Shown here: one piece after another, positions 1 through 22,531 of the stretch | Layout of the letters: every line of letters starts with the position of its first letter | Position numbering within the stretch: position 1 is the stretch's first letter | IMG/VR virus record: IMGVR_UViG_2778261509_000018 | Direction: 5' to 3' (one strand) | Length of the DNA stretch: 22,531 nucleotides | Source of the DNA: a virus | Lineage: Duplodnaviria > Heunggongvirae > Uroviricota > Caudoviricetes | The notes under the pieces: model-generated | Database searches by the model: none | The model's input: only the letters and a program-made list of their open reading frames with translations | What the model was told of the DNA's origin: nothing | Made by a program: the position numbers and the translations under genes

Positions 1-1434
1 ATGTCTGAATTTGAAGTGTTGGCACAGCATCTGCTGAAGGAAGCCGAGGCGGAAGAAAAGCTGCGACAGGAAAATGATAAAAAGCTTATCGAGAAAGTGC
101 TGGAAATCTATGATCAGAAGTATGTAGCTGAATTACTGAGAAAAGTCGGAAAAAATGAGTGGAGCCGTGAAACCATTAACCGCTGGATTAATGGCAAGTG
201 TTTACCAAAATCGTTGACTTCAGTAGAAGAGTCTCTTCTGCGTAAGATGCTACCAGAACCACCTGCAAACCATCCGGAATATGCTTTCCGCTTCATTGAC
301 TTATTTGCTGGAATTGGAGGGATACGGAAAGGTTTTGAGGCCATTGGAGGCCAGTGTGTTTTTACCAGTGAATGGAATAAAGATGCTGTGCGTACATACA
401 AGGCCAACTGGTTTAACGATGAACAGGTGCATAAATTCAATCTCGATATTCGGGAAGTCACGCTGAGTGATAAAACCGATGTATTGGAAACGGATGCTTA
501 TGCATATATTGATGAGCATGTGCCGGATCATGATGTGCTTCTTGCGGGGTTCCCGTGCCAGCCATTTAGCCTTGCTGGTGTTAGTAAGAAAAACTCACTT
601 GGTCGTGCGCATGGTTTTGAATGTGAAGCACAAGGAACACTTTTTTTTGACGTGGCACGTATTATACGAGCAAAAAAACCGGCAATTTTTGTGCTGGAAA
701 ATGTCAAAAATCTGAAGAGCCATGATAAGGGTAAAACTTTCAAAGTCATTATGGAGACCCTTGACGAGCTGGGCTACGAAGTTGCCGATGCTGCAGAAAT
801 GGGAAAAAACGATCCAAAGATTATCGATGGGAAGCATTTTTTGCCTCAGCATCGTGAACGCATTGTTCTGGTCGGATTTAGACGAGATCTGAATATTCAC
901 AAGGGGTTTACCTTGCGTGATATCAGTCGTTTTTATCCGGAACACCGCCCATCATTTGGTGAATTGCTGGAGCCTGTAGTCGACAGTAAATATATACTTA
1001 CGCCAAAACTATGGGAGTACCTTTATAACTACGCCAAAAAGCATGCAGCCAAGGGGAATGGTTTTGGCTTTGGGTTGGTCAATCCTGAGAATAAGGAAAG
1101 CATTGCACGCACACTTTCTGCCAGATATCACAAAGACGGATCAGAAATTCTTATTGATCGTGGTTGGGATATGGCAACGGGAGAGGCTGACTTTATGAAT
1201 GAGAGTAACCAGGCTCGTCGACCACGCAGGCTGACTCCCCGAGAGTGCGCACGCCTTATGGGGTTTGAAAAACCTGGAGGGAAACCATTCCGTATTCCGG
1301 TTTCAGATACTCAGTCATATCGGCAGTTCGGTAACTCCGTTGTGGTGCCAGTATTTGAAGCCGTTGCCAGACTTCTGGAACCCTATATCCTCAAAGCTGT
1401 TTCTGCTGATGCTGGTAAGACTGGGCAGCCTTGA
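1..1434 (+). CDS. ecoRIIM: DNA (cytosine-5)-methyltransferase, M.EcoRII/Dcm family (CCWGG-type), 477 aa
   Basis: Full-length ORF with canonical C5-MTase motifs: [10 protein letters not shown] (motif I, AdoMet binding), GFPCQPFS (motif IV, catalytic Cys), ENV (motif VI), [10 protein letters not shown] (motif X). Close overall resemblance to Dcm/M.EcoRII as I recall them, including the N-terminal extension. ATG is at window position 1, so the promoter lies outside the window. Confidence 0.93.
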
Positions 1435-1440
1435 GAACAC

Positions 1441-1463
1441 CTCCCGGCCTTTTAAGCCGGGAG
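1441..1463. terminator. Inverted repeat CTCCCGGC-N7-GCCGGGAG between the convergent M and R stop codons; candidate bidirectional terminator (no clear U-tract)
   Basis: Perfect 8-bp arms seen directly; located between stop at 1432-1434 (+) and stop at 1469-1471 (-). Confidence 0.35.
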
Positions 1464-1468
1464 TCAGC

Positions 1469-2677
1469 CTATGATAGTTCAGCGTAAAGTTCTATCAGCT
1501 CAGTAATGAATGCTCCGAGCGTTATTAATTCTTCTCTAACTGCTTCTGGGTATTTTTTATGTAAAGTTGATGGTACAACGAGTCTGACACCCGCATCTTT
1601 CATTTCTCGGTATTGTGCTGAAGAAACACCTTCTTGCAGCGTAAATAAATGTACCTGATGGATTTTATCTGCTTCATTCAGTATCTGACGCCAGCGATCT
1701 TTGCAGGTGGTCTTTACTGCCAGCATACGTAAGTTTTCTACAGGAAATTCAACGTCATGATATGCCTCTGCTGAAGGAAACAGGAAATCTGGTTTTTTAT
1801 TACCTTCAGTAACTGCCTGAGTGGAGAAATGTCGTAGTCCGTGCTCGATAAAAAGCTTCTCTAGGTGAAGTTCAAGTGATTTACCTGCCCTTGATTTACG
1901 TCGATTACTGACAGAGTTGGCTAATGCAATAAACTCATCTACAGAATTGAATCCTTTCTTAATAATATCAATAACATGTAATTCCTCGACGAGTAGAAAA
2001 ATATCATACTCGACACGCCGACGGTCAATCAGTTGCTCATCTGGATCCTTGGAGTTTTTAGCATAATGGCCAGCAGCATATTGAATAATTTCGTTTCCAG
2101 AAGGAAAACGCTTCTTCCAGTCTTCAGGAATAACATATTTATGATTTACTGGAGTTTGCTGAAGAGGCAATCCGCCCAAAATTTGTCCGGCAGGGCCGGA
2201 AATTAGGGTTCCAGGTATGATTTCGCCAATAGCAGACTCGATGATATCCTCTTCATCGGGATTGACGCAGACCCATATATCTACCTCGGAACAGTCAGTG
2301 TTCTGTTCGTTTAACCTGAAAGCAAGAATTGTGAGGGCTCCTGTATTTTCAGAGTTCTGTAATGGACTTCCTCTCCCCCAGCGCGTAATTCTTTTTTCGT
2401 TTCGGGTCTTACCAAAATAACGGTTGTTGTAATAAATTGCGCGTGCTTGGGTATCAGGGCAATCATGGGATGATACATGCGCAGTAAGGAAGACTGAAGG
2501 GTTCAGTTCGCGAGTATGATTGATAGAAGGAAAAAGCTTTTCAACGATATTTGAGGGGATATAAAGTCCGACCTGATGGCCACCTGTTGCGCCTGTGTCG
2601 TTTGCAGAAAGGCGTTTGATGTAGATAAAGTAATTCCCGCTTGCGATATCAAGCAGCCAGTTATGAAAAACCGACAT
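1469..2677 (-). CDS. ecoRIIR: Type IIE restriction endonuclease, EcoRII family (CCWGG-specific; N-terminal effector DNA-binding domain plus C-terminal catalytic domain)
   Basis: Translation (MSVFHNWLL...KRLSANDTGATGGHQVGLYIP...) closely matches R.EcoRII as I recall it. Convergent with the cognate MTase. Start placed at the second ATG (2675-2677), which has an AAGGG Shine-Dalgarno 6 nt upstream; the first in-frame ATG at 2681-2683 would give 404 aa. Confidence 0.88.
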   Translation of the reverse strand: MSVFHNWLLDIASGNYFIYIKRLSANDTGATGGHQVGLYIPSNIVEKLFPSINHTRELNPSVFLTAHVSSHDCPDTQARAIYYNNRYFGKTRNEKRITRWGRGSPLQNSENTGALTILAFRLNEQNTDCSEVDIWVCVNPDEEDIIESAIGEIIPGTLISGPAGQILGGLPLQQTPVNHKYVIPEDWKKRFPSGNEIIQYAAGHYAKNSKDPDEQLIDRRRVEYDIFLLVEELHVIDIIKKGFNSVDEFIALANSVSNRRKSRAGKSLELHLEKLFIEHGLRHFSTQAVTEGNKKPDFLFPSAEAYHDVEFPVENLRMLAVKTTCKDRWRQILNEADKIHQVHLFTLQEGVSSAQYREMKDAGVRLVVPSTLHKKYPEAVREELITLGAFITELIELYAELS

Positions 2678-2760
2678 ATACATCCCTTTGTTAACATACA
2701 GTCAGGGTTAACATTTTTCCATAGTTATAGATAAGCGGCTAGGAACTTAAGGGAAAAACA

Positions 2761-2784
2761 AAAAGCCCACATAAGCGGGCTTTT
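2761..2784. terminator. Bidirectional rho-independent terminator-like hairpin (AAAAGCCC-loop-GGGCTTTT)
   Basis: GC stem flanked by an A-tract on one side and a T-tract on the other; lies between the orphan gene and the endonuclease promoter region. Confidence 0.45.
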
Positions 2785-3434
2785 GTGTCACTCGAGAGCC
2801 GCGGCTCCTTTGCGTATCTTTTTTGTCTCCTCACCGTCTGGTCGGTGTCCTGCTGAGACTGCTAATTTCCTGTTTTTGTTAGTACTGTCCTAGAACTGTC
2901 CAATCATGATTGGTGGGCTGGCGGAGTTGAAACCGCAGACACGTCGTATGTAAGAACGTGCTGCGGCTGGCTGGCCAGCTTCTGATAGTGCGAATATTGA
3001 ATGATTTCTATCTGTTATAGATTTTACCGTATTTCGGCATGAATGAAACTGAATATCCTCCCACCGATTCTCCATGACTTTACGCCACTGTCTCTAGGGC
3101 TGCTATGTGCCAAGAGCGGACGTTGGTATGCAAGAGCCCTCCAAAAGTTGATGGTTGGTTTGCAGGGGGGCTTAAAGAAACTGCACTTATCAAGTTGAAG
3201 TTCTGTATTCAGCGAAATCGTAGCACTCTGACGATAAGTAACTCCGGTACCCCGCTCTTCGATGAAGAACCAGAGTAATCCCCCCGAAAAAATAGCGCAT
3301 CAAAATTGGATCTTCAGCGGTAGCTTATCGGCTATCGGAAGTACAGGTGTGGATTCGTGGTGAATTGCTTTGATAATAAACGATTAATACGGAAAAACGC
3401 ATTAATCATTTATTAGCTTTTAGTAAACCACAAT

Positions 3435-4784
3435 TTATTCCGTTTTACATATCATAGTAGTCGATTGGAGAATATAGTTTCTGGGAATGTACTCTTCAAA
3501 GTGTTCGTCCTTTTTAAATACATGAACTACATTTGGGAATAATTGATAGTCAACAGGGTGTATAGCGTTTGGATTATGGTACATGTATATGGCTGTACAC
3601 CATGGTTCTTGATAGTTAGGGTCACTTACATCGGCTGAAAATAGATGTGGGTCTGCATCCTGATCAGTTTTAACACCACTGACGTACACTTTGAATCCAC
3701 TCGCCTCTACACCTGCAAGAATTCCCATCCGGTTAAACTTAGGTATGGTTGCTTGAGTAGTGAGTAAAACGGCAGAAACATAATTATTTTGTTCTGAGCC
3801 AAAAAAGTTCGACTTGATACTTCTATTTTCATCTGTATGTCTTTCAATAGAAATGCCTGACTCAATATCAATCCCGTACAAATAGCTATGCAAGGCTTCG
3901 CTTGAGAAGGCCATGGACATTCTTTTTGAATAATCCTGCATTGCTATGACAAATGGTTTGTTCTTTGTATGGTTGAGTTCCCAGTAATGAACTTTCTCTG
4001 GCTCAGGGCAATGCCGGACTTTTTTTAATAAACTTCTTGCAAACTTAAAAGGCATGACATTTAGAACATGTCTTCTTAATTCATCCATCTGCTCATCGTT
4101 AATGACTTTTCTTTCAAGAGGGGCTTCTGCTTCAGCAATGCTTACAGCCTCTACAGCAATTTCCACTCCAAATTTAGATAGCAGAAAATCTGGTTGATTG
4201 TATTCTCTATTCATTTCAAAGTCGAGTTCATAAAATACAGCGTTCAAATATAATTCAAATAACCTTGAATTAAATGCATCACTTTGAAAATCTCTTATAA
4301 ATATTCCATCAGGATCTTTGAACCAGTATGCAAGTTCCTCAAGAACAATATATGCAGGGAAATGAAGAGGGTCTTCGATGAGCATTTTTATATAAATATT
4401 CCTTTTTTTCTCTGGGACTTTACTCAAGAATAATGAAAAAGGTTTGGTTGATTCATCGCCTTGCATGAATGTGCCGTTTTGGTGCTGCGCCAGCATCTTT
4501 GGTATGTCATCGTTTAAATTATTAAGCAAGACATCCATTGAGTCAAATGAAGCCAAGACGTTTATTGCTCTGAATTTTTTATCTAAATCCCGACCCAATA
4601 CTATTGCGTTAAAATCTTTATCAATATTACATATAATTATTGTGGATAACAATGTTATCCCATTCCCCTCATATTTAAACCAGCGTATCTCCTCAGAGAA
4701 TGTCTTAAGGTAAGGTGAGCGACCGTAAAAATAAATATCAAATTGTTCTTTGCTGATCTCACTGAAGTGTAATCCTGCGTTCAT
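3435..4784 (-). CDS. Hypothetical protein, 449 aa; AT-rich orphan gene, no motif recognised
   Basis: Long uninterrupted ORF in a region visibly more AT-rich than its flanks; separated from neighbours by about 650 bp and 500 bp of non-coding DNA; no recognisable catalytic motif by eye. Confidence 0.6.
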   Translation of the reverse strand: MNAGLHFSEISKEQFDIYFYGRSPYLKTFSEEIRWFKYEGNGITLLSTIIICNIDKDFNAIVLGRDLDKKFRAINVLASFDSMDVLLNNLNDDIPKMLAQHQNGTFMQGDESTKPFSLFLSKVPEKKRNIYIKMLIEDPLHFPAYIVLEELAYWFKDPDGIFIRDFQSDAFNSRLFELYLNAVFYELDFEMNREYNQPDFLLSKFGVEIAVEAVSIAEAEAPLERKVINDEQMDELRRHVLNVMPFKFARSLLKKVRHCPEPEKVHYWELNHTKNKPFVIAMQDYSKRMSMAFSSEALHSYLYGIDIESGISIERHTDENRSIKSNFFGSEQNNYVSAVLLTTQATIPKFNRMGILAGVEASGFKVYVSGVKTDQDADPHLFSADVSDPNYQEPWCTAIYMYHNPNAIHPVDYQLFPNVVHVFKKDEHFEEYIPRNYILQSTTMICKTE

Positions 4785-4906
4785 ACCAATTCCTTTTCAA
4801 TGAATAATTGGCCTTTAGGAGTGATTCCCTTTGTCTTTAATTCAGTTCTAACTAGTTCTTTAATCCAATAGCCTAAGCTCATCATGCAGTTGGATCATAA
4901 GACAAC

Positions 4907-4935
4907 GCCCTATAGTGCTCGTGATACTATAGGGC
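4907..4935. promoter_or_regulatory. Perfect 10-bp inverted repeat GCCCTATAGT-N9-ACTATAGGGC about 120 bp upstream of the orphan gene start
   Basis: Seen directly; position relative to the start at 4784 (- strand) suggests an operator or leader structure. Confidence 0.3.
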
Positions 4936-5309
4936 ATCTGACCACACTGTTAACTGGAGTAACGACTATGGCAGGAATACAGCATAACTAAACTCACCCC
5001 AAACTTACATAGCGCTTTCTGGCCGTGAGCATAACAAGGTCCGCTCCTCGCTCATAACAGACATTCACTACAGTTATGGTAGAAGGTATGCATGCTGGGT
5101 GGGGAAAGTATGAAGGAAAAGAAGACTGCTGCGCCGTTTGTCGTCACATTTATCTTCATTGGCTATGCAAGTCGTAATACAAGGTGGGACAAAACTGAGA
5201 CACATAAGGCCTCGCAATGACTTGCAAGGCTTTACATGTTTTGATGTGGTGGGACGTGTGAGCGCAGTGTTGATGGGGTAATGCTTTGAATTAGAAGCGG
5301 ATTCTTATA

Positions 5310-5355
5310 ATTCGTAATGCGAAGGTCGTAGGTTCGACTCCTATTATCGGCACCA
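5310..5355 (+). other. 3' fragment (about 46 nt) of tRNA-Thr(CGU) (thrW-type) ending in CCA; attachment-site core, not an intact tRNA
   Basis: ATTCGTAATGCGAAGGTCGTAGGTTCGACTCCTATTATCGGCACCA matches the anticodon loop to 3' end of tRNA-Thr(CGU) as I recall it. The upstream sequence lacks the GCCGATA acceptor 5' strand and D-arm, so no cloverleaf can form. Confidence 0.7.
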
Positions 5356-5372
5356 TTCAAACATCTCCCCAA

Positions 5373-5466
5373 GTCTACTAAAGTCTTTCAAAACCCCTTA
5401 TAATCCGCGTATTAAAGCCCCGTTCGTCTTTTGACGTCTACTAAAGTCCCTCAAAATCTACGGTCA
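5373..5466 (+). repeat. Two 21-bp direct repeats (GTCTACTAAAGTCYYTCAAAA) between the att core and int; candidate integrase arm-type binding sites
   Basis: Copies at 5373-5393 and 5446-5466, 19 of 21 identical, same orientation. Confidence 0.35.
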
Positions 5467-5520
5467 GATGGGGGTACTTATGGGGGTATTTGCTGTTCGG
5501 TTTAGTGGAGGTACCCCCAA

Positions 5521-6735
5521 GTGAAACTCAATGCCCGTCAAATAGACACAGCCAAGCCAAAAGAGAAGGCTTACAAGCTGGCCGATGGTGGCGGTTTGTA
5601 TCTCTTGGTAAAACCTAATGGAGGTAAATACTGGCGACTTAAATATCGTGTAGCTGGTAAAGAGAAGCTATTGGCACTAGGTGTTTATCCTGAGGTTACT
5701 CTAGCCGATGCTCGGGCAAAACGTGAAGATGCGAAAAGAGGTATCGCTGGTGGTATCGATCCGATGGAAGCGAAACGAGAGGAAAAGATTGCCCGGGAAA
5801 CGCAGTTAAACAACACCTTCAAAGATATTGCCCTTGAGTGGCACAGCAGCAAATTAAAAAAATGGTCTGCTGGTTATGCTTCAGACATCCTCGAAGCCTT
5901 CAACAAAGATGTGTTCCCTTACATTGGCAAAAAACCCATCGCCGAAATCAAACCACTTGAACTTCTGAATGTGCTGCGTCGCATCGAGGGGCGCGGTGCT
6001 ACAGAAAAAGCTAAAAAAGTGAGGCAACGGTGCGGGGAAGTTTTCCGCTATGCAATAGTCACTGGTCGCGCAGAGTATAACCCTGCACCAGACCTTACTA
6101 GCGCGATGCAAGGCCATGAATCTAATCATTACCCTTTCCTTACAGCCAAAGAATTACCTGATTTTTTCAAGGCATTGTCCAGTTACTCAGGAAGCGCATT
6201 GGTTGTTATGGCGGCTCGTCTACTGATTATCACCGGCTTGCGGACTGGCGAACTACGTGGCGCATTATGGGATGAAATTGATTTCAACAAGGCTATCTGG
6301 GAGATACCCGCTTCACGTATGAAAATGCGGCGGCCTCATATTGTGCCATTGTCTGAGCAGGCTCTTTCGCTTATTGGGAAGATTAGAGAAATAACAGGCA
6401 ATTACCCTCTTATGTTTCCCGGGCGCAATGATCCAAGGAAAACAATGAGCGAGGCCAGCATAAACCAAGTGTTTAAGCGCATTGGCTACGCTGGACGTGT
6501 AACTGGTCATGGGTTCCGGCACACTATGAGTACGATTTTGCATGAGCAGGGCTATAACACCGCGTGGATAGAAACGCAGCTCGCTCACGTTGATAAGAAC
6601 TCAATTCGTGGCACATACAACCATGCGCAATATCTGGATGGAAGGCGGGAGATGCTTCAATGGTATGCCGACTATATGGATTCTCTCGAGCATGACGGAA
6701 ATGTGGTGCATATGGTGTTTGAAAAACACGCATGA
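5521..6735 (+). CDS. Site-specific tyrosine integrase, P4 (IntA/IntS-like) family
   Basis: N-terminus AKPKEKAYKLADGGGLYLLVKPNGGKYWRLKYR is typical of P4-type integrases; catalytic-region motifs LRTGELR, HGFRHT and a C-terminal Tyr (RGTYNHAQY); GTG start with GGAGG 10 nt upstream; sits immediately 3' of the tRNA fragment. Confidence 0.93.
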   Translation: MKLNARQIDTAKPKEKAYKLADGGGLYLLVKPNGGKYWRLKYRVAGKEKLLALGVYPEVTLADARAKREDAKRGIAGGIDPMEAKREEKIARETQLNNTFKDIALEWHSSKLKKWSAGYASDILEAFNKDVFPYIGKKPIAEIKPLELLNVLRRIEGRGATEKAKKVRQRCGEVFRYAIVTGRAEYNPAPDLTSAMQGHESNHYPFLTAKELPDFFKALSSYSGSALVVMAARLLIITGLRTGELRGALWDEIDFNKAIWEIPASRMKMRRPHIVPLSEQALSLIGKIREITGNYPLMFPGRNDPRKTMSEASINQVFKRIGYAGRVTGHGFRHTMSTILHEQGYNTAWIETQLAHVDKNSIRGTYNHAQYLDGRREMLQWYADYMDSLEHDGNVVHMVFEKHA

Positions 6736-6879
6736 AACAACTGGACAAGTATACAGAGGTTTACTAAAGTATAGGGGAGTAGATTGATAAAAACTCACAG
6801 AGGATTGCTATTTAACAGTTAGCCCTGGAGAAGGGCAATCGCTCTTTTACAAACGAAGGTGTATTGAGCCTTCTACGTC

Positions 6880-6941
6880 GCTGACAAAGCGGAATGTTCT
6901 TTAACAGGCTTTGGCGCTGACAAAGCGCAATTGTTCTTTAA
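6880..6941 (+). repeat. Two imperfect about 25-bp direct repeats (GCTGACAAAGCG-N-TTCTTTAA) in the int-alpA intergenic region
   Basis: Seen directly at 6880-6904 and 6916-6941; a 15-bp-stem hairpin (7043-7077) lies nearby. Confidence 0.3.
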
Positions 6942-7163
6942 AACTACTGGATGTCACGCCTAATAGCGTGATCCTGCCGAAATGCAGGGTAGCTCTACCC
7001 TTGTGGAGCAAACAAACCAAAACAATCTGACTATCTTTTATAAAAGACCGCAATATGTTTTTCATATTGTGGTCTTTGGCGTATTCGACATTTGACGCAA
7101 ATAAAACTCTCGCCATTCGTTGCAGGAGGGGGTTATTGCGTCATTAGTACAGGATATTAATAA

Positions 7164-7367
7164 ATGGCTAATTACAATTCATTAATTCGTCTCTCTGAAG
7201 TTCAAAGGCGAACTGGTTATAGCAAAGCATGGATTTATCGTCTTATTAGTCAGGGGAGGTTCCCTAAACAGGTAAAAATTGGAAGTCGGGCAATTGCTTT
7301 TGTTGAGTCTGAAATAGATGAATGGATTGAGAAGTGTATATTAGAATCTAGAGACGAGGTGGCCTGA
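7164..7367 (+). CDS. alpA: AlpA-family phage transcriptional regulator / excisionase-like HTH protein
   Basis: 67-aa protein with LSEVQRRTGYSKAWIYRLISQGRFPKQVKIGSRAIAF, the classic AlpA/MerR-like HTH; position right after a P4-type integrase. Confidence 0.8.
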   Translation: MANYNSLIRLSEVQRRTGYSKAWIYRLISQGRFPKQVKIGSRAIAFVESEIDEWIEKCILESRDEVA

Positions 7368-7798
7368 TGGAAAAGAAAAACCGCCCATTACAGGCGGCTA
7401 ATTCAGATATTCGTGTATCTGATGTTACGCCCCTTACAAAATCCCCTCAAGCACCAAAGCGCACACCGAAAAAGCATCGTGCCAGAGTCTATATGCTGCG
7501 TACTGGTATAGAGGGATGGACAGAAAATGACATTCTTCGCTACTGCCGTCTGTCTTCTGGTCGTAACTATGCAACAGAGTTAGAACGCCAGCTTGGAATC
7601 ACTCTGGAGCGTATCGACGAAAAGAATCCTGATGGTATCGGAACACACCTTCGCTACCGTTTCTCCTGCCGTGGTGATGTTCTGAAAGTGATCACTCATA
7701 TTAACCATCTTGCGAACATAAATGATCACAACGGACTTTCTCAGCAGGAAATTGCCGACATTCTGAAACTCTACCCGGACGCGTTTAACGCCGCCTAA
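7367..7798 (+). CDS. Hypothetical protein (143 aa), translationally coupled to alpA
   Basis: Start overlaps the alpA stop (TGATG); basic N-terminus; no motif recognised. Confidence 0.55.
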   Translation: MEKKNRPLQAANSDIRVSDVTPLTKSPQAPKRTPKKHRARVYMLRTGIEGWTENDILRYCRLSSGRNYATELERQLGITLERIDEKNPDGIGTHLRYRFSCRGDVLKVITHINHLANINDHNGLSQQEIADILKLYPDAFNAA

Positions 7799-7810
7799 CG
7801 GAGACTGAAA

Positions 7811-8644
7811 ATGAACATCGAAAAAAGCAGATTAATTTCTGAGGCCGCCCCTCATCTGAACGCCTCTCTGGGCACAATTAACGGTAATGAATTTGCCGCA
7901 ATTGTCCCGGTTATTCCTGGTCATATCGGTGGGCGTGAAACCAATATTGTTAGCGCAAAAGCGTTACACAAAGCGTTGGGCGTGGGAAAAGACTTCTCTA
8001 CATGGATCACTGATCGCATCTCTGAATATGACTTCACCATTGGGCACGATTACTCAGTCCATAAAACTATTTCCCCAAATTTGGGGAAAATCCCGAATGG
8101 CGCGGCTTACAGCAAGATTAAGCAGTCTGGCAGACCCGGCAAAGACTATCTGTTAAGTGTCGGAATGGCGAAAGAACTGGCAATGATCGAACGCAATGAT
8201 CAGGGGCGCGCTATCCGCCGTTATTTCATCCAGTGCGAGGAAGAATTACAGCGTAGCGTGCCTGAAATCGCCGCCCGCTATCGTCGCCAGCTAAAAGCCC
8301 GTCTCAGTGCCGCAAACAACTTTAAGCCAATGTGCGATGCGCTGAATATGGCCCGTGCCGAGATGGGTAAAACGACGCAGCAACACCACTACACAAACGA
8401 GAGCAATATGATTTCTCGTATCGTTCTTGGTGGGCTAACTGCTAAACAGTGGGCGCGGATAAATGGCTATTCTGGCGAACCTCGCGACCATATGAACGCA
8501 GAACAACTTGAGCACCTCTCATATCTCGAAAGCACCAATATCACGTTAATTGATATGGGCATGGAATATGAGCAGCGCAAAGGAGAACTCACCCGACTGT
8601 CGCAACGCTGGCTCGCCAAGCGTCTGGAGGCGGTCAATGTTTAA
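7811..8644 (+). CDS. Phage antirepressor-like protein (AntA/KilAC-like domain)
   Basis: Segment FSTWITDRISEYDF...GKDYLLSVGMAKELAMIERNDQGRAIRRYFIQCEE resembles antirepressor/KilAC domains as I recall them; assignment by recollection only. Confidence 0.55.
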   Translation: MNIEKSRLISEAAPHLNASLGTINGNEFAAIVPVIPGHIGGRETNIVSAKALHKALGVGKDFSTWITDRISEYDFTIGHDYSVHKTISPNLGKIPNGAAYSKIKQSGRPGKDYLLSVGMAKELAMIERNDQGRAIRRYFIQCEEELQRSVPEIAARYRRQLKARLSAANNFKPMCDALNMARAEMGKTTQQHHYTNESNMISRIVLGGLTAKQWARINGYSGEPRDHMNAEQLEHLSYLESTNITLIDMGMEYEQRKGELTRLSQRWLAKRLEAVNV

Positions 8645-8819
8645 GCCGACAGGAACACCACAACCTCAAAAACGCTACAAAGATGCCCACGGAGCACTCG
8701 TTACTGTCGAAAGCGTGTCTCACAACCGAGTGACGTTTTATCGCGACGGGTATCAATCGCCATGCGTACAACCGCTGGCGCGTTTCATGAAGGAGTTCGC
8801 GGAGGTTAACAAATGCTAA
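8637..8819 (+). CDS. Small hypothetical protein (60 aa)
   Basis: ATG overlaps the upstream stop (AATGTTTAA); the longer upstream extension in the ORF track is in a different frame from the preceding gene and is unlikely to be used. Confidence 0.35.
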   Translation: MFKPTGTPQPQKRYKDAHGALVTVESVSHNRVTFYRDGYQSPCVQPLARFMKEFAEVNKC

Positions 8820-9841
8820 CCGTCCAGAAGAAGACATTTTCACTGGCTGGTATGTCGCCAAAATCCAGCAATATGACAGCAAAGTCAGGCATTAATACAG
8901 CAGATACAAGCAAAGTTTATCATTTGCTGGTGGTAGGAGCGGATGCCTTAACTATGTCAGAAATTACGGTCGATGGTGTTAGCGTTGAGAAGGTCAGCGG
9001 CTGCGCCAGAGAATTTCTGGTCGTAGATCACCTGTTCTGCTCGTGTAGTGACTCCACAAAAACATTCGTCCACGTGCGTGACGTTAACGAAATGAGCGCG
9101 ATGTATTGTGCATCTGGTGCTTCCAATAGTGAGTTTTCGGAGTCCATAAAAAAGAGCTTGCCGTTATGCGGCAACACGGTTTATGGTTATAAGGCACCTC
9201 ATAAAACGGGTGCCGGGATTAGGACCCCGCAGGCAATCGAGGCGATACATGACGCGCCAGCGTCTTTTTTTGTATCGGCGCACACGCACACCTTATCAAT
9301 GGTGGGCTGTATGGGGCTGACTTCGGTCAGGCTGGTTTCCTTGATTGCCAGTAGTCCTAACCCTGTACAGTCCACCGCCAGCGAGCTTAGGACCTCCGGC
9401 GGTGGCTATAAACCATCAATCAAGGAGGCTGCCACATGCTGGCTACTACCCCTACCCAAAAACCGCAATTTATCTGGATTATCGCCGCAGTTCGCCGCGA
9501 TTGCCCGACAATTACCGCCAAAATTCATCATATTGCTGCCGAGTCTGAACGCGATGCTCGCCGTTCTCTGGTGCGCGATCACGTCTGCTTTTTTGCTGGT
9601 CGTATCCGCATGGAGGTGGCACATGATTAAAACCTACGATGTGCATATGGATCCCCTCGAACGCACAAGCCAGATCATCACACTGACAGAAGTGATTAAC
9701 GACATTCTGGTGAGCAACTCTCCCTCACGAGACGAAAGGCTGAAGGCGTTACTCGCGATATTGGATCTCGCCGTTCGTGACGTTCATTTCCTGCTGGAAG
9801 GTGGACAAATGCCAGTAAAAACGGGGGCAACCAATGAATAA
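8813..9841 (+). CDS. Uncertain long ORF (342 aa, Cys/Ser-rich); possibly two genes read through (8813 to about 9430, and 9623-9841, 72 aa)
   Basis: Open frame with ATG overlapping the previous stop (ATGCTAA); completely overlaps the Icd-like ORF in another frame; internal ATG at 9623 overlaps the Icd-like stop (ATGATTAA). Confidence 0.25.
9436..9630 (+). CDS. Host cell division inhibitor Icd-like small protein (64 aa)
   Basis: Strong Shine-Dalgarno AAGGAGG at 9422-9428, 7 nt before the ATG; sequence ([17 protein letters not shown]...) resembles Icd-like proteins of P4-like elements as I recall them. Confidence 0.4.
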   Translation: MLATTPTQKPQFIWIIAAVRRDCPTITAKIHHIAAESERDARRSLVRDHVCFFAGRIRMEVAHD

Positions 9842-10028
9842 CTCAATTAATACCCCTCGCCTTACGTCCGCACTTCAATTAATCGAGCAAGCAGCGGCTG
9901 TCCTGGTTGCTGTCAGTCTTTCGGCTGAAGAAATGGACGCTGCTGATGTCGTGGATGCGATTAAAGCGTGCTCATCTTTGGTTAACGATGCCCGTGCCGA
10001 GCTGGTAATTCTTGGGGGTGAAAAATGA
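9834..10028 (+). CDS. Small hypothetical protein (64 aa)
   Basis: Start overlaps the upstream stop (ATGAATAA); part of the coupled gene chain. Confidence 0.4.
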   Translation: MNNSINTPRLTSALQLIEQAAAVLVAVSLSAEEMDAADVVDAIKACSSLVNDARAELVILGGEK

Positions 10029-10288
10029 ATATCAACTTAATTTATCGTCATCCGTGTGAGCTGGAAATTGAATCATTGCTGGGGCGCGAAGAGCCATATC
10101 CAGACACATTCACTCCCGCAGATTGCGCGACTGAACGGCTTACCAGAGCGCGCACAGGTCTGGTTCATGTGATGAATGAGATTGTTCCCTCGGTGGGAGG
10201 GGAACAGGCGACAGTAATCAATAGCTGGCTACAAAAAGTTACCTCCCTGATAGATATCGGTTTAATCGATGTGGAGAGTGCGAAATGA
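10025..10288 (+). CDS. Small hypothetical protein (87 aa)
   Basis: ATGA start/stop overlap with the upstream ORF. Confidence 0.4.
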   Translation: MNINLIYRHPCELEIESLLGREEPYPDTFTPADCATERLTRARTGLVHVMNEIVPSVGGEQATVINSWLQKVTSLIDIGLIDVESAK

Positions 10289-10506
10289 CCAACATCCAGC
10301 TCATTGAAGCGCAATGTCGCATCGAACAGGTTCAGACTGTTTTAGGGTTCTGGCTTGAAGGGGCCAGCCCCAGCAACAGAGACAAGTTAATGATTGGCGC
10401 GGTTATGTCACTGCTCAATGGCGTACCAGAAGCTATTCAGGAAGCGGACGAATTGTTGGGCAAATATGAGTTACAGAATCATTCAGGCGAGGCGAAACAT
10501 GAATAA
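10285..10506 (+). CDS. Small hypothetical protein (73 aa)
   Basis: ATGA start/stop overlap with the upstream ORF. Confidence 0.4.
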   Translation: MTNIQLIEAQCRIEQVQTVLGFWLEGASPSNRDKLMIGAVMSLLNGVPEAIQEADELLGKYELQNHSGEAKHE

Positions 10507-11101
10507 TTTCTTAACTTTCCATGCAGAAGCAACGCCTGACGGCGTAAACATCATGTACCGCAGCAACGATGGCATGACAGAACGCGTTGAGGCCGTCTCA
10601 TATATTGATGCCGTAAATCGTCTGGATGCCGGGGATTATGACGATAAACCAGATGAAGGCATGTTTATACATCTCGCTATTGCCAGTGGCGGCAACCAGG
10701 GATATTTCGATTACACATCACAGCATCACGTGATTATGTGGCGCTGGCTGATAGCAACAGCATTCATCAATGAAATGAGAAAGGAAAACGGCACCGTCAG
10801 CATTATTGATGACAGTGGCAATCATTCCGTGGTTTCTGTTTATTCCAATGGCATCGTCGCCATGCCGCTGTATCCAGTAGCAGAGCGCCTCGCTATGGCA
10901 AACAACATTGAGGGCGCAATGATCGAGAAATATGGTGTTGATGTCGGAACAAAGAATGCCATCATTTTTTACAGCAACATGTTCGATGTCGAACAGGGAA
11001 CACTCACTTCGTTTGGGCGAGAAGTGCTTGCCGATCTTCACAACAGCTTTATTGCCGAACTAAACGAAAACGGCATCCCAGAAGCACCAGTGACGCACTA
11101 A
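10499..11101 (+). CDS. Hypothetical protein (200 aa)
   Basis: Start chosen at the ATG overlapping the upstream stop (ATGAATAA) rather than the track start at 10394, which overlaps the previous gene in another frame. Confidence 0.5.
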   Translation: MNNFLTFHAEATPDGVNIMYRSNDGMTERVEAVSYIDAVNRLDAGDYDDKPDEGMFIHLAIASGGNQGYFDYTSQHHVIMWRWLIATAFINEMRKENGTVSIIDDSGNHSVVSVYSNGIVAMPLYPVAERLAMANNIEGAMIEKYGVDVGTKNAIIFYSNMFDVEQGTLTSFGREVLADLHNSFIAELNENGIPEAPVTH

Positions 11102-11113
11102 ACGGGGGCCAGA

Positions 11114-13465
11114 ATGCGAAACATTGATCTTATCCGTCAGGTTATCAGTGCGTCTGAAAACAACTGGCCTCATGTGCTGGGCTGCCTGAACATAAATGTC
11201 CCTGACTCTCCGCGCCGTCATGCTCCCTGCCCTGCATGTGGGGGCAAAGATCGATTCCGGTTCGATGACAACGGGCGCGGTAGCTTCATCTGTAATCAGT
11301 GCGGCGCTGGTGATGGGCTGGATTTAATTAAACGCGTAAATAACTGCGACACAACAGAGGCGGCGCTTCTTGCCGCTGATGTTCTGGGTATTGATTACCG
11401 GACAACGGAAACACCAGAAGCCACCAGCCAGAAACGGGAACAACTGGAAACCGAGCGCCAGCGACGCGAACAGGAGCGCCTGAAAAGGGCAGAGAAGGAC
11501 GAACAACAAAGACGGGATACGTTTTCCCGTCAGTTTGATGACATGCGCAGAAAGGCTGTAAACGGCAAATCTGATTATCTGGTTGCGAAAGGGGTAGGTG
11601 ATTTTACATTCCCCGTGTTGCCCGATGGATCTCTGTTGCTGGCGCTGGTGGATAAATCCGGCGCAGTCACAGCAGCACAGACTATTACCCCACATGGTGA
11701 AAAAAGACTCCTGACAGGTTCGGCAAAGCGGGGGGCATATCACGCCATAAACGCACAGAAACGACCTCACAGCATCATAATTGCTGAGGGGGTGGCTACC
11801 GCCCTGTCGTGCCATTTAATTCGCCCTGACGCAATGACAGTGGCAGCAATCGACGCTGGCAACCTGTTGCCAGTAGCGGAAGTCATGCGCAGAACATATC
11901 CGCAGGCACAAATAATCATTGCCGCAGATAACGATCACCAGCAAGGAGACTCAGAAAGTGGAGGGATCAACACGGGGAAAGATGCCGCAGAGAGGGCCGC
12001 TATTTCCGTAGCTGGCAGGGTGTCTCTGCCACCGACTGACTATAAAGCCGACTGGAACGACTATCACCAACAACACGGGCTGGCGGCAGCCACAGCAGCA
12101 TTTAAAGATTCGATGTACCAGCCACGGGGGAAAGGGGCGCAGGTGAAAAATCACAAACAGTCAGTCGGGGCGCTGAATGAGATCAGTTCTGGCGAGGTGT
12201 TAAGCGATGATGAAATTGCTGTCCTCGAAGAAATCAACCGGACGTTTACGCATGTCACCATCGGCGGGAAACACAAGGTGGTGTCGCTAAAGCCTTCTCA
12301 AACCGGCGGTGTATCGCACGTTTTCGAGGATTTATCACAATTTCAGCATTATTTTCATCATAAACCGAGAGTCGCCAGAAAGCTGGCGGGATCGGCGTGG
12401 CTGTCATGGAGTGGGAAGAACTACAAGCCAGGAGGCGTAGGATTTTATCCAGTACCAGACAAATGCCCTGACGATGTTTTTAATCTGTATGAGGGGCTGG
12501 CACTGGAACCAATTGAAGGAGATTGCACGGTATACCTTAATCACCTGTTGCAGGTTGTCTGTGCCGGTAATGAAGAGGCATGCCAATATCTTATCCAGTG
12601 GATGGCGCACATTATCCAAAAGCCTGATGAAAAACCGTCCGTGGCAATCGTGATGAAATCTGTCCCGGGCACAGGGAAAGGCACAACGGTTAAACCGCTG
12701 CTGCAAATACTGGGGCAGTACGCCGCCCACATTAACGGGGCGGGACATATTTCAGGGCGCTTCAATTCAATACTTGCTAACAAGCTACTGGTATTTGCTG
12801 ACGAAGTGACGATCCACAAGCCGTCTGAAGCTGACAGACTTAAAGCGATTATTAGCGAACCGACGTTTAACCTTGAGCGCAAGGGAATTGATGCTGAACC
12901 AATGCCGAATTTTGCCCGGTTGATATTTGCCAGTAACAGCACACAGGTATTACAGGCAGGGATAAGAGAGCGTCGCTATCTCGTGCTTGAGCCATCTCCT
13001 GAAAAAGCACAGAGCCGGGAGTATTTTGATCGGCTGTACAGTTGGCTTAATGATGGCGGTGCCGCAAAGTTGCTTTGGCATCTTAAAGGGGTGGATCTCT
13101 CAGGTTTTGACCCTCAACGAGCGCCACAGACCGATGCCTTACGTGAAGAAATCTTGCTGGGGCTGTCTGGCGTTGAATTGTTTCTTTATGGCGAGCTAAT
13201 CAATGAACCTCCGTTTAATGGCGAAGTCCGTTTGTTTGCAAAGGATATGGTTAGTCGGTTTGTAGCGTGGTCGCTTGAGCGTGGGGAAAAGCTTAAAGAA
13301 CCAGCTGCCAGATCACTACTGGGTAAATCACTTGCACAAATGGGGCTGGTGAAGCATGGAAGACCAGACCGAGGGAATGGCGTGTTCTACGAACTACCAG
13401 AGGTCGGAGTTCTACAGGCTGCGTTTGCCCGTCTGATCGGTATGGGGGGTTATGATGTTTTTTAA
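11114..13465 (+). CDS. P4 alpha-type replication protein: zinc-binding primase (Toprim) fused to a D5-like helicase domain
   Basis: Zn-ribbon CPACGG...CNQCG near the N-terminus, Toprim-like IIIAEGVATALS and DNDHQ, Walker A VPGTGKGT and Walker B-like LLVFADE in the C-terminal half; 783 aa; downstream of int/alpA as in P4-like elements. Confidence 0.9.
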   Translation: MRNIDLIRQVISASENNWPHVLGCLNINVPDSPRRHAPCPACGGKDRFRFDDNGRGSFICNQCGAGDGLDLIKRVNNCDTTEAALLAADVLGIDYRTTETPEATSQKREQLETERQRREQERLKRAEKDEQQRRDTFSRQFDDMRRKAVNGKSDYLVAKGVGDFTFPVLPDGSLLLALVDKSGAVTAAQTITPHGEKRLLTGSAKRGAYHAINAQKRPHSIIIAEGVATALSCHLIRPDAMTVAAIDAGNLLPVAEVMRRTYPQAQIIIAADNDHQQGDSESGGINTGKDAAERAAISVAGRVSLPPTDYKADWNDYHQQHGLAAATAAFKDSMYQPRGKGAQVKNHKQSVGALNEISSGEVLSDDEIAVLEEINRTFTHVTIGGKHKVVSLKPSQTGGVSHVFEDLSQFQHYFHHKPRVARKLAGSAWLSWSGKNYKPGGVGFYPVPDKCPDDVFNLYEGLALEPIEGDCTVYLNHLLQVVCAGNEEACQYLIQWMAHIIQKPDEKPSVAIVMKSVPGTGKGTTVKPLLQILGQYAAHINGAGHISGRFNSILANKLLVFADEVTIHKPSEADRLKAIISEPTFNLERKGIDAEPMPNFARLIFASNSTQVLQAGIRERRYLVLEPSPEKAQSREYFDRLYSWLNDGGAAKLLWHLKGVDLSGFDPQRAPQTDALREEILLGLSGVELFLYGELINEPPFNGEVRLFAKDMVSRFVAWSLERGEKLKEPAARSLLGKSLAQMGLVKHGRPDRGNGVFYELPEVGVLQAAFARLIGMGGYDVF

Positions 13466-13494
13466 TATAGTCTTTTTACAAGAAGATCGTTTTT

Positions 13495-13598
13495 ACCTGT
13501 ACCACCTATACCACTTTGCTAATTCAGTATTAAAAACAATGTGTTATAGTGGTACAGGTCAATATCTTACCTATACCAGACCTGTACCACCTATACCA
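13495..13598. repeat. Iteron cluster 1: repeated CCTRTACCA 9-mers (within ACCTGTACCACCTATACCA units) in both orientations; candidate replication origin
   Basis: Direct units at 13495-13513 and 13580-13598, a partial unit at 13568-13578, and an inverted TGGTACAGGT at 13550-13559; immediately 3' of the primase-helicase gene. Confidence 0.5.
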
Positions 13599-13641
13599 TT
13601 AACAAACGCATTTCTTCTGGCTGGCTGAGAGGGAACAGCCA

Positions 13642-13872
13642 ATGATGAGCACACCATTTTACAAAGTGCGCCAGTTAGCTTCTTCCTCTGGCTGGCAGCT
13701 ACGGTTTGAGGGGCGTTCAGACTGGCTACCCATTGCGGCATGGGCGAATGTTGAAATGTGTATTGACGGCGATACCGTTGAAATCATTATTCCCTGCGTG
13801 GCAAGTCGGGACGGCTGTATAGAGCCAACAGATATGGCAGCAGAAATCAGAGAGGTAAAACATGAACAATAA
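13642..13872 (+). CDS. Small hypothetical protein (76 aa)
   Basis: ORF between the two iteron clusters; weak GAGGG Shine-Dalgarno; overlaps the start of the next ORF. Confidence 0.4.
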   Translation: MMSTPFYKVRQLASSSGWQLRFEGRSDWLPIAAWANVEMCIDGDTVEIIIPCVASRDGCIEPTDMAAEIREVKHEQ

Positions 13873-14599
13873 CTATTGCATACCGCAGGGAATGACCAGA
13901 ACGGAGCGCGAAGAATTAAAAAGTTTCGCTACACAGTGCGGGAATGCTGGCGACATCCAAAGTCTGGAACGCACTTTAATTATGATTGCGCACTGGATGC
14001 GTCAGGGGCAAAGGGTTTCATTTACTGAATATGCCAGCCAGTGGACAGAGGCACAGCGCGAACGGAGCGACGGTAATCACTCAACACCCGAAATGGCGAA
14101 GCAATGGCCTTTCAGTGGTAAACGCTGTATCAGTCCCGGTGGTTCAGATTATTACCCTGCTGGTGTGGGAGATGAGCCATGTTGTGACGAGACTGAAATC
14201 CGCCACGCAGTGACAGTAATTACCGCTGAATACCCACAATTTAACCTTGACGGACTGGCGCTCCACAACCGGAATGCGGACTGGGAAAACCCGCTTGATA
14301 ACCCGTCATTTATCGTATCGGCGAAAAGCTGCCTGAGATGGATCAGAGACAACGGGATGAGTAATGCCCAGATTGAGAGCTTCCCGCAGGATAACCCCAC
14401 ATCTGACACGTTGAAGCATGAAGTGGAGCGATATAACCAGATAAACCACCAGCACAGTGATCACCCGCACTATATCCCCAACGGAGCATTTATTGCGGCG
14501 ATGGTGGCAAGCGGCTACAAGGTTAAGCCAGCGGGAAGAATGAACGCATTTTTCAATATTTCAAAAAAAGGATTATGTGCTGCTATGGGTAAAAATTAA
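13862..14599 (+). CDS. Hypothetical protein (245 aa)
   Basis: Uninterrupted ORF with start overlapping the previous gene; no motif recognised. Confidence 0.55.
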   Translation: MNNNYCIPQGMTRTEREELKSFATQCGNAGDIQSLERTLIMIAHWMRQGQRVSFTEYASQWTEAQRERSDGNHSTPEMAKQWPFSGKRCISPGGSDYYPAGVGDEPCCDETEIRHAVTVITAEYPQFNLDGLALHNRNADWENPLDNPSFIVSAKSCLRWIRDNGMSNAQIESFPQDNPTSDTLKHEVERYNQINHQHSDHPHYIPNGAFIAAMVASGYKVKPAGRMNAFFNISKKGLCAAMGKN

Positions 14600-14605
14600 A
14601 TAAAT

Positions 14606-14709
14606 GGTACAGGTCTGTACAGGTGGGGAGAGGTCATTTTTACCCACCTGTACCACCTGCAGGCCGCGCTACACAAGGGTTTGTGACATGGTGGTACAGG
14701 TGGTACAGC
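14606..14709. repeat. Iteron cluster 2: TGGTACAGG / CCTGTACCA copies in both orientations
   Basis: TGGTACAGG at 14606-14614, CTGTACAGG at 14617-14625, CCTGTACCA at 14648-14656, tandem TGGTACAGG-TGGTACAG at 14693-14709; same 9-mer family as cluster 1, about 1.05 kb away. Confidence 0.5.
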
Positions 14710-15073
14710 AAAAACAGCGATTTTCTTTATAAGGTATGTTTTGCTCATCTGGCAGACGGAGGTATTCGCTGCGGTTTGGCACGTAGCCCAGAACAGCAAA
14801 GAGTTTTACGAGACTTTTGTAAAATCCAGTGTACAAGGGCGTGACGTTTTTGAAGGAGAGACCTACGAAATTTTCGTAGTTCAAAAAATAGCCTCTGAGA
14901 TGTTGTTATGCCTGTTCAGCAAACCATCCGCATAGCTGATCGCGAATCAAATTACCAATGGAGCCAGAAGCAAGGGCAGAACTGGAAAGCGCCTGCCGTG
15001 AAGAGTAATGCGACATCATAAATATAGTTTTTAGAGTCCATAAAAAACCTGTCAAAACCTGACATACAGAACG

Positions 15074-15107
15074 ATGCCACCAGCTACTGAGCGGTGGCAT
15101 TTTTTTG
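15074..15107 (+). terminator. Strong rho-independent terminator (ATGCCACC-N11-GGTGGCAT followed by T7)
   Basis: Perfect 8-bp GC-rich stem plus a run of seven T; ends an about 400-bp stretch with no convincing ORF. Confidence 0.6.
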
Positions 15108-15140
15108 TGCTATTTGTTTCATATTTTGCAATCACAATGA

Positions 15141-15176
15141 TGAATGTTGCGTTTTGTGAAACTATAATGACTGTTG
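15141..15176 (+). promoter_or_regulatory. Candidate promoter for the 15202-18951 operon (-10 TATAAT at 15164-15169)
   Basis: Consensus -10 hexamer about 35 nt upstream of the first ORF start; the -35 element is weak. Confidence 0.3.
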
Positions 15177-15201
15177 TTTTATACAGTTCTAAGGGGACGT
15201 T

Positions 15202-15375
15202 ATGGCTATTTCAGTAAAGCCAGTATTGATAAGTGAGAAGCAAATGGAAGCGATAAAGAAAATTCAGGAGGAGCAGCGTAAAAAATCAGAGGTAGGAGTT
15301 GCGCCAACGATCCACGAAATTGCTCGGGGATTAATGGATAAGGCGCTGGCTTACACTTTAACTGGACGTGGGTAA
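15202..15375 (+). CDS. Small hypothetical protein (57 aa), first gene of the cargo operon
   Basis: Not in the ORF track (below its size cutoff); AAGGGGA Shine-Dalgarno 5 nt upstream of the ATG; its stop is 4 nt before the next start; possible small DNA-binding or regulatory protein. Confidence 0.4.
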   Translation: MAISVKPVLISEKQMEAIKKIQEEQRKKSEVGVAPTIHEIARGLMDKALAYTLTGRG

Positions 15376-15379
15376 ATTT

Positions 15380-16846
15380 ATGGCTACTTGGCAACAAGGA
15401 ATCAACTCAGGCGGTTTTCTGGCTGGCATCGGTACGCAAAACGAGAATGCGCCAAAGGCAAGCGACATTAACGCAACGCTTGGTCTGATCCGCGAAAACA
15501 ATGAACTGGCTCGCTCAGGTGCAAATAACGTTGCTCTGACAGGTCTTCGTGGTCTGGCTGGAGTTGCTGATATTTATAAGCAGCAGCAACAGCAGGAGCG
15601 TAAAGCGGCATTCCAGAAAGGTTATGCAGATGCTTATGCGTCCGGTGACAGGGAGCAGATGCGTAATCTTATTACAGCATTCCCAGAAGAGTTTGAGGAA
15701 GTCCGTAAAGGGATGAGTTATGTCGATGATGCTCAAAGGGATGATTATGGCAATCTGGCGCTCAAAGCACAGGTAGCCTCATCGCTTGGTCCGGGCGCAT
15801 TTGGCAGGTTCATGATGGATAATGAGCAGGAGATGCGTCGTTTAGGTATCCCTCCAGAAACTATTGCTGAAATGCAGGTTAATGACCCGCAGGGCTTCCA
15901 GCATTTCGCAGGTAATCTGGCGCTGTTTTCTCTCGGTCATGAGAAGTATTTCGATATCAAAGATCAAATGGAAGGTCGGGATATTGAGCGTGGCAAGTTG
16001 GCAGAGACAATCCGCAGCAATCAGGCTGGCGAAGCACTTCAGGCGAGAGGGCAGGATATTAGCCGAGCAAATGCGTTAACGTCAGCATATGCACCAACAG
16101 CAGCAATGCAGAATTACAATCAGTACGCGCAAATGTTAAAGGCGGATCCAGAGGGGGCGGCGGCATTTGCGGCAGCGGCTGGAATTAATACAAACGCCAA
16201 AAAATTAATGAGTGTTAGAGAAAACGATGATGGCACTGTCACAAAATACTACACAGACGGAAGTGAAGAGCAGGGAAAACTAAACCAGCCAATATCTGGA
16301 GATGGGTTTCGTCCAATAGCTTTGCCAACAGCCCAAAAGATCATGGAAAAGTCGCCAGAAGGGGCTAAAAAAGCTGCTGGATTTGCATACAGGGTTAGGG
16401 ATGCTCTTGATTCAATAGATACACTGAAAGACCAGCTTAGCCCACAGCGAGTGGCGATCATTAATAATGCTTTGGGTAATGGGACGCTGGCTAACTTAAC
16501 GCTCAGCCCAGCAGAGCAGCAATACGTTGTTAATGCTAATGACGCAATAATGGCAATACTCCGTCAGGAAACAGGGGCATCTATCCTACCAGCTGAAATG
16601 TCCAAATATTATCAAATGTATTTCCCTCAGCCTGGTGATTCCACAAAAACCATTGATACCAAGCGCCGGAAGATGGAAAACCAGTTCAATTCGCTGAAAG
16701 CTGCTTCTGGTCGAACTTATGATGCTTTGCGGGTTATTTCAGCAGTTGACAGAGGAACTGCTTCTTCGTCGCAGACATTGCCGCAATCTGAGCAGGTATC
16801 ACAGCCAGCAGCCAGCAGTAACTTTTCTTCACTATGGGGTGATTAA
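15380..16846 (+). CDS. Hypothetical Ala/Gln-rich protein (488 aa)
   Basis: Long ORF, start taken at the ATG at 15380 (the track's GTG at 15368 is less likely); stop overlaps the next start (TAATG); composition suggests a largely helical protein; no enzymatic motif recognised. Confidence 0.7.
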   Translation: MATWQQGINSGGFLAGIGTQNENAPKASDINATLGLIRENNELARSGANNVALTGLRGLAGVADIYKQQQQQERKAAFQKGYADAYASGDREQMRNLITAFPEEFEEVRKGMSYVDDAQRDDYGNLALKAQVASSLGPGAFGRFMMDNEQEMRRLGIPPETIAEMQVNDPQGFQHFAGNLALFSLGHEKYFDIKDQMEGRDIERGKLAETIRSNQAGEALQARGQDISRANALTSAYAPTAAMQNYNQYAQMLKADPEGAAAFAAAAGINTNAKKLMSVRENDDGTVTKYYTDGSEEQGKLNQPISGDGFRPIALPTAQKIMEKSPEGAKKAAGFAYRVRDALDSIDTLKDQLSPQRVAIINNALGNGTLANLTLSPAEQQYVVNANDAIMAILRQETGASILPAEMSKYYQMYFPQPGDSTKTIDTKRRKMENQFNSLKAASGRTYDALRVISAVDRGTASSSQTLPQSEQVSQPAASSNFSSLWGD

Positions 16847-18951
16847 TGGCTAAAGCATGGAAAGATGTTATCGCCTCTCCACAGTATCAGGCGTTAGCAC
16901 CAGAACAAAAAGCGCAGGCTCAGGAGCAATACTTCAATGAAGTCGTTGCCCCGAAAGCCGGAGAAAGTGTAGAGCAGGCTAAGCAGGCTTTTTATGCTGC
17001 CTATCCACTACCATCAACGAATGCAATAGACCGATCCCAATCAGCAACTCAAAATATTCAACATACATCATCTGATAATTCTCTTGCGTCAGGGTATGCA
17101 AAGTTAGCTACTCAGCAAAGAGAGGGGCTTGAGCGTTCAGCAGAACAGGGAGCCAGTCTTGGGGCTGCGATGCGCGATGCTATAACAGGCGAAAGCCGAA
17201 TGACTCCAGAGATGGAGAGACTGCAAAATGTCGCCTCTGCCCCAGAATTGAACTCACTAAGCATGGATGCCCTAAAGGCTGGATGGTCTCAACTTTTCGG
17301 CTCTGACGCGTCTCAGGAAAAGATTCTTCAGGGAATGGGGGCGACATTAAGGCAGGATGAGAAGGGGAATACTATCGTTTCTCTGCCATCAGGTGATTAT
17401 GCCCTGAACAAGCCGGGTTTATCACCGCAAGACCTGACCTCGTTTCTTGCTAATGCGTTGGCGTTTACACCAGCGGGCAGGGCCGGAACGGTGCTGGGGG
17501 CCATAGGAAAATCAGCAGCTACAGATTTAGCACTACAGGGAGCCACCAGCCTTGCTGGTGGAGAAGATATTGATCCGTTACAAACGGTAATTTCTGCTGG
17601 CATTGGTGGTATTGGTAAGGGGCTGGAAAATACAGCGAGTGCGGTTTCGAGGGCTGTTCGTGGTGATATGTCGCCTGAAGCAAAGGCTGCTGTCGACTTT
17701 GCATCGGAAAGAAATCTGCCGTTAATGACCAGTGACATGCTGAAAGATAAAACCTTTATGCAGAGTCAGGCTCAGACATTAGGCGAAAGAGTTCCTTTTT
17801 TTGGAACCGGTAAGAATCGGCTGAATCAACAACAAGCACGAGAAAATTTAGTCAGAACATTTAGCGATGGTCTGGGTGGCATTTCTGATAAACAGCTTTA
17901 TGAATCTGCGACTAAAGGGCAACAAAAATTCATTGAGGCAGCAGGAAAGCGATATAACCGCATAATTGACGCTATGGGGGATACCCCTGTCGATCTCTCA
18001 AACACGGTAAAAGCTATCGACAATCAGATTGCCGTGTTAAGCCGCCCGGGCAAATCTCAGGATAGAGCCGCGGTAAAAGTCTTGCAGCAATTTAAAGACG
18101 ATATCACCAGCGGACCAAATGACCTGCGTCTGGCGAGGGAAAACAGAACCGATCTTCGAAAGCGATTTATGGCGTCATCTGACACTGTTGATAAAGATAC
18201 GCTCCAGAAAGCCAGCGATATTATCTACAAGGCATATACGGCGGATATGAAAAAAGCCGTAGCCAAAAATCTTGGAGCAGACGAAGCCATTAATATGGCA
18301 AGGGTTGATCGCTCATGGTCTAAATTCAATGACATGATGGGAAGAACGCGCGTTCAAAAGGCAATAGCCAGCGGCAAGGCCACGCCTGAGGATGTAACAA
18401 AACTCGTTTTTAGCCAAAGCCCATCAGAACGTTCTCAGCTTTACAGGCTTCTGGATGACAATGGTAGGCAAAACGCACGAGCAGCCATAGTTCAGAATGC
18501 TGTAGATAAGGCGACTGATCCGTCTGGAAATATCAGTGTTGAGAAGTTTATTAATGCGTTACACCGGAACAGGAAGCAATCAGCAACTTTCTTTAAAGGC
18601 GTACATGGAAAGGAACTGGACGGCGTTATTAAATACCTCAACGATACAAGACACGCGGCAAAAGCGAACGTTCAAAACTTAAATGGTCAGCAGCTTTATG
18701 GATTGTTAGTTGGTGGTGGCATCATAAACGCAGCAGTATTAGCGGGGATGCTAAAAACGGCTGCGTTTGTTGTTCCTGCTGCTGGTGCCGTAGGCGGAGC
18801 AGCGAAGGCATACGAAAGCCCTGTTATACGAAATGCCTTGTTACGTCTGGCAAATACGCCAAAAGGTAGCACAGCATATGACAGAGCGATCAGTACGGTC
18901 ACACAATCGCTCACCAGAGTCGCACAGGCATCACAAAAAGAATCTCAATAA
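16846..18951 (+). CDS. Hypothetical Ala/Gly-rich protein (701 aa) with a C-terminal glycine-zipper hydrophobic hairpin; candidate membrane-inserting effector
   Basis: C-terminal segment LYGLLVGGGIINAAVLAGMLKTAAFVVPAAGAVGGAAKAY is about 37 mostly apolar residues with a central Lys, about 45 residues from the C-terminus; the rest is hydrophilic and A/Q/G-rich. Confidence 0.7.
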   Translation: MAKAWKDVIASPQYQALAPEQKAQAQEQYFNEVVAPKAGESVEQAKQAFYAAYPLPSTNAIDRSQSATQNIQHTSSDNSLASGYAKLATQQREGLERSAEQGASLGAAMRDAITGESRMTPEMERLQNVASAPELNSLSMDALKAGWSQLFGSDASQEKILQGMGATLRQDEKGNTIVSLPSGDYALNKPGLSPQDLTSFLANALAFTPAGRAGTVLGAIGKSAATDLALQGATSLAGGEDIDPLQTVISAGIGGIGKGLENTASAVSRAVRGDMSPEAKAAVDFASERNLPLMTSDMLKDKTFMQSQAQTLGERVPFFGTGKNRLNQQQARENLVRTFSDGLGGISDKQLYESATKGQQKFIEAAGKRYNRIIDAMGDTPVDLSNTVKAIDNQIAVLSRPGKSQDRAAVKVLQQFKDDITSGPNDLRLARENRTDLRKRFMASSDTVDKDTLQKASDIIYKAYTADMKKAVAKNLGADEAINMARVDRSWSKFNDMMGRTRVQKAIASGKATPEDVTKLVFSQSPSERSQLYRLLDDNGRQNARAAIVQNAVDKATDPSGNISVEKFINALHRNRKQSATFFKGVHGKELDGVIKYLNDTRHAAKANVQNLNGQQLYGLLVGGGIINAAVLAGMLKTAAFVVPAAGAVGGAAKAYESPVIRNALLRLANTPKGSTAYDRAISTVTQSLTRVAQASQKESQ

Positions 18952-18969
18952 CTGGTTAGCCATGGATGG

Positions 18970-19389
18970 CTAATTTTTGTTCTTTGCTCTCATCCATAGG
19001 TAAAGAAGGGAAAGAACAAGACAAAAAACAGAGAATAGATAACCTACCTCATATGGTGCGCCAAAAAAATTAGCTATTGATACGGGCAAAAAAGCTGAAG
19101 CGATCAAAATTGAAAGGCAAAAAATAAGCCCAGTAATATAGTTTATTAAATTCTTAAATGAGAAACGTTTTGCTTGATTTACGGTCTTAACGAACGATCG
19201 CTTAACGACGGATAAAAGCAAATAGATGGCGACAGTTGCTAATGCCCCTTTCCACCAGTCTGGATATAGTTTTGCGACAATCAGACCAAGTAAAACCATG
19301 ATGACAGCCTGAGCATTCACACCAACCCTCCCTTTAGCTTTGTTTAGAATGGCAATCATCATATATCCAAGACATGGCATTTGGTACAT
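18970..19389 (-). CDS. Small polytopic inner-membrane protein (139 aa, 3-4 predicted TM helices); immunity-like candidate
   Basis: Four hydrophobic stretches (AQAVIMVLLGLIVAKL, ALATVAIYLLLSVV, ITGLIFCLSILIASAFLPVSIANFF, YLFSVFCLVLSLLYLWM); AT-rich; convergent with the 701-aa gene, 19 bp downstream of it. Confidence 0.55.
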   Translation of the reverse strand: MYQMPCLGYMMIAILNKAKGRVGVNAQAVIMVLLGLIVAKLYPDWWKGALATVAIYLLLSVVKRSFVKTVNQAKRFSFKNLINYITGLIFCLSILIASAFLPVSIANFFGAPYEVGYLFSVFCLVLSLLYLWMRAKNKN

Positions 19390-19435
19390 AGCTTGGGTCG
19401 GGATTTCAAATCCGCTCCCAGTTGATGGGGCCGTT

Positions 19436-19830
19436 ACAGTACGCGCATATCCGCTTTATGTGAAACAGGAAGATTTTTCTGATATCACTGCCACAGCAAA
19501 ACACCAATTTCGAGACAAGTACGCGCGCGAGGGGTATCAGTTGCAAAAAATTTTGCAACTACGTCCGACCAGTACGCGCACGATGGAGGGGAGTACCATA
19601 AAACTGTTCTCTACATAAGTCAGAGTAGTGGTGATGTGTTGATTATCGGCGTATATGCGCACAGGACGCGCTATGACGATGTTTTATGCGGGTACACCAA
19701 TCACATGTATCTGGTGTGATAAATCGCGTTACATGACCTCTCATGTTGTGCTGGTGGTTATCACGACTTTCTGAATCTGGCCTTTGCCTGATATTTTGCG
19801 ACAAGTACGCGCGCGTAGCATCGAAATTAT
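19436..19830. repeat. Cluster of AGTACGCGC(GCG) GC-alternating palindromic repeats (copies at 19436, 19514, 19567, 19810)
   Basis: Shared core ATTTYG-N-GACAAGTACGCGCGCG at 19514-19529 and 19810-19830, containing the palindrome TACGCGCGCGTA; degenerate copies at 19436-19450 and 19567-19582; an 8-bp inverted repeat TTGCAAAA-AA-TTTTGCAA at 19541-19558 lies between copies. Confidence 0.45.
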
Positions 19831-19966
19831 CGGATGGCGTATGCTGCTGGCAATATGAAGACCGATAGTATTAACCGAAAAGCGATTAAGGAGTGCCAAC
19901 TTTTCAGTAGAGAAACTAGCCAGCATAGGAAAATGTAGAAATTACCCAATTAATAGGTAAAAGTTA

Positions 19967-20162
19967 TTGACACAGCCTGTAGTGGATAACGATATGAATA
20001 AAAACCACATATAGTGGTTTTTCGTGAGTGATGATAGTACCTATGTTAGTTTCCTAAGTAACTGTGCATTGACATGTGGATAACTTCGGATAGAGTTACA
20101 CTCAACTGAGCCCGGCCCCCTGGCTTTATCTTGTCTTAGATGAGAAATTGTTATGGCCGGGC
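19967..20162 (+). promoter_or_regulatory. Candidate promoter/leader region of the Abi gene: two TTGACA hexamers each followed by GTGGATAAC, plus a 5' leader inverted repeat
   Basis: TTGACA at 19967-19972 and 20069-20074; TGTGGATAA at 20075-20083 is the reverse complement of the DnaA-box consensus TTATCCACA; GCCCGGCC (20110-20117) pairs with GGCCGGGC (20155-20162). Confidence 0.3.
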
Positions 20163-20194
20163 CTTCTTGTATCTGGAGGTAGGAAACCTTTTGT

Positions 20195-21157
20195 ATGGCT
20201 GTTCCGGTTAAGGTTCATAAAGAATATGATGAACTTGTCGATTTATTGCTGTCTCGGGGTATGGATGTGCCAGATCGCGAACATGCTATCAAGAAAATCT
20301 CACAAGTAGGCTACTACCGATTATCAGGCTTTTGGTACCCCTGCCGAATCCCCCATATAACAACAGACAATATTAGAACCAGACTCGATCAGGTTCGTCC
20401 AGGTACTAATTTTCGCGCAGTATATGACCTCTATTTATTCGATAAAAATCTGCGTTTGCAGATGATGAATGCGTTAGAACGCATTGAGGTTTATGTTCGG
20501 TCAGTTATTGCTCATGAGCTTGGTAAGATATCTCCTTTAGCATATCTTGATGACTCGCTAATAAATCCAAAACACTTTAGACCACGTTCCCATGGTCGCC
20601 CAAGCGCCAGAGAAGAATGGATAAATAAACATAATGCCGAGATTGCTAAAAGTCGCGAAGACTTTATCAAATGGCATGAAAACAAGTACGAAGGTCTTCC
20701 TTTCTGGGTGGTTATTGAAGTGTGGGACTTCGGCTTAATGTCAAAGTATTATGCGATGCTAAAAGACAGCTATCGCAACAGGATACTATCTAGGCTAGGG
20801 ATAGCGGCAGGCAATGGAGCTATCTTCCAAAACTGGCTTAGCGCAATGAATGTGCTAAGGAATCGGTGCGCTCACCATTCACGCATCTGGAACAAGGTCA
20901 ACGAACCAAGATTAATGCCTTTGCCAAATGAGCCGTACTTTGAACAATTAAATATGAATGATGATGCGTACGAAAGAATGTACGGAATGATCGCTGTGTT
21001 ATGGTTTTTAGTGAAAAAAATTGGACCGGGATCTGACTGGATAAAAAAAGTTGCCAACCTTGTAGATAACAAGCCTAACTTACCAGGATGTAACCTGACA
21101 GCCATGGGATTACCTGATAATAACGGTTTCCCAAGGCATTTATTTGATATTGAATAA
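20195..21157 (+). CDS. Abortive infection protein, Abi_2 (AbiD/AbiF-like) family
   Basis: N-terminal ELVDLLLSRGM...YYRLSGFWYP and the signature LRNRCAHHSRIWN are characteristic of AbiD/AbiF-type Abi proteins as I recall them; 320 aa. Confidence 0.85.
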   Translation: MAVPVKVHKEYDELVDLLLSRGMDVPDREHAIKKISQVGYYRLSGFWYPCRIPHITTDNIRTRLDQVRPGTNFRAVYDLYLFDKNLRLQMMNALERIEVYVRSVIAHELGKISPLAYLDDSLINPKHFRPRSHGRPSAREEWINKHNAEIAKSREDFIKWHENKYEGLPFWVVIEVWDFGLMSKYYAMLKDSYRNRILSRLGIAAGNGAIFQNWLSAMNVLRNRCAHHSRIWNKVNEPRLMPLPNEPYFEQLNMNDDAYERMYGMIAVLWFLVKKIGPGSDWIKKVANLVDNKPNLPGCNLTAMGLPDNNGFPRHLFDIE

Positions 21158-21158
21158 A

Positions 21159-21614
21159 TTATAGCGATGGCGCTGAATGTAGCGCCACTGATAACTTTTC
21201 AGCATTGCTTCCCTGACGCTTCCACGCGCTGTAAATATCTTTATCCCATGCCTTACCAGCTTTTGTTTGATAGCCTGCTTCATTGATCCGTTCAGCTATC
21301 ACGCGCCCATTATCAAATCCCTGTCGGATGGTATCGGCAATGATCTTTATAACTGCCGTTTCGTTATATGGCTTTGGTGGGATGTTCGGCTTTCCGGCAA
21401 TAAGCGACGCAGCGGCTTTTTCCATGCGCTCCACCAGCCCAAGCATTCGTGAATCAATAGACTTTTCCGGCTGTCCCAGCTTCATGCGAATCGCATCAAC
21501 AAGCCAGGAGGTTTTATCCCCTCCAGAAGCGAGAACAGACCGATTAAACTCATCCTGCAATTCAGATGGGATGCGGAACGCGACCAGATTAGATTTGCTC
21601 ATTGCAAAGACCAT
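21159..21614 (-). CDS. Putative DNA-binding protein with an N-terminal ribbon-helix-helix (Arc/CopG-like) segment (151 aa)
   Basis: N-terminus SKSNLVAFRIPSELQDEFNRSVLASGGDKTSWLVDAI has the beta-strand plus two-helix pattern of RHH repressors; its stop is 1 nt from the Abi stop (convergent); alternative start at 21602. Confidence 0.55.
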   Translation of the reverse strand: MVFAMSKSNLVAFRIPSELQDEFNRSVLASGGDKTSWLVDAIRMKLGQPEKSIDSRMLGLVERMEKAAASLIAGKPNIPPKPYNETAVIKIIADTIRQGFDNGRVIAERINEAGYQTKAGKAWDKDIYSAWKRQGSNAEKLSVALHSAPSL

Positions 21615-21631
21615 ATCAGTGAGTAATATCC

Positions 21632-21662
21632 ATACAGTATACCACTGTATAACACTGTTATA
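21632..21662. promoter_or_regulatory. Two adjacent perfect palindromes (ATACAGT-N5-ACTGTAT and TATAACA-C-TGTTATA) in the divergent promoter region; candidate operators
   Basis: Seen directly at 21632-21650 and 21648-21662, between the divergent starts at 21614 (-) and 21767 (+). Confidence 0.4.
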
Positions 21663-21766
21663 CGCTCAAATATCAGCCAGAAAATAACGGACCAATCACA
21701 AAGCTATCGCTGTGTTGTTGGTTCAGAGCTGGGCTGTGTTGGTTCAAAATAATCTGAGAGGCAGAA

Positions 21767-22048
21767 ATGATAAGGGACAGGAAAGCTGAAGAGCTGGAGT
21801 CAAAAGGGCTATACCGGAGAGCTGCCGCACGATGGATGGAAGTCATGCTGTTATGCACCGAGGACGATGATCGGGAATGGATAAAGCGCCGCCGTGAAAC
21901 GTGTCTGGAGAACGTGAAGCGCCCGCCCGTGAAGGTTGAGGACTTTGGCGACCTGCATAAAGCTGTTACCGAAACGCAACACCGCATGGGGATAGCGCAA
22001 CCGAACGGTAACGCCTTCCGGTTAAATGGCGGCAAGAGGCAAAGGTAG
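21767..22048 (+). CDS. PerC-family transcriptional regulator-like protein (93 aa)
   Basis: KGLYRRAAARWMEVM...REWIKRRRETCL resembles the PerC/Pch signature (GLWRRAA.RW) as I recall it; hairpin CCAGAGG-N8-CCTCTGG at 22052-22073 follows the stop. Confidence 0.45.
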   Translation: MIRDRKAEELESKGLYRRAAARWMEVMLLCTEDDDREWIKRRRETCLENVKRPPVKVEDFGDLHKAVTETQHRMGIAQPNGNAFRLNGGKRQR

Positions 22049-22096
22049 ACCACCAGAGGGAAATCATCCTCTGGCTGGCGGTTTCTGGTATTTCGG

Positions 22097-22120
22097 GACA
22101 AGTACGCGCGCGCGTAGCAC
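22097..22120. repeat. Fifth copy of the GACAAGTACGCGCGCG palindromic repeat (contains TACGCGCGCGCGTA)
   Basis: Same core and same upstream context (ATTTCGGGACAAGTACGCGCGCGCGTAGCAC) as the copies at 19514 and 19810; same orientation. Confidence 0.45.
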
Positions 22121-22345
22121 CCAATCGGTGAGGAAATAGCGGCGACCTGAATGGTCAAAATCACAACGCAGCTATCCCCGTAAGCAGCGCTTAACGGAAT
22201 AGCAGTAACCTGAATCCAGTGGGGAGGGGGTAGTCAAATCTCTACAGCCCTGACTATCCGGGACTGCCCGCCCCATCGTTTTTTTATACCCGCGAAAAAT
22301 GAAATTTAATCCGGGCGTGTTTCATCCTTCCAGAGGGTATGACGT

Positions 22346-22531
22346 ATGACACCACGCGAAATAGCCTTATTGACCATCGCCAAACTTGAGCACGGAGGCC
22401 ACCAGCTTACACAGGCAGATCAACGGGAGATAGAACGATCAGTTAATGCCGATATAGCCCGGCGCGACAGGTTCCGCGAAATGATGCGAGCACCTGCCTA
22501 CCAGTGGAAGAAGCCAGCGCCGCGCAGGTAG
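22346..22531 (+). CDS. Small hypothetical protein (61 aa); stop codon is the last three bases of the window
   Basis: ORF with basic C-terminus; no motif recognised. Confidence 0.35.
   Translation: MTPREIALLTIAKLEHGGHQLTQADQREIERSVNADIARRDRFREMMRAPAYQWKKPAPRR

Follow-up and report, generated by a model that had tools for sequence, protein, structure and literature searches.

What is the gene that occupies positions 3435–4784 of a 22,531-nt stretch of viral DNA (IMGVR_UViG_2778261509_000018, hereafter the window), and on what kind of element is it carried? The original prediction described a long reading frame of 449 codons with lower GC than its flanks and about 500–650 bp of non-coding DNA on either side, and took it for an orphan. 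The ORF is present as described, on the minus strand with an ATG start, and its GC content of 0.362 (GC3 0.336) does lie below that of the surrounding DNA. The AT-rich tract is larger than the gene: GC is 0.382 across 3102–5062, with a minimum of 0.34 in sliding windows, in contrast to 0.44 in 1–3101 and 0.464 in 5063–9000. Both flanks are gene-free, as had been claimed, but they are longer than stated, with 751 bp (2684–3434) from the ORF to a restriction enzyme gene and 736 bp (4785–5520) to an integrase gene, or 525 bp if measured to a tRNA fragment at 5310. Neither gap contains an ORF longer than 61 aa, and the RefSeq annotation of strain NT1F31, which is 99.87% identical over 1–5365, places nothing in the corresponding gaps.

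The ORF proved not to be an orphan. Its product matched the PADLOC profile for PD-T7-1 (PDLC04073) end to end (518.8 bits, E 2.8e-156; residues 8–447 on profile positions 2–448 of 452), a profile broad enough that homologues of 33% and 51% identity score equal to the window protein, and the PADLOC profile for PD-T7-5 matched in part, over residues 117–427 (E 6e-40). On the strength of the full-length match we assign the ORF to PD-T7-1, a single-gene anti-phage defence family. Pfam and NCBIfam scans gave no match to the protein even at E values up to 10, nor did a profile search against all PDB sequences. An exact copy is held in public collections as a "hypothetical protein", within a 90%-identity cluster of 528, and remoter homologues of about 450–500 aa are found across Proteobacteria at 30–86% identity. 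Among 5426 complete E. coli genomes, 201 carry the gene; all copies are chromosomal and have 95–100% DNA identity to the window copy. It is also present, at 98–99% protein identity, in isolated phages, namely P2-like Yersinia phages, lambdoid mEp460 and Morganella phage IME1369_01.

PD-T7-1 was one of 21 systems obtained by functional selection on E. coli isolates (Vassallo et al., 2022; PMC9519451). Its source was E. coli ECOR46, protein RCQ85672.1, a single CDS listed at 2183–3533 (PMC9519451); this span of 1351 positions fits the 1350-nt ORF in the window. The ECOR46 clone, consisting of the single gene and 302 bp of native upstream DNA, protects E. coli, lowering the plating of T7 and, more strongly, that of T-even phages, with adsorption unaffected (PMC9519451), and a copy from NILS69 gave K-12 protection against a Teseptimavirus and smaller T7 plaques (PMC12409345). 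A single-gene defence or abortive-infection determinant had been proposed, and the full-length match to a family that protects E. coli agrees with that proposal. The PD-T7-1 literature searched yielded no published mechanism and no biochemical report of nucleic acid cleavage. Because the lengths are equal and the diversity of all E. coli copies is narrow, the window gene appears equivalent to the validated ECOR46 allele. The two are alike in their full-length profile match, 449-aa length, organization as a single gene with its own upstream region, and prophage or defence-island setting, as well as in the same weak PD-(D/E)xK signal on residues 171–219; the window copy, for its part, lies next to an EcoRII-type restriction-modification (R-M) system in a lambdoid prophage, at the end nearest thrW. 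Nothing demonstrable sets the window protein apart from PD-T7-1, to which it is tied by profile and length and not by direct identity to RCQ85672.1. The gene is thus an already known defence system, catalogued since 2022 and detected automatically by PADLOC, and by itself it adds nothing new. PD-T7-5, a 390-aa single-gene system from strain UMB0934 (PMC9519451), has the central nuclease-like and C-terminal domains in common with the window protein but is without its 116-residue N-terminal domain, and because of that absence trigger recognition probably differs between the two.

No motif had been recognized in the protein, but a motif and fold of the PD-(D/E)xK type were found, with the canonical lysine missing. 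The AlphaFold2 model, built from 65 homologues (pLDDT 92.3, pTM 0.91), has three domains, all encoded on the minus strand: an N-terminal alpha/beta domain (residues 1–116; 4437–4784), a central PD-(D/E)xK-like nuclease core (about residues 117–262; 3999–4436) and a C-terminal beta-rich domain (about residues 263–449; 3438–3998). The element order in residues 117–262 (helix, three strands, helix, strand) is that of the restriction-endonuclease fold. In the model E177 (4254–4256) sits on the first helix, P198-D199 (D199 at 4188–4190) opens the second strand and E212 (4149–4151) lies on the third; these residues are invariant in the 65 sequences, down to 30% identity. Position 214, that of the canonical (D/E)xK lysine, is variable and not a lysine, and K255 (4020–4022), an invariant residue on the next helix, is a candidate substitute. 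An invariant acidic triad with a relocated lysine is typical of active PD-(D/E)xK variants. The same core fold and acidic triad characterize Shedu SduA, Hachiman HamA and Upx, which are single-protein PD-(D/E)xK defence nucleases (HamA and Upx were in the structural match list of the model), and also the minimal nucleases Hjc, VRR-NUC and XisH. The model thereby points to a divergent PD-(D/E)xK nuclease fold in the middle domain, from which we infer nuclease action.

A protein with this fold might no longer be catalytic, and might defend by binding or sequestering a phage component or through abortive toxicity without cleavage. The missing canonical lysine would suit such a protein, and so would the weak fold matches: a Foldseek search of the PDB with the model gave no match under E 0.026, and the structural neighbours include a number of inactive or structural subunits, Sen15 and Sen54 among them. 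It is harder to reconcile with the strict conservation of all three acidic residues and of K255 over the whole homologue set, and we consider loss of catalysis unlikely. The candidate residues E177, D199, E212 and K255, together with the confident three-domain model, make direct targets for mutagenesis of the putative nuclease.

Searches with the whole model also gave small protein-binding and immunity-type folds. Aligned residue ranges were not part of that output, and we provisionally place these matches on the N-terminal domain, as a candidate sensor or protein-binding part; being missing from PD-T7-5, this domain is a natural candidate for trigger recognition. The C-terminal domain, which is common to PD-T7-5 (profile coverage runs into it, to residue 427), had no informative structural relative in the structure searches, and its invariant residues are Y267, W268, R352, E393, W395 and H403-N404-P405.

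Upstream of the gene, the perfect 10-bp inverted repeat that had been reported at 4907–4935 is exact. It has the form GCCCTATAGT-N9-ACTATAGGGC, with arms at 4907–4916 and 4926–4935 around a 9-nt spacer, and folds as DNA at -9 kcal/mol (z = -3.64; 0 of 200 shuffles as good). Across nine copies of the cassette described below the arms do not vary, and the loop has three changes in the most diverged copy, a pattern that is suggestive of arm conservation, though not significant at such divergence. The best sigma-70-like promoter match (4926–4953, minus strand; TTAACA, 16 nt, TATAGT; 10 of 12) is a consensus match only, one of 10 such sites in the region, a number not above the shuffled expectation of 7.6. 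Its predicted -10 hexamer falls within the left arm of the palindrome, so that a genuine promoter here would place the right arm alone in the transcript, and the palindrome would then look like a DNA operator and not an RNA hairpin. It is probably an operator-like site overlapping the predicted -10. Given colinearity of the ECOR46 locus, the 302 bp of upstream DNA in the published clone would take in both the palindrome and the promoter match. Downstream, 20 bp past the stop codon, an AT-rich 18-nt inverted repeat (3374–3415; 89% complementary, 6-nt loop) possibly marks the transcript end of the gene; a scan for consensus terminators did not call it. In an Rfam search at a permissive threshold, all matches were to sRNAs, were sub-threshold and lay elsewhere than at the gene ends. 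One of these, to the Salmonella sRNA STnc350 (30.6 bits vs. a gathering score of 60), overlaps a strong terminator-like hairpin of 10 pairs followed by a T run, which sits upstream of the restriction gene start codon (2683), in the spacer towards PD-T7-1; the overlapping features lie at 2733–2793 on the plus strand and 2761–2784 on the minus.

The gene had been placed between an R-M module and an integrase-bounded island, next to an att core. It does have R-M genes to its left and a P4-type integrase to its right, but these neighbours belong to two elements: the gene and the R-M module lie in one lambdoid prophage, and the integrase is part of a separate P4-like element. The EcoRII-type R-M module fills 1–2683, with a methylase at 1–1434 (plus strand) and an endonuclease at 1469–2683 (minus strand), recognized by Pfam as DNA_methylase, EcoRII-N and EcoRII-C and by PADLOC as MTase_II and REase_II. 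The module is complete, the C5-cytosine methylase having an N-terminal DNA_meth_N domain and the endonuclease both of its EcoRII domains. In NT1F31 the order is tail-fibre genes, a GIY-YIG gene, cytosine methylase, EcoRII-type endonuclease, PD-T7-1 gene and then chromosomal yagP'/paoD, which indicates that the R-M module and the PD-T7-1 gene form the accessory arm of a lambdoid prophage, at its far end. The GIY-YIG gene that adjoins the R-M module in that strain would be just beyond the window edge.

Homology to NT1F31 stops at 5365. From 5310 to 22531 the window matches, at 100% identity, an island found in many strains directly after intact thrW, and homology to strains with the P4-like island alone begins at 5310; these limits show that the window spans the junction of two mobile elements stacked at thrW. 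The att core beside the gene corresponds to the 3' end of tRNA-Thr (thrW) over 46 nt (5310–5355, plus strand), identical to the 3' part of thrW in STW0522-31. It was identified by alignment to thrW; ARAGORN called no tRNA gene in the window, since only the 3' part of the tRNA is present. By these alignments 5310–5355 is both the right attachment site of the lambdoid prophage and the left edge of the P4-like element. The P4-type tyrosine integrase (5521–6735, plus strand; Pfam Arm-DNA-bind_3, Phage_int_M, Phage_integrase) is accordingly placed, from its sequence context, in the satellite-like island and not in the element of the defence gene. That island carries the integrase, AntA, Ash and a primase. 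Residues 167–266 of its AntA-domain protein (7811–8644, plus strand) match the candidate defence family PDC-S22 (E 4e-11), and a second defence gene in the window, an AbiD-family abortive-infection gene (20195–21157, plus strand; PADLOC AbiD, E 2.7e-57), also lies inside the island. The stretch 15368–18951 (plus strand) holds unusual cargo for a P4-like element, a gene with a P22 injectosome translocase domain (Inj_translocase, E 6.8e-85), elsewhere annotated as a phage DNA ejection protein, and after it a 701-aa gene without a family match.

Within the prophage arm, the gene is carried on a 1961-bp mobile cassette (3102–5062, minus strand) made up of the gene with 278 bp upstream and 333 bp downstream. 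Cassettes with identical ends and 96–99% identity were found in the P2-like Yersinia phage vB_YpM_46, lambdoid mEp460, Morganella phage IME1369_01 and a Qin-type E. coli prophage; homology among the copies ends at the same two points, and the DNA beyond differs. Conversely, the flanks of the window slot (2928–3120 and 5035–6711) hold other DNA between the same sites in two strains, a 259-aa gene and a DUF4145 gene in EC11 and, in 18AR0366, a 6.6-kb array whose genes include SIR2 and Abi. These comparisons bear on whether the gene is an independent system or a functional partner of the adjacent EcoRII-type R-M, serving as a second nuclease or as a back-up when restriction is blocked. Partnership would account for the shared strand and prophage arm and for a distance of 751 bp to the restriction gene. 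However, where the cassette is found in P2-like, lambdoid and Morganella phages or in Qin-type prophages, no R-M genes accompany it; EC11 and 18AR0366, with the same immediate flanks and other cargo, have no R-M gene annotated in the stretches examined; and the published ECOR46 system is active as a single gene in K-12 (PMC9519451). A partnership with R-M is therefore very improbable.

More diverged homologues are found in varied company. In Serratia, a homologue of 72% identity neighbours a PIN-TPR protein within a P4-type integrase island; an Edwardsiella homologue (61%) lies in a satellite-like element between integrase/AlpA and primase, a Laribacter homologue in the nin-like region of a lambdoid prophage, one Pseudomonas and one Erythrobacter homologue beside gop-beta-cII-type genes, and a Burkholderia homologue among unannotated genes. 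The neighbours of the PD-T7-1 gene differ in more than 12 independent contexts, the conserved unit being the gene and its non-coding flanks only; it is a single gene without a conserved partner. Every recognizable setting in this survey was a prophage, a satellite, an integrase island or a defence island, and none was a housekeeping context. Membership of a housekeeping family and occurrence outside mobile DNA were looked for, and neither was seen in the sampled neighbourhoods.

In Pseudomonas fluorescens HK44 (L068, 4748–7410) a reverse transcriptase gene (RVT_1) lies upstream of a 51%-identical homologue and overlaps it by 4 nt, an arrangement that suggests a two-gene RT-nuclease variant; in PADLOC the reverse transcriptase matches best a generic RT and RT_UG17. 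This overlap is what would favour the most improbable of the alternatives we considered, that the gene is the effector of a retron or DRT-like reverse-transcriptase system whose partner was lost or separated, against which stand the absence of an adjacent reverse transcriptase in the window, in the Escherichia loci, in those of the Yersinia-infecting P2-like and Morganella phages and in the Serratia, Edwardsiella, Burkholderia, Laribacter, other Pseudomonas and Erythrobacter loci, and the activity of the ECOR46 gene alone (PMC9519451).

We consider it highly probable that the locus as a whole is a prophage-borne copy of PD-T7-1 with a candidate PD-(D/E)xK nuclease core, carried on the 1961-bp cassette in a lambdoid prophage at thrW. 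In such a system the N-terminal domain would probably sense or bind something phage-derived and, once triggered, the central core would cut nucleic acid, using E177, D199 and E212 with a lysine supplied by K255 from the following helix. Transcription would probably be driven by a promoter with its -10 hexamer within the conserved 10-bp palindrome, which would serve as the operator. The cassette fills the att-proximal accessory slot of the thrW lambdoid prophage, beside the EcoRII-type R-M, and through PD-T7-1 the prophage would guard its host and itself from competing phages.

While the gene is ordinary, its vehicle, a 2-kb swappable cassette at a prophage end, was unexpected. No inverted repeat in the region is longer than the one formed by the cassette ends (32 nt, 81% complementary; 3100–3131 and 5029–5060). 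The upstream boundary site, U, lies at 5029–5062 (minus strand) with its core GTCTGTTATGAGCGAGGAGCGGAC at 5039–5062, and the downstream site, D, at 3098–3131 (plus strand) with its core GGCTGCTATGTGCCAAGAGCGGAC at 3098–3121. Each consists of a core of about 24 nt followed by a short conserved nTT on the inner, cargo side, about 27 nt in all; the U consensus, from 16 different cassettes, is GTCnGCTnTGAGCGAGGAGCGGAC-nTT, and the D consensus (inverted), from 25 different cassettes, is GTCCGCTnTGTGCCAAGAGCGGAC-aTT. As carried in the window, both sites have degenerate outer arms, and neither on its own folds better than shuffles, so a hairpin role is not supported for the window's sites.

When IMG/VR was scanned with the D site as an exact pattern, 50 loci came back, with at least 25 unrelated cargos; 27 of the 50 have an inverted U-like site 1–4.8 kb away. 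Counting the window (3098–3131 and 5029–5062), U/D sites were seen, in P2-like, lambdoid and further temperate phages, at loci L003, L004–L008, L010–L062 and L076. Defence genes are numerous in the DNA that they bound, which includes SIR2 with HerA, a ThsB-like TIR protein, an LmuB-like ATPase, PDC-S31, and a Lit-like protease with an HNH nuclease, as well as many proteins without a defence-profile match (305, 314, 477, 484, 511, 531 and 675 aa among others). In vB_YpM_46 the PD-T7-1 cassette sits exactly in the P2 G/FI variable slot, where other P2-like phages have other cargo, and the G/FI variable region of P2, vB_EcoM-12474II and R18C is bracketed by the U/D sequences. The cassette occupies a slot of the known variable kind, which comprises P2 Z/fun between G and FI and, in lambdoid phages, the nin region and att-proximal morons. 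In diverged PD-T7-1 homologues (33–72% identity) the sites are absent, which rejects the idea that they are part of the gene family and shows that they belong to phage slots and cassettes.

Familiar kinds of mobile unit did not account for the cassette. A transposon or MITE would explain the terminal inverted repeats, but no target-site duplications or direct repeats flank the four insertions compared and the 1961-bp cassette holds no transposase. An integron gene cassette was likewise rejected: there are sites at both ends, inverted, no IntI-type integrase occurs in the loci examined, and Rfam gave no match of any kind, attC included, at the cassette ends. A 200-aa tyrosine recombinase with little beyond the catalytic domain PF00589 (L008, 5354–5956; also L013, L034, L042 and L047) is carried in a Qin-type cassette array, directly upstream of the PD-T7-1 cassette, and is frameshifted in L003; as a general cassette recombinase it was rejected, being found in one array type only and in no other site-bearing locus. 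A joined-flank search of the phage collection found no empty lambdoid slot. The P2-like Yersinia phage P37 (L009) has an empty G/FI slot without U, D and about 100 bp of flank on each side, so that relative to P37 the entire slot, sites included, looks like an insertion, and for the same reason P37 is no guide to the appearance of an unoccupied site.

These boundary sites are genuine, they recur, and they are easily searched; they are possibly under-described. A tentative reading, which we hold as a possibility and not as the expected outcome, is that U and D are a portable cassette-exchange signal common to unrelated enterobacterial temperate phages, moving PD-T7-1 and at least 25 other cargos. 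The slots so served may be P2 G/FI, the lambdoid nin region, att-proximal arms and Qin of K-12. The sites would then be short shared "adapters" for cargo swaps, most simply through phage-encoded short-homology recombination, or alternatively through a dedicated site-specific enzyme. We know of no earlier description of such a signal, unless the P2 literature of 2004 contains one. Judging by its title, Nilsson et al. (2004, Mol Biol Evol 21:1–13) may have reported the P2 borders already; among the papers searched for the U/D site sequences, none contained them. The P2/P4 hotspot studied by Rousset et al. (2022) adjoins cos, and palindromes or flanking sites are not mentioned there, whereas here the same inverted sites of about 27 nt bound variable DNA in unrelated phage types. 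The U/D boundaries offer a concrete, searchable signature for accessory-gene slots in enterobacterial prophages, and could be a cheap handle for finding new defence genes and for studying how phages trade in them, because many site-bounded cargos match no defence profile.

A further site pair lies in Qin of E. coli K-12 MG1655 (L076, 9982–10996). Shuffled sequence gives no such matches, and the gene between the D-like and the inverted U-like site, which differ from the consensus at 3 and 5 positions, is flxA.

Follow-up and report, generated by a model that had tools for sequence, protein, structure and literature searches.

Half a tRNA-Thr gene as the probable seam between an SfIV/P22-type prophage and a P4-related island integrated in tandem at Escherichia coli thrW

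The window analysed here is a stretch of 22,531 nucleotides from a virus of the class Caudoviricetes (IMG/VR record IMGVR_UViG_2778261509_000018). Its left part carries a restriction–modification (R-M) pair and a defence gene and ends at the 3' portion of a tRNA gene, behind which an integrase gene and the genes of an island follow. The left part and the tRNA fragment comprise the following features.

1–1434, plus strand: C5 cytosine DNA methyltransferase (Pfam DNA_methylase, 4.4e-78; DNA_meth_N, 6.6e-27)
1469–2683, minus strand: EcoRII-like type II restriction endonuclease (Pfam EcoRII-N, 4.7e-60; EcoRII-C, 1.5e-71; PADLOC REase_II, 5.9e-233)
3435–4784, minus strand: PD-T7-1 anti-phage defence protein (PADLOC PD-T7-1, 2.8e-156, over residues 8–447 of 449 amino acids)
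5040–5309, no strand: putative phage-side P arm of an SfIV/P22-type attachment site, forming the left half of attR; conserved in ~166 genomes
5310–5355, plus strand: 3' fragment of thrW, putative attR core of the left prophage, the 3' end of which would double as the attL core of the island
5339–5357, plus strand: island core TCCTATTATCGGCACCATT, ~19 nt, in the 3' part of the thrW fragment

The methyltransferase gene is annotated as DNA cytosine methyltransferase in E. coli HeN100. The gene at 3435–4784 had been described as an orphan; its product has zero Pfam matches, and PADLOC identifies it as the PD-T7-1 defence gene.

The sequence at 5310–5355, ATTCGTAATGCGAAGGTCGTAGGTTCGACTCCTATTATCGGCACCA, matches positions 31–76 of the intact thrW gene (tRNA-Thr, CGU) at 46 of 46 positions, the reference being the copy in E. 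coli STW0522-31 (locus L004, 7971–8046), which ARAGORN calls as tRNA-Thr with anticodon cgt. Over the 30 positions upstream of the fragment the agreement with thrW falls to 8/30, and the 5' half of the gene is absent. ARAGORN finds zero tRNA genes in the whole window, the same tool recovering tRNA-Thr(cgt) in loci L003, L004 and L005, and Rfam at its gathering thresholds also returns zero tRNAs. In a permissive search of 5150–5560 the Rfam tRNA model reaches 14.2 bits, below its threshold of 29; the search otherwise returned two sub-threshold families at chance level, and no other structure is claimed. The 3'-terminal 25 nt of the fragment are found once in the window (0 expected from shuffles). 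The original prediction of a 46-nt 3' portion of tRNA-Thr(CGU) without its 5' half thus holds on the exact match to thrW, and its proviso that the upstream sequence might fold into a complete tRNA finds no support from either program.

The occupancy of thrW was surveyed in 5426 complete E. coli genomes. An empty site was rebuilt by joining proA-thrW to the sequence that follows the far-end core of the island. The rebuilt site is present with 100% identity in strain PEC395 and contiguous in 948 of the 5426 genomes, in the arrangement proA-thrW-TTAAAATCAAAGAG...-yagP'. Behind the CCA end of the tRNA gene, the chromosome thus continues with TTAAAATCAAAGAG... into the yagP remnant, and everything between thrW and this flank is inserted DNA. 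The island integrase directly follows thrW in 719 genomes (13%; proA-thrW-int query), and the tandem junction of the window is found in about 166 (~3%). The best coverage of the window by any single genome of the collection is 78%.

In the ~166 E. coli genomes with the junction, the sequence from ~5040 through the integrase gene is common and the cargo to the left differs, for which reason 5040–5309 is read as a phage-side arm and 5310–5355 as an attR core. Records of P22, ES18, SfI, SfII and HK446 designate these 46 nt as the attP core, and P22 is 100% identical over 5302–5355, that is, including 8 nt to the left of the tRNA-derived core. According to the genome paper on SfIV, this phage integrates into thrW and its prophage has the attP sequence of 46 bp on either side (PMC3851460). 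The window thus contains both the 46-bp core identical to thrW and the phage-specific flank expected of a P22/SfIV-type attachment site. Phage phi458 is 92.5% identical to 5040–5357; it was dropped as an example of a contiguous attP, its record being rearranged and carrying IS elements.

The closest proxy for the left element is HeN100, which is 99.5% identical to window positions 1–6918. In this strain a prophage that looks complete carries the genes of the left part of the window behind its tail and baseplate genes, and at its other end an integrase gene lies 14 nt from an intact thrW, convergent with it; proA adjoins thrW. Two exact copies of the 46-nt sequence occur in HeN100, 42,093 bp apart, the second of them inside the intact thrW beside the prophage integrase gene. 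The integrase shares 99.7% identity with Int of Shigella phage SfIV and 89.5% with its counterpart in a P22-like Salmonella phage; the cognate SfIV-family integrase, convergent with thrW, would lie beyond the window and is seen in this proxy. These comparisons support the reading of 1–5309 as the far end of an SfIV/P22-type prophage with defence cargo.

In the SfIV-like prophage, the EcoRII-type R-M pair and PD-T7-1 occupy the space from the tail-fibre genes to attR. The same slot is taken by a DUF262 gene and the reverse transcriptase of retron Ec67 in strain PK8276, which also has different tail genes, and by gtr serotype-conversion genes in Shigella phages. It is a variable cargo hotspot with its right boundary at ~5040. 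The sequence upstream of the PD-T7-1 gene (4790–5062) is 97–99% identical to non-coding DNA in the Yersinia phages vB_YpM_46 and VB-YPM-4 (~32 kb) and in phage mEp460, which suggests that a PD-T7-1 cassette may move as a unit between unrelated phages. Within the attR arm, 5039–5244 is 90% identical to a stretch at ~26.7–26.9 kb of many lambda-family phage records, and a hairpin with a 9-bp stem is located at 5209–5230.

To the right of the tRNA fragment, the window contains the following genes and regions.

5521–6735, plus strand: P4/CP4-type tyrosine integrase, apparently intact, with a GTG start and 404 amino acids
7164–7367, plus strand: AlpA-family small DNA-binding protein, candidate excisionase or regulator (Pfam Phage_AlpA, 7.4e-20)
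7367–22531, plus strand: remainder of the island in the window, collinear at 99.99–100% with L004 and L005
7811–8644, plus strand: AntA, island gene
9194–9382, plus strand: Ash/Icd-like ORF region with C4 and isrK RNA motifs (Rfam)
11114–13465, plus strand: P4-alpha-like primase-helicase (Zn-ribbon, Toprim, DUF5906)
15368–18951, plus strand: P22 gp20- and gp16-like ejection proteins, full-length homologues
20195–21157, plus strand: AbiD (PADLOC, 2.7e-57; Pfam Abi_2, 3.6e-52)
21767–22048, plus strand: PerC-family activator, distal cargo of the island

The integrase matches the Pfam domains Arm-DNA-bind_3 (1.4e-28), Phage_int_M (1.3e-34) and Phage_integrase (1.1e-26), all above their cut-offs, and its matches in the PDB are integrase domains of CPS-53 and CP4-like elements (middle domain with CPS-53 entry 2kj8, 1.3e-35). 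The motifs LRTGELR, HGFRHT and RGTYNH are present in the translation. The protein thus combines the arm-binding N-terminal domain, the SAM-like middle domain and the catalytic R..HxxR..Y residues of a P4/CP4-type integrase and appears to be intact. Its gene starts 165 nt downstream of the 46-nt fragment. The same distance separates the integrase gene from an intact thrW in L004, L008 and L011, where it is co-oriented behind the 3' end of the tRNA.

From exactly 5310 to its end, the window is 99.99–100% identical to STW0522-31, 18AR0366 and several other strains, in which this sequence directly adjoins an intact thrW, the gene order being proA, thrW, int. The island measures 18.4 kb and its far end lies ~1.2 kb past the end of the window. 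In L004 it ends at 26439–26456, 18,409 bp from the equivalent thrW position, and its last 1.2 kb hold only a pRiA4b ORF-3 gene and a hypothetical gene. A DUF4222 protein is also encoded on the island. The AbiD/PerC segment varies by strain, HeN100 having other genes between the primase and PerC.

An isrK motif (63 bits) and a C4 antisense RNA (80.2 bits) are adjacent at 9194–9382, inside an ORF of the 'ash family' (8813–9841) that has AntA upstream and an Icd-like annotation in HeN100. From these matches, the region looks like the immI-like RNA immunity region of P1/P7 or the CI-like one of P4.

The gp20-like protein matches Pfam Inj_translocase (6.8e-85) and phrog_917 (5.8e-144), and the gp16-like protein matches phrog_770 (4.1e-163). 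Apart from these ejection-protein genes the island has zero virion genes; a partial third ejection-protein gene lies upstream in PK8276. A literature search returned no report of phage satellites with ejection proteins. They might, for instance, serve to exploit a helper or in exclusion, or be a relic acquired by recombination from a P22-like neighbour at thrW.

Of the features of P4-like satellites, the integrase, AlpA and the alpha-type primase-helicase are all present, and among the ORFs scanned in 6736–22531 no match to Psu, Ogr/Delta or Sid was detected with Pfam, PHROG or PADLOC. Since sid, psu and delta are missing, the island is not classified as a canonical P4-like satellite; it is a P4-related island and probably a phage satellite. 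We regard it as quite unlikely that the island represents a distinct P4-related satellite lineage with its own P22-type ejection proteins whose placement behind an SfIV/P22-type prophage is functional (for example through helper–satellite coupling in cis, or coordinated excision via the nested cores) and not a by-product of a common tRNA target.

The attachment cores of the two elements can be told apart at the far end of the island. There, in L001, L002, L004, L005 and L012, the sequence TCCTATTATCG-CACCATT forms an imperfect copy of the thrW 3' end, ~18 nt long and lacking one G, after which the flank is identical to that of the empty sites. A full 46-bp repeat at the far end was considered and rejected; besides thrW itself, each locus has only one exact 46-mer. 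The three sites of the island accordingly read ...TCCTATTATCGGCACCATT followed by AAAATC (attB), ...TCCTATTATCGGCACCATT followed by CAAACA (attL) and ...TCCTATTATCG-CACCATT followed by AAAATC (attR). Two diverged islands, those of L004 and L012, have the single-G form, as do three further loci, and the 1-nt deletion is most simply seen as a property that the attP of this island family would carry. If the deletion belongs to the family attP, strand exchange would occur to its right, within CACCATT (5351–5357), a segment comprising the discriminator base, CCA and the two following T residues.

Extending the sequence to the right had been expected to reveal another copy of the ~46-bp core. A further copy of the thrW 3' end does exist ~1.2 kb past the end of the window, at ~18 nt and imperfect rather than ~46 bp. 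The 46-nt fragment had likewise been proposed as the direct repeat shared by both elements; it is a real core, with the qualification that the full 46 nt are those of the phage and the island uses only the last ~19 nt.

The leader between the core and int contains repeats of two kinds.

5373–5393, plus strand: direct repeat copy 1, containing a GTCTACTAAAGTC box, upstream of a TATAAT hexamer (5399–5404)
5436–5456, plus strand: direct repeat copy 2, agreeing with copy 1 at 19/21 positions
5469–5488, plus strand: two direct TGGGGGTA boxes, 12 nt apart (starts at 5469 and 5481), candidate arm-type sites of the integrase in the P' arm
5512–5519, minus strand: TGGGGGTA box in inverted orientation, placed after the GGAGG ribosome-binding site and before the GTG of int; candidate site of autoregulation

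Two 21-bp direct repeats had been described from the letters alone; both are real, and the second is found at 5436–5456 and not, as then given, at 5446–5466, a shift of 10. The 13-mer GTCTACTAAAGTC occurs exactly at 5373 and 5436 (0.02 expected), and the GTCTACTAAAGTC box and the TATAAT are kept in diverged thrW integrase leaders. A consensus promoter and terminator scan of 4700–5700 gave no sigma-70-like site in the int leader (5356–5520) at the scan threshold, and the TATAAT is therefore treated as a conserved hexamer only, not as a demonstrated promoter. At a guess, the GTCTACTAAAGTC boxes that flank it are possibly sites for an AlpA-type factor.

The inverted repeat GGGGGTA...TACCCCC previously pointed out before int is also real and proves richer, with two direct copies and one inverted copy of TGGGGGTA. 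All three copies in the whole 22.5-kb window lie here (0.54 expected; 1 of 100 shuffles reached three). The 33-kb locus L004 has five copies, all at the ends of the island, three by int and two (26357 and 26369) ~65 nt inside the far-end core. In an alignment of the core-to-int leaders of six thrW-associated integrases, the arrangement with two boxes direct and one inverted is kept, the sequence of the boxes varying with the integrase. The direct and inverted boxes are TGGGGGTA and TACCCCCA in the window island, TGTGTATA and TATACACA in the second element of 18AR0366, and GGGGGCAT and ATGCCCCC in FDAARGOS_1248, for which the inverted copy is also given as TGCCCCCA. FDAARGOS_1248 carries a different island of ~42 kb, with type I R-M, Ag43 and CbtA/YeeU genes. 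At its far end, two GGGGGCAT boxes are spaced alike and stand equally far from the same degenerate core, and GGGGGCAT occupies all five equivalent positions.

Such co-variation between both ends of each element is the pattern expected of arm-type integrase sites flanking an attP core, and the TGGGGGTA boxes are accordingly taken as putative binding sites of the N-terminal arm domain of the integrase. The earlier impression that the repeats look like recombination-site architecture is thereby strengthened, TGGGGGTA recurring at the other end of the island and co-varying in a diverged relative. In KplE1, where int follows the tRNA gene in the same orientation, attL overlaps the int promoter and IntS represses its own gene, and Panis et al. 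predict int autoregulation to be general for tRNA-then-int arrangements (PMC2951348). By analogy, the inverted box over the translation start region probably mediates negative autoregulation of int. A related leader in strain S88 (L009, 1425–3273) has 82.5% DNA identity and one TGGGGGTA box pair deleted; thrW is followed there by a truncated related integrase gene and then by the vat autotransporter toxin gene, and the locus is a decayed island at thrW.

On this evidence, the half tRNA gene is best read as the seam of two mobile elements inserted in tandem at E. coli thrW, and 5310–5520 is very probably the internal junction of an array of two independent integrative elements, both at this tRNA gene. 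A partial tRNA repeat is found at the junction and another at the far end, the latter read in other strains; both elements come with an integrase of their own and are found singly elsewhere, and the empty site is known. The intact tRNA that should stand at the end of the array is not in the window and is present in HeN100 (42.1 kb away) and in 18AR0366; for the source genome, we infer the intact thrW and the right end of the island from these near-identical genomes. The proposal of tandemly integrated islands, with the DNA to the left as the distal end of a different element, is thus borne out by the 99.5% match of the HeN100 junction and by the 100% identical island standing alone elsewhere. 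The suggested extension to the left, followed in HeN100 (99.5% identical over 1–6918), leads to an intact thrW 42.1 kb upstream beside the integrase of the left element.

The array can be accounted for by two tyrosine integrases that would target nested cores in the 3' end of one tRNA gene, each integration restoring thrW at the proA side. The SfIV/P22-type phage integrase, encoded outside the window, would recombine a core of 46 bp that matches the 3' part of thrW exactly, rebuilding the tRNA at the left end of the prophage and leaving a 46-nt duplicate (attR) at its right end. For the island, the 165 nt between core and int would serve as the P' arm. Since integrase and arms are retained in both elements, each should be able to excise by itself. 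The predicted attP of the excised prophage consists of window positions 5040–5355 joined to the int-side arm TTTAAATCAATAAG, and that of the excised island of the right arm ...TGGGGGTACTTTTGGGGGTAT...GTGTATTGTT joined to TCCTATTATCG-CACCATTCAAACATC.

A truncation of thrW by an unrelated insertion or rearrangement, with DNA to the left that is not a thrW element, would agree with the window containing neither an intact tRNA nor a second copy. The breakpoint at 5310, however, coincides exactly with the annotated boundary of the attP core of P22, SfI and SfII, and the 8 nt to its left are those of P22 attP. Moreover, HeN100 has the same junction together with an intact thrW and an SfIV-type integrase gene 42 kb away, and the left flank from 5040 is common to ~166 genomes with different cargo, making such an accident extremely improbable. 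The adjacency of prophage and island in ~166 genomes could also mean that they form one composite unit that moves together, the half tRNA being an inert scar. This is exceedingly hard to reconcile with the island standing alone at thrW in 719 genomes, with SfIV-type phages existing as free phage genomes and with a left partner that varies (R-M and PD-T7-1 in HeN100, retron Ec67 cargo and different tail genes in PK8276), and with both elements retaining an integrase and arms.

Which element integrated first makes no difference to the resulting sequence. An SfIV-type phage may have entered thrW first, and the island later the attR fragment of the prophage as a secondary attB without the 5' half of the tRNA. 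Two points speak for this order, which we hold to be a serious possibility though not the favoured one: the 46-nt fragment holds the whole 19-nt core of the island, and in 18AR0366 the island lies between thrW and a phage remnant, showing that both array positions occur. With the phage already in place, thrW and the 46-nt fragment would both be open to the island. Against it, the sequence is identical under either order, the island is 100% identical in many phage-free strains, and an island-first history fits at least as well. The far end of the island (~18 nt) would not supply the 46-nt core that the phage requires; had the island come first, the intact thrW would be the only usable target left, and the phage would automatically land between thrW and the island, as seen in the window.

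The locus of 18AR0366 (L005, 8971–46540) is a three-element array at thrW. It runs from thrW through the window island, a short degenerate core, a decayed SfIV-like remnant and the 46-nt thrW fragment (39359–39404) to a second P4-like element with a reverse transcriptase gene, psu and ogr/delta, and ends in a deletion into paoA.

The tandem arrangement at thrW is already known, common and well understood, and it is textbook knowledge that P22 and the serotype-converting phages of Shigella use a 46-bp core in thrW. The attP or attR sites of SfI, SfII, SfIV, SfV and P22 at thrW have the same 46-bp core, P22 has the same 8-nt left flank, and SfIV Int is 99.7% identical to the integrase of the proxy strain. 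Where the Shigella phages carry gtr O-antigen modification genes by attP (PMC3851460), the window has the EcoRII-type R-M genes and PD-T7-1. Tandem arrays at one attB, in which the core is restored at both ends, a second element can enter either copy and the neighbours are diverse, have been described by Mageeney et al. (2020, PMC7192596); the mechanism is the same, and the window adds nested cores of 46 nt and ~19 nt.

A partial thrW also marks the far boundary of CP4-6 in K-12, upstream of the yagP remnant, as the thrW/ptwF pair, a likeness taken from records and a paper only: the pair is named in the record notes of HK446 and mEpX2, and ptwF-intF in PMC2951348. In CP4-6 the partial copy is a terminal repeat by the divergent intF, whereas in the window it is internal and followed by a co-oriented P4-type integrase gene. 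KplE1 (CPS-53), with IntS and attL at argW, has the same co-oriented int behind the tRNA ('STI'), an attL overlapping int regulation and arm-type sites in the leader (Panis et al. 2010, PMC2951348); it differs in its tRNA target and site sequences, and regulation in the window island is predicted only. With satellite P4 and P4-like elements the island shares a P4/CP4-type integrase by a tRNA 3' end, a core of ~19–20 bp, AlpA, an alpha-like primase-helicase and a C4/CI-type RNA motif. Instead of sid, psu and delta, however, it carries P22-type ejection proteins, AntA, AbiD and PerC.

Current understanding of integration at tRNA genes is unchanged by the locus. For annotation, a 46-nt half tRNA before an integrase gene ought to be taken as the attR of an upstream SfIV/P22-type prophage, and both elements can be delimited to the base. 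The locus offers a clear case of two integrase families with nested cores (46 nt and ~19 nt) in one tRNA 3' end. The nested cores also allow the crossover region of the island to be placed, by inference, in CACCATT, and if the island arrived first, the nesting would fix the order of the array.

Follow-up and report, generated by a model that had tools for sequence, protein, structure and literature searches.

In phage P4, a single primase-helicase-origin-binding protein, alpha, acts on two separate clusters of the same iteron, as is known from the work of Ziegelin, Lanka and Calendar. P4 ori (NC_001609) consists of two direct iterons, a 35-nt AT-rich spacer, one inverted iteron, 14 nt and three direct iterons over 104 bp, and crr, which the same record annotates as a cis-required region for replication, consists of two 120-bp direct repeats that adjoin the alpha gene, with ori 4.7 kb off, upstream of the operon. 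Gram-negative PICI origins, including the pri-rep-ori of EcCICFT073, were described by Fillol-Salom et al. (2018, ISME J, PMC6092414), who reported that their organisation is unlike that of any other known replicon and that the EcCICFT073 pri-rep-ori segment supports plasmid maintenance. PICI and SaPI origins are defined by iterons that flank an AT-rich region immediately 3' of rep (PMC6092414; PMC9371898). SaPI origins of Staphylococcus are known from Ubeda et al. The SaPI Rep is a self-loading helicase, sometimes fused to a primase, in which a C-terminal winged-helix recognises iterons (Qiao et al. 2022, PMC9371898); these iterons lie just downstream of rep, are split by an AT-rich centre and have opposite orientations on its two sides (PMC9371898).

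The DNA analysed here, a 22.5-kb stretch hereafter called the window, carries an element with an integrase, AlpA (PF05930, 7e-20), PerC and genes that lie mostly on the plus strand. Two iteron clusters follow its primase-helicase gene, and they are very likely the two halves of an iteron-type origin in an integrated PICI/P4-like satellite island of E. coli. Their role as putative cis-acting replication sites for the adjacent primase-helicase is well supported by sequence comparison. The type of system is a known one: this is a probable PICI-type origin, which differs in a 1-kb split and in having its own iteron. The att sites of the island are thrW or yicC-dinD. About 2.6% of complete E. coli genomes (143/5426) carry the satellite-island replicon, which also has relatives in the Enterobacterales and beyond.

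The two iteron clusters and their closest counterparts

The 9-mer CCTRTACCA has nine exact matches on the two strands of the whole window, against a chance expectation of 0.23 (sd 0.49, maximum 2; 100 dinucleotide-preserving shuffles). Six of these lie at 13496-13598 (orientations + + - + + +) and three at 14605-14700 (- + -), with none in the 22.5-kb window beyond the two clusters. Allowing one mismatch gives 18 matches in the window where 5.75 are expected, including a tenth iteron at 14701-14709 (GCTGTACCA, minus strand); the remaining eight are dispersed over the window at about background level. An eleventh, degenerate iteron on the minus strand, CCACCTGTAC at 14617-14626, keeps the extended repeat register and brings the total to 11, namely nine exact copies and two degenerate copies in cluster 2. 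An unbiased scan of the window for any 8-mer occurring at least three times within 110 bp returned only the two clusters and one GGGGGTA triplet. Beyond the clusters, copies of the shorter 8-mer CTRTACCA are few, about one per 10 kb (in ~58 kb from two E. coli island-carrying loci). An earlier note on this DNA had placed at least ten copies of the 9-mer in two clusters and had considered it essentially absent elsewhere in the window. Both points stand, the cluster coordinates given there are correct to within 1 nt, and the count over the window confirms the enrichment.

Both clusters follow a common plan of about 105 bp, in which two tandem iterons are followed by a 36-nt spacer, one inverted iteron and two to three tandem iterons, and cluster 2 (module B) repeats cluster 1 (module A) in inverted orientation. 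Their parts are as follows.

13450-13495, no strand: AT-rich leader of module A (..TTTTTAATATAGTCTTTTTACAAGAAGATCGTTTTTAC), which overlaps the last codons and stop of the Pri-Rep gene
13496-13513, plus strand: left pair of module A, tandem CCTGTACCA and CCTATACCA with a 9-bp period (exact matches)
13514-13549, no strand: 36-nt AT-rich spacer of module A, candidate DNA-unwinding site (GC 0.25)
13550-13558, minus strand: inverted iteron of module A, TGGTACAGG on the plus strand, kept as TGGTAcAG across loci
13570-13598, plus strand: right triplet of module A, CCTATACCA, CCTGTACCA and CCTATACCA (exact matches, conserved in the alignment)
14605-14626, minus strand: proximal sites of module B, TGGTACAGG at 14605-14613 and degenerate GTACAGGTGG at 14617-14626 (repeat families D3 and D15)
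14647-14655, plus strand: single iteron of module B, CCTGTACCA, in the orientation opposite to its neighbours (exact match)
14656-14691, no strand: 36-nt GC-rich spacer of module B, CCTGCAGGCCGCGCTACACAAGGGTTTGTGACATGG (GC 0.61)
14692-14709, minus strand: distal pair of module B, TGGTACAGG and TGGTACAGC (an exact and a one-mismatch match)

The first iteron of module A, at 13496, lies 30 nt past the Pri-Rep stop codon (13463-13465), and the module reads two direct iterons, 36 nt of AT-rich DNA, one inverted iteron, 11 nt and three direct iterons over 103 bp. The leader has a GC content of 0.25-0.30 and contains the least stable 36-mers of the interval 13300-15400; a T-rich counterpart is present in P4 ori and in other modules. 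The spacer, with a nearest-neighbour stability of -39.1 kcal/mol, is at the 99.2nd percentile of the least stable 36-mers in the window and has counterparts in P4 ori (35 nt, GC 0.17) and EcCICFT073 (39 nt). Two plus-strand iterons lie on one side of this 36-nt spacer (GC 0.25), and one minus-strand and three plus-strand iterons lie on the other. Module A is thus immediately 3' of the presumed initiator gene, with iteron sets on either side of an AT-rich region and both orientations represented between them, as in the published definition of PICI and SaPI origins. Module B contains three exact iterons, one with one mismatch and one degenerate. Its spacer is at the 5th percentile of the stability ranking and is therefore among the most stable 36-mers, and the A-rich leader AAAAACAGCGATTTTC that follows its distal pair mirrors the leader of module A. 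The modules are 1006 bp apart with two ORFs in the gap, and their outer ends form an inverted repeat (I1) in which 13491-13514 pairs with 14691-14714 (24 nt, 88% complementary).

Apart from the 1-kb separation of its modules, the locus matches the validated origin architecture of the PICI EcCICFT073, in which two direct iterons, 39 nt of AT-rich DNA, one inverted iteron, 12 nt and three direct iterons are followed by an inverted module B. The spacer of that second module contains CTGAAAGCCGCGCCA, which matches a motif in the spacer of module B in the window, and EcCIRM13514 and one further locus (L031) have the same A/B layout. The island contexts are also alike, with a tyrosine integrase, AlpA, rightward unidirectional genes and PerC. 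The modules are adjacent in EcCICFT073, whereas they are separated by 1006 bp and two ORFs in the window, and the EcCICFT073 iteron is CTGTCTACC rather than CCTRTACCA. The Rep proteins differ in that the window Rep combines a Zn-ribbon/Toprim part with a DUF5906 helicase and a novel winged-helix C-terminus. The window island is also larger than EcCICFT073, at about 17-18 kb, and has genes for P22 gp16/gp20-like ejection proteins, against a PICI definition of no phage structural or lysis genes.

Cluster 1 (2, 36, 1, 11, 3) has the same layout as P4 ori when read in the same sense as the rep gene, and module A resembles P4 ori in its orientation relative to rep, its length (103 and 104 bp) and its T-rich leader. 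Module B shares with the P4 crr unit an inverted orientation and a '(+) - 35/36 nt - (-)(-)' end. A second, putatively cis-acting iteron region lies 1006 bp from the first; relatives retain it, and it is inherited together with the C-terminal half of Rep. The arrangement differs in that crr adjoins the alpha gene in P4, with ori far upstream, whereas in the window it is the ori-like module that adjoins the rep gene, and a single crr-like module lies 1 kb off. The crr spacer is AT-rich in P4 whereas the module B spacer is GC-rich in the window, and the P4 type-1 iteron TGTTCACC has no copy in the window. No sid, delta, psu or epsilon gene was found by Pfam and PHROG in the 24 ORFs scanned, a subset of those in the window. 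The analogy with P4 ori/crr drawn in the earlier note therefore holds for the layouts, for the presence of two clusters and for the use of a different iteron, but the closest family is the PICI origin of Fillol-Salom et al. 2018 and not P4 itself. As described, SaPI origins resemble this locus in organisation; SaPI iterons are of 5-6 nt rather than the 9-nt units in the window, no separated second module is described for them, and the host and lineage differ (Staphylococcus). By this comparison, the published PICI origin is built on the same module design as classical P4 ori/crr, although the PICI paper saw in it an organisation unlike that of other replicons.

The presumed initiator and its natural domain swaps

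The Pri-Rep region comprises three features.

11114-13465, plus strand: Pri-Rep, 783 aa, presumed initiator (Pfam domains)
13076-13462, plus strand: C-terminal 129 aa of Pri-Rep, predicted winged-helix, candidate iteron-binding domain
12136-14799, plus strand: replication-specificity cassette comprising the helicase/winged-helix half of Pri-Rep, module A, ORF76, ORF245 and module B (blastn against the sister island L030)

Pri-Rep has the Pfam domains Zn_Ribbon_Prim (aa 34-69), Toprim_3 (221-322) and DUF5906, an SF3 P-loop core (515-614), followed by a C-terminal domain with a predicted winged-helix fold (aa ~655-783). P4 alpha aligns with aa 7-337 only (BLASTP, 33% identity, 1e-40), hhalign agrees, and Pri-Rep is thus not a whole-length member of the P4 alpha family. 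The helicase domain of the NrS-1 primase is a PDB sequence match to aa 473-654, and no P4 alpha chain is among the PDB sequence or fold matches of Pri-Rep. P4 alpha has both D5_N and Pox_D5, the latter spanning its origin-binding region, but neither is found in Pri-Rep by Pfam, and TIGR01613 scores 19.3 bits against Pri-Rep, below its cut-off of 108.7. The description of the protein as an alpha-type primase-helicase is therefore apt for the N-terminal Zn-ribbon/Toprim primase and fails for the helicase/C-terminal half; to judge from sequence, only the primase domain is clearly alpha-like.

Pri-Rep has no BLASTP similarity to the Reps of EcCICFT073, EcCI042 and EcCIRM13514. Its identification with a known E. 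coli PICI Pri-Rep allele (Fillol-Salom et al.) was rejected because the CFT073, 042 and RM13514 Reps differ from it; this comparison covers three of the four E. coli PICI alleles, the fourth being ED1a. An iteron of the CCTRTACCA type may already be drawn in Fig. 2a of PMC6092414. H48 was considered as a recombinant that would map specificity to the last ~200 aa and was set aside as an internal deletion derivative. Small plasmids also carry a homologue, for example Vibrio vulnificus pMP1 (NC_012758, 7.6 kb), where it is 34% identical over 93% of the helicase/winged-helix half and is the only replication-type gene annotated. Immediately after this helicase gene, 9-bp-periodic iterons (TTTCCACNT) flank an AT-rich stretch, a putative origin. 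The iteron and context differ from those of the window and a Zn-ribbon/Toprim part is not annotated in pMP1; the homologue and its iterons imply that this Rep class accompanies an autonomous replicon.

Across natural domain swaps among the islands compared, iteron type is seen to be co-inherited with the helicase/C-terminal half of Rep. Homology between the window and the sister island L030 (blastn, 93.5%) stops at 12135 and restarts (96%) at 14800, so the swapped block extends from 12136 to 14799 and both modules lie inside it. L030 and a second sister island, L029, share the flanking genes of the window island. Their Reps join a primase N-terminus of 85% identity to a DUF927 C-terminal half, and both islands use the iteron TGAACCAAC. 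In L031, a D5_N/Pox_D5 half goes with the iteron TATCCCTAC; the core CTGTACCA of the window iteron was found in none of L029, L030 and L031. The EcCIRM13514 Rep is 49% identical to residues 301-771 of P4 alpha and its iteron is P4's own TGTTCACC. That the different iteron points to a distinct binding specificity, as the earlier note had proposed, agrees with the way in which the iteron appears to track this half of Rep through the swaps. A concrete origin and a predicted specificity determinant are thereby assigned to the E. coli satellite-island replicon, so that incompatibility and specificity groups of such islands should be recognisable in sequence data, each as a pairing of a Rep C-terminal half with an iteron. 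The natural swaps found among the sister islands also provide ready-made constructs for work on origin recognition and loading by SF3 primase-helicases.

Conservation of the modules and the genes between them

The core CTGTACCA and both modules are kept together with homologues of the helicase/C-terminal half of Pri-Rep in Buttiauxella, Xenorhabdus, Moellerella and Methylococcales, with a gap between modules A and B of 0 to 1 kb. Among the 8-mers downstream of homologous Reps, which are 49-76% identical where they match, CTGTACCA ranks first in Buttiauxella, Xenorhabdus, Moellerella, Methylobacter and Methylomonas; in Pantoea it recurs together with CTATACCA. Alignment across loci reveals conserved iteron columns and divergent spacers, and the columns of the left pair are kept across 14 aligned copies of module A. 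In 13 loci belonging to several genera, the iterons of module B are unchanged in number, in 36-nt spacing and largely in sequence, be the module adjacent to module A, ~300 bp away or ~1 kb away. The modules are adjacent with no intervening gene in most relatives; they are inverted back to back with an empty gap in L010, L011, L014-L019, L031, EcCICFT073 and EcCIRM13514. In X. ehlersii, 2.3 kb separate the gene from module A, which is upstream, as is P4 ori, and module B stays downstream. The motif CTGNAGGCCGCGCYA of the module B spacer recurs in the module B spacers of L011, L017, L031 and EcCICFT073. This GC-rich motif is common to PICIs with unrelated Reps and iterons.

The gap in the window contains two genes.

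13642-13872, plus strand: ORF76, conserved small protein (tblastn homologues with 41-74% identity)
13862-14599, plus strand: ORF245, conserved protein associated with PICI replication modules (homologue positions)

Where modules A and B are split, ORF76 always lies in the gap. Its homologues occupy the same position in a Buttiauxella locus (L003) and six Xenorhabdus loci (tblastn), and it is absent from loci with adjacent modules. A Pantoea locus (L008) has an ORF76 homologue downstream of module A, and no module B was found there. The protein alignment has 23 invariant columns. ORF76 has no Pfam, PHROG or NCBIfam match and no usable PDB match, none of its 12 database homologues is informatively named, and its AlphaFold2 model is all-beta at low confidence (pLDDT 63). 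ORF245 homologues lie between A and B in the Buttiauxella locus and after B in two Xenorhabdus loci (L004, L006). In a cfPICI with an unrelated RepA-helicase (L027), an ORF245 homologue directly follows the iteron origin and is followed by an SSB gene; ORF245 has no family match above noise in Pfam, PHROG, NCBIfam or PDB. Both ORF76 and ORF245 are excluded as the iteron binder because they are absent from the CTGTACCA-type loci L010, L011 and L014-L019. A two-gene block flanked by the clusters, as described in the earlier note, is therefore real at this locus but is not a defining trait, since the modules of relatives are adjacent or ~300 bp apart.

Proposed replication function and alternative explanations

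The ori/crr-like interpretation is supported, with the corrections given above, because layouts are shared with known origins, the modules are conserved and the iterons track the C-terminal half of Rep. From these features we infer iteron binding by the winged-helix domain, melting of the module A spacer and a role for module B. After induction and excision, Pri-Rep would bind the 9-bp iterons via its C-terminal winged-helix domain, and an SF3 helicase ring would assemble at module A, where the 36-nt AT-rich spacer and the leader would melt. The Toprim primase domain would then make primers and host polymerase III would perform theta replication. Module B, an inverted binding array with a spacer that is hard to melt, would serve as a second cis-acting Rep-binding site, at which a second, oppositely oriented hexamer could be loaded, or which could alternatively loop to module A, like P4 crr with ori. 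It would work beside module A in most relatives and would here have been shifted by 1 kb by ORF76 and ORF245.

Module A by itself satisfies the published definition of a PICI/SaPI origin, module B has fewer perfect iterons (three exact, one with one mismatch and one degenerate) and the Pantoea locus displays module A only, all of which would fit an origin confined to cluster 1, with cluster 2 as a non-functional or redundant relic stranded by insertion of ORF76 and ORF245. Such a relic is unlikely given that the iterons of module B are conserved in sequence, number and spacing in 13 loci at varied distances from module A, that X. ehlersii keeps module B downstream even though module A has an upstream position, and that module B falls within the block exchanged with the C-terminal half of Rep; the P4 record, moreover, annotates crr as required in cis. 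A role of the iterons mainly as transcriptional operators for ORF76, ORF245 and downstream genes, bound by Pri-Rep or another island protein and dispensable for initiation, is highly improbable. Both clusters lie between genes and enclose a unit of two genes, and iteron-binding initiators commonly autoregulate, as in iteron plasmids. However, a promoter and terminator scan predicted neither a sigma-70-like promoter nor a terminator within the clusters, most relatives have adjacent modules with no gene between them, the layout fits the functionally defined origins of P4 and EcCICFT073, and the centre of module A falls on the DNA that melts most readily in the region. The iterons may have a regulatory side role.

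The 24-nt inverted repeat at the outer ends of the clusters, 88% complementary and flanking both ORFs, would also suit terminal inverted repeats or recombination sites of an ORF76-ORF245 cassette, and integrase arm sites or packaging sites belong to the same group of explanations. We regard these as scarcely credible, because many loci have inverted modules back to back with nothing between them, ORF245 lies outside the module pair in Xenorhabdus, and the clusters are ~8 kb from the integrase gene and from an att remnant at 5310-5356. The replicon also occurs with two different integrases, at thrW and yicC-dinD, so the iterons do not follow the integrase.

Beyond a bipartite PICI-type origin at this locus, a broader proposal can be put forward tentatively; taken as a whole, it is doubtful. 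PICI origins and P4 ori/crr might represent one bipartite design, in which a forward module melts and an inverted module is auxiliary, and the two halves might tolerate separations from 0 bp to several kb. The present locus could then be an intermediate in which the gap captured ORF76, a gene of split origins only, which would regulate or bridge the halves. CTGNAGGCCGCGCYA and a hairpin would, in the same proposal, form a second, Rep-independent recognition element, for example a host-factor or priming site.

The one other repeat returned by the unbiased scan of the window, the GGGGGTA triplet, sits just upstream of the integrase gene.

Two inverted iteron modules

Nine exact matches to the 9-mer CCTRTACCA occur on both strands of the whole 22,531-bp window, all within 13496-13598 (six sites, orientations + + - + + +) or 14605-14700 (three sites, - + -), compared with a chance expectation of 0.23 (maximum 2) in dinucleotide-preserving shuffles. 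This clustering is real and highly non-random, and the count bears out the enrichment in two clusters claimed by an earlier note. A one-mismatch search adds a similar site at 14701-14709, and a degenerate iteron copy, GTACAGGTGG, lies at 14617-14626 in register with the extended repeat. An unbiased window scan for 8-mers with at least three copies within 110 bp returned the two iteron clusters, a GGGGGTA triplet before the integrase gene and nothing else. Both clusters are ~105-bp modules, termed A (cluster 1) and B (cluster 2), which are listed here with the neighbouring genes; below, (+) denotes an iteron in rep-gene sense orientation and (-) an inverted iteron.

11114-13465, + strand: 783-aa primase-helicase ORF (Pri-Rep, or Rep)
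13496-13598: module A; AT-rich leader, two tandem iterons (9-bp period), 36-nt spacer, one inverted iteron, 11 nt, three iterons
13642-13872, + strand: ORF76
13862-14599, + strand: ORF245
14605-14709, read on the minus strand: module B; A/T-rich leader, two tandem iterons, 36-nt spacer, one inverted iteron, ~20 nt, a degenerate iteron, a good iteron

Module B on the minus strand has the order of module A, which makes the two modules copies of a single design in opposite orientation; at their outer ends lies a 24-nt inverted repeat that is 88% complementary. Module A starts 30 nt past the stop codon that ends the 783-aa ORF and module B 6 nt past that of the 245-aa ORF. The module A spacer has a GC content of 0.25 and, when the window's 36-mers are ranked by instability, stands at the 99.2nd percentile; that of module B has a GC content of 0.61 and lies at the 5th percentile of the same ranking. 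Past cluster 2, a 600-bp non-coding stretch contains a terminator-like hairpin followed by a T-run (15083-15098, + strand), which is conserved in the sister E. coli islands L029 and L030 upstream of a 57-aa ORF.

Iterons and the helicase half of Rep

Domains identified in the 783-aa ORF are Zn_Ribbon_Prim, Toprim_3 and DUF5906, the last an SF3 P-loop core. Its alignment with P4 alpha is limited to residues 7-337, the primase (33% identity, E 1e-40), and profile comparison agrees. Domain search found neither D5_N nor Pox_D5, both of which are in P4 alpha, where Pox_D5 spans the C-terminal origin-binding region; the P4-family primase C-terminal model scores 19 bits against a cut-off of 108.7. 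These results indicate a protein that is alpha-like in its primase and domain order only, with a helicase and DNA-binding half of another lineage.

A homologue scan with a profile of the 783-aa protein, using one genome per species, yielded 24 loci. CTGTACCA tops the 8-mer counts downstream of the homologue in Buttiauxella, Xenorhabdus, Moellerella, Methylobacter and Methylomonas and recurs with CTATACCA in Pantoea; homologues with such repeats are 49-76% identical over the matched region. Across 14 aligned A modules and 13 aligned B modules, iteron columns are conserved and spacers diverge, and more distant homologues have related 9-bp-periodic arrays (CTGTTCCA in Sansalvadorimonas, ACCTRTNCC in Alteromonadales). 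Both modules are present in 16 loci, at A-B distances of ~0-60 bp (L010, L011, L014-L019), ~300 bp (Xenorhabdus) or ~1 kb (the window and the Buttiauxella locus, L003). In Xenorhabdus ehlersii, the primase-helicase gene has module A 2.3 kb upstream of it, between the genes for AntA and Ash, and module B downstream, past an ORF76 homologue; this layout is a naturally occurring, P4-like split of the two halves.

X. ehlersii locus L004, 1683-1790 and 6620-6725: the two modules

Covariation of the iteron with the Rep half provides the key test. L029 and L030 have the same flanking genes as the window and a primase N-terminus that is 85% identical, with a DUF927 C-terminal half and the iteron TGAACCAAC; in L031 and L032 the C-terminal half is of the D5_N/Pox_D5 type and the iteron, also laid out as module A plus inverted module B, is TATCCCTAC. 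CTGTACCA is absent from all four loci, and the window contains none of the iterons of P4/EcCIRM13514, L031 or EcCICFT073. Homology between the window and L030 ends at 12135 (codon ~341) and resumes at 14800, so that the exchanged block runs from the helicase and winged-helix half through module A, ORF76 and ORF245 to module B. The Rep of EcCIRM13514, a published phage-inducible chromosomal island (PICI), is 49% identical to P4 alpha residues 301-771, lacks an alpha-type primase and has no similarity to the window protein; its origin (L033, E. coli RM13514, ~9068-9290) combines the layout of A plus inverted B with the iteron of P4 itself, TGTTCACC. This pairing of a P4 iteron with an alpha-like C-terminal half shows that PICI and P4 replicons exchange modules.

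These natural swaps, together with loci that lack ORF76 and ORF245, show that iteron identity goes with the helicase/C-terminal half of Rep and not with the primase, integrase, neighbour genes or two embedded ORFs. The earlier note had proposed an alpha homologue with its own iteron and a distinct binding specificity. The iteron does differ from that of P4, which has no copy in the window, and the covariation across islands supports the distinct specificity on sequence grounds; the likeness to alpha holds for primase residues 7-337 and domain order, not for the helicase/DNA-binding half. The 7.6-kb Vibrio plasmid pMP1, in which the only annotated replication-type gene is a homologue of the helicase/C-terminal half and is immediately followed by iterons around an AT-rich stretch, is consistent with this covariation.

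The DUF927-type 9-mer TGAACCAAC has only two copies in the window, at 21717 and 21738 (- strand), spaced by 21 bp, just ahead of the PerC gene and far from the clusters; this pair could be chance or a remnant.

Probable origin design and possible roles of the modules

P4 ori, as laid out from the annotated record and sequence in alpha-gene sense orientation, has a T-rich leader, two type-1 iterons (TGTTCACC), a 35-nt AT-rich spacer, one inverted iteron, 14 nt and three iterons over 104 bp; the corresponding series in cluster 1 is 2, 36, 1, 11, 3 over 103 bp. P4 crr, directly downstream of alpha, consists of two 120-bp repeats that each end in (+), 35 nt, (-)(-), which is the arrangement of cluster 2. 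The ori/crr-like layout proposed previously therefore agrees, in site order, with P4 ori for cluster 1 and with the end of a crr repeat for cluster 2. The intergenic origin region of EcCICFT073 has two copies of CTGTCTACC, a 39-nt AT-rich spacer, one inverted iteron, 12 nt and three iterons, with an inverted second module directly after the first and CTGAAAGCCGCGCCA in the spacer of that second module; deletion of ori from a cloned pri-rep-ori segment abolished plasmid maintenance (PMC6092414). A plus inverted B is thus the standard origin design of E. coli PICIs; the window departs from it in having A and B 1006 bp apart and not adjacent. Origins with iterons 3' of pri-rep were already known from E. 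coli PICIs, as was the ori/crr pair from P4; new here are a Rep allele and iteron outside the three published alleles compared and a split A/B layout that is intermediate between PICI and P4.

It is highly probable that both clusters are cognate Rep-binding origin elements. The mechanism envisaged draws by analogy on what Ziegelin and Lanka reportedly established for P4 alpha. A further analogy is the SaPI Rep (PMC9371898). Pri-Rep would bind the iterons through its winged-helix domain, with an SF3 hexamer self-assembling at module A, open the AT-rich spacer and leader, and then prime DNA synthesis. Module B would be a second binding array of opposite polarity that is hard to melt; it might load an oppositely oriented hexamer for bidirectional replication or, alternatively, act through Rep-mediated looping to module A as a crr-like enhancer or copy-number control. 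The chances of any specific role for module B are about even.

A relic status of module B fits poorly with its conservation and with its being inherited together with the Rep C-terminal half. The iterons could instead be operators only, but promoter/terminator prediction finds no sigma-70-like promoter and no intrinsic terminator within module A or B, in most relatives the modules do not enclose a gene, and the layout is the one seen in defined origins. A further reading, in which the clusters are cassette ends, arm sites or packaging sites, is opposed by the back-to-back modules of other loci, by the distance of the clusters from att and by their independence of integrase type.

ORF76 is a real protein, which is conserved and probably all-beta. 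It fills the A-B gap wherever the modules are split, is absent where they are adjacent and, as a gene specific to split origins, merits specialist attention. ORF245 lies inside or outside the A/B pair. Neither has a family match in Pfam, PHROG or NCBIfam searches, and both look like replication-module accessories; as iteron binders they are ruled out, since iterons are kept in CTGTACCA-type loci with neither ORF. In an unrelated, capsid-forming PICI with a RepA-family helicase (L027, E. coli Br_190_kylling), rep is directly followed by AAAGTGGGGA iterons of either orientation (5680-5880). An ORF245 homologue (66% identity over 237 aa) follows this iteron origin, and then SSB and ProQ/FinO genes, which makes ORF245 a gene found repeatedly past the origin.

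A GC-rich motif, CTG[AC]A[AG]GCCGCGC[CT]A, usually with a short hairpin after it, is found in module B spacers of PICI origins (window, L031, EcCICFT073) between which Reps and iterons are unrelated, and it merits specialist attention. On the opposite strand, the AntA gene contains an 11-mer almost identical to the motif, and near matches also occur in P4.

Window, 14656-14691: GC-rich motif
Window, ~8112, - strand: near-identical 11-mer
L034, 7183; L031, 5664; L011, 6656; L017, 5513: GC-rich motif
P4 (L002), 11549 and 7073: near matches

Island context

The window represents an E. coli chromosomal island found in 143 of 5426 complete genomes, nearly always at an identity of at least 97%. Its genes, the majority on one strand, encode a tyrosine integrase, AlpA (PF05930), AntA, DUF4222, Ash, an Icd-like protein, several small ORFs and the primase-helicase, after which the gene list also places the two clusters, followed by P22-type ejection proteins, Abi_2 and PerC. 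This organisation is the one by which Fillol-Salom et al. 2018 (PMC6092414) define Gram-negative PICIs; the island exceeds the 8-12 kb of the examples given there. The same replicon occurs behind different integrases, at thrW (strain LA3) and yicC-dinD (strain SF-166). The window contains no complete tRNA; its left att site is marked by a 47-nt remnant of the tRNA-Thr 3' end. The EcoRII-type restriction-modification island upstream of this remnant suggests two islands in tandem at thrW.

1-1434: C5 methyltransferase
1469-2683, - strand: EcoRII endonuclease (pair spans 1-2683)
5310-5356: att remnant
5469-5519: three GGGGGTA/TACCCCC copies within 50 bp, directly upstream of the integrase start (5521)
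9194-9270, + strand: isrK (63 bits)
9295-9382, + strand: C4 antisense RNA (80 bits)
15368-18951, + strand: two large genes for P22 gp16/gp20-type DNA-ejection (injectosome) proteins

The GGGGGTA/TACCCCC copies are probably integrase arm or operator sites. The ejection proteins (PF16928, 7e-85; PHROG 'DNA transfer protein', 4e-163) are unusual for a satellite to carry; they are the island's only virion genes, and they also occur in sister islands carrying different replicons. The isrK and C4 matches (9194-9382) are at Rfam gathering level and fall within a mechanically called 342-aa 'Ash' ORF, which is probably not a single gene; the RefSeq annotation of strain LA3 there has a truncated ash pseudogene and icd. 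Together with AntA and the Icd-like gene annotated at the corresponding LA3 region, they resemble the P1 immI or P4 CI RNA immunity module. A decayed derivative of the island (L037, E. coli 2011EL-1370-2, 3344-5458), in which an internal deletion leaves a 259-aa primase-helicase, keeps both iteron clusters, ORF76 and ORF245 at 99.4% identity.

Follow-up and report, generated by a model that had tools for sequence, protein, structure and literature searches.

A P22-like gp20/gp16 ejection-protein pair in a conserved cargo slot of an EcCIMP1-type PICI of Escherichia coli

Two proteins of phage P22, gp20 and gp16, are packed in the capsid and released on adsorption, after which they assemble the conduit that takes the DNA through the periplasm (gp20) and over the inner membrane (gp16). 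Studies of phage satellites have centred on capsid size, packaging specificity and, lately, tails. Several satellites keep a subset of helper structural gene homologues, including the capsid-forming PICIs, SaPI (Ccm/CpmAB) and Pseudomonas AH14b, with a homologue of tail assembly protein I as well as a lipoprotein (PMC4936722). In those satellites the genes concerned affect tail assembly or the size or shape of the capsid, whereas the genes kept here and in related islands specifically encode envelope-crossing parts. Gp20 and gp16 must be matched to function, and the pair determines sensitivity to SieA (Leavitt et al., mBio 2024, PMC10883804).

The satellite EcCIMP1 of E. coli MP1 was excised and transduced only when the P22-like phage Kapi1 was present (Pick, Stadel & Raivio, ISME J 2025, PMC11773190). 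Its transfer by Kapi1 was very low, Kapi1 titres after induction were not lowered by it, and it gave added superinfection immunity against Kapi1 with no known defence system (PMC11773190). Pick et al. labelled EcCIMP1 genes as "DNA transfer" or DUF2824-like and guessed at a packaging role (PMC11773190). Our analyses identified these genes as a complete ejection-protein set, an identification not made in the published paper. The set consists of gp14, gp7, a gp20 of 439 aa and a gp16 of 906 aa that includes a transglycosylase domain, and a lipoprotein gene comes next. Our search of the literature for satellites with ejection or tape measure proteins returned only a brief remark (PMC11773190) and the partial AH14b parallel (PMC4936722).

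The DNA studied here, referred to as the window, is a stretch of 22,531 nucleotides which from position 5310 onward is 99.99% identical to NZ_AP022409, a record that has the intact tRNA. The left end of an island inserted at thrW is within the window (Table 1), and its attR lies beyond the end. The island comprises int, alpA, antA, C4 RNA, primase, cargo, AbiD and PerC genes. It shares gene order with EcCIMP1 and 95.7% nucleotide identity over 5310-11099. The two elements have in common the att core, the thrW site, the leader gene, the promoter and the PerC end, as well as a backbone of int, alpA, a 143-aa gene, antA, DUF4222, the ash/C4 region and small ORFs, but the primase type is not the same (DUF5906 in EcCIMP1 versus DUF927). 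The cassettes also differ, that of the island consisting of a 488-aa gp20, a 701-aa gp16, a convergent membrane protein and AbiD. Both elements contain a fragment of P22/IME10 gene 3 that is pac-site-like. Pfam and PHROG scans of all sizeable ORFs found no capsid, terminase, tail or lysis genes in the island, nor did they find the P4 genes sid, psu and delta; what the island has in common with P4 is the P4-alpha-like primase, AlpA and the C4/isrK RNAs. Based on its sequence, we assigned the host element as an EcCIMP1-type PICI of E. coli. The satellite context proposed in the initial annotation was thus sound, although the element is not a canonical P4.

Table 1. Features of the island and of its cargo block (positions are those of the window).
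Feature	Position	Strand	Basis or remark
attL core TCCTATTATC in 3' remnant of tRNA-Thr (thrW), island left end	5339..5348	+	Exact EcCIMP1 att core
Island backbone: integrase, AlpA, AntA, isrK and C4 RNAs, P4-alpha-like primase	5521..13465	+	Pfam, PHROGs, Rfam
Intrinsic terminator ending upstream primase/245-aa unit	15083..15108	+	GC-rich stem 15083-15098, then TTTTTTT
Putative cargo-operon promoter/operator	15117..15200	+	Sole part of spacer conserved over about 12 genera
57-aa ORF, leader gene of operon	15202..15375	+	Marker of island family
gp20-type ejection protein, P22 gene 20 homologue, 488 aa	15380..16846	+	PF16928, phrog_917
gp16-type ejection protein, P22 gene 16 homologue, 701 aa	16846..18951	+	phrog_770, BLASTP
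Gly/Ala-rich hydrophobic gp16 segment, aa ~617-652, central K637	18694..18801	+	Kyte-Doolittle >=1.6
Hairpin between convergent genes, candidate bidirectional terminator	18954..18975	.	9-pair stem then T run
Small membrane protein in sieA slot, 139 aa maximum, probably 116 aa	18970..19389	-	Hydrophobicity, family conservation

The block of interest contains the four ORFs (57, 488, 701 and 139 aa) that had been annotated initially, and these were confirmed at their coordinates. They are not chance ORFs; across all four genes dN/dS was 0.13-0.39. The leader and the 488-aa ORF are separated by 4 nt (ATTT, 15376-15379), and the ATG at 15380 is taken as the true start of the latter because its homologues also open with MATWQQ. 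The 488-aa and 701-aa ORFs are coupled through TAATG (TAA 16844-16846, ATG 16846-16848), also as annotated.

Analyses of the 488-aa protein identified it as a full-length homologue of P22 gp20. It matched PF16928 (Inj_translocase) over positions 1-217 of the 218 of the profile (E 6.6e-85, 284.7 bits, against a curated threshold of 29.7 bits), and phrog_917 over its full length (positions 1-504 of 509, E 5.7e-144). Identity to P22 gp20 was 56% over aa 1-239, and the first ~65 residues were nearly invariant relative to gp20 of P22, Kapi1 and the S88 prophage, which fits the need of a protein assembling into P22-like capsids. RefSeq names this first large gene phage DNA ejection protein. Gene 20 lies directly 5' of gene 16 and is coupled to it, an order shared with P22, Kapi1 and the S88 and Yersinia prophages.

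The 701-aa protein matched phrog_770 over aa 19-699 (E 4.1e-163), and BLASTP to P22 gp16 gave 30% identity over 482 aa (E 4e-53). Over aa 69-701 it is 94% identical to gp16 of a CUS-3-like prophage of E. coli S88, and the gp16 of a Yersinia P22-like prophage, which bears PF26808, is 74% identical to it. Pfam and NCBIfam searches of the 701-aa protein returned no gp16 match, and an NCBIfam search of all four proteins of the block returned none at all; some RefSeq records call the second large gene "P22-gp16 family" or phage DNA ejection protein. A sequence search for solved structures of gp20/gp16 relatives found none. Based on these matches, we identified the protein as a full-length P22 gp16 homologue, hairpin included. 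The type to which the pair belongs also goes by the name Sf6 gp12/gp13-type, with the Pfam entries PF16928 and PF26808.

The pair resembles that of P22 in its gene order, in full-length homology, in the 1-nt coupled overlap (11484/11484 in P22) and in having a convergent membrane-protein gene shortly after gp16 (22 nt in P22, 18 nt in the island). Unlike P22, the island has no portal, coat, scaffold, tail, terminase or lysis genes, its cassette is without gp14 and gp7, and the first 68 residues of its gp16 are of a type that differs from those of P22 and CUS-3. The island pair is preceded by an island promoter and leader gene, while the P22 pair is driven by the phage late operon.

These identities bear on two statements of the initial annotation, in which the large proteins were considered to have no recognisable motif and the block was read as a toxin/immunity or membrane-depolarising defence module. 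The former came from reading the sequence without tools, as both proteins match profiles very strongly (Pfam, PHROGs). The latter fails because the two proteins are clear homologues of the P22-like virion ejection proteins gp20 and gp16; by the same homology, the alternative named at the time, a misplaced phage ejection gene pair, was correct. The apolar Gly/Ala segment with a central lysine in the 701-aa protein is real, but it is a conserved feature of gp16. The segment is kept in prophage gp16s and corresponds to the SieA target region in P22 gp16. K637 aligns opposite P22 gp16 P546 within the segment, and P22 gp16 G532 aligns just upstream of it, at about G613; P546 and G532 are the two SieA-escape positions of P22 gp16 (PMC10883804).

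The convergent ORF was described as a 139-aa membrane protein. Its four predicted hydrophobic helices and lower GC content (0.40 versus ~0.47) were borne out, but 139 aa is a maximum length only. Conservation begins at residue 34, several homologues start with MNAQ, and a GTG at 19320 is preceded by a AAGGGAGGG ribosome-binding site; the product is therefore probably 116 aa. The family of this protein is a narrow one within the Enterobacterales and is not represented in Pfam. As had been suggested as a check, we looked at co-occurrence and found that the membrane gene accompanies the last gene of the operon across genomes. Its place after gp16 is the same in islands and in true P22-like prophages, and it is always convergent, 17-18 nt past the gp16 stop, although it overlaps the stop in one locus (L010). 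The convergent slot after gene 16 is likewise occupied in S88, Yersinia, Edwardsiella and one metagenome locus. In the window, the hairpin between the two genes overlaps the 3' end of the membrane ORF.

This slot, its orientation relative to gene 16, the similar size and the several predicted membrane helices are shared with P22 SieA (PF26849). In contrast to SieA, the protein has another helix pattern and lacks the conserved cytoplasmic motif (FxRYPxEAxxFNK), and no sequence or profile similarity was detected: BLASTP against SieA gave an E of 0.99, tblastn against 50,697 phage records gave no match, and hhalign of an 11-sequence alignment of the family against a 10-sequence SieA alignment gave a probability of 4.8%. 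With these searches all negative, a divergent SieA was rejected. PF26849 was recorded on 0 of 22 members of the family, and an AF2 model (pLDDT 55) was too low in confidence for fold comparison. An immunity-like (exclusion) role is nonetheless possible for this protein, since its gene sits in the sieA slot and co-occurs with gp16.

Upstream of the operon, the terminator that had been annotated was confirmed and is conserved among E. coli islands. The operon was also said to have its own promoter. A perfect TATAAT is present (15163-15168), but there is no acceptable -35 and the site was absent from a consensus scan. The putative promoter/operator holds two TTTCAT..TGCAAT-like direct repeats, a ribosome-binding site (AAGGGGA) and a palindrome, CTGT-N8-ACAG (15171-15186), which is a LexA-box core and unique within the window. 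The pattern of TATAAT plus palindrome was found again in 11 loci examined. The canonical spacing occurs in E. coli, Serratia, one Erwinia island, two of five Pantoea islands and Lonsdalea, and in other genera the palindrome is 1 nt shorter. A canonical LexA box as a universal feature was accordingly rejected, and we treat SOS control as a hypothesis. Mimicry of a helper late promoter or qut site upstream of the operon was also rejected, there being no similarity to the P22 or Kapi1 late promoter regions. The 57-aa leader is possibly a ribbon-helix-helix regulator.

The cassette is not debris, as island-conserved DNA flanks it on both sides (14800-15350, 19395-19880 and 21749-22531) and the gp20 and gp16 ORFs are full length. 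The dN/dS of these two genes was 0.24-0.30, an island-to-island comparison being among those made. Of 5,426 complete E. coli genomes, at least 314 contain >=80% of the block and 504 contain the promoter and leader specific to the island. Positions 17074-19342 share 93% nucleotide identity with a prophage; judged from such sequence mosaics, the gp20/gp16 pair has recently been exchanged with P22-like prophages, and the membrane gene along with it. Island cassettes vary, having either gp20 and gp16, or gp14, gp7, gp20 and gp16 with or without a lytic transglycosylase domain. Relatives in about 12 genera have the 57-aa gene and promoter ahead of varying genome-delivery genes, and the cassettes of other genera encode ejection proteins, T7-type internal virion proteins, tape measure proteins or a baseplate hub. 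The genome-delivery genes behind the leader appear to suit the likely helper of each island. In the sole proven satellite-helper pair, EcCIMP1 and Kapi1, identity was 26% for gp20, 24% for gp16 and 83% for gp14.

The protein and island identities, the prophage mosaic, the purifying selection and the slot and promoter conserved across genera were established for this block. As to function, we think it reasonably probable that the block serves an EcCIMP1-type PICI at thrW as its genome-delivery module, through which the satellite supplies its own conduit. On induction of a P22-like helper, the island would express its own gp20 and gp16 from an activator-type promoter, possibly also under SOS control, and these proteins would be built into helper-made particles. 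The minimal island cassette is exactly the gp20/gp16 matched pair; gp14 and gp7, which this cassette is without, would then have to come from the helper. Particles carrying the island would then bear a conduit type unlike that of the helper, which would give the island access to cells in which the ejection proteins of the helper are blocked or cannot be supported. Lysogens of helper-like phages would be among such recipients; the island depends on them, and they frequently produce exclusion proteins that block injection. The weakest step concerns the membrane protein, which may be a prophage-style accessory at the inner membrane with, possibly, a SieA-like injection block; the lack of SieA similarity, the poor AF2 model and the lipoprotein gene that takes its position in EcCIMP1 count against that step. 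The restriction of the canonical LexA-like spacing to some genera, the need for helper gp14 and gp7 and the very low transfer of EcCIMP1 count against the conduit reading itself.

As helper and island proteins would mix in capsids, and mismatched pairs fail in P22 hybrids, the net effect could instead be interference. The island gp20 and gp16 would co-assemble in helper virions and the mismatched complexes would poison the infectivity of the progeny. P22 hybrids with only a foreign gp16 or gp20 do assemble the protein and are non-infectious (PMC10883804), the gp20/gp16 pairs of satellite and helper are very divergent, PICI assembly-interference systems such as Tai are known (PMC11364771), and the island also bears AbiD. 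We nevertheless consider interference unlikely. The Kapi1 titres were not reduced, a matched pair is always present, often with gp14 and gp7, which blocking does not require, and the full-length tape measure proteins and complete ejectosome sets in the slot of other genera are a better fit to the supply of a function. Superinfection exclusion, in which the membrane protein of a resident island blocks P22-like injection, possibly with intracellular gp16 and gp20, would account for the immunity reported for EcCIMP1, which is otherwise unexplained and was seen without a known defence system; PADLOC defence models likewise gave no match for the four block proteins, the nearby matches being AbiD (20195-21157) and PD-T7-1 (3435-4784). 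Both prophages and islands have the membrane gene in the sieA slot, and SieA targets the C-terminal regions of gp16 and gp20 (PMC10883804). We judge exclusion quite unlikely, however, given that SieA homology and motif are absent, that EcCIMP1 itself is without the membrane gene and that gp20 and gp16, having no signal peptides, would be cytoplasmic if made in the cell. It would also account for the small gene and not for the retention of two large virion proteins.

The recent exchange with a prophage, and the gp16 of the relative JP538, which is annotated as a pseudogene, would be expected of a functionless piece of P22-like prophage recombined into the island. This is very improbable in view of the intact ORFs with dN/dS well below 1, the fixed position behind a conserved leader and promoter, the independent acquisition of different cassettes in one slot and the functional parallels over about 12 genera. 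That the 701-aa protein is a pore-forming toxin and the 139-aa protein its immunity partner is scarcely credible. The Gly/Ala hairpin, the convergent membrane protein and the SOS-box-like promoter recall colicin operons superficially, but Pfam at E<=1 yielded nothing beyond noise for colicin channel or immunity families, the full-length gp16 homology takes in the hairpin, and the gene pair also occurs inside complete P22-like morphogenesis operons. The colicin reading was ruled out by the gp20/gp16 homology and synteny, together with the negative Pfam and PADLOC results for toxin and defence families.

Beyond the conduit proposed for this island, we suggest more tentatively, and with somewhat less than even confidence, that a widespread Enterobacterales PICI family has a dedicated, separately regulated slot for delivery proteins of the exploited phage type, with the conduit being unlike that of the helper and giving entry to helper-excluding cells, notably lysogens. 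No paper describing satellite piracy of the DNA-entry step via such a slot was found in our literature search.

Taken alone the locus is ordinary, with both phage protein families known and the island type recently published, and the analysis removes a false lead, as the block is neither a new toxin nor a new defence system. Experimental handles are provided by the pac-site-like fragment and the SOS-box-like operator. What the finding adds is a satellite family that consistently retains the proteins by which DNA crosses the envelope, which in P22 are targets of superinfection exclusion. If the satellite does supply its own conduit, this would explain satellite access to lysogens guarded by exclusion systems, and would bear on the prediction of transfer host range and on the low transfer and extra immunity of EcCIMP1. 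If the slot reading is also true, it would represent a new class of interaction between satellite and helper, in which the entry step is pirated and not capsid size or packaging.

The four ORFs described in the initial annotation, a tightly coupled operon of three genes with a small convergent membrane gene, lie exactly at the positions assigned to them, and the observation was confirmed. Both the 4-nt gap and the TAATG overlap exist, as does the terminator ahead of the operon. The TATAAT hexamer is perfect, but it lacks a usable -35 and for that reason was absent from the consensus promoter scan. The window is E. coli DNA, with 99.99% identity to NZ_AP022409 from position 5310 onward.

Features of the window discussed in the text, in window coordinates
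Feature	Position	Strand	Remarks
Dcm-type methylase and EcoRII endonuclease	1-2683		second element
PD-T7-1 defence protein	3435-4784		second element; PADLOC E 2.8e-156
tRNA-Thr remnant	5310-5355		3' 46 nt only
attL core TCCTATTATC	5339		within tRNA-Thr remnant
'Ash family' ORF	8813-9841
Gene 3-like fragment	8961-9067	-	~105 nt
isrK Hfq-binding sRNA	9194-9270	+	Rfam, above gathering score
C4 antisense RNA (P4/P1-type RNA immunity)	9295-9382	+	Rfam, above gathering score
Terminator upstream of operon	15083-15098		stem, followed by T run
Conserved spacer segment	15117-15200		~90 bp
TATAAT	15163-15168
CTGT-N8-ACAG	15171-15186		only copy in the window
Leader ORF	15202-15375	+	57 aa
gp20-type ORF	15380-16846	+	488 aa
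gp16-type ORF	16846-18951	+	701 aa
Small membrane ORF	18970-19389	-	139 aa at most
GTG, probable start of membrane gene	19320	-
Gene-free region	19395-19880		~490 bp
Iteron-like motif GCGCGTACT(T/G)GT	19437-19813 and 22098-22109		4-5 copies, one orientation
AbiD/Abi_2	20195-21157	+	PADLOC E 2.7e-57
151-aa ORF	21159-21614	-	convergent to AbiD
PerC-family regulator	21767-22048	+

Database comparisons established that the operon encodes a matched pair of P22-type ejection proteins, gp20 and gp16. The 488-aa protein matched Pfam PF16928 ("DNA/protein translocase of phage P22 injectosome", E 6.6e-85) and, over its whole length, phrog_917, and its N-terminal half has 56% identity to P22 gp20. The 701-aa protein matched phrog_770 ("DNA transfer protein", E 4e-163) over aa 19-699, and P22 gp16 aligned with it over 482 residues at 30% identity (E 4e-53). 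In addition, the stretch from 17074 to 19342, which comprises gp16 from aa ~77 to its end and the small minus-strand gene, has 93.3% nucleotide identity to a CUS-3-like P22-type prophage of E. coli S88. There, these genes belong to a complete morphogenesis operon (coat, gp4, gp10, needle, gp14, gp7, gp20, gp16, the small membrane gene, Arc/Ant and tailspike). A misplaced pair of phage ejection genes, which the initial annotation had named as its alternative, was therefore the correct identification. The C-terminal Gly/Ala hydrophobic segment that it had likened to a pore-former hairpin is present at aa ~617-652 with K637 at its center and, given the homology of the 701-aa protein to gp16, including that of the S88 prophage, is a conserved part of gp16. 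The mutations in P22 gp16 that allow escape from the superinfection exclusion protein SieA affect G532 and P546 (Leavitt et al. 2024, PMC10883804); the former aligns with G613, just upstream of the hydrophobic segment, and the latter with K637.

The block sits in an island and not in a prophage. From attL, the gene order is integrase, AlpA, a 143-aa ORF, AntA, DUF4222, the "Ash" region, small ORFs and a P4-alpha-like primase, followed by 76-aa and 245-aa ORFs, the block, AbiD, the 151-aa ORF and PerC. The island was found to lack capsid, terminase, tail and lysis genes. ARAGORN reported no tRNA because so little of the tRNA-Thr gene is present. The architecture is that of EcCIMP1, the phage-inducible chromosomal island (PICI) of E. 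coli MP1, which has 95.7% identity to the window over 5310-11099. Excision, circularisation and transduction of EcCIMP1 require the P22-like podophage Kapi1 (Pick, Stadel & Raivio, ISME J 2025, PMC11773190). It is established that the operon lies on a PICI with a close relative that a P22-like phage mobilises. Behind the EcCIMP1 primase, Pick et al. remarked on "DNA transfer"- and DUF2824-like genes and guessed at a role in packaging (PMC11773190).

Several other features of the region were observed. A second element with defence cargo occupies positions 1-5300, in tandem at the same thrW site and upstream of the island attL. The isrK and C4 RNAs both lie inside the 'Ash family protein' ORF, much of which may therefore be non-coding. 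The gene-free region with the iteron-like motif (0.09 copies expected by chance) has 96.5% identity to EcCIMP1 although the flanks differ, and may act as a replication origin or provide binding sites for a regulator. Abi_2 is found at the corresponding place in the islands of Serratia, Erwinia and Edwardsiella.

Within the N-terminal extension of the 'Ash family' ORF is a fragment with 87-90% identity to gene 3 (small terminase) of P22 and IME10. This similarity starts exactly at the 22-bp P22 pac site (GAATGTTTTTGTGGAGTCACTA in the window, GAAGATTTATCTGAAGTCGTTA in P22), and the fragment is kept in the window, EcCIMP1, the JP538 and W284 islands and an Escherichia sp. island (L018). We interpret it as a candidate pac-site mimic, which would account for packaging of these islands. 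The small terminase (TerS) of Kapi1 is unrelated and Kapi1 has no gene 3-like sequence, which could be why EcCIMP1 transfer by this phage is very low (Pick et al., PMC11773190). Small-terminase-like genes (Terminase_2; phrog_51/57) were observed in some related islands (Edwardsiella, Raoultella; fetched loci L009, 7008-7508, and L015, 12142-12648 and 14168-14752), so packaging strategies vary within the island family, some members having a TerS gene and others a pac-like fragment.

The leader gene and its upstream region are common to related E. coli islands (93% identity over 14800-15350), and the cassettes differ. That of W284 is another gp20/gp16 pair and that of JP538 is gp14-gp7-gp20-gp16, while EcCIMP1 and NC101 have gp14-gp7-gp20-gp16, with a transglycosylase domain in gp16, and then a lipoprotein gene. 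Among 5,426 complete E. coli genomes, at least 314 carry 80% or more of the block and 504 the leader/promoter segment. Taken together, these observations indicate a slot with exchangeable cargo rather than a remnant.

Islands of other genera were reached through the 57-aa leader family (loci L011-L032, from Serratia, Klebsiella, Raoultella, Erwinia, Pantoea, Lonsdalea, Chimaeribacter, Leclercia, Pectobacterium and Rahnella, with cargo at ~10150-18000), and an Edwardsiella island with gp20 and gp16 through the membrane-gene family. The leader-family gene is followed by gp20 and gp16 in Serratia (only a truncated tape measure gene in the Serratia silvae locus); by a ~108-aa protein (phrog_19131) and a tape measure protein in Erwinia, Pantoea, Chimaeribacter and Lonsdalea; by a tape measure protein with a transglycosylase domain and a Dit-like protein in Klebsiella quasipneumoniae; and, in Raoultella, by a protein of 605-608 aa with similarity to tape measure proteins and transglycosylases. 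In Leclercia it precedes an internal virion protein and three large ejectosome-type proteins, the same three of which follow it in two other Klebsiella species and Pectobacterium, and in Rahnella a baseplate hub. T7-type internal virion protein sets in the slot matched phrog_418, 1044/992, 3003/1145 and 684. In every case the cargo is part of the apparatus that delivers DNA into the recipient cell, its type varying with the island.

The sole part of the spacer conserved across these genera is the ~90 bp ahead of the leader gene (upstream of position 10001 in L011-L032). It holds two TTTCAT..TGCAAT-like direct repeats and the TATAAT without a -35, with a palindrome starting 2-3 nt after the -10. 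This palindrome matches the canonical LexA-box core CTGT-N8-ACAG in E. coli, Serratia, Lonsdalea, one Erwinia island and two Pantoea islands, and is shorter by one nucleotide in the remaining genera. For the leader protein, a strand-helix-helix pattern and weak structural similarity to ribbon-helix-helix domains were observed. A putative activator-dependent promoter with a candidate operator, which LexA, the leader protein or both may bind, is a fair description of this segment.

Four hydrophobic helices were found in the small membrane protein, in agreement with the initial annotation, but not its 139-aa length: the product is probably 116 aa, since the conserved core of the ORF begins at residue 34 and the GTG is preceded by a strong ribosome-binding site. 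In P22, sieA is convergent to gene 16 and lies 22 nt downstream; here the spacer is 18 nt. The family comprises 22 clusters, all from Enterobacterales and without a Pfam entry, and in every context examined (a true P22-like prophage in Yersinia, the S88 prophage, and islands in Edwardsiella and one metagenome contig) the gene is convergent and directly after a gp16 homologue. The gene was ruled out as a detectable SieA homologue, as BLASTP found no homology, the profile-profile probability was 4.8%, the protein lacks the conserved SieA motif and PF26849 is annotated on none of the family members. The AF2 model was too weak for use. With these results, an exclusion function is argued from position only. 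At this position EcCIMP1 has a plus-strand gene for a 232-aa predicted lipoprotein with a MIKNLLLILSLSLLAGC lipobox and no PHROG match (L005 14900-15598, equivalent to 12632-13330 in EcCIMP1, L007). This protein is a candidate for the contribution of EcCIMP1 to superinfection immunity, the cause of which was unexplained, with no known defence system present (PMC11773190).

We consider it reasonably probable that the pair is an injection conduit supplied by the satellite. The island would make its own gp20 and gp16 during helper growth, these would be incorporated into helper-made particles, and particles carrying the island would inject DNA through a conduit of a type unlike that of the helper. 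The benefit of its own conduit would lie in cell entry: the island would have to enter cells that carry, or will acquire, a helper, and a lysogen of a P22-like phage often blocks injection by phages of that type. In EcCIMP1 and Kapi1, the one proven satellite-helper pair, gp20 and gp16 have only 26% and 24% identity and gp14 has 83%, and the gp20 N-terminus is nearly invariant between the phages and the window island. P22 requires its gp20 and gp16 to be cognate, and the two jointly set SieA sensitivity (PMC10883804).

Interference of the island proteins with helper infectivity appears unlikely. An exclusion module, to which the sieA-like placement of the membrane gene would point, is rather doubtful given the SieA comparisons. 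That the block is a passive remnant is very unlikely beside its exchangeable cassettes and the dN/dS values of 0.24 for gp16 (island versus prophage), 0.30 for gp20 (island versus island), 0.13 for the leader gene and 0.39 for the membrane gene. The toxin/immunity or defence module favored by the initial annotation was not supported and is extremely improbable; the membrane gene did co-occur with its operon partner, a check that the initial annotation had itself put forward, but that partner is a virion ejection protein rather than a toxin, and none of the four proteins matched colicin, toxin or defence models.

RefSeq already labels the first large gene "phage DNA ejection protein" and the second, in some genomes, "P22-gp16 family"; the proteins are members of the gp20 and gp16 families and the island is of the EcCIMP1 type. 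Our literature search found no recognition that such islands carry a complete specificity-determining ejection pair, no account of the cross-genus parallel with tape measure and internal virion proteins, and no description of the leader and promoter that these islands share. The closest precedent is Pseudomonas AH14b, with a homologue of tail assembly protein I and a gene for a lipoprotein. The pac-like fragment predicts that efficient helpers would be P22-like phages with a P22/IME10-type terminase. Ordinary in its parts, the locus nevertheless points to a readily testable side of satellite biology.

Follow-up and report, generated by a model that had tools for sequence, protein, structure and literature searches.

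A short dispersed repeat at the edge of a defence-gene slot in an EcCIMP1-like phage-inducible chromosomal island

Introduction

The defence genes of phage satellites are rapidly swapped in fixed slots. A survey of satellite hotspots found no transposons and left the mechanism of this swapping unresolved (PMC13586616). The window, by which we mean the whole 22,531 nt stretch of virus record IMGVR_UViG_2778261509_000018, carries such a slot, and copies of a short repeat lie on either side of it. The first-pass annotation, made from the sequence alone, described the repeats as palindromic and proposed that they mark a cassette boundary, a recombination site or a shared operator set. Here we ask what these repeats are, which islands carry them and whether they take part in the exchange of cargo.

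The host island

The window is an EcCIMP1-like phage-inducible chromosomal island (PICI) at tRNA-Thr. The island is integrated between proA and yagU with the attachment core TCCTATTATC duplicated at both ends (attL is the 3' end of tRNA-Thr, attR is at L001 24750), and the site agrees with that of EcCIMP1 (PMC11773190). Helper-dependent excision and transfer have been shown experimentally solely for EcCIMP1 itself (PMC11773190). In the RefSeq annotation the order is int, alpA, antirepressor, the Ash region, primase, DNA-transfer (ejection) genes and PerC, with Pfam matches to AntA, Toprim/DUF5906, Inj_translocase and PerC, and no capsid or terminase genes. RefSeq annotates no recombinase other than the tRNA-Thr integrase, and none from 18951 to the island end, this integrase being 13 kb away. 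Iterons of the replication origin type are found beside the primase gene, where ACCTRTACCA occurs in five direct copies plus inverted copies around an AT-rich core (13495-13598); a second set is at 14605-14708.

A family of direct repeats

The 9-mer AGTACGCGC has six matches in the window against 0.10 expected and none of 100 shuffled sequences reaches six, so the repeat family is real, as had been claimed, and not the product of chance. Five matches are on the plus strand at 19438, 19518, 19571, 19804 and 22101, with spacings of 80, 53, 233 and 2297 nt; the sixth, at 16122, is within an ejection-protein gene. The motif has the consensus TTTYGNGACMAGTACGCGCRCG. Exact copies of the 16-mer GACAAGTACGCGCGCG stand at 19514, 19800 and 22097 (copies A, B and C, which have the 23-nt core ATTTYGNGACAAGTACGCGCGCG in common), and a degraded copy, D, begins at 19567. 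The likeness between B and C extends past the core, with 19777-19820 aligning to 22075-22119 at a score of 45 (shuffled sequences 17.1 +/- 1.9).

Scored with a position-weight matrix (PWM) built from 12 copies, copies A, B, C and D exceed the shuffle maximum of 19.2 (Table 1), although these scores are partly circular because five of the 12 training copies, including all four top scorers, come from the window itself. No other copy beats every shuffle. The copies at 19438 (E) and 16122 (PWM 9.0) share only the 9-mer, and E is a weak or decayed copy. The palindrome emphasised in the first-pass annotation is present in B (TACGCGCGCGTA, 12 nt) and C (TACGCGCGCGCGTA, 14 nt) but absent from A; conservation lies in the left part of the motif and not in the palindrome.

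The copies differ in their stability among related islands. The 16-mer of B is invariant across 11 distinct variants. Copy A is changed in some islands (GACCAG.., ..GCGTGCG), D is further decayed in others (e.g. GTATGCACACG), E differs among variants, and C has four CG units in place of five in some genomes. A, D and E change between variants about as fast as their flanks, and purifying selection at this locus is therefore not demonstrated.

Table 1. Features of the repeat locus, the cargo slot and the right end of the island
Feature	Position	Strand	Remarks
Conserved non-coding block	19395..19877	.	holds copies E, A, D and B
Copy E	19436..19446	+	exact 9-mer AGTACGCGC at 19438-19446; PWM 7.6, under the shuffle maximum
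Second repeat element AGGAAGATTTTTCTGATATCACT	19467..19489	+	alternates with the motif in related arrays
Copy A	19507..19529	+	ATTTCGAGACAAGTACGCGCGCG; PWM 34.8
Inverted repeat GTTGCAAAA-AA-TTTTGCAAC	19540..19559	.	between copies A and D
Copy D	19567..19582	+	GACCAGTACGCGCACG, 2 mismatches to the 16-mer; PWM 21.3
Copy B element	19777..19824	+	about 45 nt in common with C; 16-mer 19800-19815; PWM 33.2
Abi cassette, defined by comparison	19825..21191	+	exchanged for other cargo elsewhere
Decayed fragment of ES18-like small terminase gene (terS, Terminase_2 family, about codons 25-38)	19827..19870	+	
Abi_2 / AbiD family gene	20195..21157	+	Pfam E 3.6e-52; PADLOC AbiD E 2.7e-57
151-aa gene	21159..21614	-	ORF; earlier called RHH-like; no Pfam or PADLOC family
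PerC family gene	21767..22048	+	Pfam PerC E 1.7e-30, profile positions 1-85 of 90
Copy C element	22075..22119	+	16-mer 22097-22112; five CG units; PWM 36.5
Cos-like packaging site	22216..22319	+	85-87% identical to a lambdoid-prophage intergenic region
61-aa ORF	22346..22531	+	where a terS or rpp gene would stand after cos

The non-coding block

Four of the copies lie in a block between variable slot 1 (a minus-strand ORF, 18970-19389) and variable slot 2, which is 93-98% identical among islands with differing flanks. Variants of the block contain frameshifting indels and stop-codon changes, so it is not coding, and RefSeq has no CDS in it. A coding repeat was rejected: searches of Pfam, PHROG and (by tblastn) phages gave no match to ORF 19340-19618, its variants are frameshifted and RefSeq annotates no gene.

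The motif is often paired with a second element (consensus AGGAAGRTTTTTCTGAYATCACT). The window copy of this element is identical at 21 of 23 positions to L225 1593-1615 (score 36, shuffled sequences 17.9 +/- 1.8) and at 20 of 21 positions to L279 7625-7645. The block is not a decayed paralog of the whole isrK/C4 region, since only the motif and the second element align. In the inverted repeat between A and D the arms are conserved across 11 variants and the centre varies (AA, CT, TT, A). A resemblance to the P22 pac site at 19469-19490 (15/22 matches) is attributed to chance, shuffled windows yielding 1.4 such sites.

Distribution of the motif

The motif is present in 567 of 5426 complete E. 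coli genomes (approximately 10%) at a median of two places per genome. It is confined to one PICI lineage, always unannotated and in one orientation; in these 5426 genomes it is never found on plasmids or under an annotated gene. The first-pass annotation did not recognise the motif as REP/BIME, and by this distribution it is neither REP/BIME nor a generic E. coli repeat. A blastn search of 50,697 phage records, which would have missed a bare 16-mer, gave no match. A 16-mer scan of 185,579 species genomes gave, among the matches listed, only chance ones in high-GC organisms. At approximately eight places in soil and ocean metagenomes the 22-mer stands between unrelated flanks, and these were judged to be chance or coding matches.

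Identical 22-mers occur in at least five unrelated island contexts (A, B, C, L021 type and L254 type), in all five on the gene-sense strand. In related islands, same-strand arrays of the motif lie directly upstream of the isrK/c4-a1b1/C4 immunity RNAs, with five copies in L225 and three in L279, at a locus different from the Abi slot; the -35 element of the isrK promoter follows about 34 nt after the end of the proximal array copy. Copies within one open frame are read in different codon phases (VTVRA / FRDKYAR / PTSTR), which indicates conservation at the DNA level. Copies A and B are also present with cargo other than Abi. Judged by these comparisons of sequence, the repeat is tied to the island backbone and not to the Abi module, contrary to the first-pass annotation.

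The cargo slot between B and C

B and C flank exactly the Abi, 151-aa and PerC genes, as was first described. The Abi and PerC labels are borne out by Pfam and PADLOC, but 'RHH-like' has no family match behind it. The 151-aa gene is kept in L038-type islands that lack Abi, where a 353-nt segment carrying a 73-aa gene takes the place of the Abi cassette. Across near-identical backbones the alternatives in the slot are Abi, an AlpA_1/Xis-like gene, a small membrane protein or nothing.

Compared with one another, the island variants lose homology at 19824/5 in six or more loci; in other loci the break falls at 19860-19880 or at 20113. The 16-mer of copy B ends 9 nt before the recurrent junction. 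On the right, the junction usually falls at 21192-21212 or at 21749, the latter 18 nt ahead of the PerC start, and not at the repeat. The proposed cassette boundary stands for the left edge, at B, and fails for the right edge, where most junctions come before PerC and not at C. By the positions of these junctions, PerC and copy C behave as a separate constant module, and the segment from B to C is not one cassette. The B-to-C spacing falls into classes of 0, 1282, 1390-1408, 1743-1754, 2297 and 2420 nt.

NZ_OZ547150.1 has a single B/C hybrid copy (left flank of B, right flank of C) and lacks the Abi, RHH and PerC genes; this is the empty site with a single repeat that the first-pass annotation had predicted. 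The hybrid was found in one of 5426 genomes, or one of approximately 630 motif-bearing genomes. Copy B adjoins a recurrent cargo junction, and B and C have recombined at least once, leaving one hybrid copy without the intervening genes. The hybrid state without cargo could be ancestral rather than a deletion product. The reciprocal junction (C left, B right) occurs in none of the 5426 genomes, and A/B and A/C deletion hybrids were not found.

Immediately past copy B is the fragment of a small terminase gene. By blastn (E 2e-3) it matches the 5' region of terS in ES18, SPN3UB and others, and the fragment of an L003-type island, once its frameshift is corrected, has 20/40 identities to ES18 TerS (pairwise E 3e-9). 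The B element itself is not the terS 5' end: its conceptual translation has no Terminase_2 or PHROG match and the ES18 alignment begins at codon 26. A secondary attachment site was considered on account of the 8-mer ATTATCGG, which is also in the att core, and was rejected. This 8-mer is part of the terS-derived fragment, and other variants have ATAATCGG in its place.

What the repeats may be

The copies are real, restricted to an island lineage, and are neither coding, nor structured RNA, nor replication iterons. The explanation we prefer, with a probability of roughly one half, is that they are a dispersed, non-coding, iteron-like repeat of one PICI lineage, with the direct copies acting as patches of homology. 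Copies E, A, D and B would be a decayed array at the left edge of an accessory or defence slot. As the copies are direct repeats of 23-45 nt, they may serve here as short patches of homology, at which host or phage homologous recombination would delete or swap the accessory segment. Their primary, ancestral role may have been as putative binding sites for a sequence-specific DNA-binding protein of the island or a helper phage.

This explanation is supported by the repeat statistics, the lineage restriction, the 22-mers in five contexts, the arrays and the codon phases, as well as by the junction at 19824/5, the spacing classes and the hybrid. Set against it are the single hybrid genome, the right-hand junctions that are mostly not at the repeat, the lack of A/B, A/C and reciprocal products, the drift of A, D and E, and the lack of an identified binding protein or of a copy at a fixed distance from a promoter in the window.

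The iteron-like, DNA-level pattern, and the array copy so close to the isrK promoter in related islands, would also suit a set of operator or activator sites through which one regulator (AlpA, AlpA_1, PerC, the RHH-like or the 61-aa protein) controls Abi, PerC and the cos-proximal genes. We consider this doubtful, and the shared operator set of the first-pass annotation is not supported by the window: no copy is near alpA or any other promoter, and the promoter-like site of Abi (20069-20096) is 250 nt downstream of B, inside the swappable cassette. Moreover, islands that have the block differ in their PerC allele, and some have no PerC (L210), no RHH-like gene or no alpA_1; the palindromes of B and C also differ by 2 bp in length. 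A further proposal would be that the 22-nt motif is the recognition site of a putative dedicated island or helper protein, gating the isrK/C4 immunity switch by way of the upstream arrays and marking the defence slot and cos region. This is improbable; if true, it would amount to a satellite-wide cis-regulatory or recombination code directing where cargo is exchanged. Readings of the motif as sigma-70, LexA or sigma-54 sites, by eye and by promoter and terminator scan, gave nothing above background.

Direct repeats flanking cargo, a single-copy hybrid site and several loci with a junction 9 nt past the motif are what att-like cores would leave if accessory cassettes were captured and excised site-specifically, as in integrons. 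Such a system is very unlikely here, because the sole annotated recombinase is the tRNA-Thr integrase, whose att core is unrelated to the motif, the examined variant cargo contains no recombinase, the circular-cassette junction was never seen, right-hand junctions are mostly elsewhere and the elements predict no hairpin. The earlier suggestion of a recombination site has the B/C hybrid in its favour; no dedicated recombinase and no reciprocal junction were found.

The repeats might instead be neutral relics of decayed packaging genes, such as terS fragments encoding F-R-D-K-Y-A-R, with no present role. A terS pseudogene fragment adjoins copy B, unrelated phages have the 16-mer within their small terminase genes, where it encodes DKYARA, and pseudogene debris is reported to be typical of satellite defence hotspots (PMC13586616). 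This too is unlikely: the flanks of A, B and C have no TerS similarity, ES18-type TerS lacks the peptide, and neither perfect 22-mers in five contexts nor arrays with copies in differing codon phases are what decaying coding fragments would show. A structured RNA element, or target sites for an antisense RNA on the island transcript, would account for all copies being on the sense strand and for arrays adjoining isrK/C4, but is highly improbable. At E up to 5, Rfam 15 has no match to 19300-22531, and the L225 and L279 arrays are likewise without a match; fold z-scores on both strands are -1.5 to +1.7, and no complementary sequence at up to three mismatches occurs anywhere in the window. Least credible of all are replication-origin iterons in a bipartite ori/crr arrangement as in satellite phage P4. 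These would explain same-strand repeats in two clusters and the AT-rich inverted repeat between A and D, but a classical ori (the ACCTRTACCA set) already adjoins the primase gene, and the block is 96-97% identical across islands whose helicase halves are DUF5906 or DUF927 and whose primase-helicases share only the N-terminal 350 aa.

If the repeat is passively recombining debris, the result is an ordinary one, yet it explains one route of cargo loss. The defined short repeat at the slot edge, the natural hybrid allele and the isrK/C4 arrays together provide a concrete and cheap experimental handle on the rapid swapping of defence genes in fixed slots of phage satellites.

Comparison with known systems

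The slot resembles the accessory or defence hotspots of other satellites (P4 psu-int, PICI regions and EcCIMP1; Pick et al. 2025, PMC11773190) in being a fixed place at which unrelated cargo is swapped, and it also has pseudogene debris nearby, as other satellite hotspots do (PMC13586616). Described hotspots are bounded by conserved genes, whereas the left edge here is a non-coding block with a short repeat, which recurs on the other side of the slot; reports on EcCIMP1 mention no repeat of this kind (PMC11773190).

Several classes of short repeat share some properties with the motif. Like the replication iterons of plasmids, P4 and PICIs, the copies are same-strand repeats of 17-22 nt, irregularly spaced and variable in number, but the real ori iterons of the island differ in sequence and stand beside the primase gene, and the block with the motif is unchanged across the two helicase types, between which the N-terminal 350 aa of the primase are shared. 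In lambdoid phages, mosaic junctions carry short conserved 'boundary' or 'linker' sequences, known from the HK620/HK97 comparative literature, which are single homologies between genomes. The motif is likewise a short sequence shared at module edges and able to guide homologous exchange; unlike the linkers it is multi-copy in one element, is arrayed at a second locus and has a 22-nt core far better conserved than its flanks. Two copies lie near packaging signals, B against the terS 5' fragment and C close to the cos-like site, as do terminase recognition repeats (lambda cosB R sites, P1 pac hexamers, SPP1 pac boxes; PMC9026076). Unlike repeats of the lambda cosB type, C is on the cosQ side and the arrays of related islands are far from cos.

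The motif is short, GC-rich and non-coding, as are REP/BIME, ERIC and other intergenic repeats of E. coli. REP/BIME elements, however, are chromosome-wide in hundreds of copies per genome and are imperfect palindromes forming a stable hairpin; the motif has two to three copies per genome in one island family and no predicted hairpin. Integron attI/attC sites were rejected because the repeats have no RYYYAAC...GTTRRRY boxes or hairpin and there is no adjacent IntI-type integrase. A CRISPR array was rejected on the irregular spacing. From a Campbell-type att duplication a hybrid empty site, a reciprocal junction and a cognate recombinase would be expected, and of these the hybrid empty site was found.

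The right end of the island

Copy C begins directly after a 7-bp hairpin (22053-22074) downstream of the PerC stop codon. It is in frame past the PerC TAG stop; read-through was rejected, the Pfam PerC profile being already covered. Copy C is approximately 100 nt upstream of the cos-like site. The lambdoid-prophage sequence that this site matches lies between the genes for the HNH endonuclease and the P27-family small terminase, and about 60 nt of the alignment run without a gap. The motif was found neither upstream of terS in ES18-like phages nor near cos at the two helper-type loci examined in lambdoid prophages. The 61-aa ORF that follows the cos-like site has a 72-aa paralog, which lies upstream of PerC in L003-type islands.

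The motif and its distribution

The repeats are real and belong to a so far undescribed, island-specific family of iteron-like elements. Six copies of the 9-mer AGTACGCGC lie in the 22.5-kb window, always on the plus strand (16122, 19438, 19518, 19571, 19804 and 22101). Dinucleotide-preserving shuffles contain 0.10 copies on average, and none of 100 contained six. Exact copies of the 16-mer GACAAGTACGCGCGCG lie at 19514, 19800 and 22097 (copies A, B and C, which have 23 nt in common); copy D at 19567 has two mismatches to it, and copy E lies near 19438. The similarity of B and C extends over about 45 nt; alignment of 19777-19820 with 22075-22119 scores 45, against 17 +/- 2 for shuffles. In a scan with a weight matrix built from 12 copies, five of them A to E, no copies other than C, A, B and D exceed all shuffles, and these scores are partly circular as all four are in the training set. 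The copies at 19438 and 16122 have nothing beyond the 9-mer in common with the motif. A palindrome covers 12 nt in B and 14 nt in C and is missing from A; the conserved portion is the left part of the motif rather than the dyad.

A 66-nt query around C has matches in 567 of 5426 complete E. coli genomes, at a median of two places per genome, none of them on plasmids or under annotated genes. In viral and metagenome collections the motif is found in a few fixed contexts, all from related islands. This distribution shows that the repeat is specific to one island lineage. About eight further contexts from soil and ocean have unrelated flanks and are interpreted as matches by chance or within coding sequence; in unrelated phages the 16-mer codes for DKYARA within small terminases. 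Blastn found nothing similar in phage records, a search in which the bare 16-mer falls below the sensitivity limit.

Arrays beside isrK and C4 RNAs

Related islands carry same-strand arrays of the motif just upstream of isrK/c4-a1b1 and C4 RNAs. The L225 locus has five copies within 450 nt in this position, and the L279 island, which lacks the block, PerC and copy C, has an array of three. Islands of the L021 and L254 types have a single copy there. AGGAAGRTTTTTCTGAYATCACT is a second element, alternating with the motif both in these arrays and in the window, where it lies at 19467-19489. Copies that lie inside single open frames differ in codon phase, so the motif is conserved as DNA and not as protein. 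Because identical cores occur in unrelated flanks, and arrays stand beside immunity RNAs, we infer that the primary function of the motif is the binding of a putative protein.

The window has its own pair of such RNAs at 9194-9382, where Rfam places isrK (63 bits) immediately next to a C4 antisense RNA (80 bits), both inside an 'ash family protein' ORF (8813-9841). The C4 loop UUUCCUUGAUUG reads as complementary to the ribosome-binding region of a 64-aa ORF starting at 9436. The Pfam Phage_ASH profile coincides exactly with the two RNA genes (ORF residues 124-219), and the 'Ash protein family' may therefore consist largely of translated RNA genes.

Island mosaic and the B/C hybrid

Alignment with about 20 related islands resolves the region into a conserved block and two variable sites flanking it (slots 1 and 2). 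The block is not a gene, as its variants differ by frameshifting indels and stop-codon changes.

Features of the motif region by position in the window
Feature	Position	Strand or coding	Description
Slot 1	18970-19389	minus	variable between islands (alignment)
Block holding E, A, D and B	19395-19877	non-coding	93-98% conserved (alignment)
Decayed ES18-type small terminase gene fragment (Terminase_2, 5' part)	19827-19870		directly after B; blastn E 2e-3
Slot 2	after block		variable between islands (alignment)
PerC, C and downstream module	21749 onward		constant within one subfamily (alignment)
Cos-like site	22216-22319		about 100 nt after C; 85-87% identity to the HNH endonuclease/P27-family small terminase intergenic region of lambdoid prophages

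At least six loci have the left breakpoint of slot 2 at 19824/5, 9 nt past the 16-mer of B; others are at 19860-19880 and 20113. Right breakpoints fall at 21192-21212 or at 21749, 18 nt 5' of the PerC start. Island comparison sets the limits of the Abi cassette at 19825-21191, and in its place other islands have a 73-aa gene, an ORF of 72 aa together with an AlpA_1-type gene, or no cargo at all. The spacing from B to C falls into classes of 0, 1282, 1390-1408, 1743-1754, 2297 and 2420 nt.

The first-pass annotation had named, as a check, an empty site with a single repeat copy in genomes lacking the Abi module, and one exists. A search of the 5426 genomes with an artificial junction, the left flank of B joined to the right flank of C, finds it contiguous in one, NZ_OZ547150.1, at 97.6% identity. 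In this genome one hybrid copy (ctggcctttgcctgatattttgcGACAAGTACGCGCACGCGTAGCACCCAATCGG) comes after the block, with the 61-aa ORF directly behind it, and Abi, the 151-aa gene and PerC are missing. From this hybrid, either B and C have recombined naturally or the allele is the ancestral state with one copy. The reciprocal junction (C left, B right) is in none of the 5426 genomes, and searches for A/B and A/C hybrids found none; with all of these missing, there is no sign of a dedicated cassette system.

At this locus the repeats would act as direct-repeat homology at the edge of a defence/accessory slot. The proposal of a cassette boundary or recombination site holds in part: B lies beside the slot 2 junction and the B/C hybrid exists, but the motif is tied to the island backbone and not to the Abi/RHH/PerC module.

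One viral-collection locus (L031, 9244 onward, equal to window 19586) has an IS66-family element inserted 4 nt past copy D. In L021-type islands the sequence right after the motif starts GTAAGCGT, like the terminus GTAAGCGTAAACTGACC of that element, a resemblance that may be coincidence.

Other functions considered

A role as replication iterons is rejected. The probable origin is at 13495-13598, immediately after the primase gene, and has different, classical iterons (ACCTRTACCA, with five direct copies, and inverted ones as well, around an AT-rich core); a second ACCTRTACCA cluster follows a 245-aa ORF at 14605-14708. The block is also unchanged between islands with unrelated helicase halves, although their primase-helicases have the N-terminal 350 aa in common. 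A REP-like repeat is ruled out by the median of two places per genome and the restriction to one island lineage. The repeats are not structured RNA by Rfam, which gives no match, or by folding energy, which is not in excess on either strand. An integron-like site is rejected, as no hairpin is predicted, attC boxes are missing from the sequence and no recombinase is annotated nearby. A shared or general operator set is unlikely, as none of the copies is at a promoter and the cassette includes a promoter-like site for Abi.

Sequences flanking B and C

In L003-type islands the terminase fragment, after frameshift correction, is identical to ES18 TerS at 20 of 40 residues (L003 10310-10420). The fragment suggests that an ancestral island had a terS of its own next to copy B.

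The match of the cos-like site to lambdoid prophages includes a gap-free stretch of about 60 nt, and roughly 1,900 E. coli genomes have matches. HK97-type phages have cos in the HNH endonuclease/P27-family small terminase intergenic region, and by this placement the site is a putative cos. Its presence suggests that the island may be packaged in cos fashion by HK97-type helpers. Helper-like cos sites are known in E. coli PICIs (PMC6092414, PMC9026076). EcCIMP1 is published with a P22-like headful phage as its helper, and the EcCIMP1 island has no reported cos site (PMC11773190).

The 61-aa ORF (22346-22531) follows the cos-like site. EcCIMP1-type islands have a paralog of it upstream of PerC, 72 aa long and 69% identical in nucleotides (L003 11257-11475). 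The units running from B to the 72-aa ORF and from C to the 61-aa ORF are therefore collinear. Neither ORF belongs to a known family.

A direct repeat, AATAGCGGCGACCTGAATGG and AATAGCAGTAACCTGAATCC, lies between C and the cos-like site at 22135-22154 and 22199-22218, 64 nt apart. Between A and D there is an inverted repeat, GTTGCAAAA-N(1-2)-TTTTGCAAC (19540-19559). Across island variants its arms are conserved and its centre is variable, the signature of a putative functional dyad or hairpin.

The island and its genes

The window matches E. coli NZ_CP062855.1 at 100% identity; in that genome the island sits at tRNA-Thr, with proA on one side and the pao/yagU genes on the other. Its genes are, in order, an integrase, an AlpA-like regulator, AntA/B, the "Ash" region, a primase-helicase, two P22-type ejection-protein genes and the region described here. 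This organisation is that of EcCIMP1, a PICI that the P22-like phage Kapi1 mobilises, and the att core, TCCTATTATC, is identical (PMC11773190). Pfam and PADLOC confirm the Abi_2/AbiD and PerC assignments and give no family for the "RHH-like" gene. A second related island elsewhere in the source genome (NZ_CP062855.1 107487-108247) has the same block and an Abi-type right flank.

The sequence ATGGGGGTACTT(A/T)TGGGGGTAT is repeated near attL and attR, at L001 6470-6495 (window about 5469-5494) and L001 24665-24690 (past the right-hand limit of the window), and the two are probably arm-type sites bound by the integrase. The ejection (injectosome) protein genes at 15368-18951 (Pfam Inj_translocase, E 7e-85) have kin in P22-like and APSE phages. 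The island has no capsid or terminase genes, and ejection genes without these are unusual satellite cargo.

Follow-up and report, generated by a model that had tools for sequence, protein, structure and literature searches.

AbiF and AbiD/F systems combine a protein with an RNA encoded upstream and constitute type III toxin-antitoxin systems (PMC12373285, PMC12737573, PMC13064643). The Prevotellaceae AbiF (PbAbiF) dimer was solved with two copies of its antitoxin RNA, AbiFr (PDB 8vz6), and in the C. difficile pair AbiFCd-RCd22 a structured RNA with a terminator-like stem lies just upstream of the ORF on the same strand (PMC12373285). Hotspots in P4-like satellites and P2-like phages have a fixed slot between backbone genes that holds rapidly exchanged anti-phage cargo (PMC13586616). 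EcCIMP1 is a phage-inducible chromosomal island (PICI) of E. coli whose mobilising phage is the P22-like Kapi1 (PMC11773190).

The locus described here is comparable with each of these systems. It is situated in a window of 22,531 nucleotides, i.e., the whole stretch of DNA that was analysed (IMG/VR record IMGVR_UViG_2778261509_000018), and is likely to be an AbiF-type III toxin-antitoxin cassette carried as slot cargo by an EcCIMP1-like PICI, with the convergent 147-aa gene belonging to the island backbone. The following features of the window are referred to in the text:

5521-18951, plus strand: EcCIMP1-like PICI backbone including integrase, AlpA-like HTH, AntA antirepressor, Ash, primase-helicase, and two P22-like ejection-protein genes
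20069-20096, plus strand: predicted promoter of sigma-70 type driving the Abi cassette (TTGACA, 16 nt, TAGAGT; 10 of 12 consensus matches)
20103-20174, plus strand: structured leader of 72 nt, candidate AbiFr-like antitoxin RNA (covariance model R1, 80.4 bits)
20175-20179, plus strand: Shine-Dalgarno GGAGG of the Abi ORF, read from the sequence, directly 3' of the leader
20195-21157, plus strand: Abi_2/AbiD-F ORF of 320 aa, predicted HEPN ribonuclease toxin with the Rx4H motif R222...H227
21158-21204, no strand: cargo/backbone junction, Abi-side homology ending by 21157 and island homology resuming downstream
21159-21602, minus strand: core PICI gene of 147 aa, RHH-like, convergent with Abi
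21632-21663, minus strand: putative operator and promoter of the 147-aa gene, with two overlapping palindromes
21767-22048, plus strand: PerC/ANR-family regulator (Pfam PerC, E 1.7e-30), divergent from the 147-aa gene

Identity of the island

The window represents an E. coli chromosomal island, not a deposited phage. An identical copy was present in NZ_CP062855 at tRNA-Thr between proA and yagU, the same chromosomal site as that of EcCIMP1. Capsid, tail, and lysis genes were absent from the island, and a megablast search with positions 18900-22531 against a phage collection returned no match. Gene content and order were as in EcCIMP1, with integrase, AlpA, antirepressor, Ash, primase, DNA-transfer (ejection-like) proteins, and PerC following one another in the same succession (PMC11773190). 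On the strength of its genes, the window is identified as an EcCIMP1-like PICI, excision and transfer dependent on a helper phage having been shown for EcCIMP1 only. Downstream of the ejection-protein genes, the island continues with a minus-strand gene for a small membrane protein, the Abi gene, the 147-aa gene, and PerC. The authors of the EcCIMP1 study found no known defence system in EcCIMP1, which has a second alpA-like gene at that end (PMC11773190), whereas the window carries the AbiF cassette in its slot and an EcoRII restriction-modification system on the left flank of the island.

The Abi gene encodes a predicted HEPN ribonuclease toxin

The initial annotation had recognised an Abi_2 gene at 20195, an assignment that profile searches bore out. 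The 320-aa ORF matched Pfam Abi_2 (PF07751; E 3.6e-52, 177.8 bits vs a gathering cut-off of 25.6) and PADLOC AbiD (2.7e-57) as well as PHROG 2158, and both peptide signatures, YYRLSGFWYP and NRCAHHSRIWN, were present. The protein was aligned over its full length with the AbiF of 8vz6 (E 7.5e-34), its RNxCxHH motif falling on RNSCCHH of that structure. The HEPN Rx4-6H motif corresponds to R222-NRCA-H227, and residues R222, A226, H227, and H228 were invariant among 30 homologues. By homology, the ORF belongs to the AbiF/AbiD (Abi_2) family of HEPN ribonuclease toxins, and both toxicity and an abortive-infection phenotype are predicted for it. The cassette has in common with AbiF-AbiFr the Abi_2/HEPN protein with its Rx4H motif, and it is likewise located on a mobile element; identity of the protein to the AbiF of a C. 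difficile phage was only ~28-30%.

A conserved structured RNA upstream of the Abi gene

Abi_2 genes had been regarded in the initial annotation as usually being single-gene systems, a premise that is outdated now that AbiD/F has been described as a protein with an upstream RNA (PMC12373285, PMC13064643), and such an RNA was found here. The leader is composed of CAACUGAG, the 5' strand of P1, CCCUG, the P2 hairpin, UAU, the return strand of P1, and a U-rich tail (20163-20174), and the consensus across homologues reads CAAC-N-G-N, P1, CC-Y-CU-G, P2 hairpin, UAY, P1 return strand, and CUUCUU. The 8 bp of P1 join 20110-20117 to 20155-20162, while P2 pairs 20130-20135 with 20139-20144. P1 was 98% paired, falling to 56% or less in shifted-register controls, and compensatory changes were identified in 5 to 6 of its 8 pairs; P2, which lies outside covariance model R1, showed them in 7 of 7 pairs. 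The leader was retained at protein identities down to 42%, and its unpaired segments CAAC, CC-Y-CU, and UAY were strongly conserved, as expected for protein contacts. The structure call rests on this comparative evidence, as the single-sequence folding z-score was only -1.8 and not significant alone.

Since the sequences of the first alignment had partly been picked by requiring P1 pairing, R1 was tested on unseen data, where independent matches offset this bias. Among 80 metagenome Abi loci, R1 matched 74 of the 78 independent loci with upstream sequence, with a single match per locus on the Abi strand just upstream of the gene and no other match in 356 kb. In 805 kb of loci anchored on the 147-aa gene, the model matched only the 7 Abi-bearing loci. 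At such a frequency, the leader could help to annotate this Abi clade better.

The Rfam abiF motif RF03085 gave no match to the leader at the gathering threshold, at E values up to 10 over 2.5 kb, or in a 116-nt search. Because RF03085 does not detect it, the leader is classed, from sequence comparison, as a divergent or distinct class of AbiF-associated RNA. As with RCd22, a structured RNA immediately precedes the ORF on the same strand, with a terminator-like stem in between (PMC12373285), but RCd22 contains two abiF motifs of 33-35 nt in contrast to the one ~72-nt two-helix element here. The U-tract in the window is imperfect (CUUCUUGUAUCU), and no terminator was called there by a terminator scan.

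Given that R1 matches nearly every Abi locus with upstream sequence and that the protein matches the RNA-bound AbiF of 8vz6, the Abi cassette is best read as a type III toxin-antitoxin module, in which the RNA would bind and neutralise AbiF by analogy with 8vz6 and with the C. difficile system (PMC12373285). The likely partner of the Abi protein is then the small structured RNA just upstream. Such a module adds to the known AbiF kind of type III toxin-antitoxin and neither overturns the current understanding nor introduces a new principle.

Alternatively, the leader may be a cis-acting 5' UTR instead of a trans-acting antitoxin RNA, working as an attenuator or controlling translation in the way that has been proposed for lactococcal abiD1. 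This would suit its position between promoter and Shine-Dalgarno sequence, its termination in a stem and U-rich tract, and its lack of a match to the Rfam abiF motif, and the Shine-Dalgarno GGAGG is predicted in the single-sequence fold to pair with 20186-20191 downstream. A purely cis-acting role is nevertheless improbable for a leader whose downstream gene encodes a full-length homologue of an AbiF solved with RNA, and in which the unpaired segments are strongly conserved, as protein contacts would require.

Limits of the cassette and proposed mechanism

DNA homology to Abi cassettes in unrelated contexts started at 20069-20091 and ended at 21131-21157. These contexts, occupied by Abi orthologues of 70-81% identity, were adjacent to an integrase in Serratia, adjacent to an IS in Dickeya, and within the replication/nin region of lambdoid prophages in Citrobacter. 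The TTGACA element of the promoter was invariant in all six aligned cassettes and kept in most of the more distant upstream regions, and transcription is predicted to start near 20103. The segment from 20069 to 21157 is on this evidence a self-contained cassette made up of a predicted promoter, the 72-nt structured leader, and the ORF. The locus offers an AbiF-type cassette with precise limits together with a candidate antitoxin RNA that escapes the present Rfam model.

On the other side of the junction, E. coli islands that lack this Abi allele became homologous again at 21180, 21192, or 21204, all inside the last codons of the 147-aa gene, and a 7-bp hairpin was identified at 21168-21187. 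The terminator scan called no canonical intrinsic terminator between the two genes. The Abi stop codon occupies 21155-21157 and the 147-aa gene ends at 21159, so that only base 21158 separates the two stops, as the initial annotation had correctly described. This contact is explained by a cassette that ends at its own stop codon and a slot boundary that lies in the last codons of a backbone gene.

In the toxin-antitoxin reading, one promoter would yield a ~72-nt structured RNA whose 3' end consists of a GC-rich closing stem followed by a U-rich tract, where most transcripts may end, whereas read-through would produce the mRNA for the HEPN ribonuclease. Based on homology with PbAbiF-AbiFr (8vz6) and C. 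difficile AbiF-RCd22, the leader RNA would inhibit the AbiF dimer by binding to it and obstructing the active site. Phage infection may then disturb the RNA supply, and the freed RNase would arrest the cell, resulting in abortive infection. The slot that harbours the cassette is delimited by the P22-like ejection-protein genes and the conserved 147-aa gene.

The 147-aa gene borders a variable defence hotspot

Comparison among islands placed the loss of homology within the 147-aa gene, 22-54 nt from its 3' end, and showed that the cargo beyond this point is diverse. A CapP-like ImmA/IrrE protein with an unknown gene was found in one locus (L002), small unknown genes in two (L003 and L200), a second Abi allele in two others (L004 and L201), and the ShosTA defence system in Klebsiella, while SoFic and a defence-associated protease also occurred as slot neighbours of the 147-aa gene. 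According to naive ORF calling at 38 loci, the immediate neighbours formed 33 sequence clusters; 27 of the 38 neighbours were convergent with the 147-aa gene and 11 co-directional, and gaps reached ~680 nt. The slot is therefore a variable hotspot that often holds defence genes; the 147-aa gene is a core backbone gene of the island, and the Abi cassette is swappable defence cargo. The hotspot resembles those of P4-like satellites and P2-like phages in its fixed slot between backbone genes (PMC13586616), although it belongs to another satellite family, is flanked by ejection-protein genes and the 147-aa gene, and has its right boundary inside the 3' codons of a backbone gene. The 147-aa gene, which bounds this defence hotspot of EcCIMP1-like PICIs, provides a practical anchor for mining new defence genes, the cargo of the slot including AbiD/F, ShosTA, SoFic, and CapP-like genes.

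Co-occurrence of the two genes was examined across genomes. In a set of 5,426 complete genomes of E. coli, 55 contained the Abi allele of the window and 361 the 147-aa gene; even with the second Abi allele (325 aa, 51% identity; 74 genomes), either allele occurred in at most 129 of the 361 genomes with the 147-aa gene. In other species than E. coli, sampled as one Enterobacterales genome per species, 47 of 49 loci with the 147-aa gene had no detectable Abi and an Abi_2 gene adjoined it in the remaining 2. The RHH-like gene hence occurs without Abi in most genomes, the very distribution that the initial annotation had named as speaking against a partnership. Seen from Abi, the 147-aa gene was next door in 41 of 106 testable loci of viral and metagenome collections, and for this reason the Abi clade is regarded as a frequent cargo of the slot next to the 147-aa gene. 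The recurrent adjacency is most likely due to exchange within the slot, a generic regulatory link being a less probable cause. Divergence in other contigs was discordant (Abi 88-89% vs 72-74% for the 147-aa neighbour), which fits cassette exchange better than a co-inherited two-gene system.

The 147-aa gene was naturally disrupted at two loci, being split by IS3 in one (L202) and reduced to its final 58 codons in Rahnella (L064). The adjoining Abi ORF was intact at both. In Klebsiella, a single nucleotide likewise separates the stop codons of ShosTA and the 147-aa gene.

Two other roles for the 147-aa gene were weighed against that of a backbone gene. The first is a generic gatekeeper of the slot that would tune any cargo through convergent transcription starting at its autoregulated promoter or through its protein, and so tie the expression of defence genes to the island's state. 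The prevalence of convergent neighbours, several of them separated by gaps of 25 nt or less, the missing canonical terminator, and a slot boundary inside the 3' end of the gene are compatible with this role, but it is doubtful in view of the co-directional neighbours and wide gaps, the promoters and regulators that cargo cassettes bring with them, and the persistence of Abi beside a broken 147-aa gene. Little credence is likewise given to a broader proposal in which such a gene would set cargo expression in connection with the state of the island or helper phage and, separately, the leader would define its own class of AbiF antitoxin RNA in proteobacteria, different from RF03085.

RHH proteins are common antitoxins and repressors. 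The second role, raised in the initial annotation, is that of an antitoxin or transcriptional regulator dedicated to the Abi_2 gene, with which it would form a two-gene system. It could draw on this property of RHH proteins, on the tight convergence with stops 1 nt apart, and on the recurrent adjacency at Abi-anchored loci, but it is highly improbable given that the 147-aa gene is far commoner than Abi, that the close Abi orthologues of Serratia, Dickeya, and Citrobacter occur without it, that Abi stays intact beside broken copies, that the operator of the 147-aa protein is absent from the Abi promoter, that ShosTA displays the same stop-to-stop geometry, that divergence of the two genes is discordant, and that a cognate RNA lies upstream of Abi. 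An appealing two-gene Abi/RHH model is corrected in this way.

The 147-aa protein and its predicted operator

The convergent gene had been listed as a 151-aa ORF extending to 21614 with an RHH-like N-terminus. The gene itself and, probably, its RHH-like segment were upheld but the length was not, as the start is most likely the second Met at 21602, giving 147 aa; this start is used by RefSeq, and orthologues in 44 of 44 loci begin with (M/V)S/NKS. The N-terminal segment of the protein (approximately residues 5-45) is probably RHH-like, and a helical linker connects it to a recombinase-like HTH domain at the C-terminus (approximately residues 75-130). The family is narrow and confined to Enterobacterales, with 83 representatives at 50% identity among 1.84 billion proteins, and is conserved to about residue 130, the C-terminal ~15 residues being variable.

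A direct Pfam match was not obtained for the N-terminus, and the protein matched PHROG 30270 with E 2.9e-4. In hhalign, the N-terminus aligned in register with P22 Arc and Mnt, a weak match (P ~0.004, probability 8%), and distant relatives of the protein reached RHH_1, Arc, NikA, and TacA. The AlphaFold2 (AF2) monomer model contained helices at 13-25 and 30-42 with low confidence and without a strand, and fold searches returned no RHH match. Taken together, the N-terminus is probably RHH-like.

The immI region of phage P22 comprises gene 16, sieA, mnt, and arc-ant. The island resembles it in that a minus-strand gene for a small membrane protein and then a minus-strand RHH-like gene follow 3' of a gene-16-like ejection gene, and in the divergent, palindrome-bearing promoter of the 147-aa gene. 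It differs in the additional recombinase-like HTH of the 147-aa protein and in the divergent partner, which is PerC and not arc-ant. The similarity between the 147-aa gene and P22 immI is weak and amounts to a lead more than to established homology.

The palindrome-rich promoter region divergent from a PerC-like gene that the initial annotation had pointed out was recovered at 21632-21663. It contains GTATAACA-C-TGTTATAC at 21647-21663 (chance expectation for the window, 0.04 matches) and ATACAGT-N5-ACTGTAT at 21632-21650 (0.03 expected). The former, as GTATAACA-N-TGTTATAC, covers the -35 region and is followed by the extended -10 TGG TATACT (21644-21636). Upstream of the 147-aa gene, 44 of 44 loci across genera possessed a repeat element covering the -35 and, after it, an extended -10, and cross-genus homology upstream of the gene stopped at ~21664. 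The operator was also considered as a LexA box, which was rejected since the sequence does not fit CTGT-N8-ACAG.

Two classes of operator were distinguished according to residues 5-8 of the protein. In 24 loci with N-L-[V/I]-A or T-L-V-A at these positions, the operator was GTATAACA-N-TGTTATAC (GTATAAC/GTTATAC), and in 19 loci with [L/I]-S-V-T it was the direct repeat TGTCTTAC-NN-TGTCTTAC. Operator type tracked residues 5-8 in 43 of 44 loci, the last having been scored as mixed through a frame offset and possessing the TGTCTTAC direct repeat. The pairing amounts to effectively one evolutionary switch and is supportive of operator recognition by these residues, not proof of it. Operators and recognition residues form here two natural, matching classes in a DNA-binding family that is uncharacterised. 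Within the window, the operator occurred at 21647-21663 only, plus one site with two mismatches outside the island. The 147-aa protein is most likely an autoregulated DNA-binding protein of the island backbone that would repress its own promoter via the palindrome at 21647-21663.

The PerC regulator of the window is the counterpart of EcCIMP1_025 (PMC11773190). It adjoined the 147-aa gene only in E. coli and near-identical contigs, and was located elsewhere in the island in other genera.

Cargo and natural disruptions next to the RHH-like gene

The variable cargo site between the ejection-protein genes and the ribbon-helix-helix (RHH)-like gene was occupied by the ShosTA defence system in the Klebsiella loci L013-L018 (positions 6434-7980), where ShosT and the RHH-like gene had their stops 1 nt apart, repeating the geometry of the Abi ORF in the window. 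The RHH-like gene was broken by an IS3 insertion in E. coli CS5L (L202, 3461-5239) and truncated N-terminally in Rahnella (L064, 6998-7174), with the Abi ORF alongside intact in both loci. The ~680 nt that separate the membrane-protein gene from the Abi promoter (window 19390-20068) held no convincing ORF and no Rfam match, and were common to islands with other cargo (L002, L003, and L004) at 96-98%.

Operators and copies of the RHH-like gene

Two operator classes were identified 5' of the RHH-like gene across 44 loci (window 21636-21663), consisting of the inverted repeat GTATAACA-N-TGTTATAC in the first class and the direct repeat TGTCTTAC-NN-TGTCTTAC in the second. Residues 5-8 of the RHH-like protein (NL[VI]A/TLVA versus [LI]SVT) tracked the operator class (inverted versus direct repeat) in 43 of these 44 loci, the last being scored as mixed owing to a frame offset. 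A palindrome with two mismatches to the RHH operator, GGATAACAATGTTATCC, was also present outside the island (window 4644-4660) within an ORF of 449 aa that matched no family, and this likeness is probably coincidental. Pantoea coffeiphila (L023) carried the RHH-like gene in two full copies (7001-7423 and 8252-8674) on the same strand and 1.2 kb apart, which points to islands arranged in tandem or to duplication at the end of the island. Directly 5' of the start of the divergent PerC gene, two copies of the 14-nt direct repeat GCTGTGTTGGTTCA lay 24 nt apart (window 21709-21746) and may constitute a regulator binding site.

RNA elements, ejection proteins, and left flank of the island

Rfam identified two RNA elements directly 3' of the AntA antirepressor gene and within an ORF annotated as "Ash family":

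9194-9270, +, isrK (63 bits)
9295-9382, +, C4 antisense RNA (80 bits)

This isrK/C4 arrangement (window 9194-9382) was similar to a c4-ant control module of the P1/P7 immI type, here carried by the island.

It is unusual for satellites to bring their own ejection proteins. The island encoded two P22-like ejection/DNA-transfer proteins (window 15368-18951) and was devoid of capsid, tail, or lysis genes; in the E. coli phage-inducible chromosomal island EcCIMP1, the counterparts of these genes have been tied to packaging only tentatively (PMC11773190).

An EcoRII-type restriction-modification system comprising a Dcm-like methylase and an EcoRII endonuclease (window 1-2683) was situated immediately left of the island integrase. 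An identical copy of the island in NZ_CP062855 was located at tRNA-Thr, unlike the window, within which no tRNA was present.
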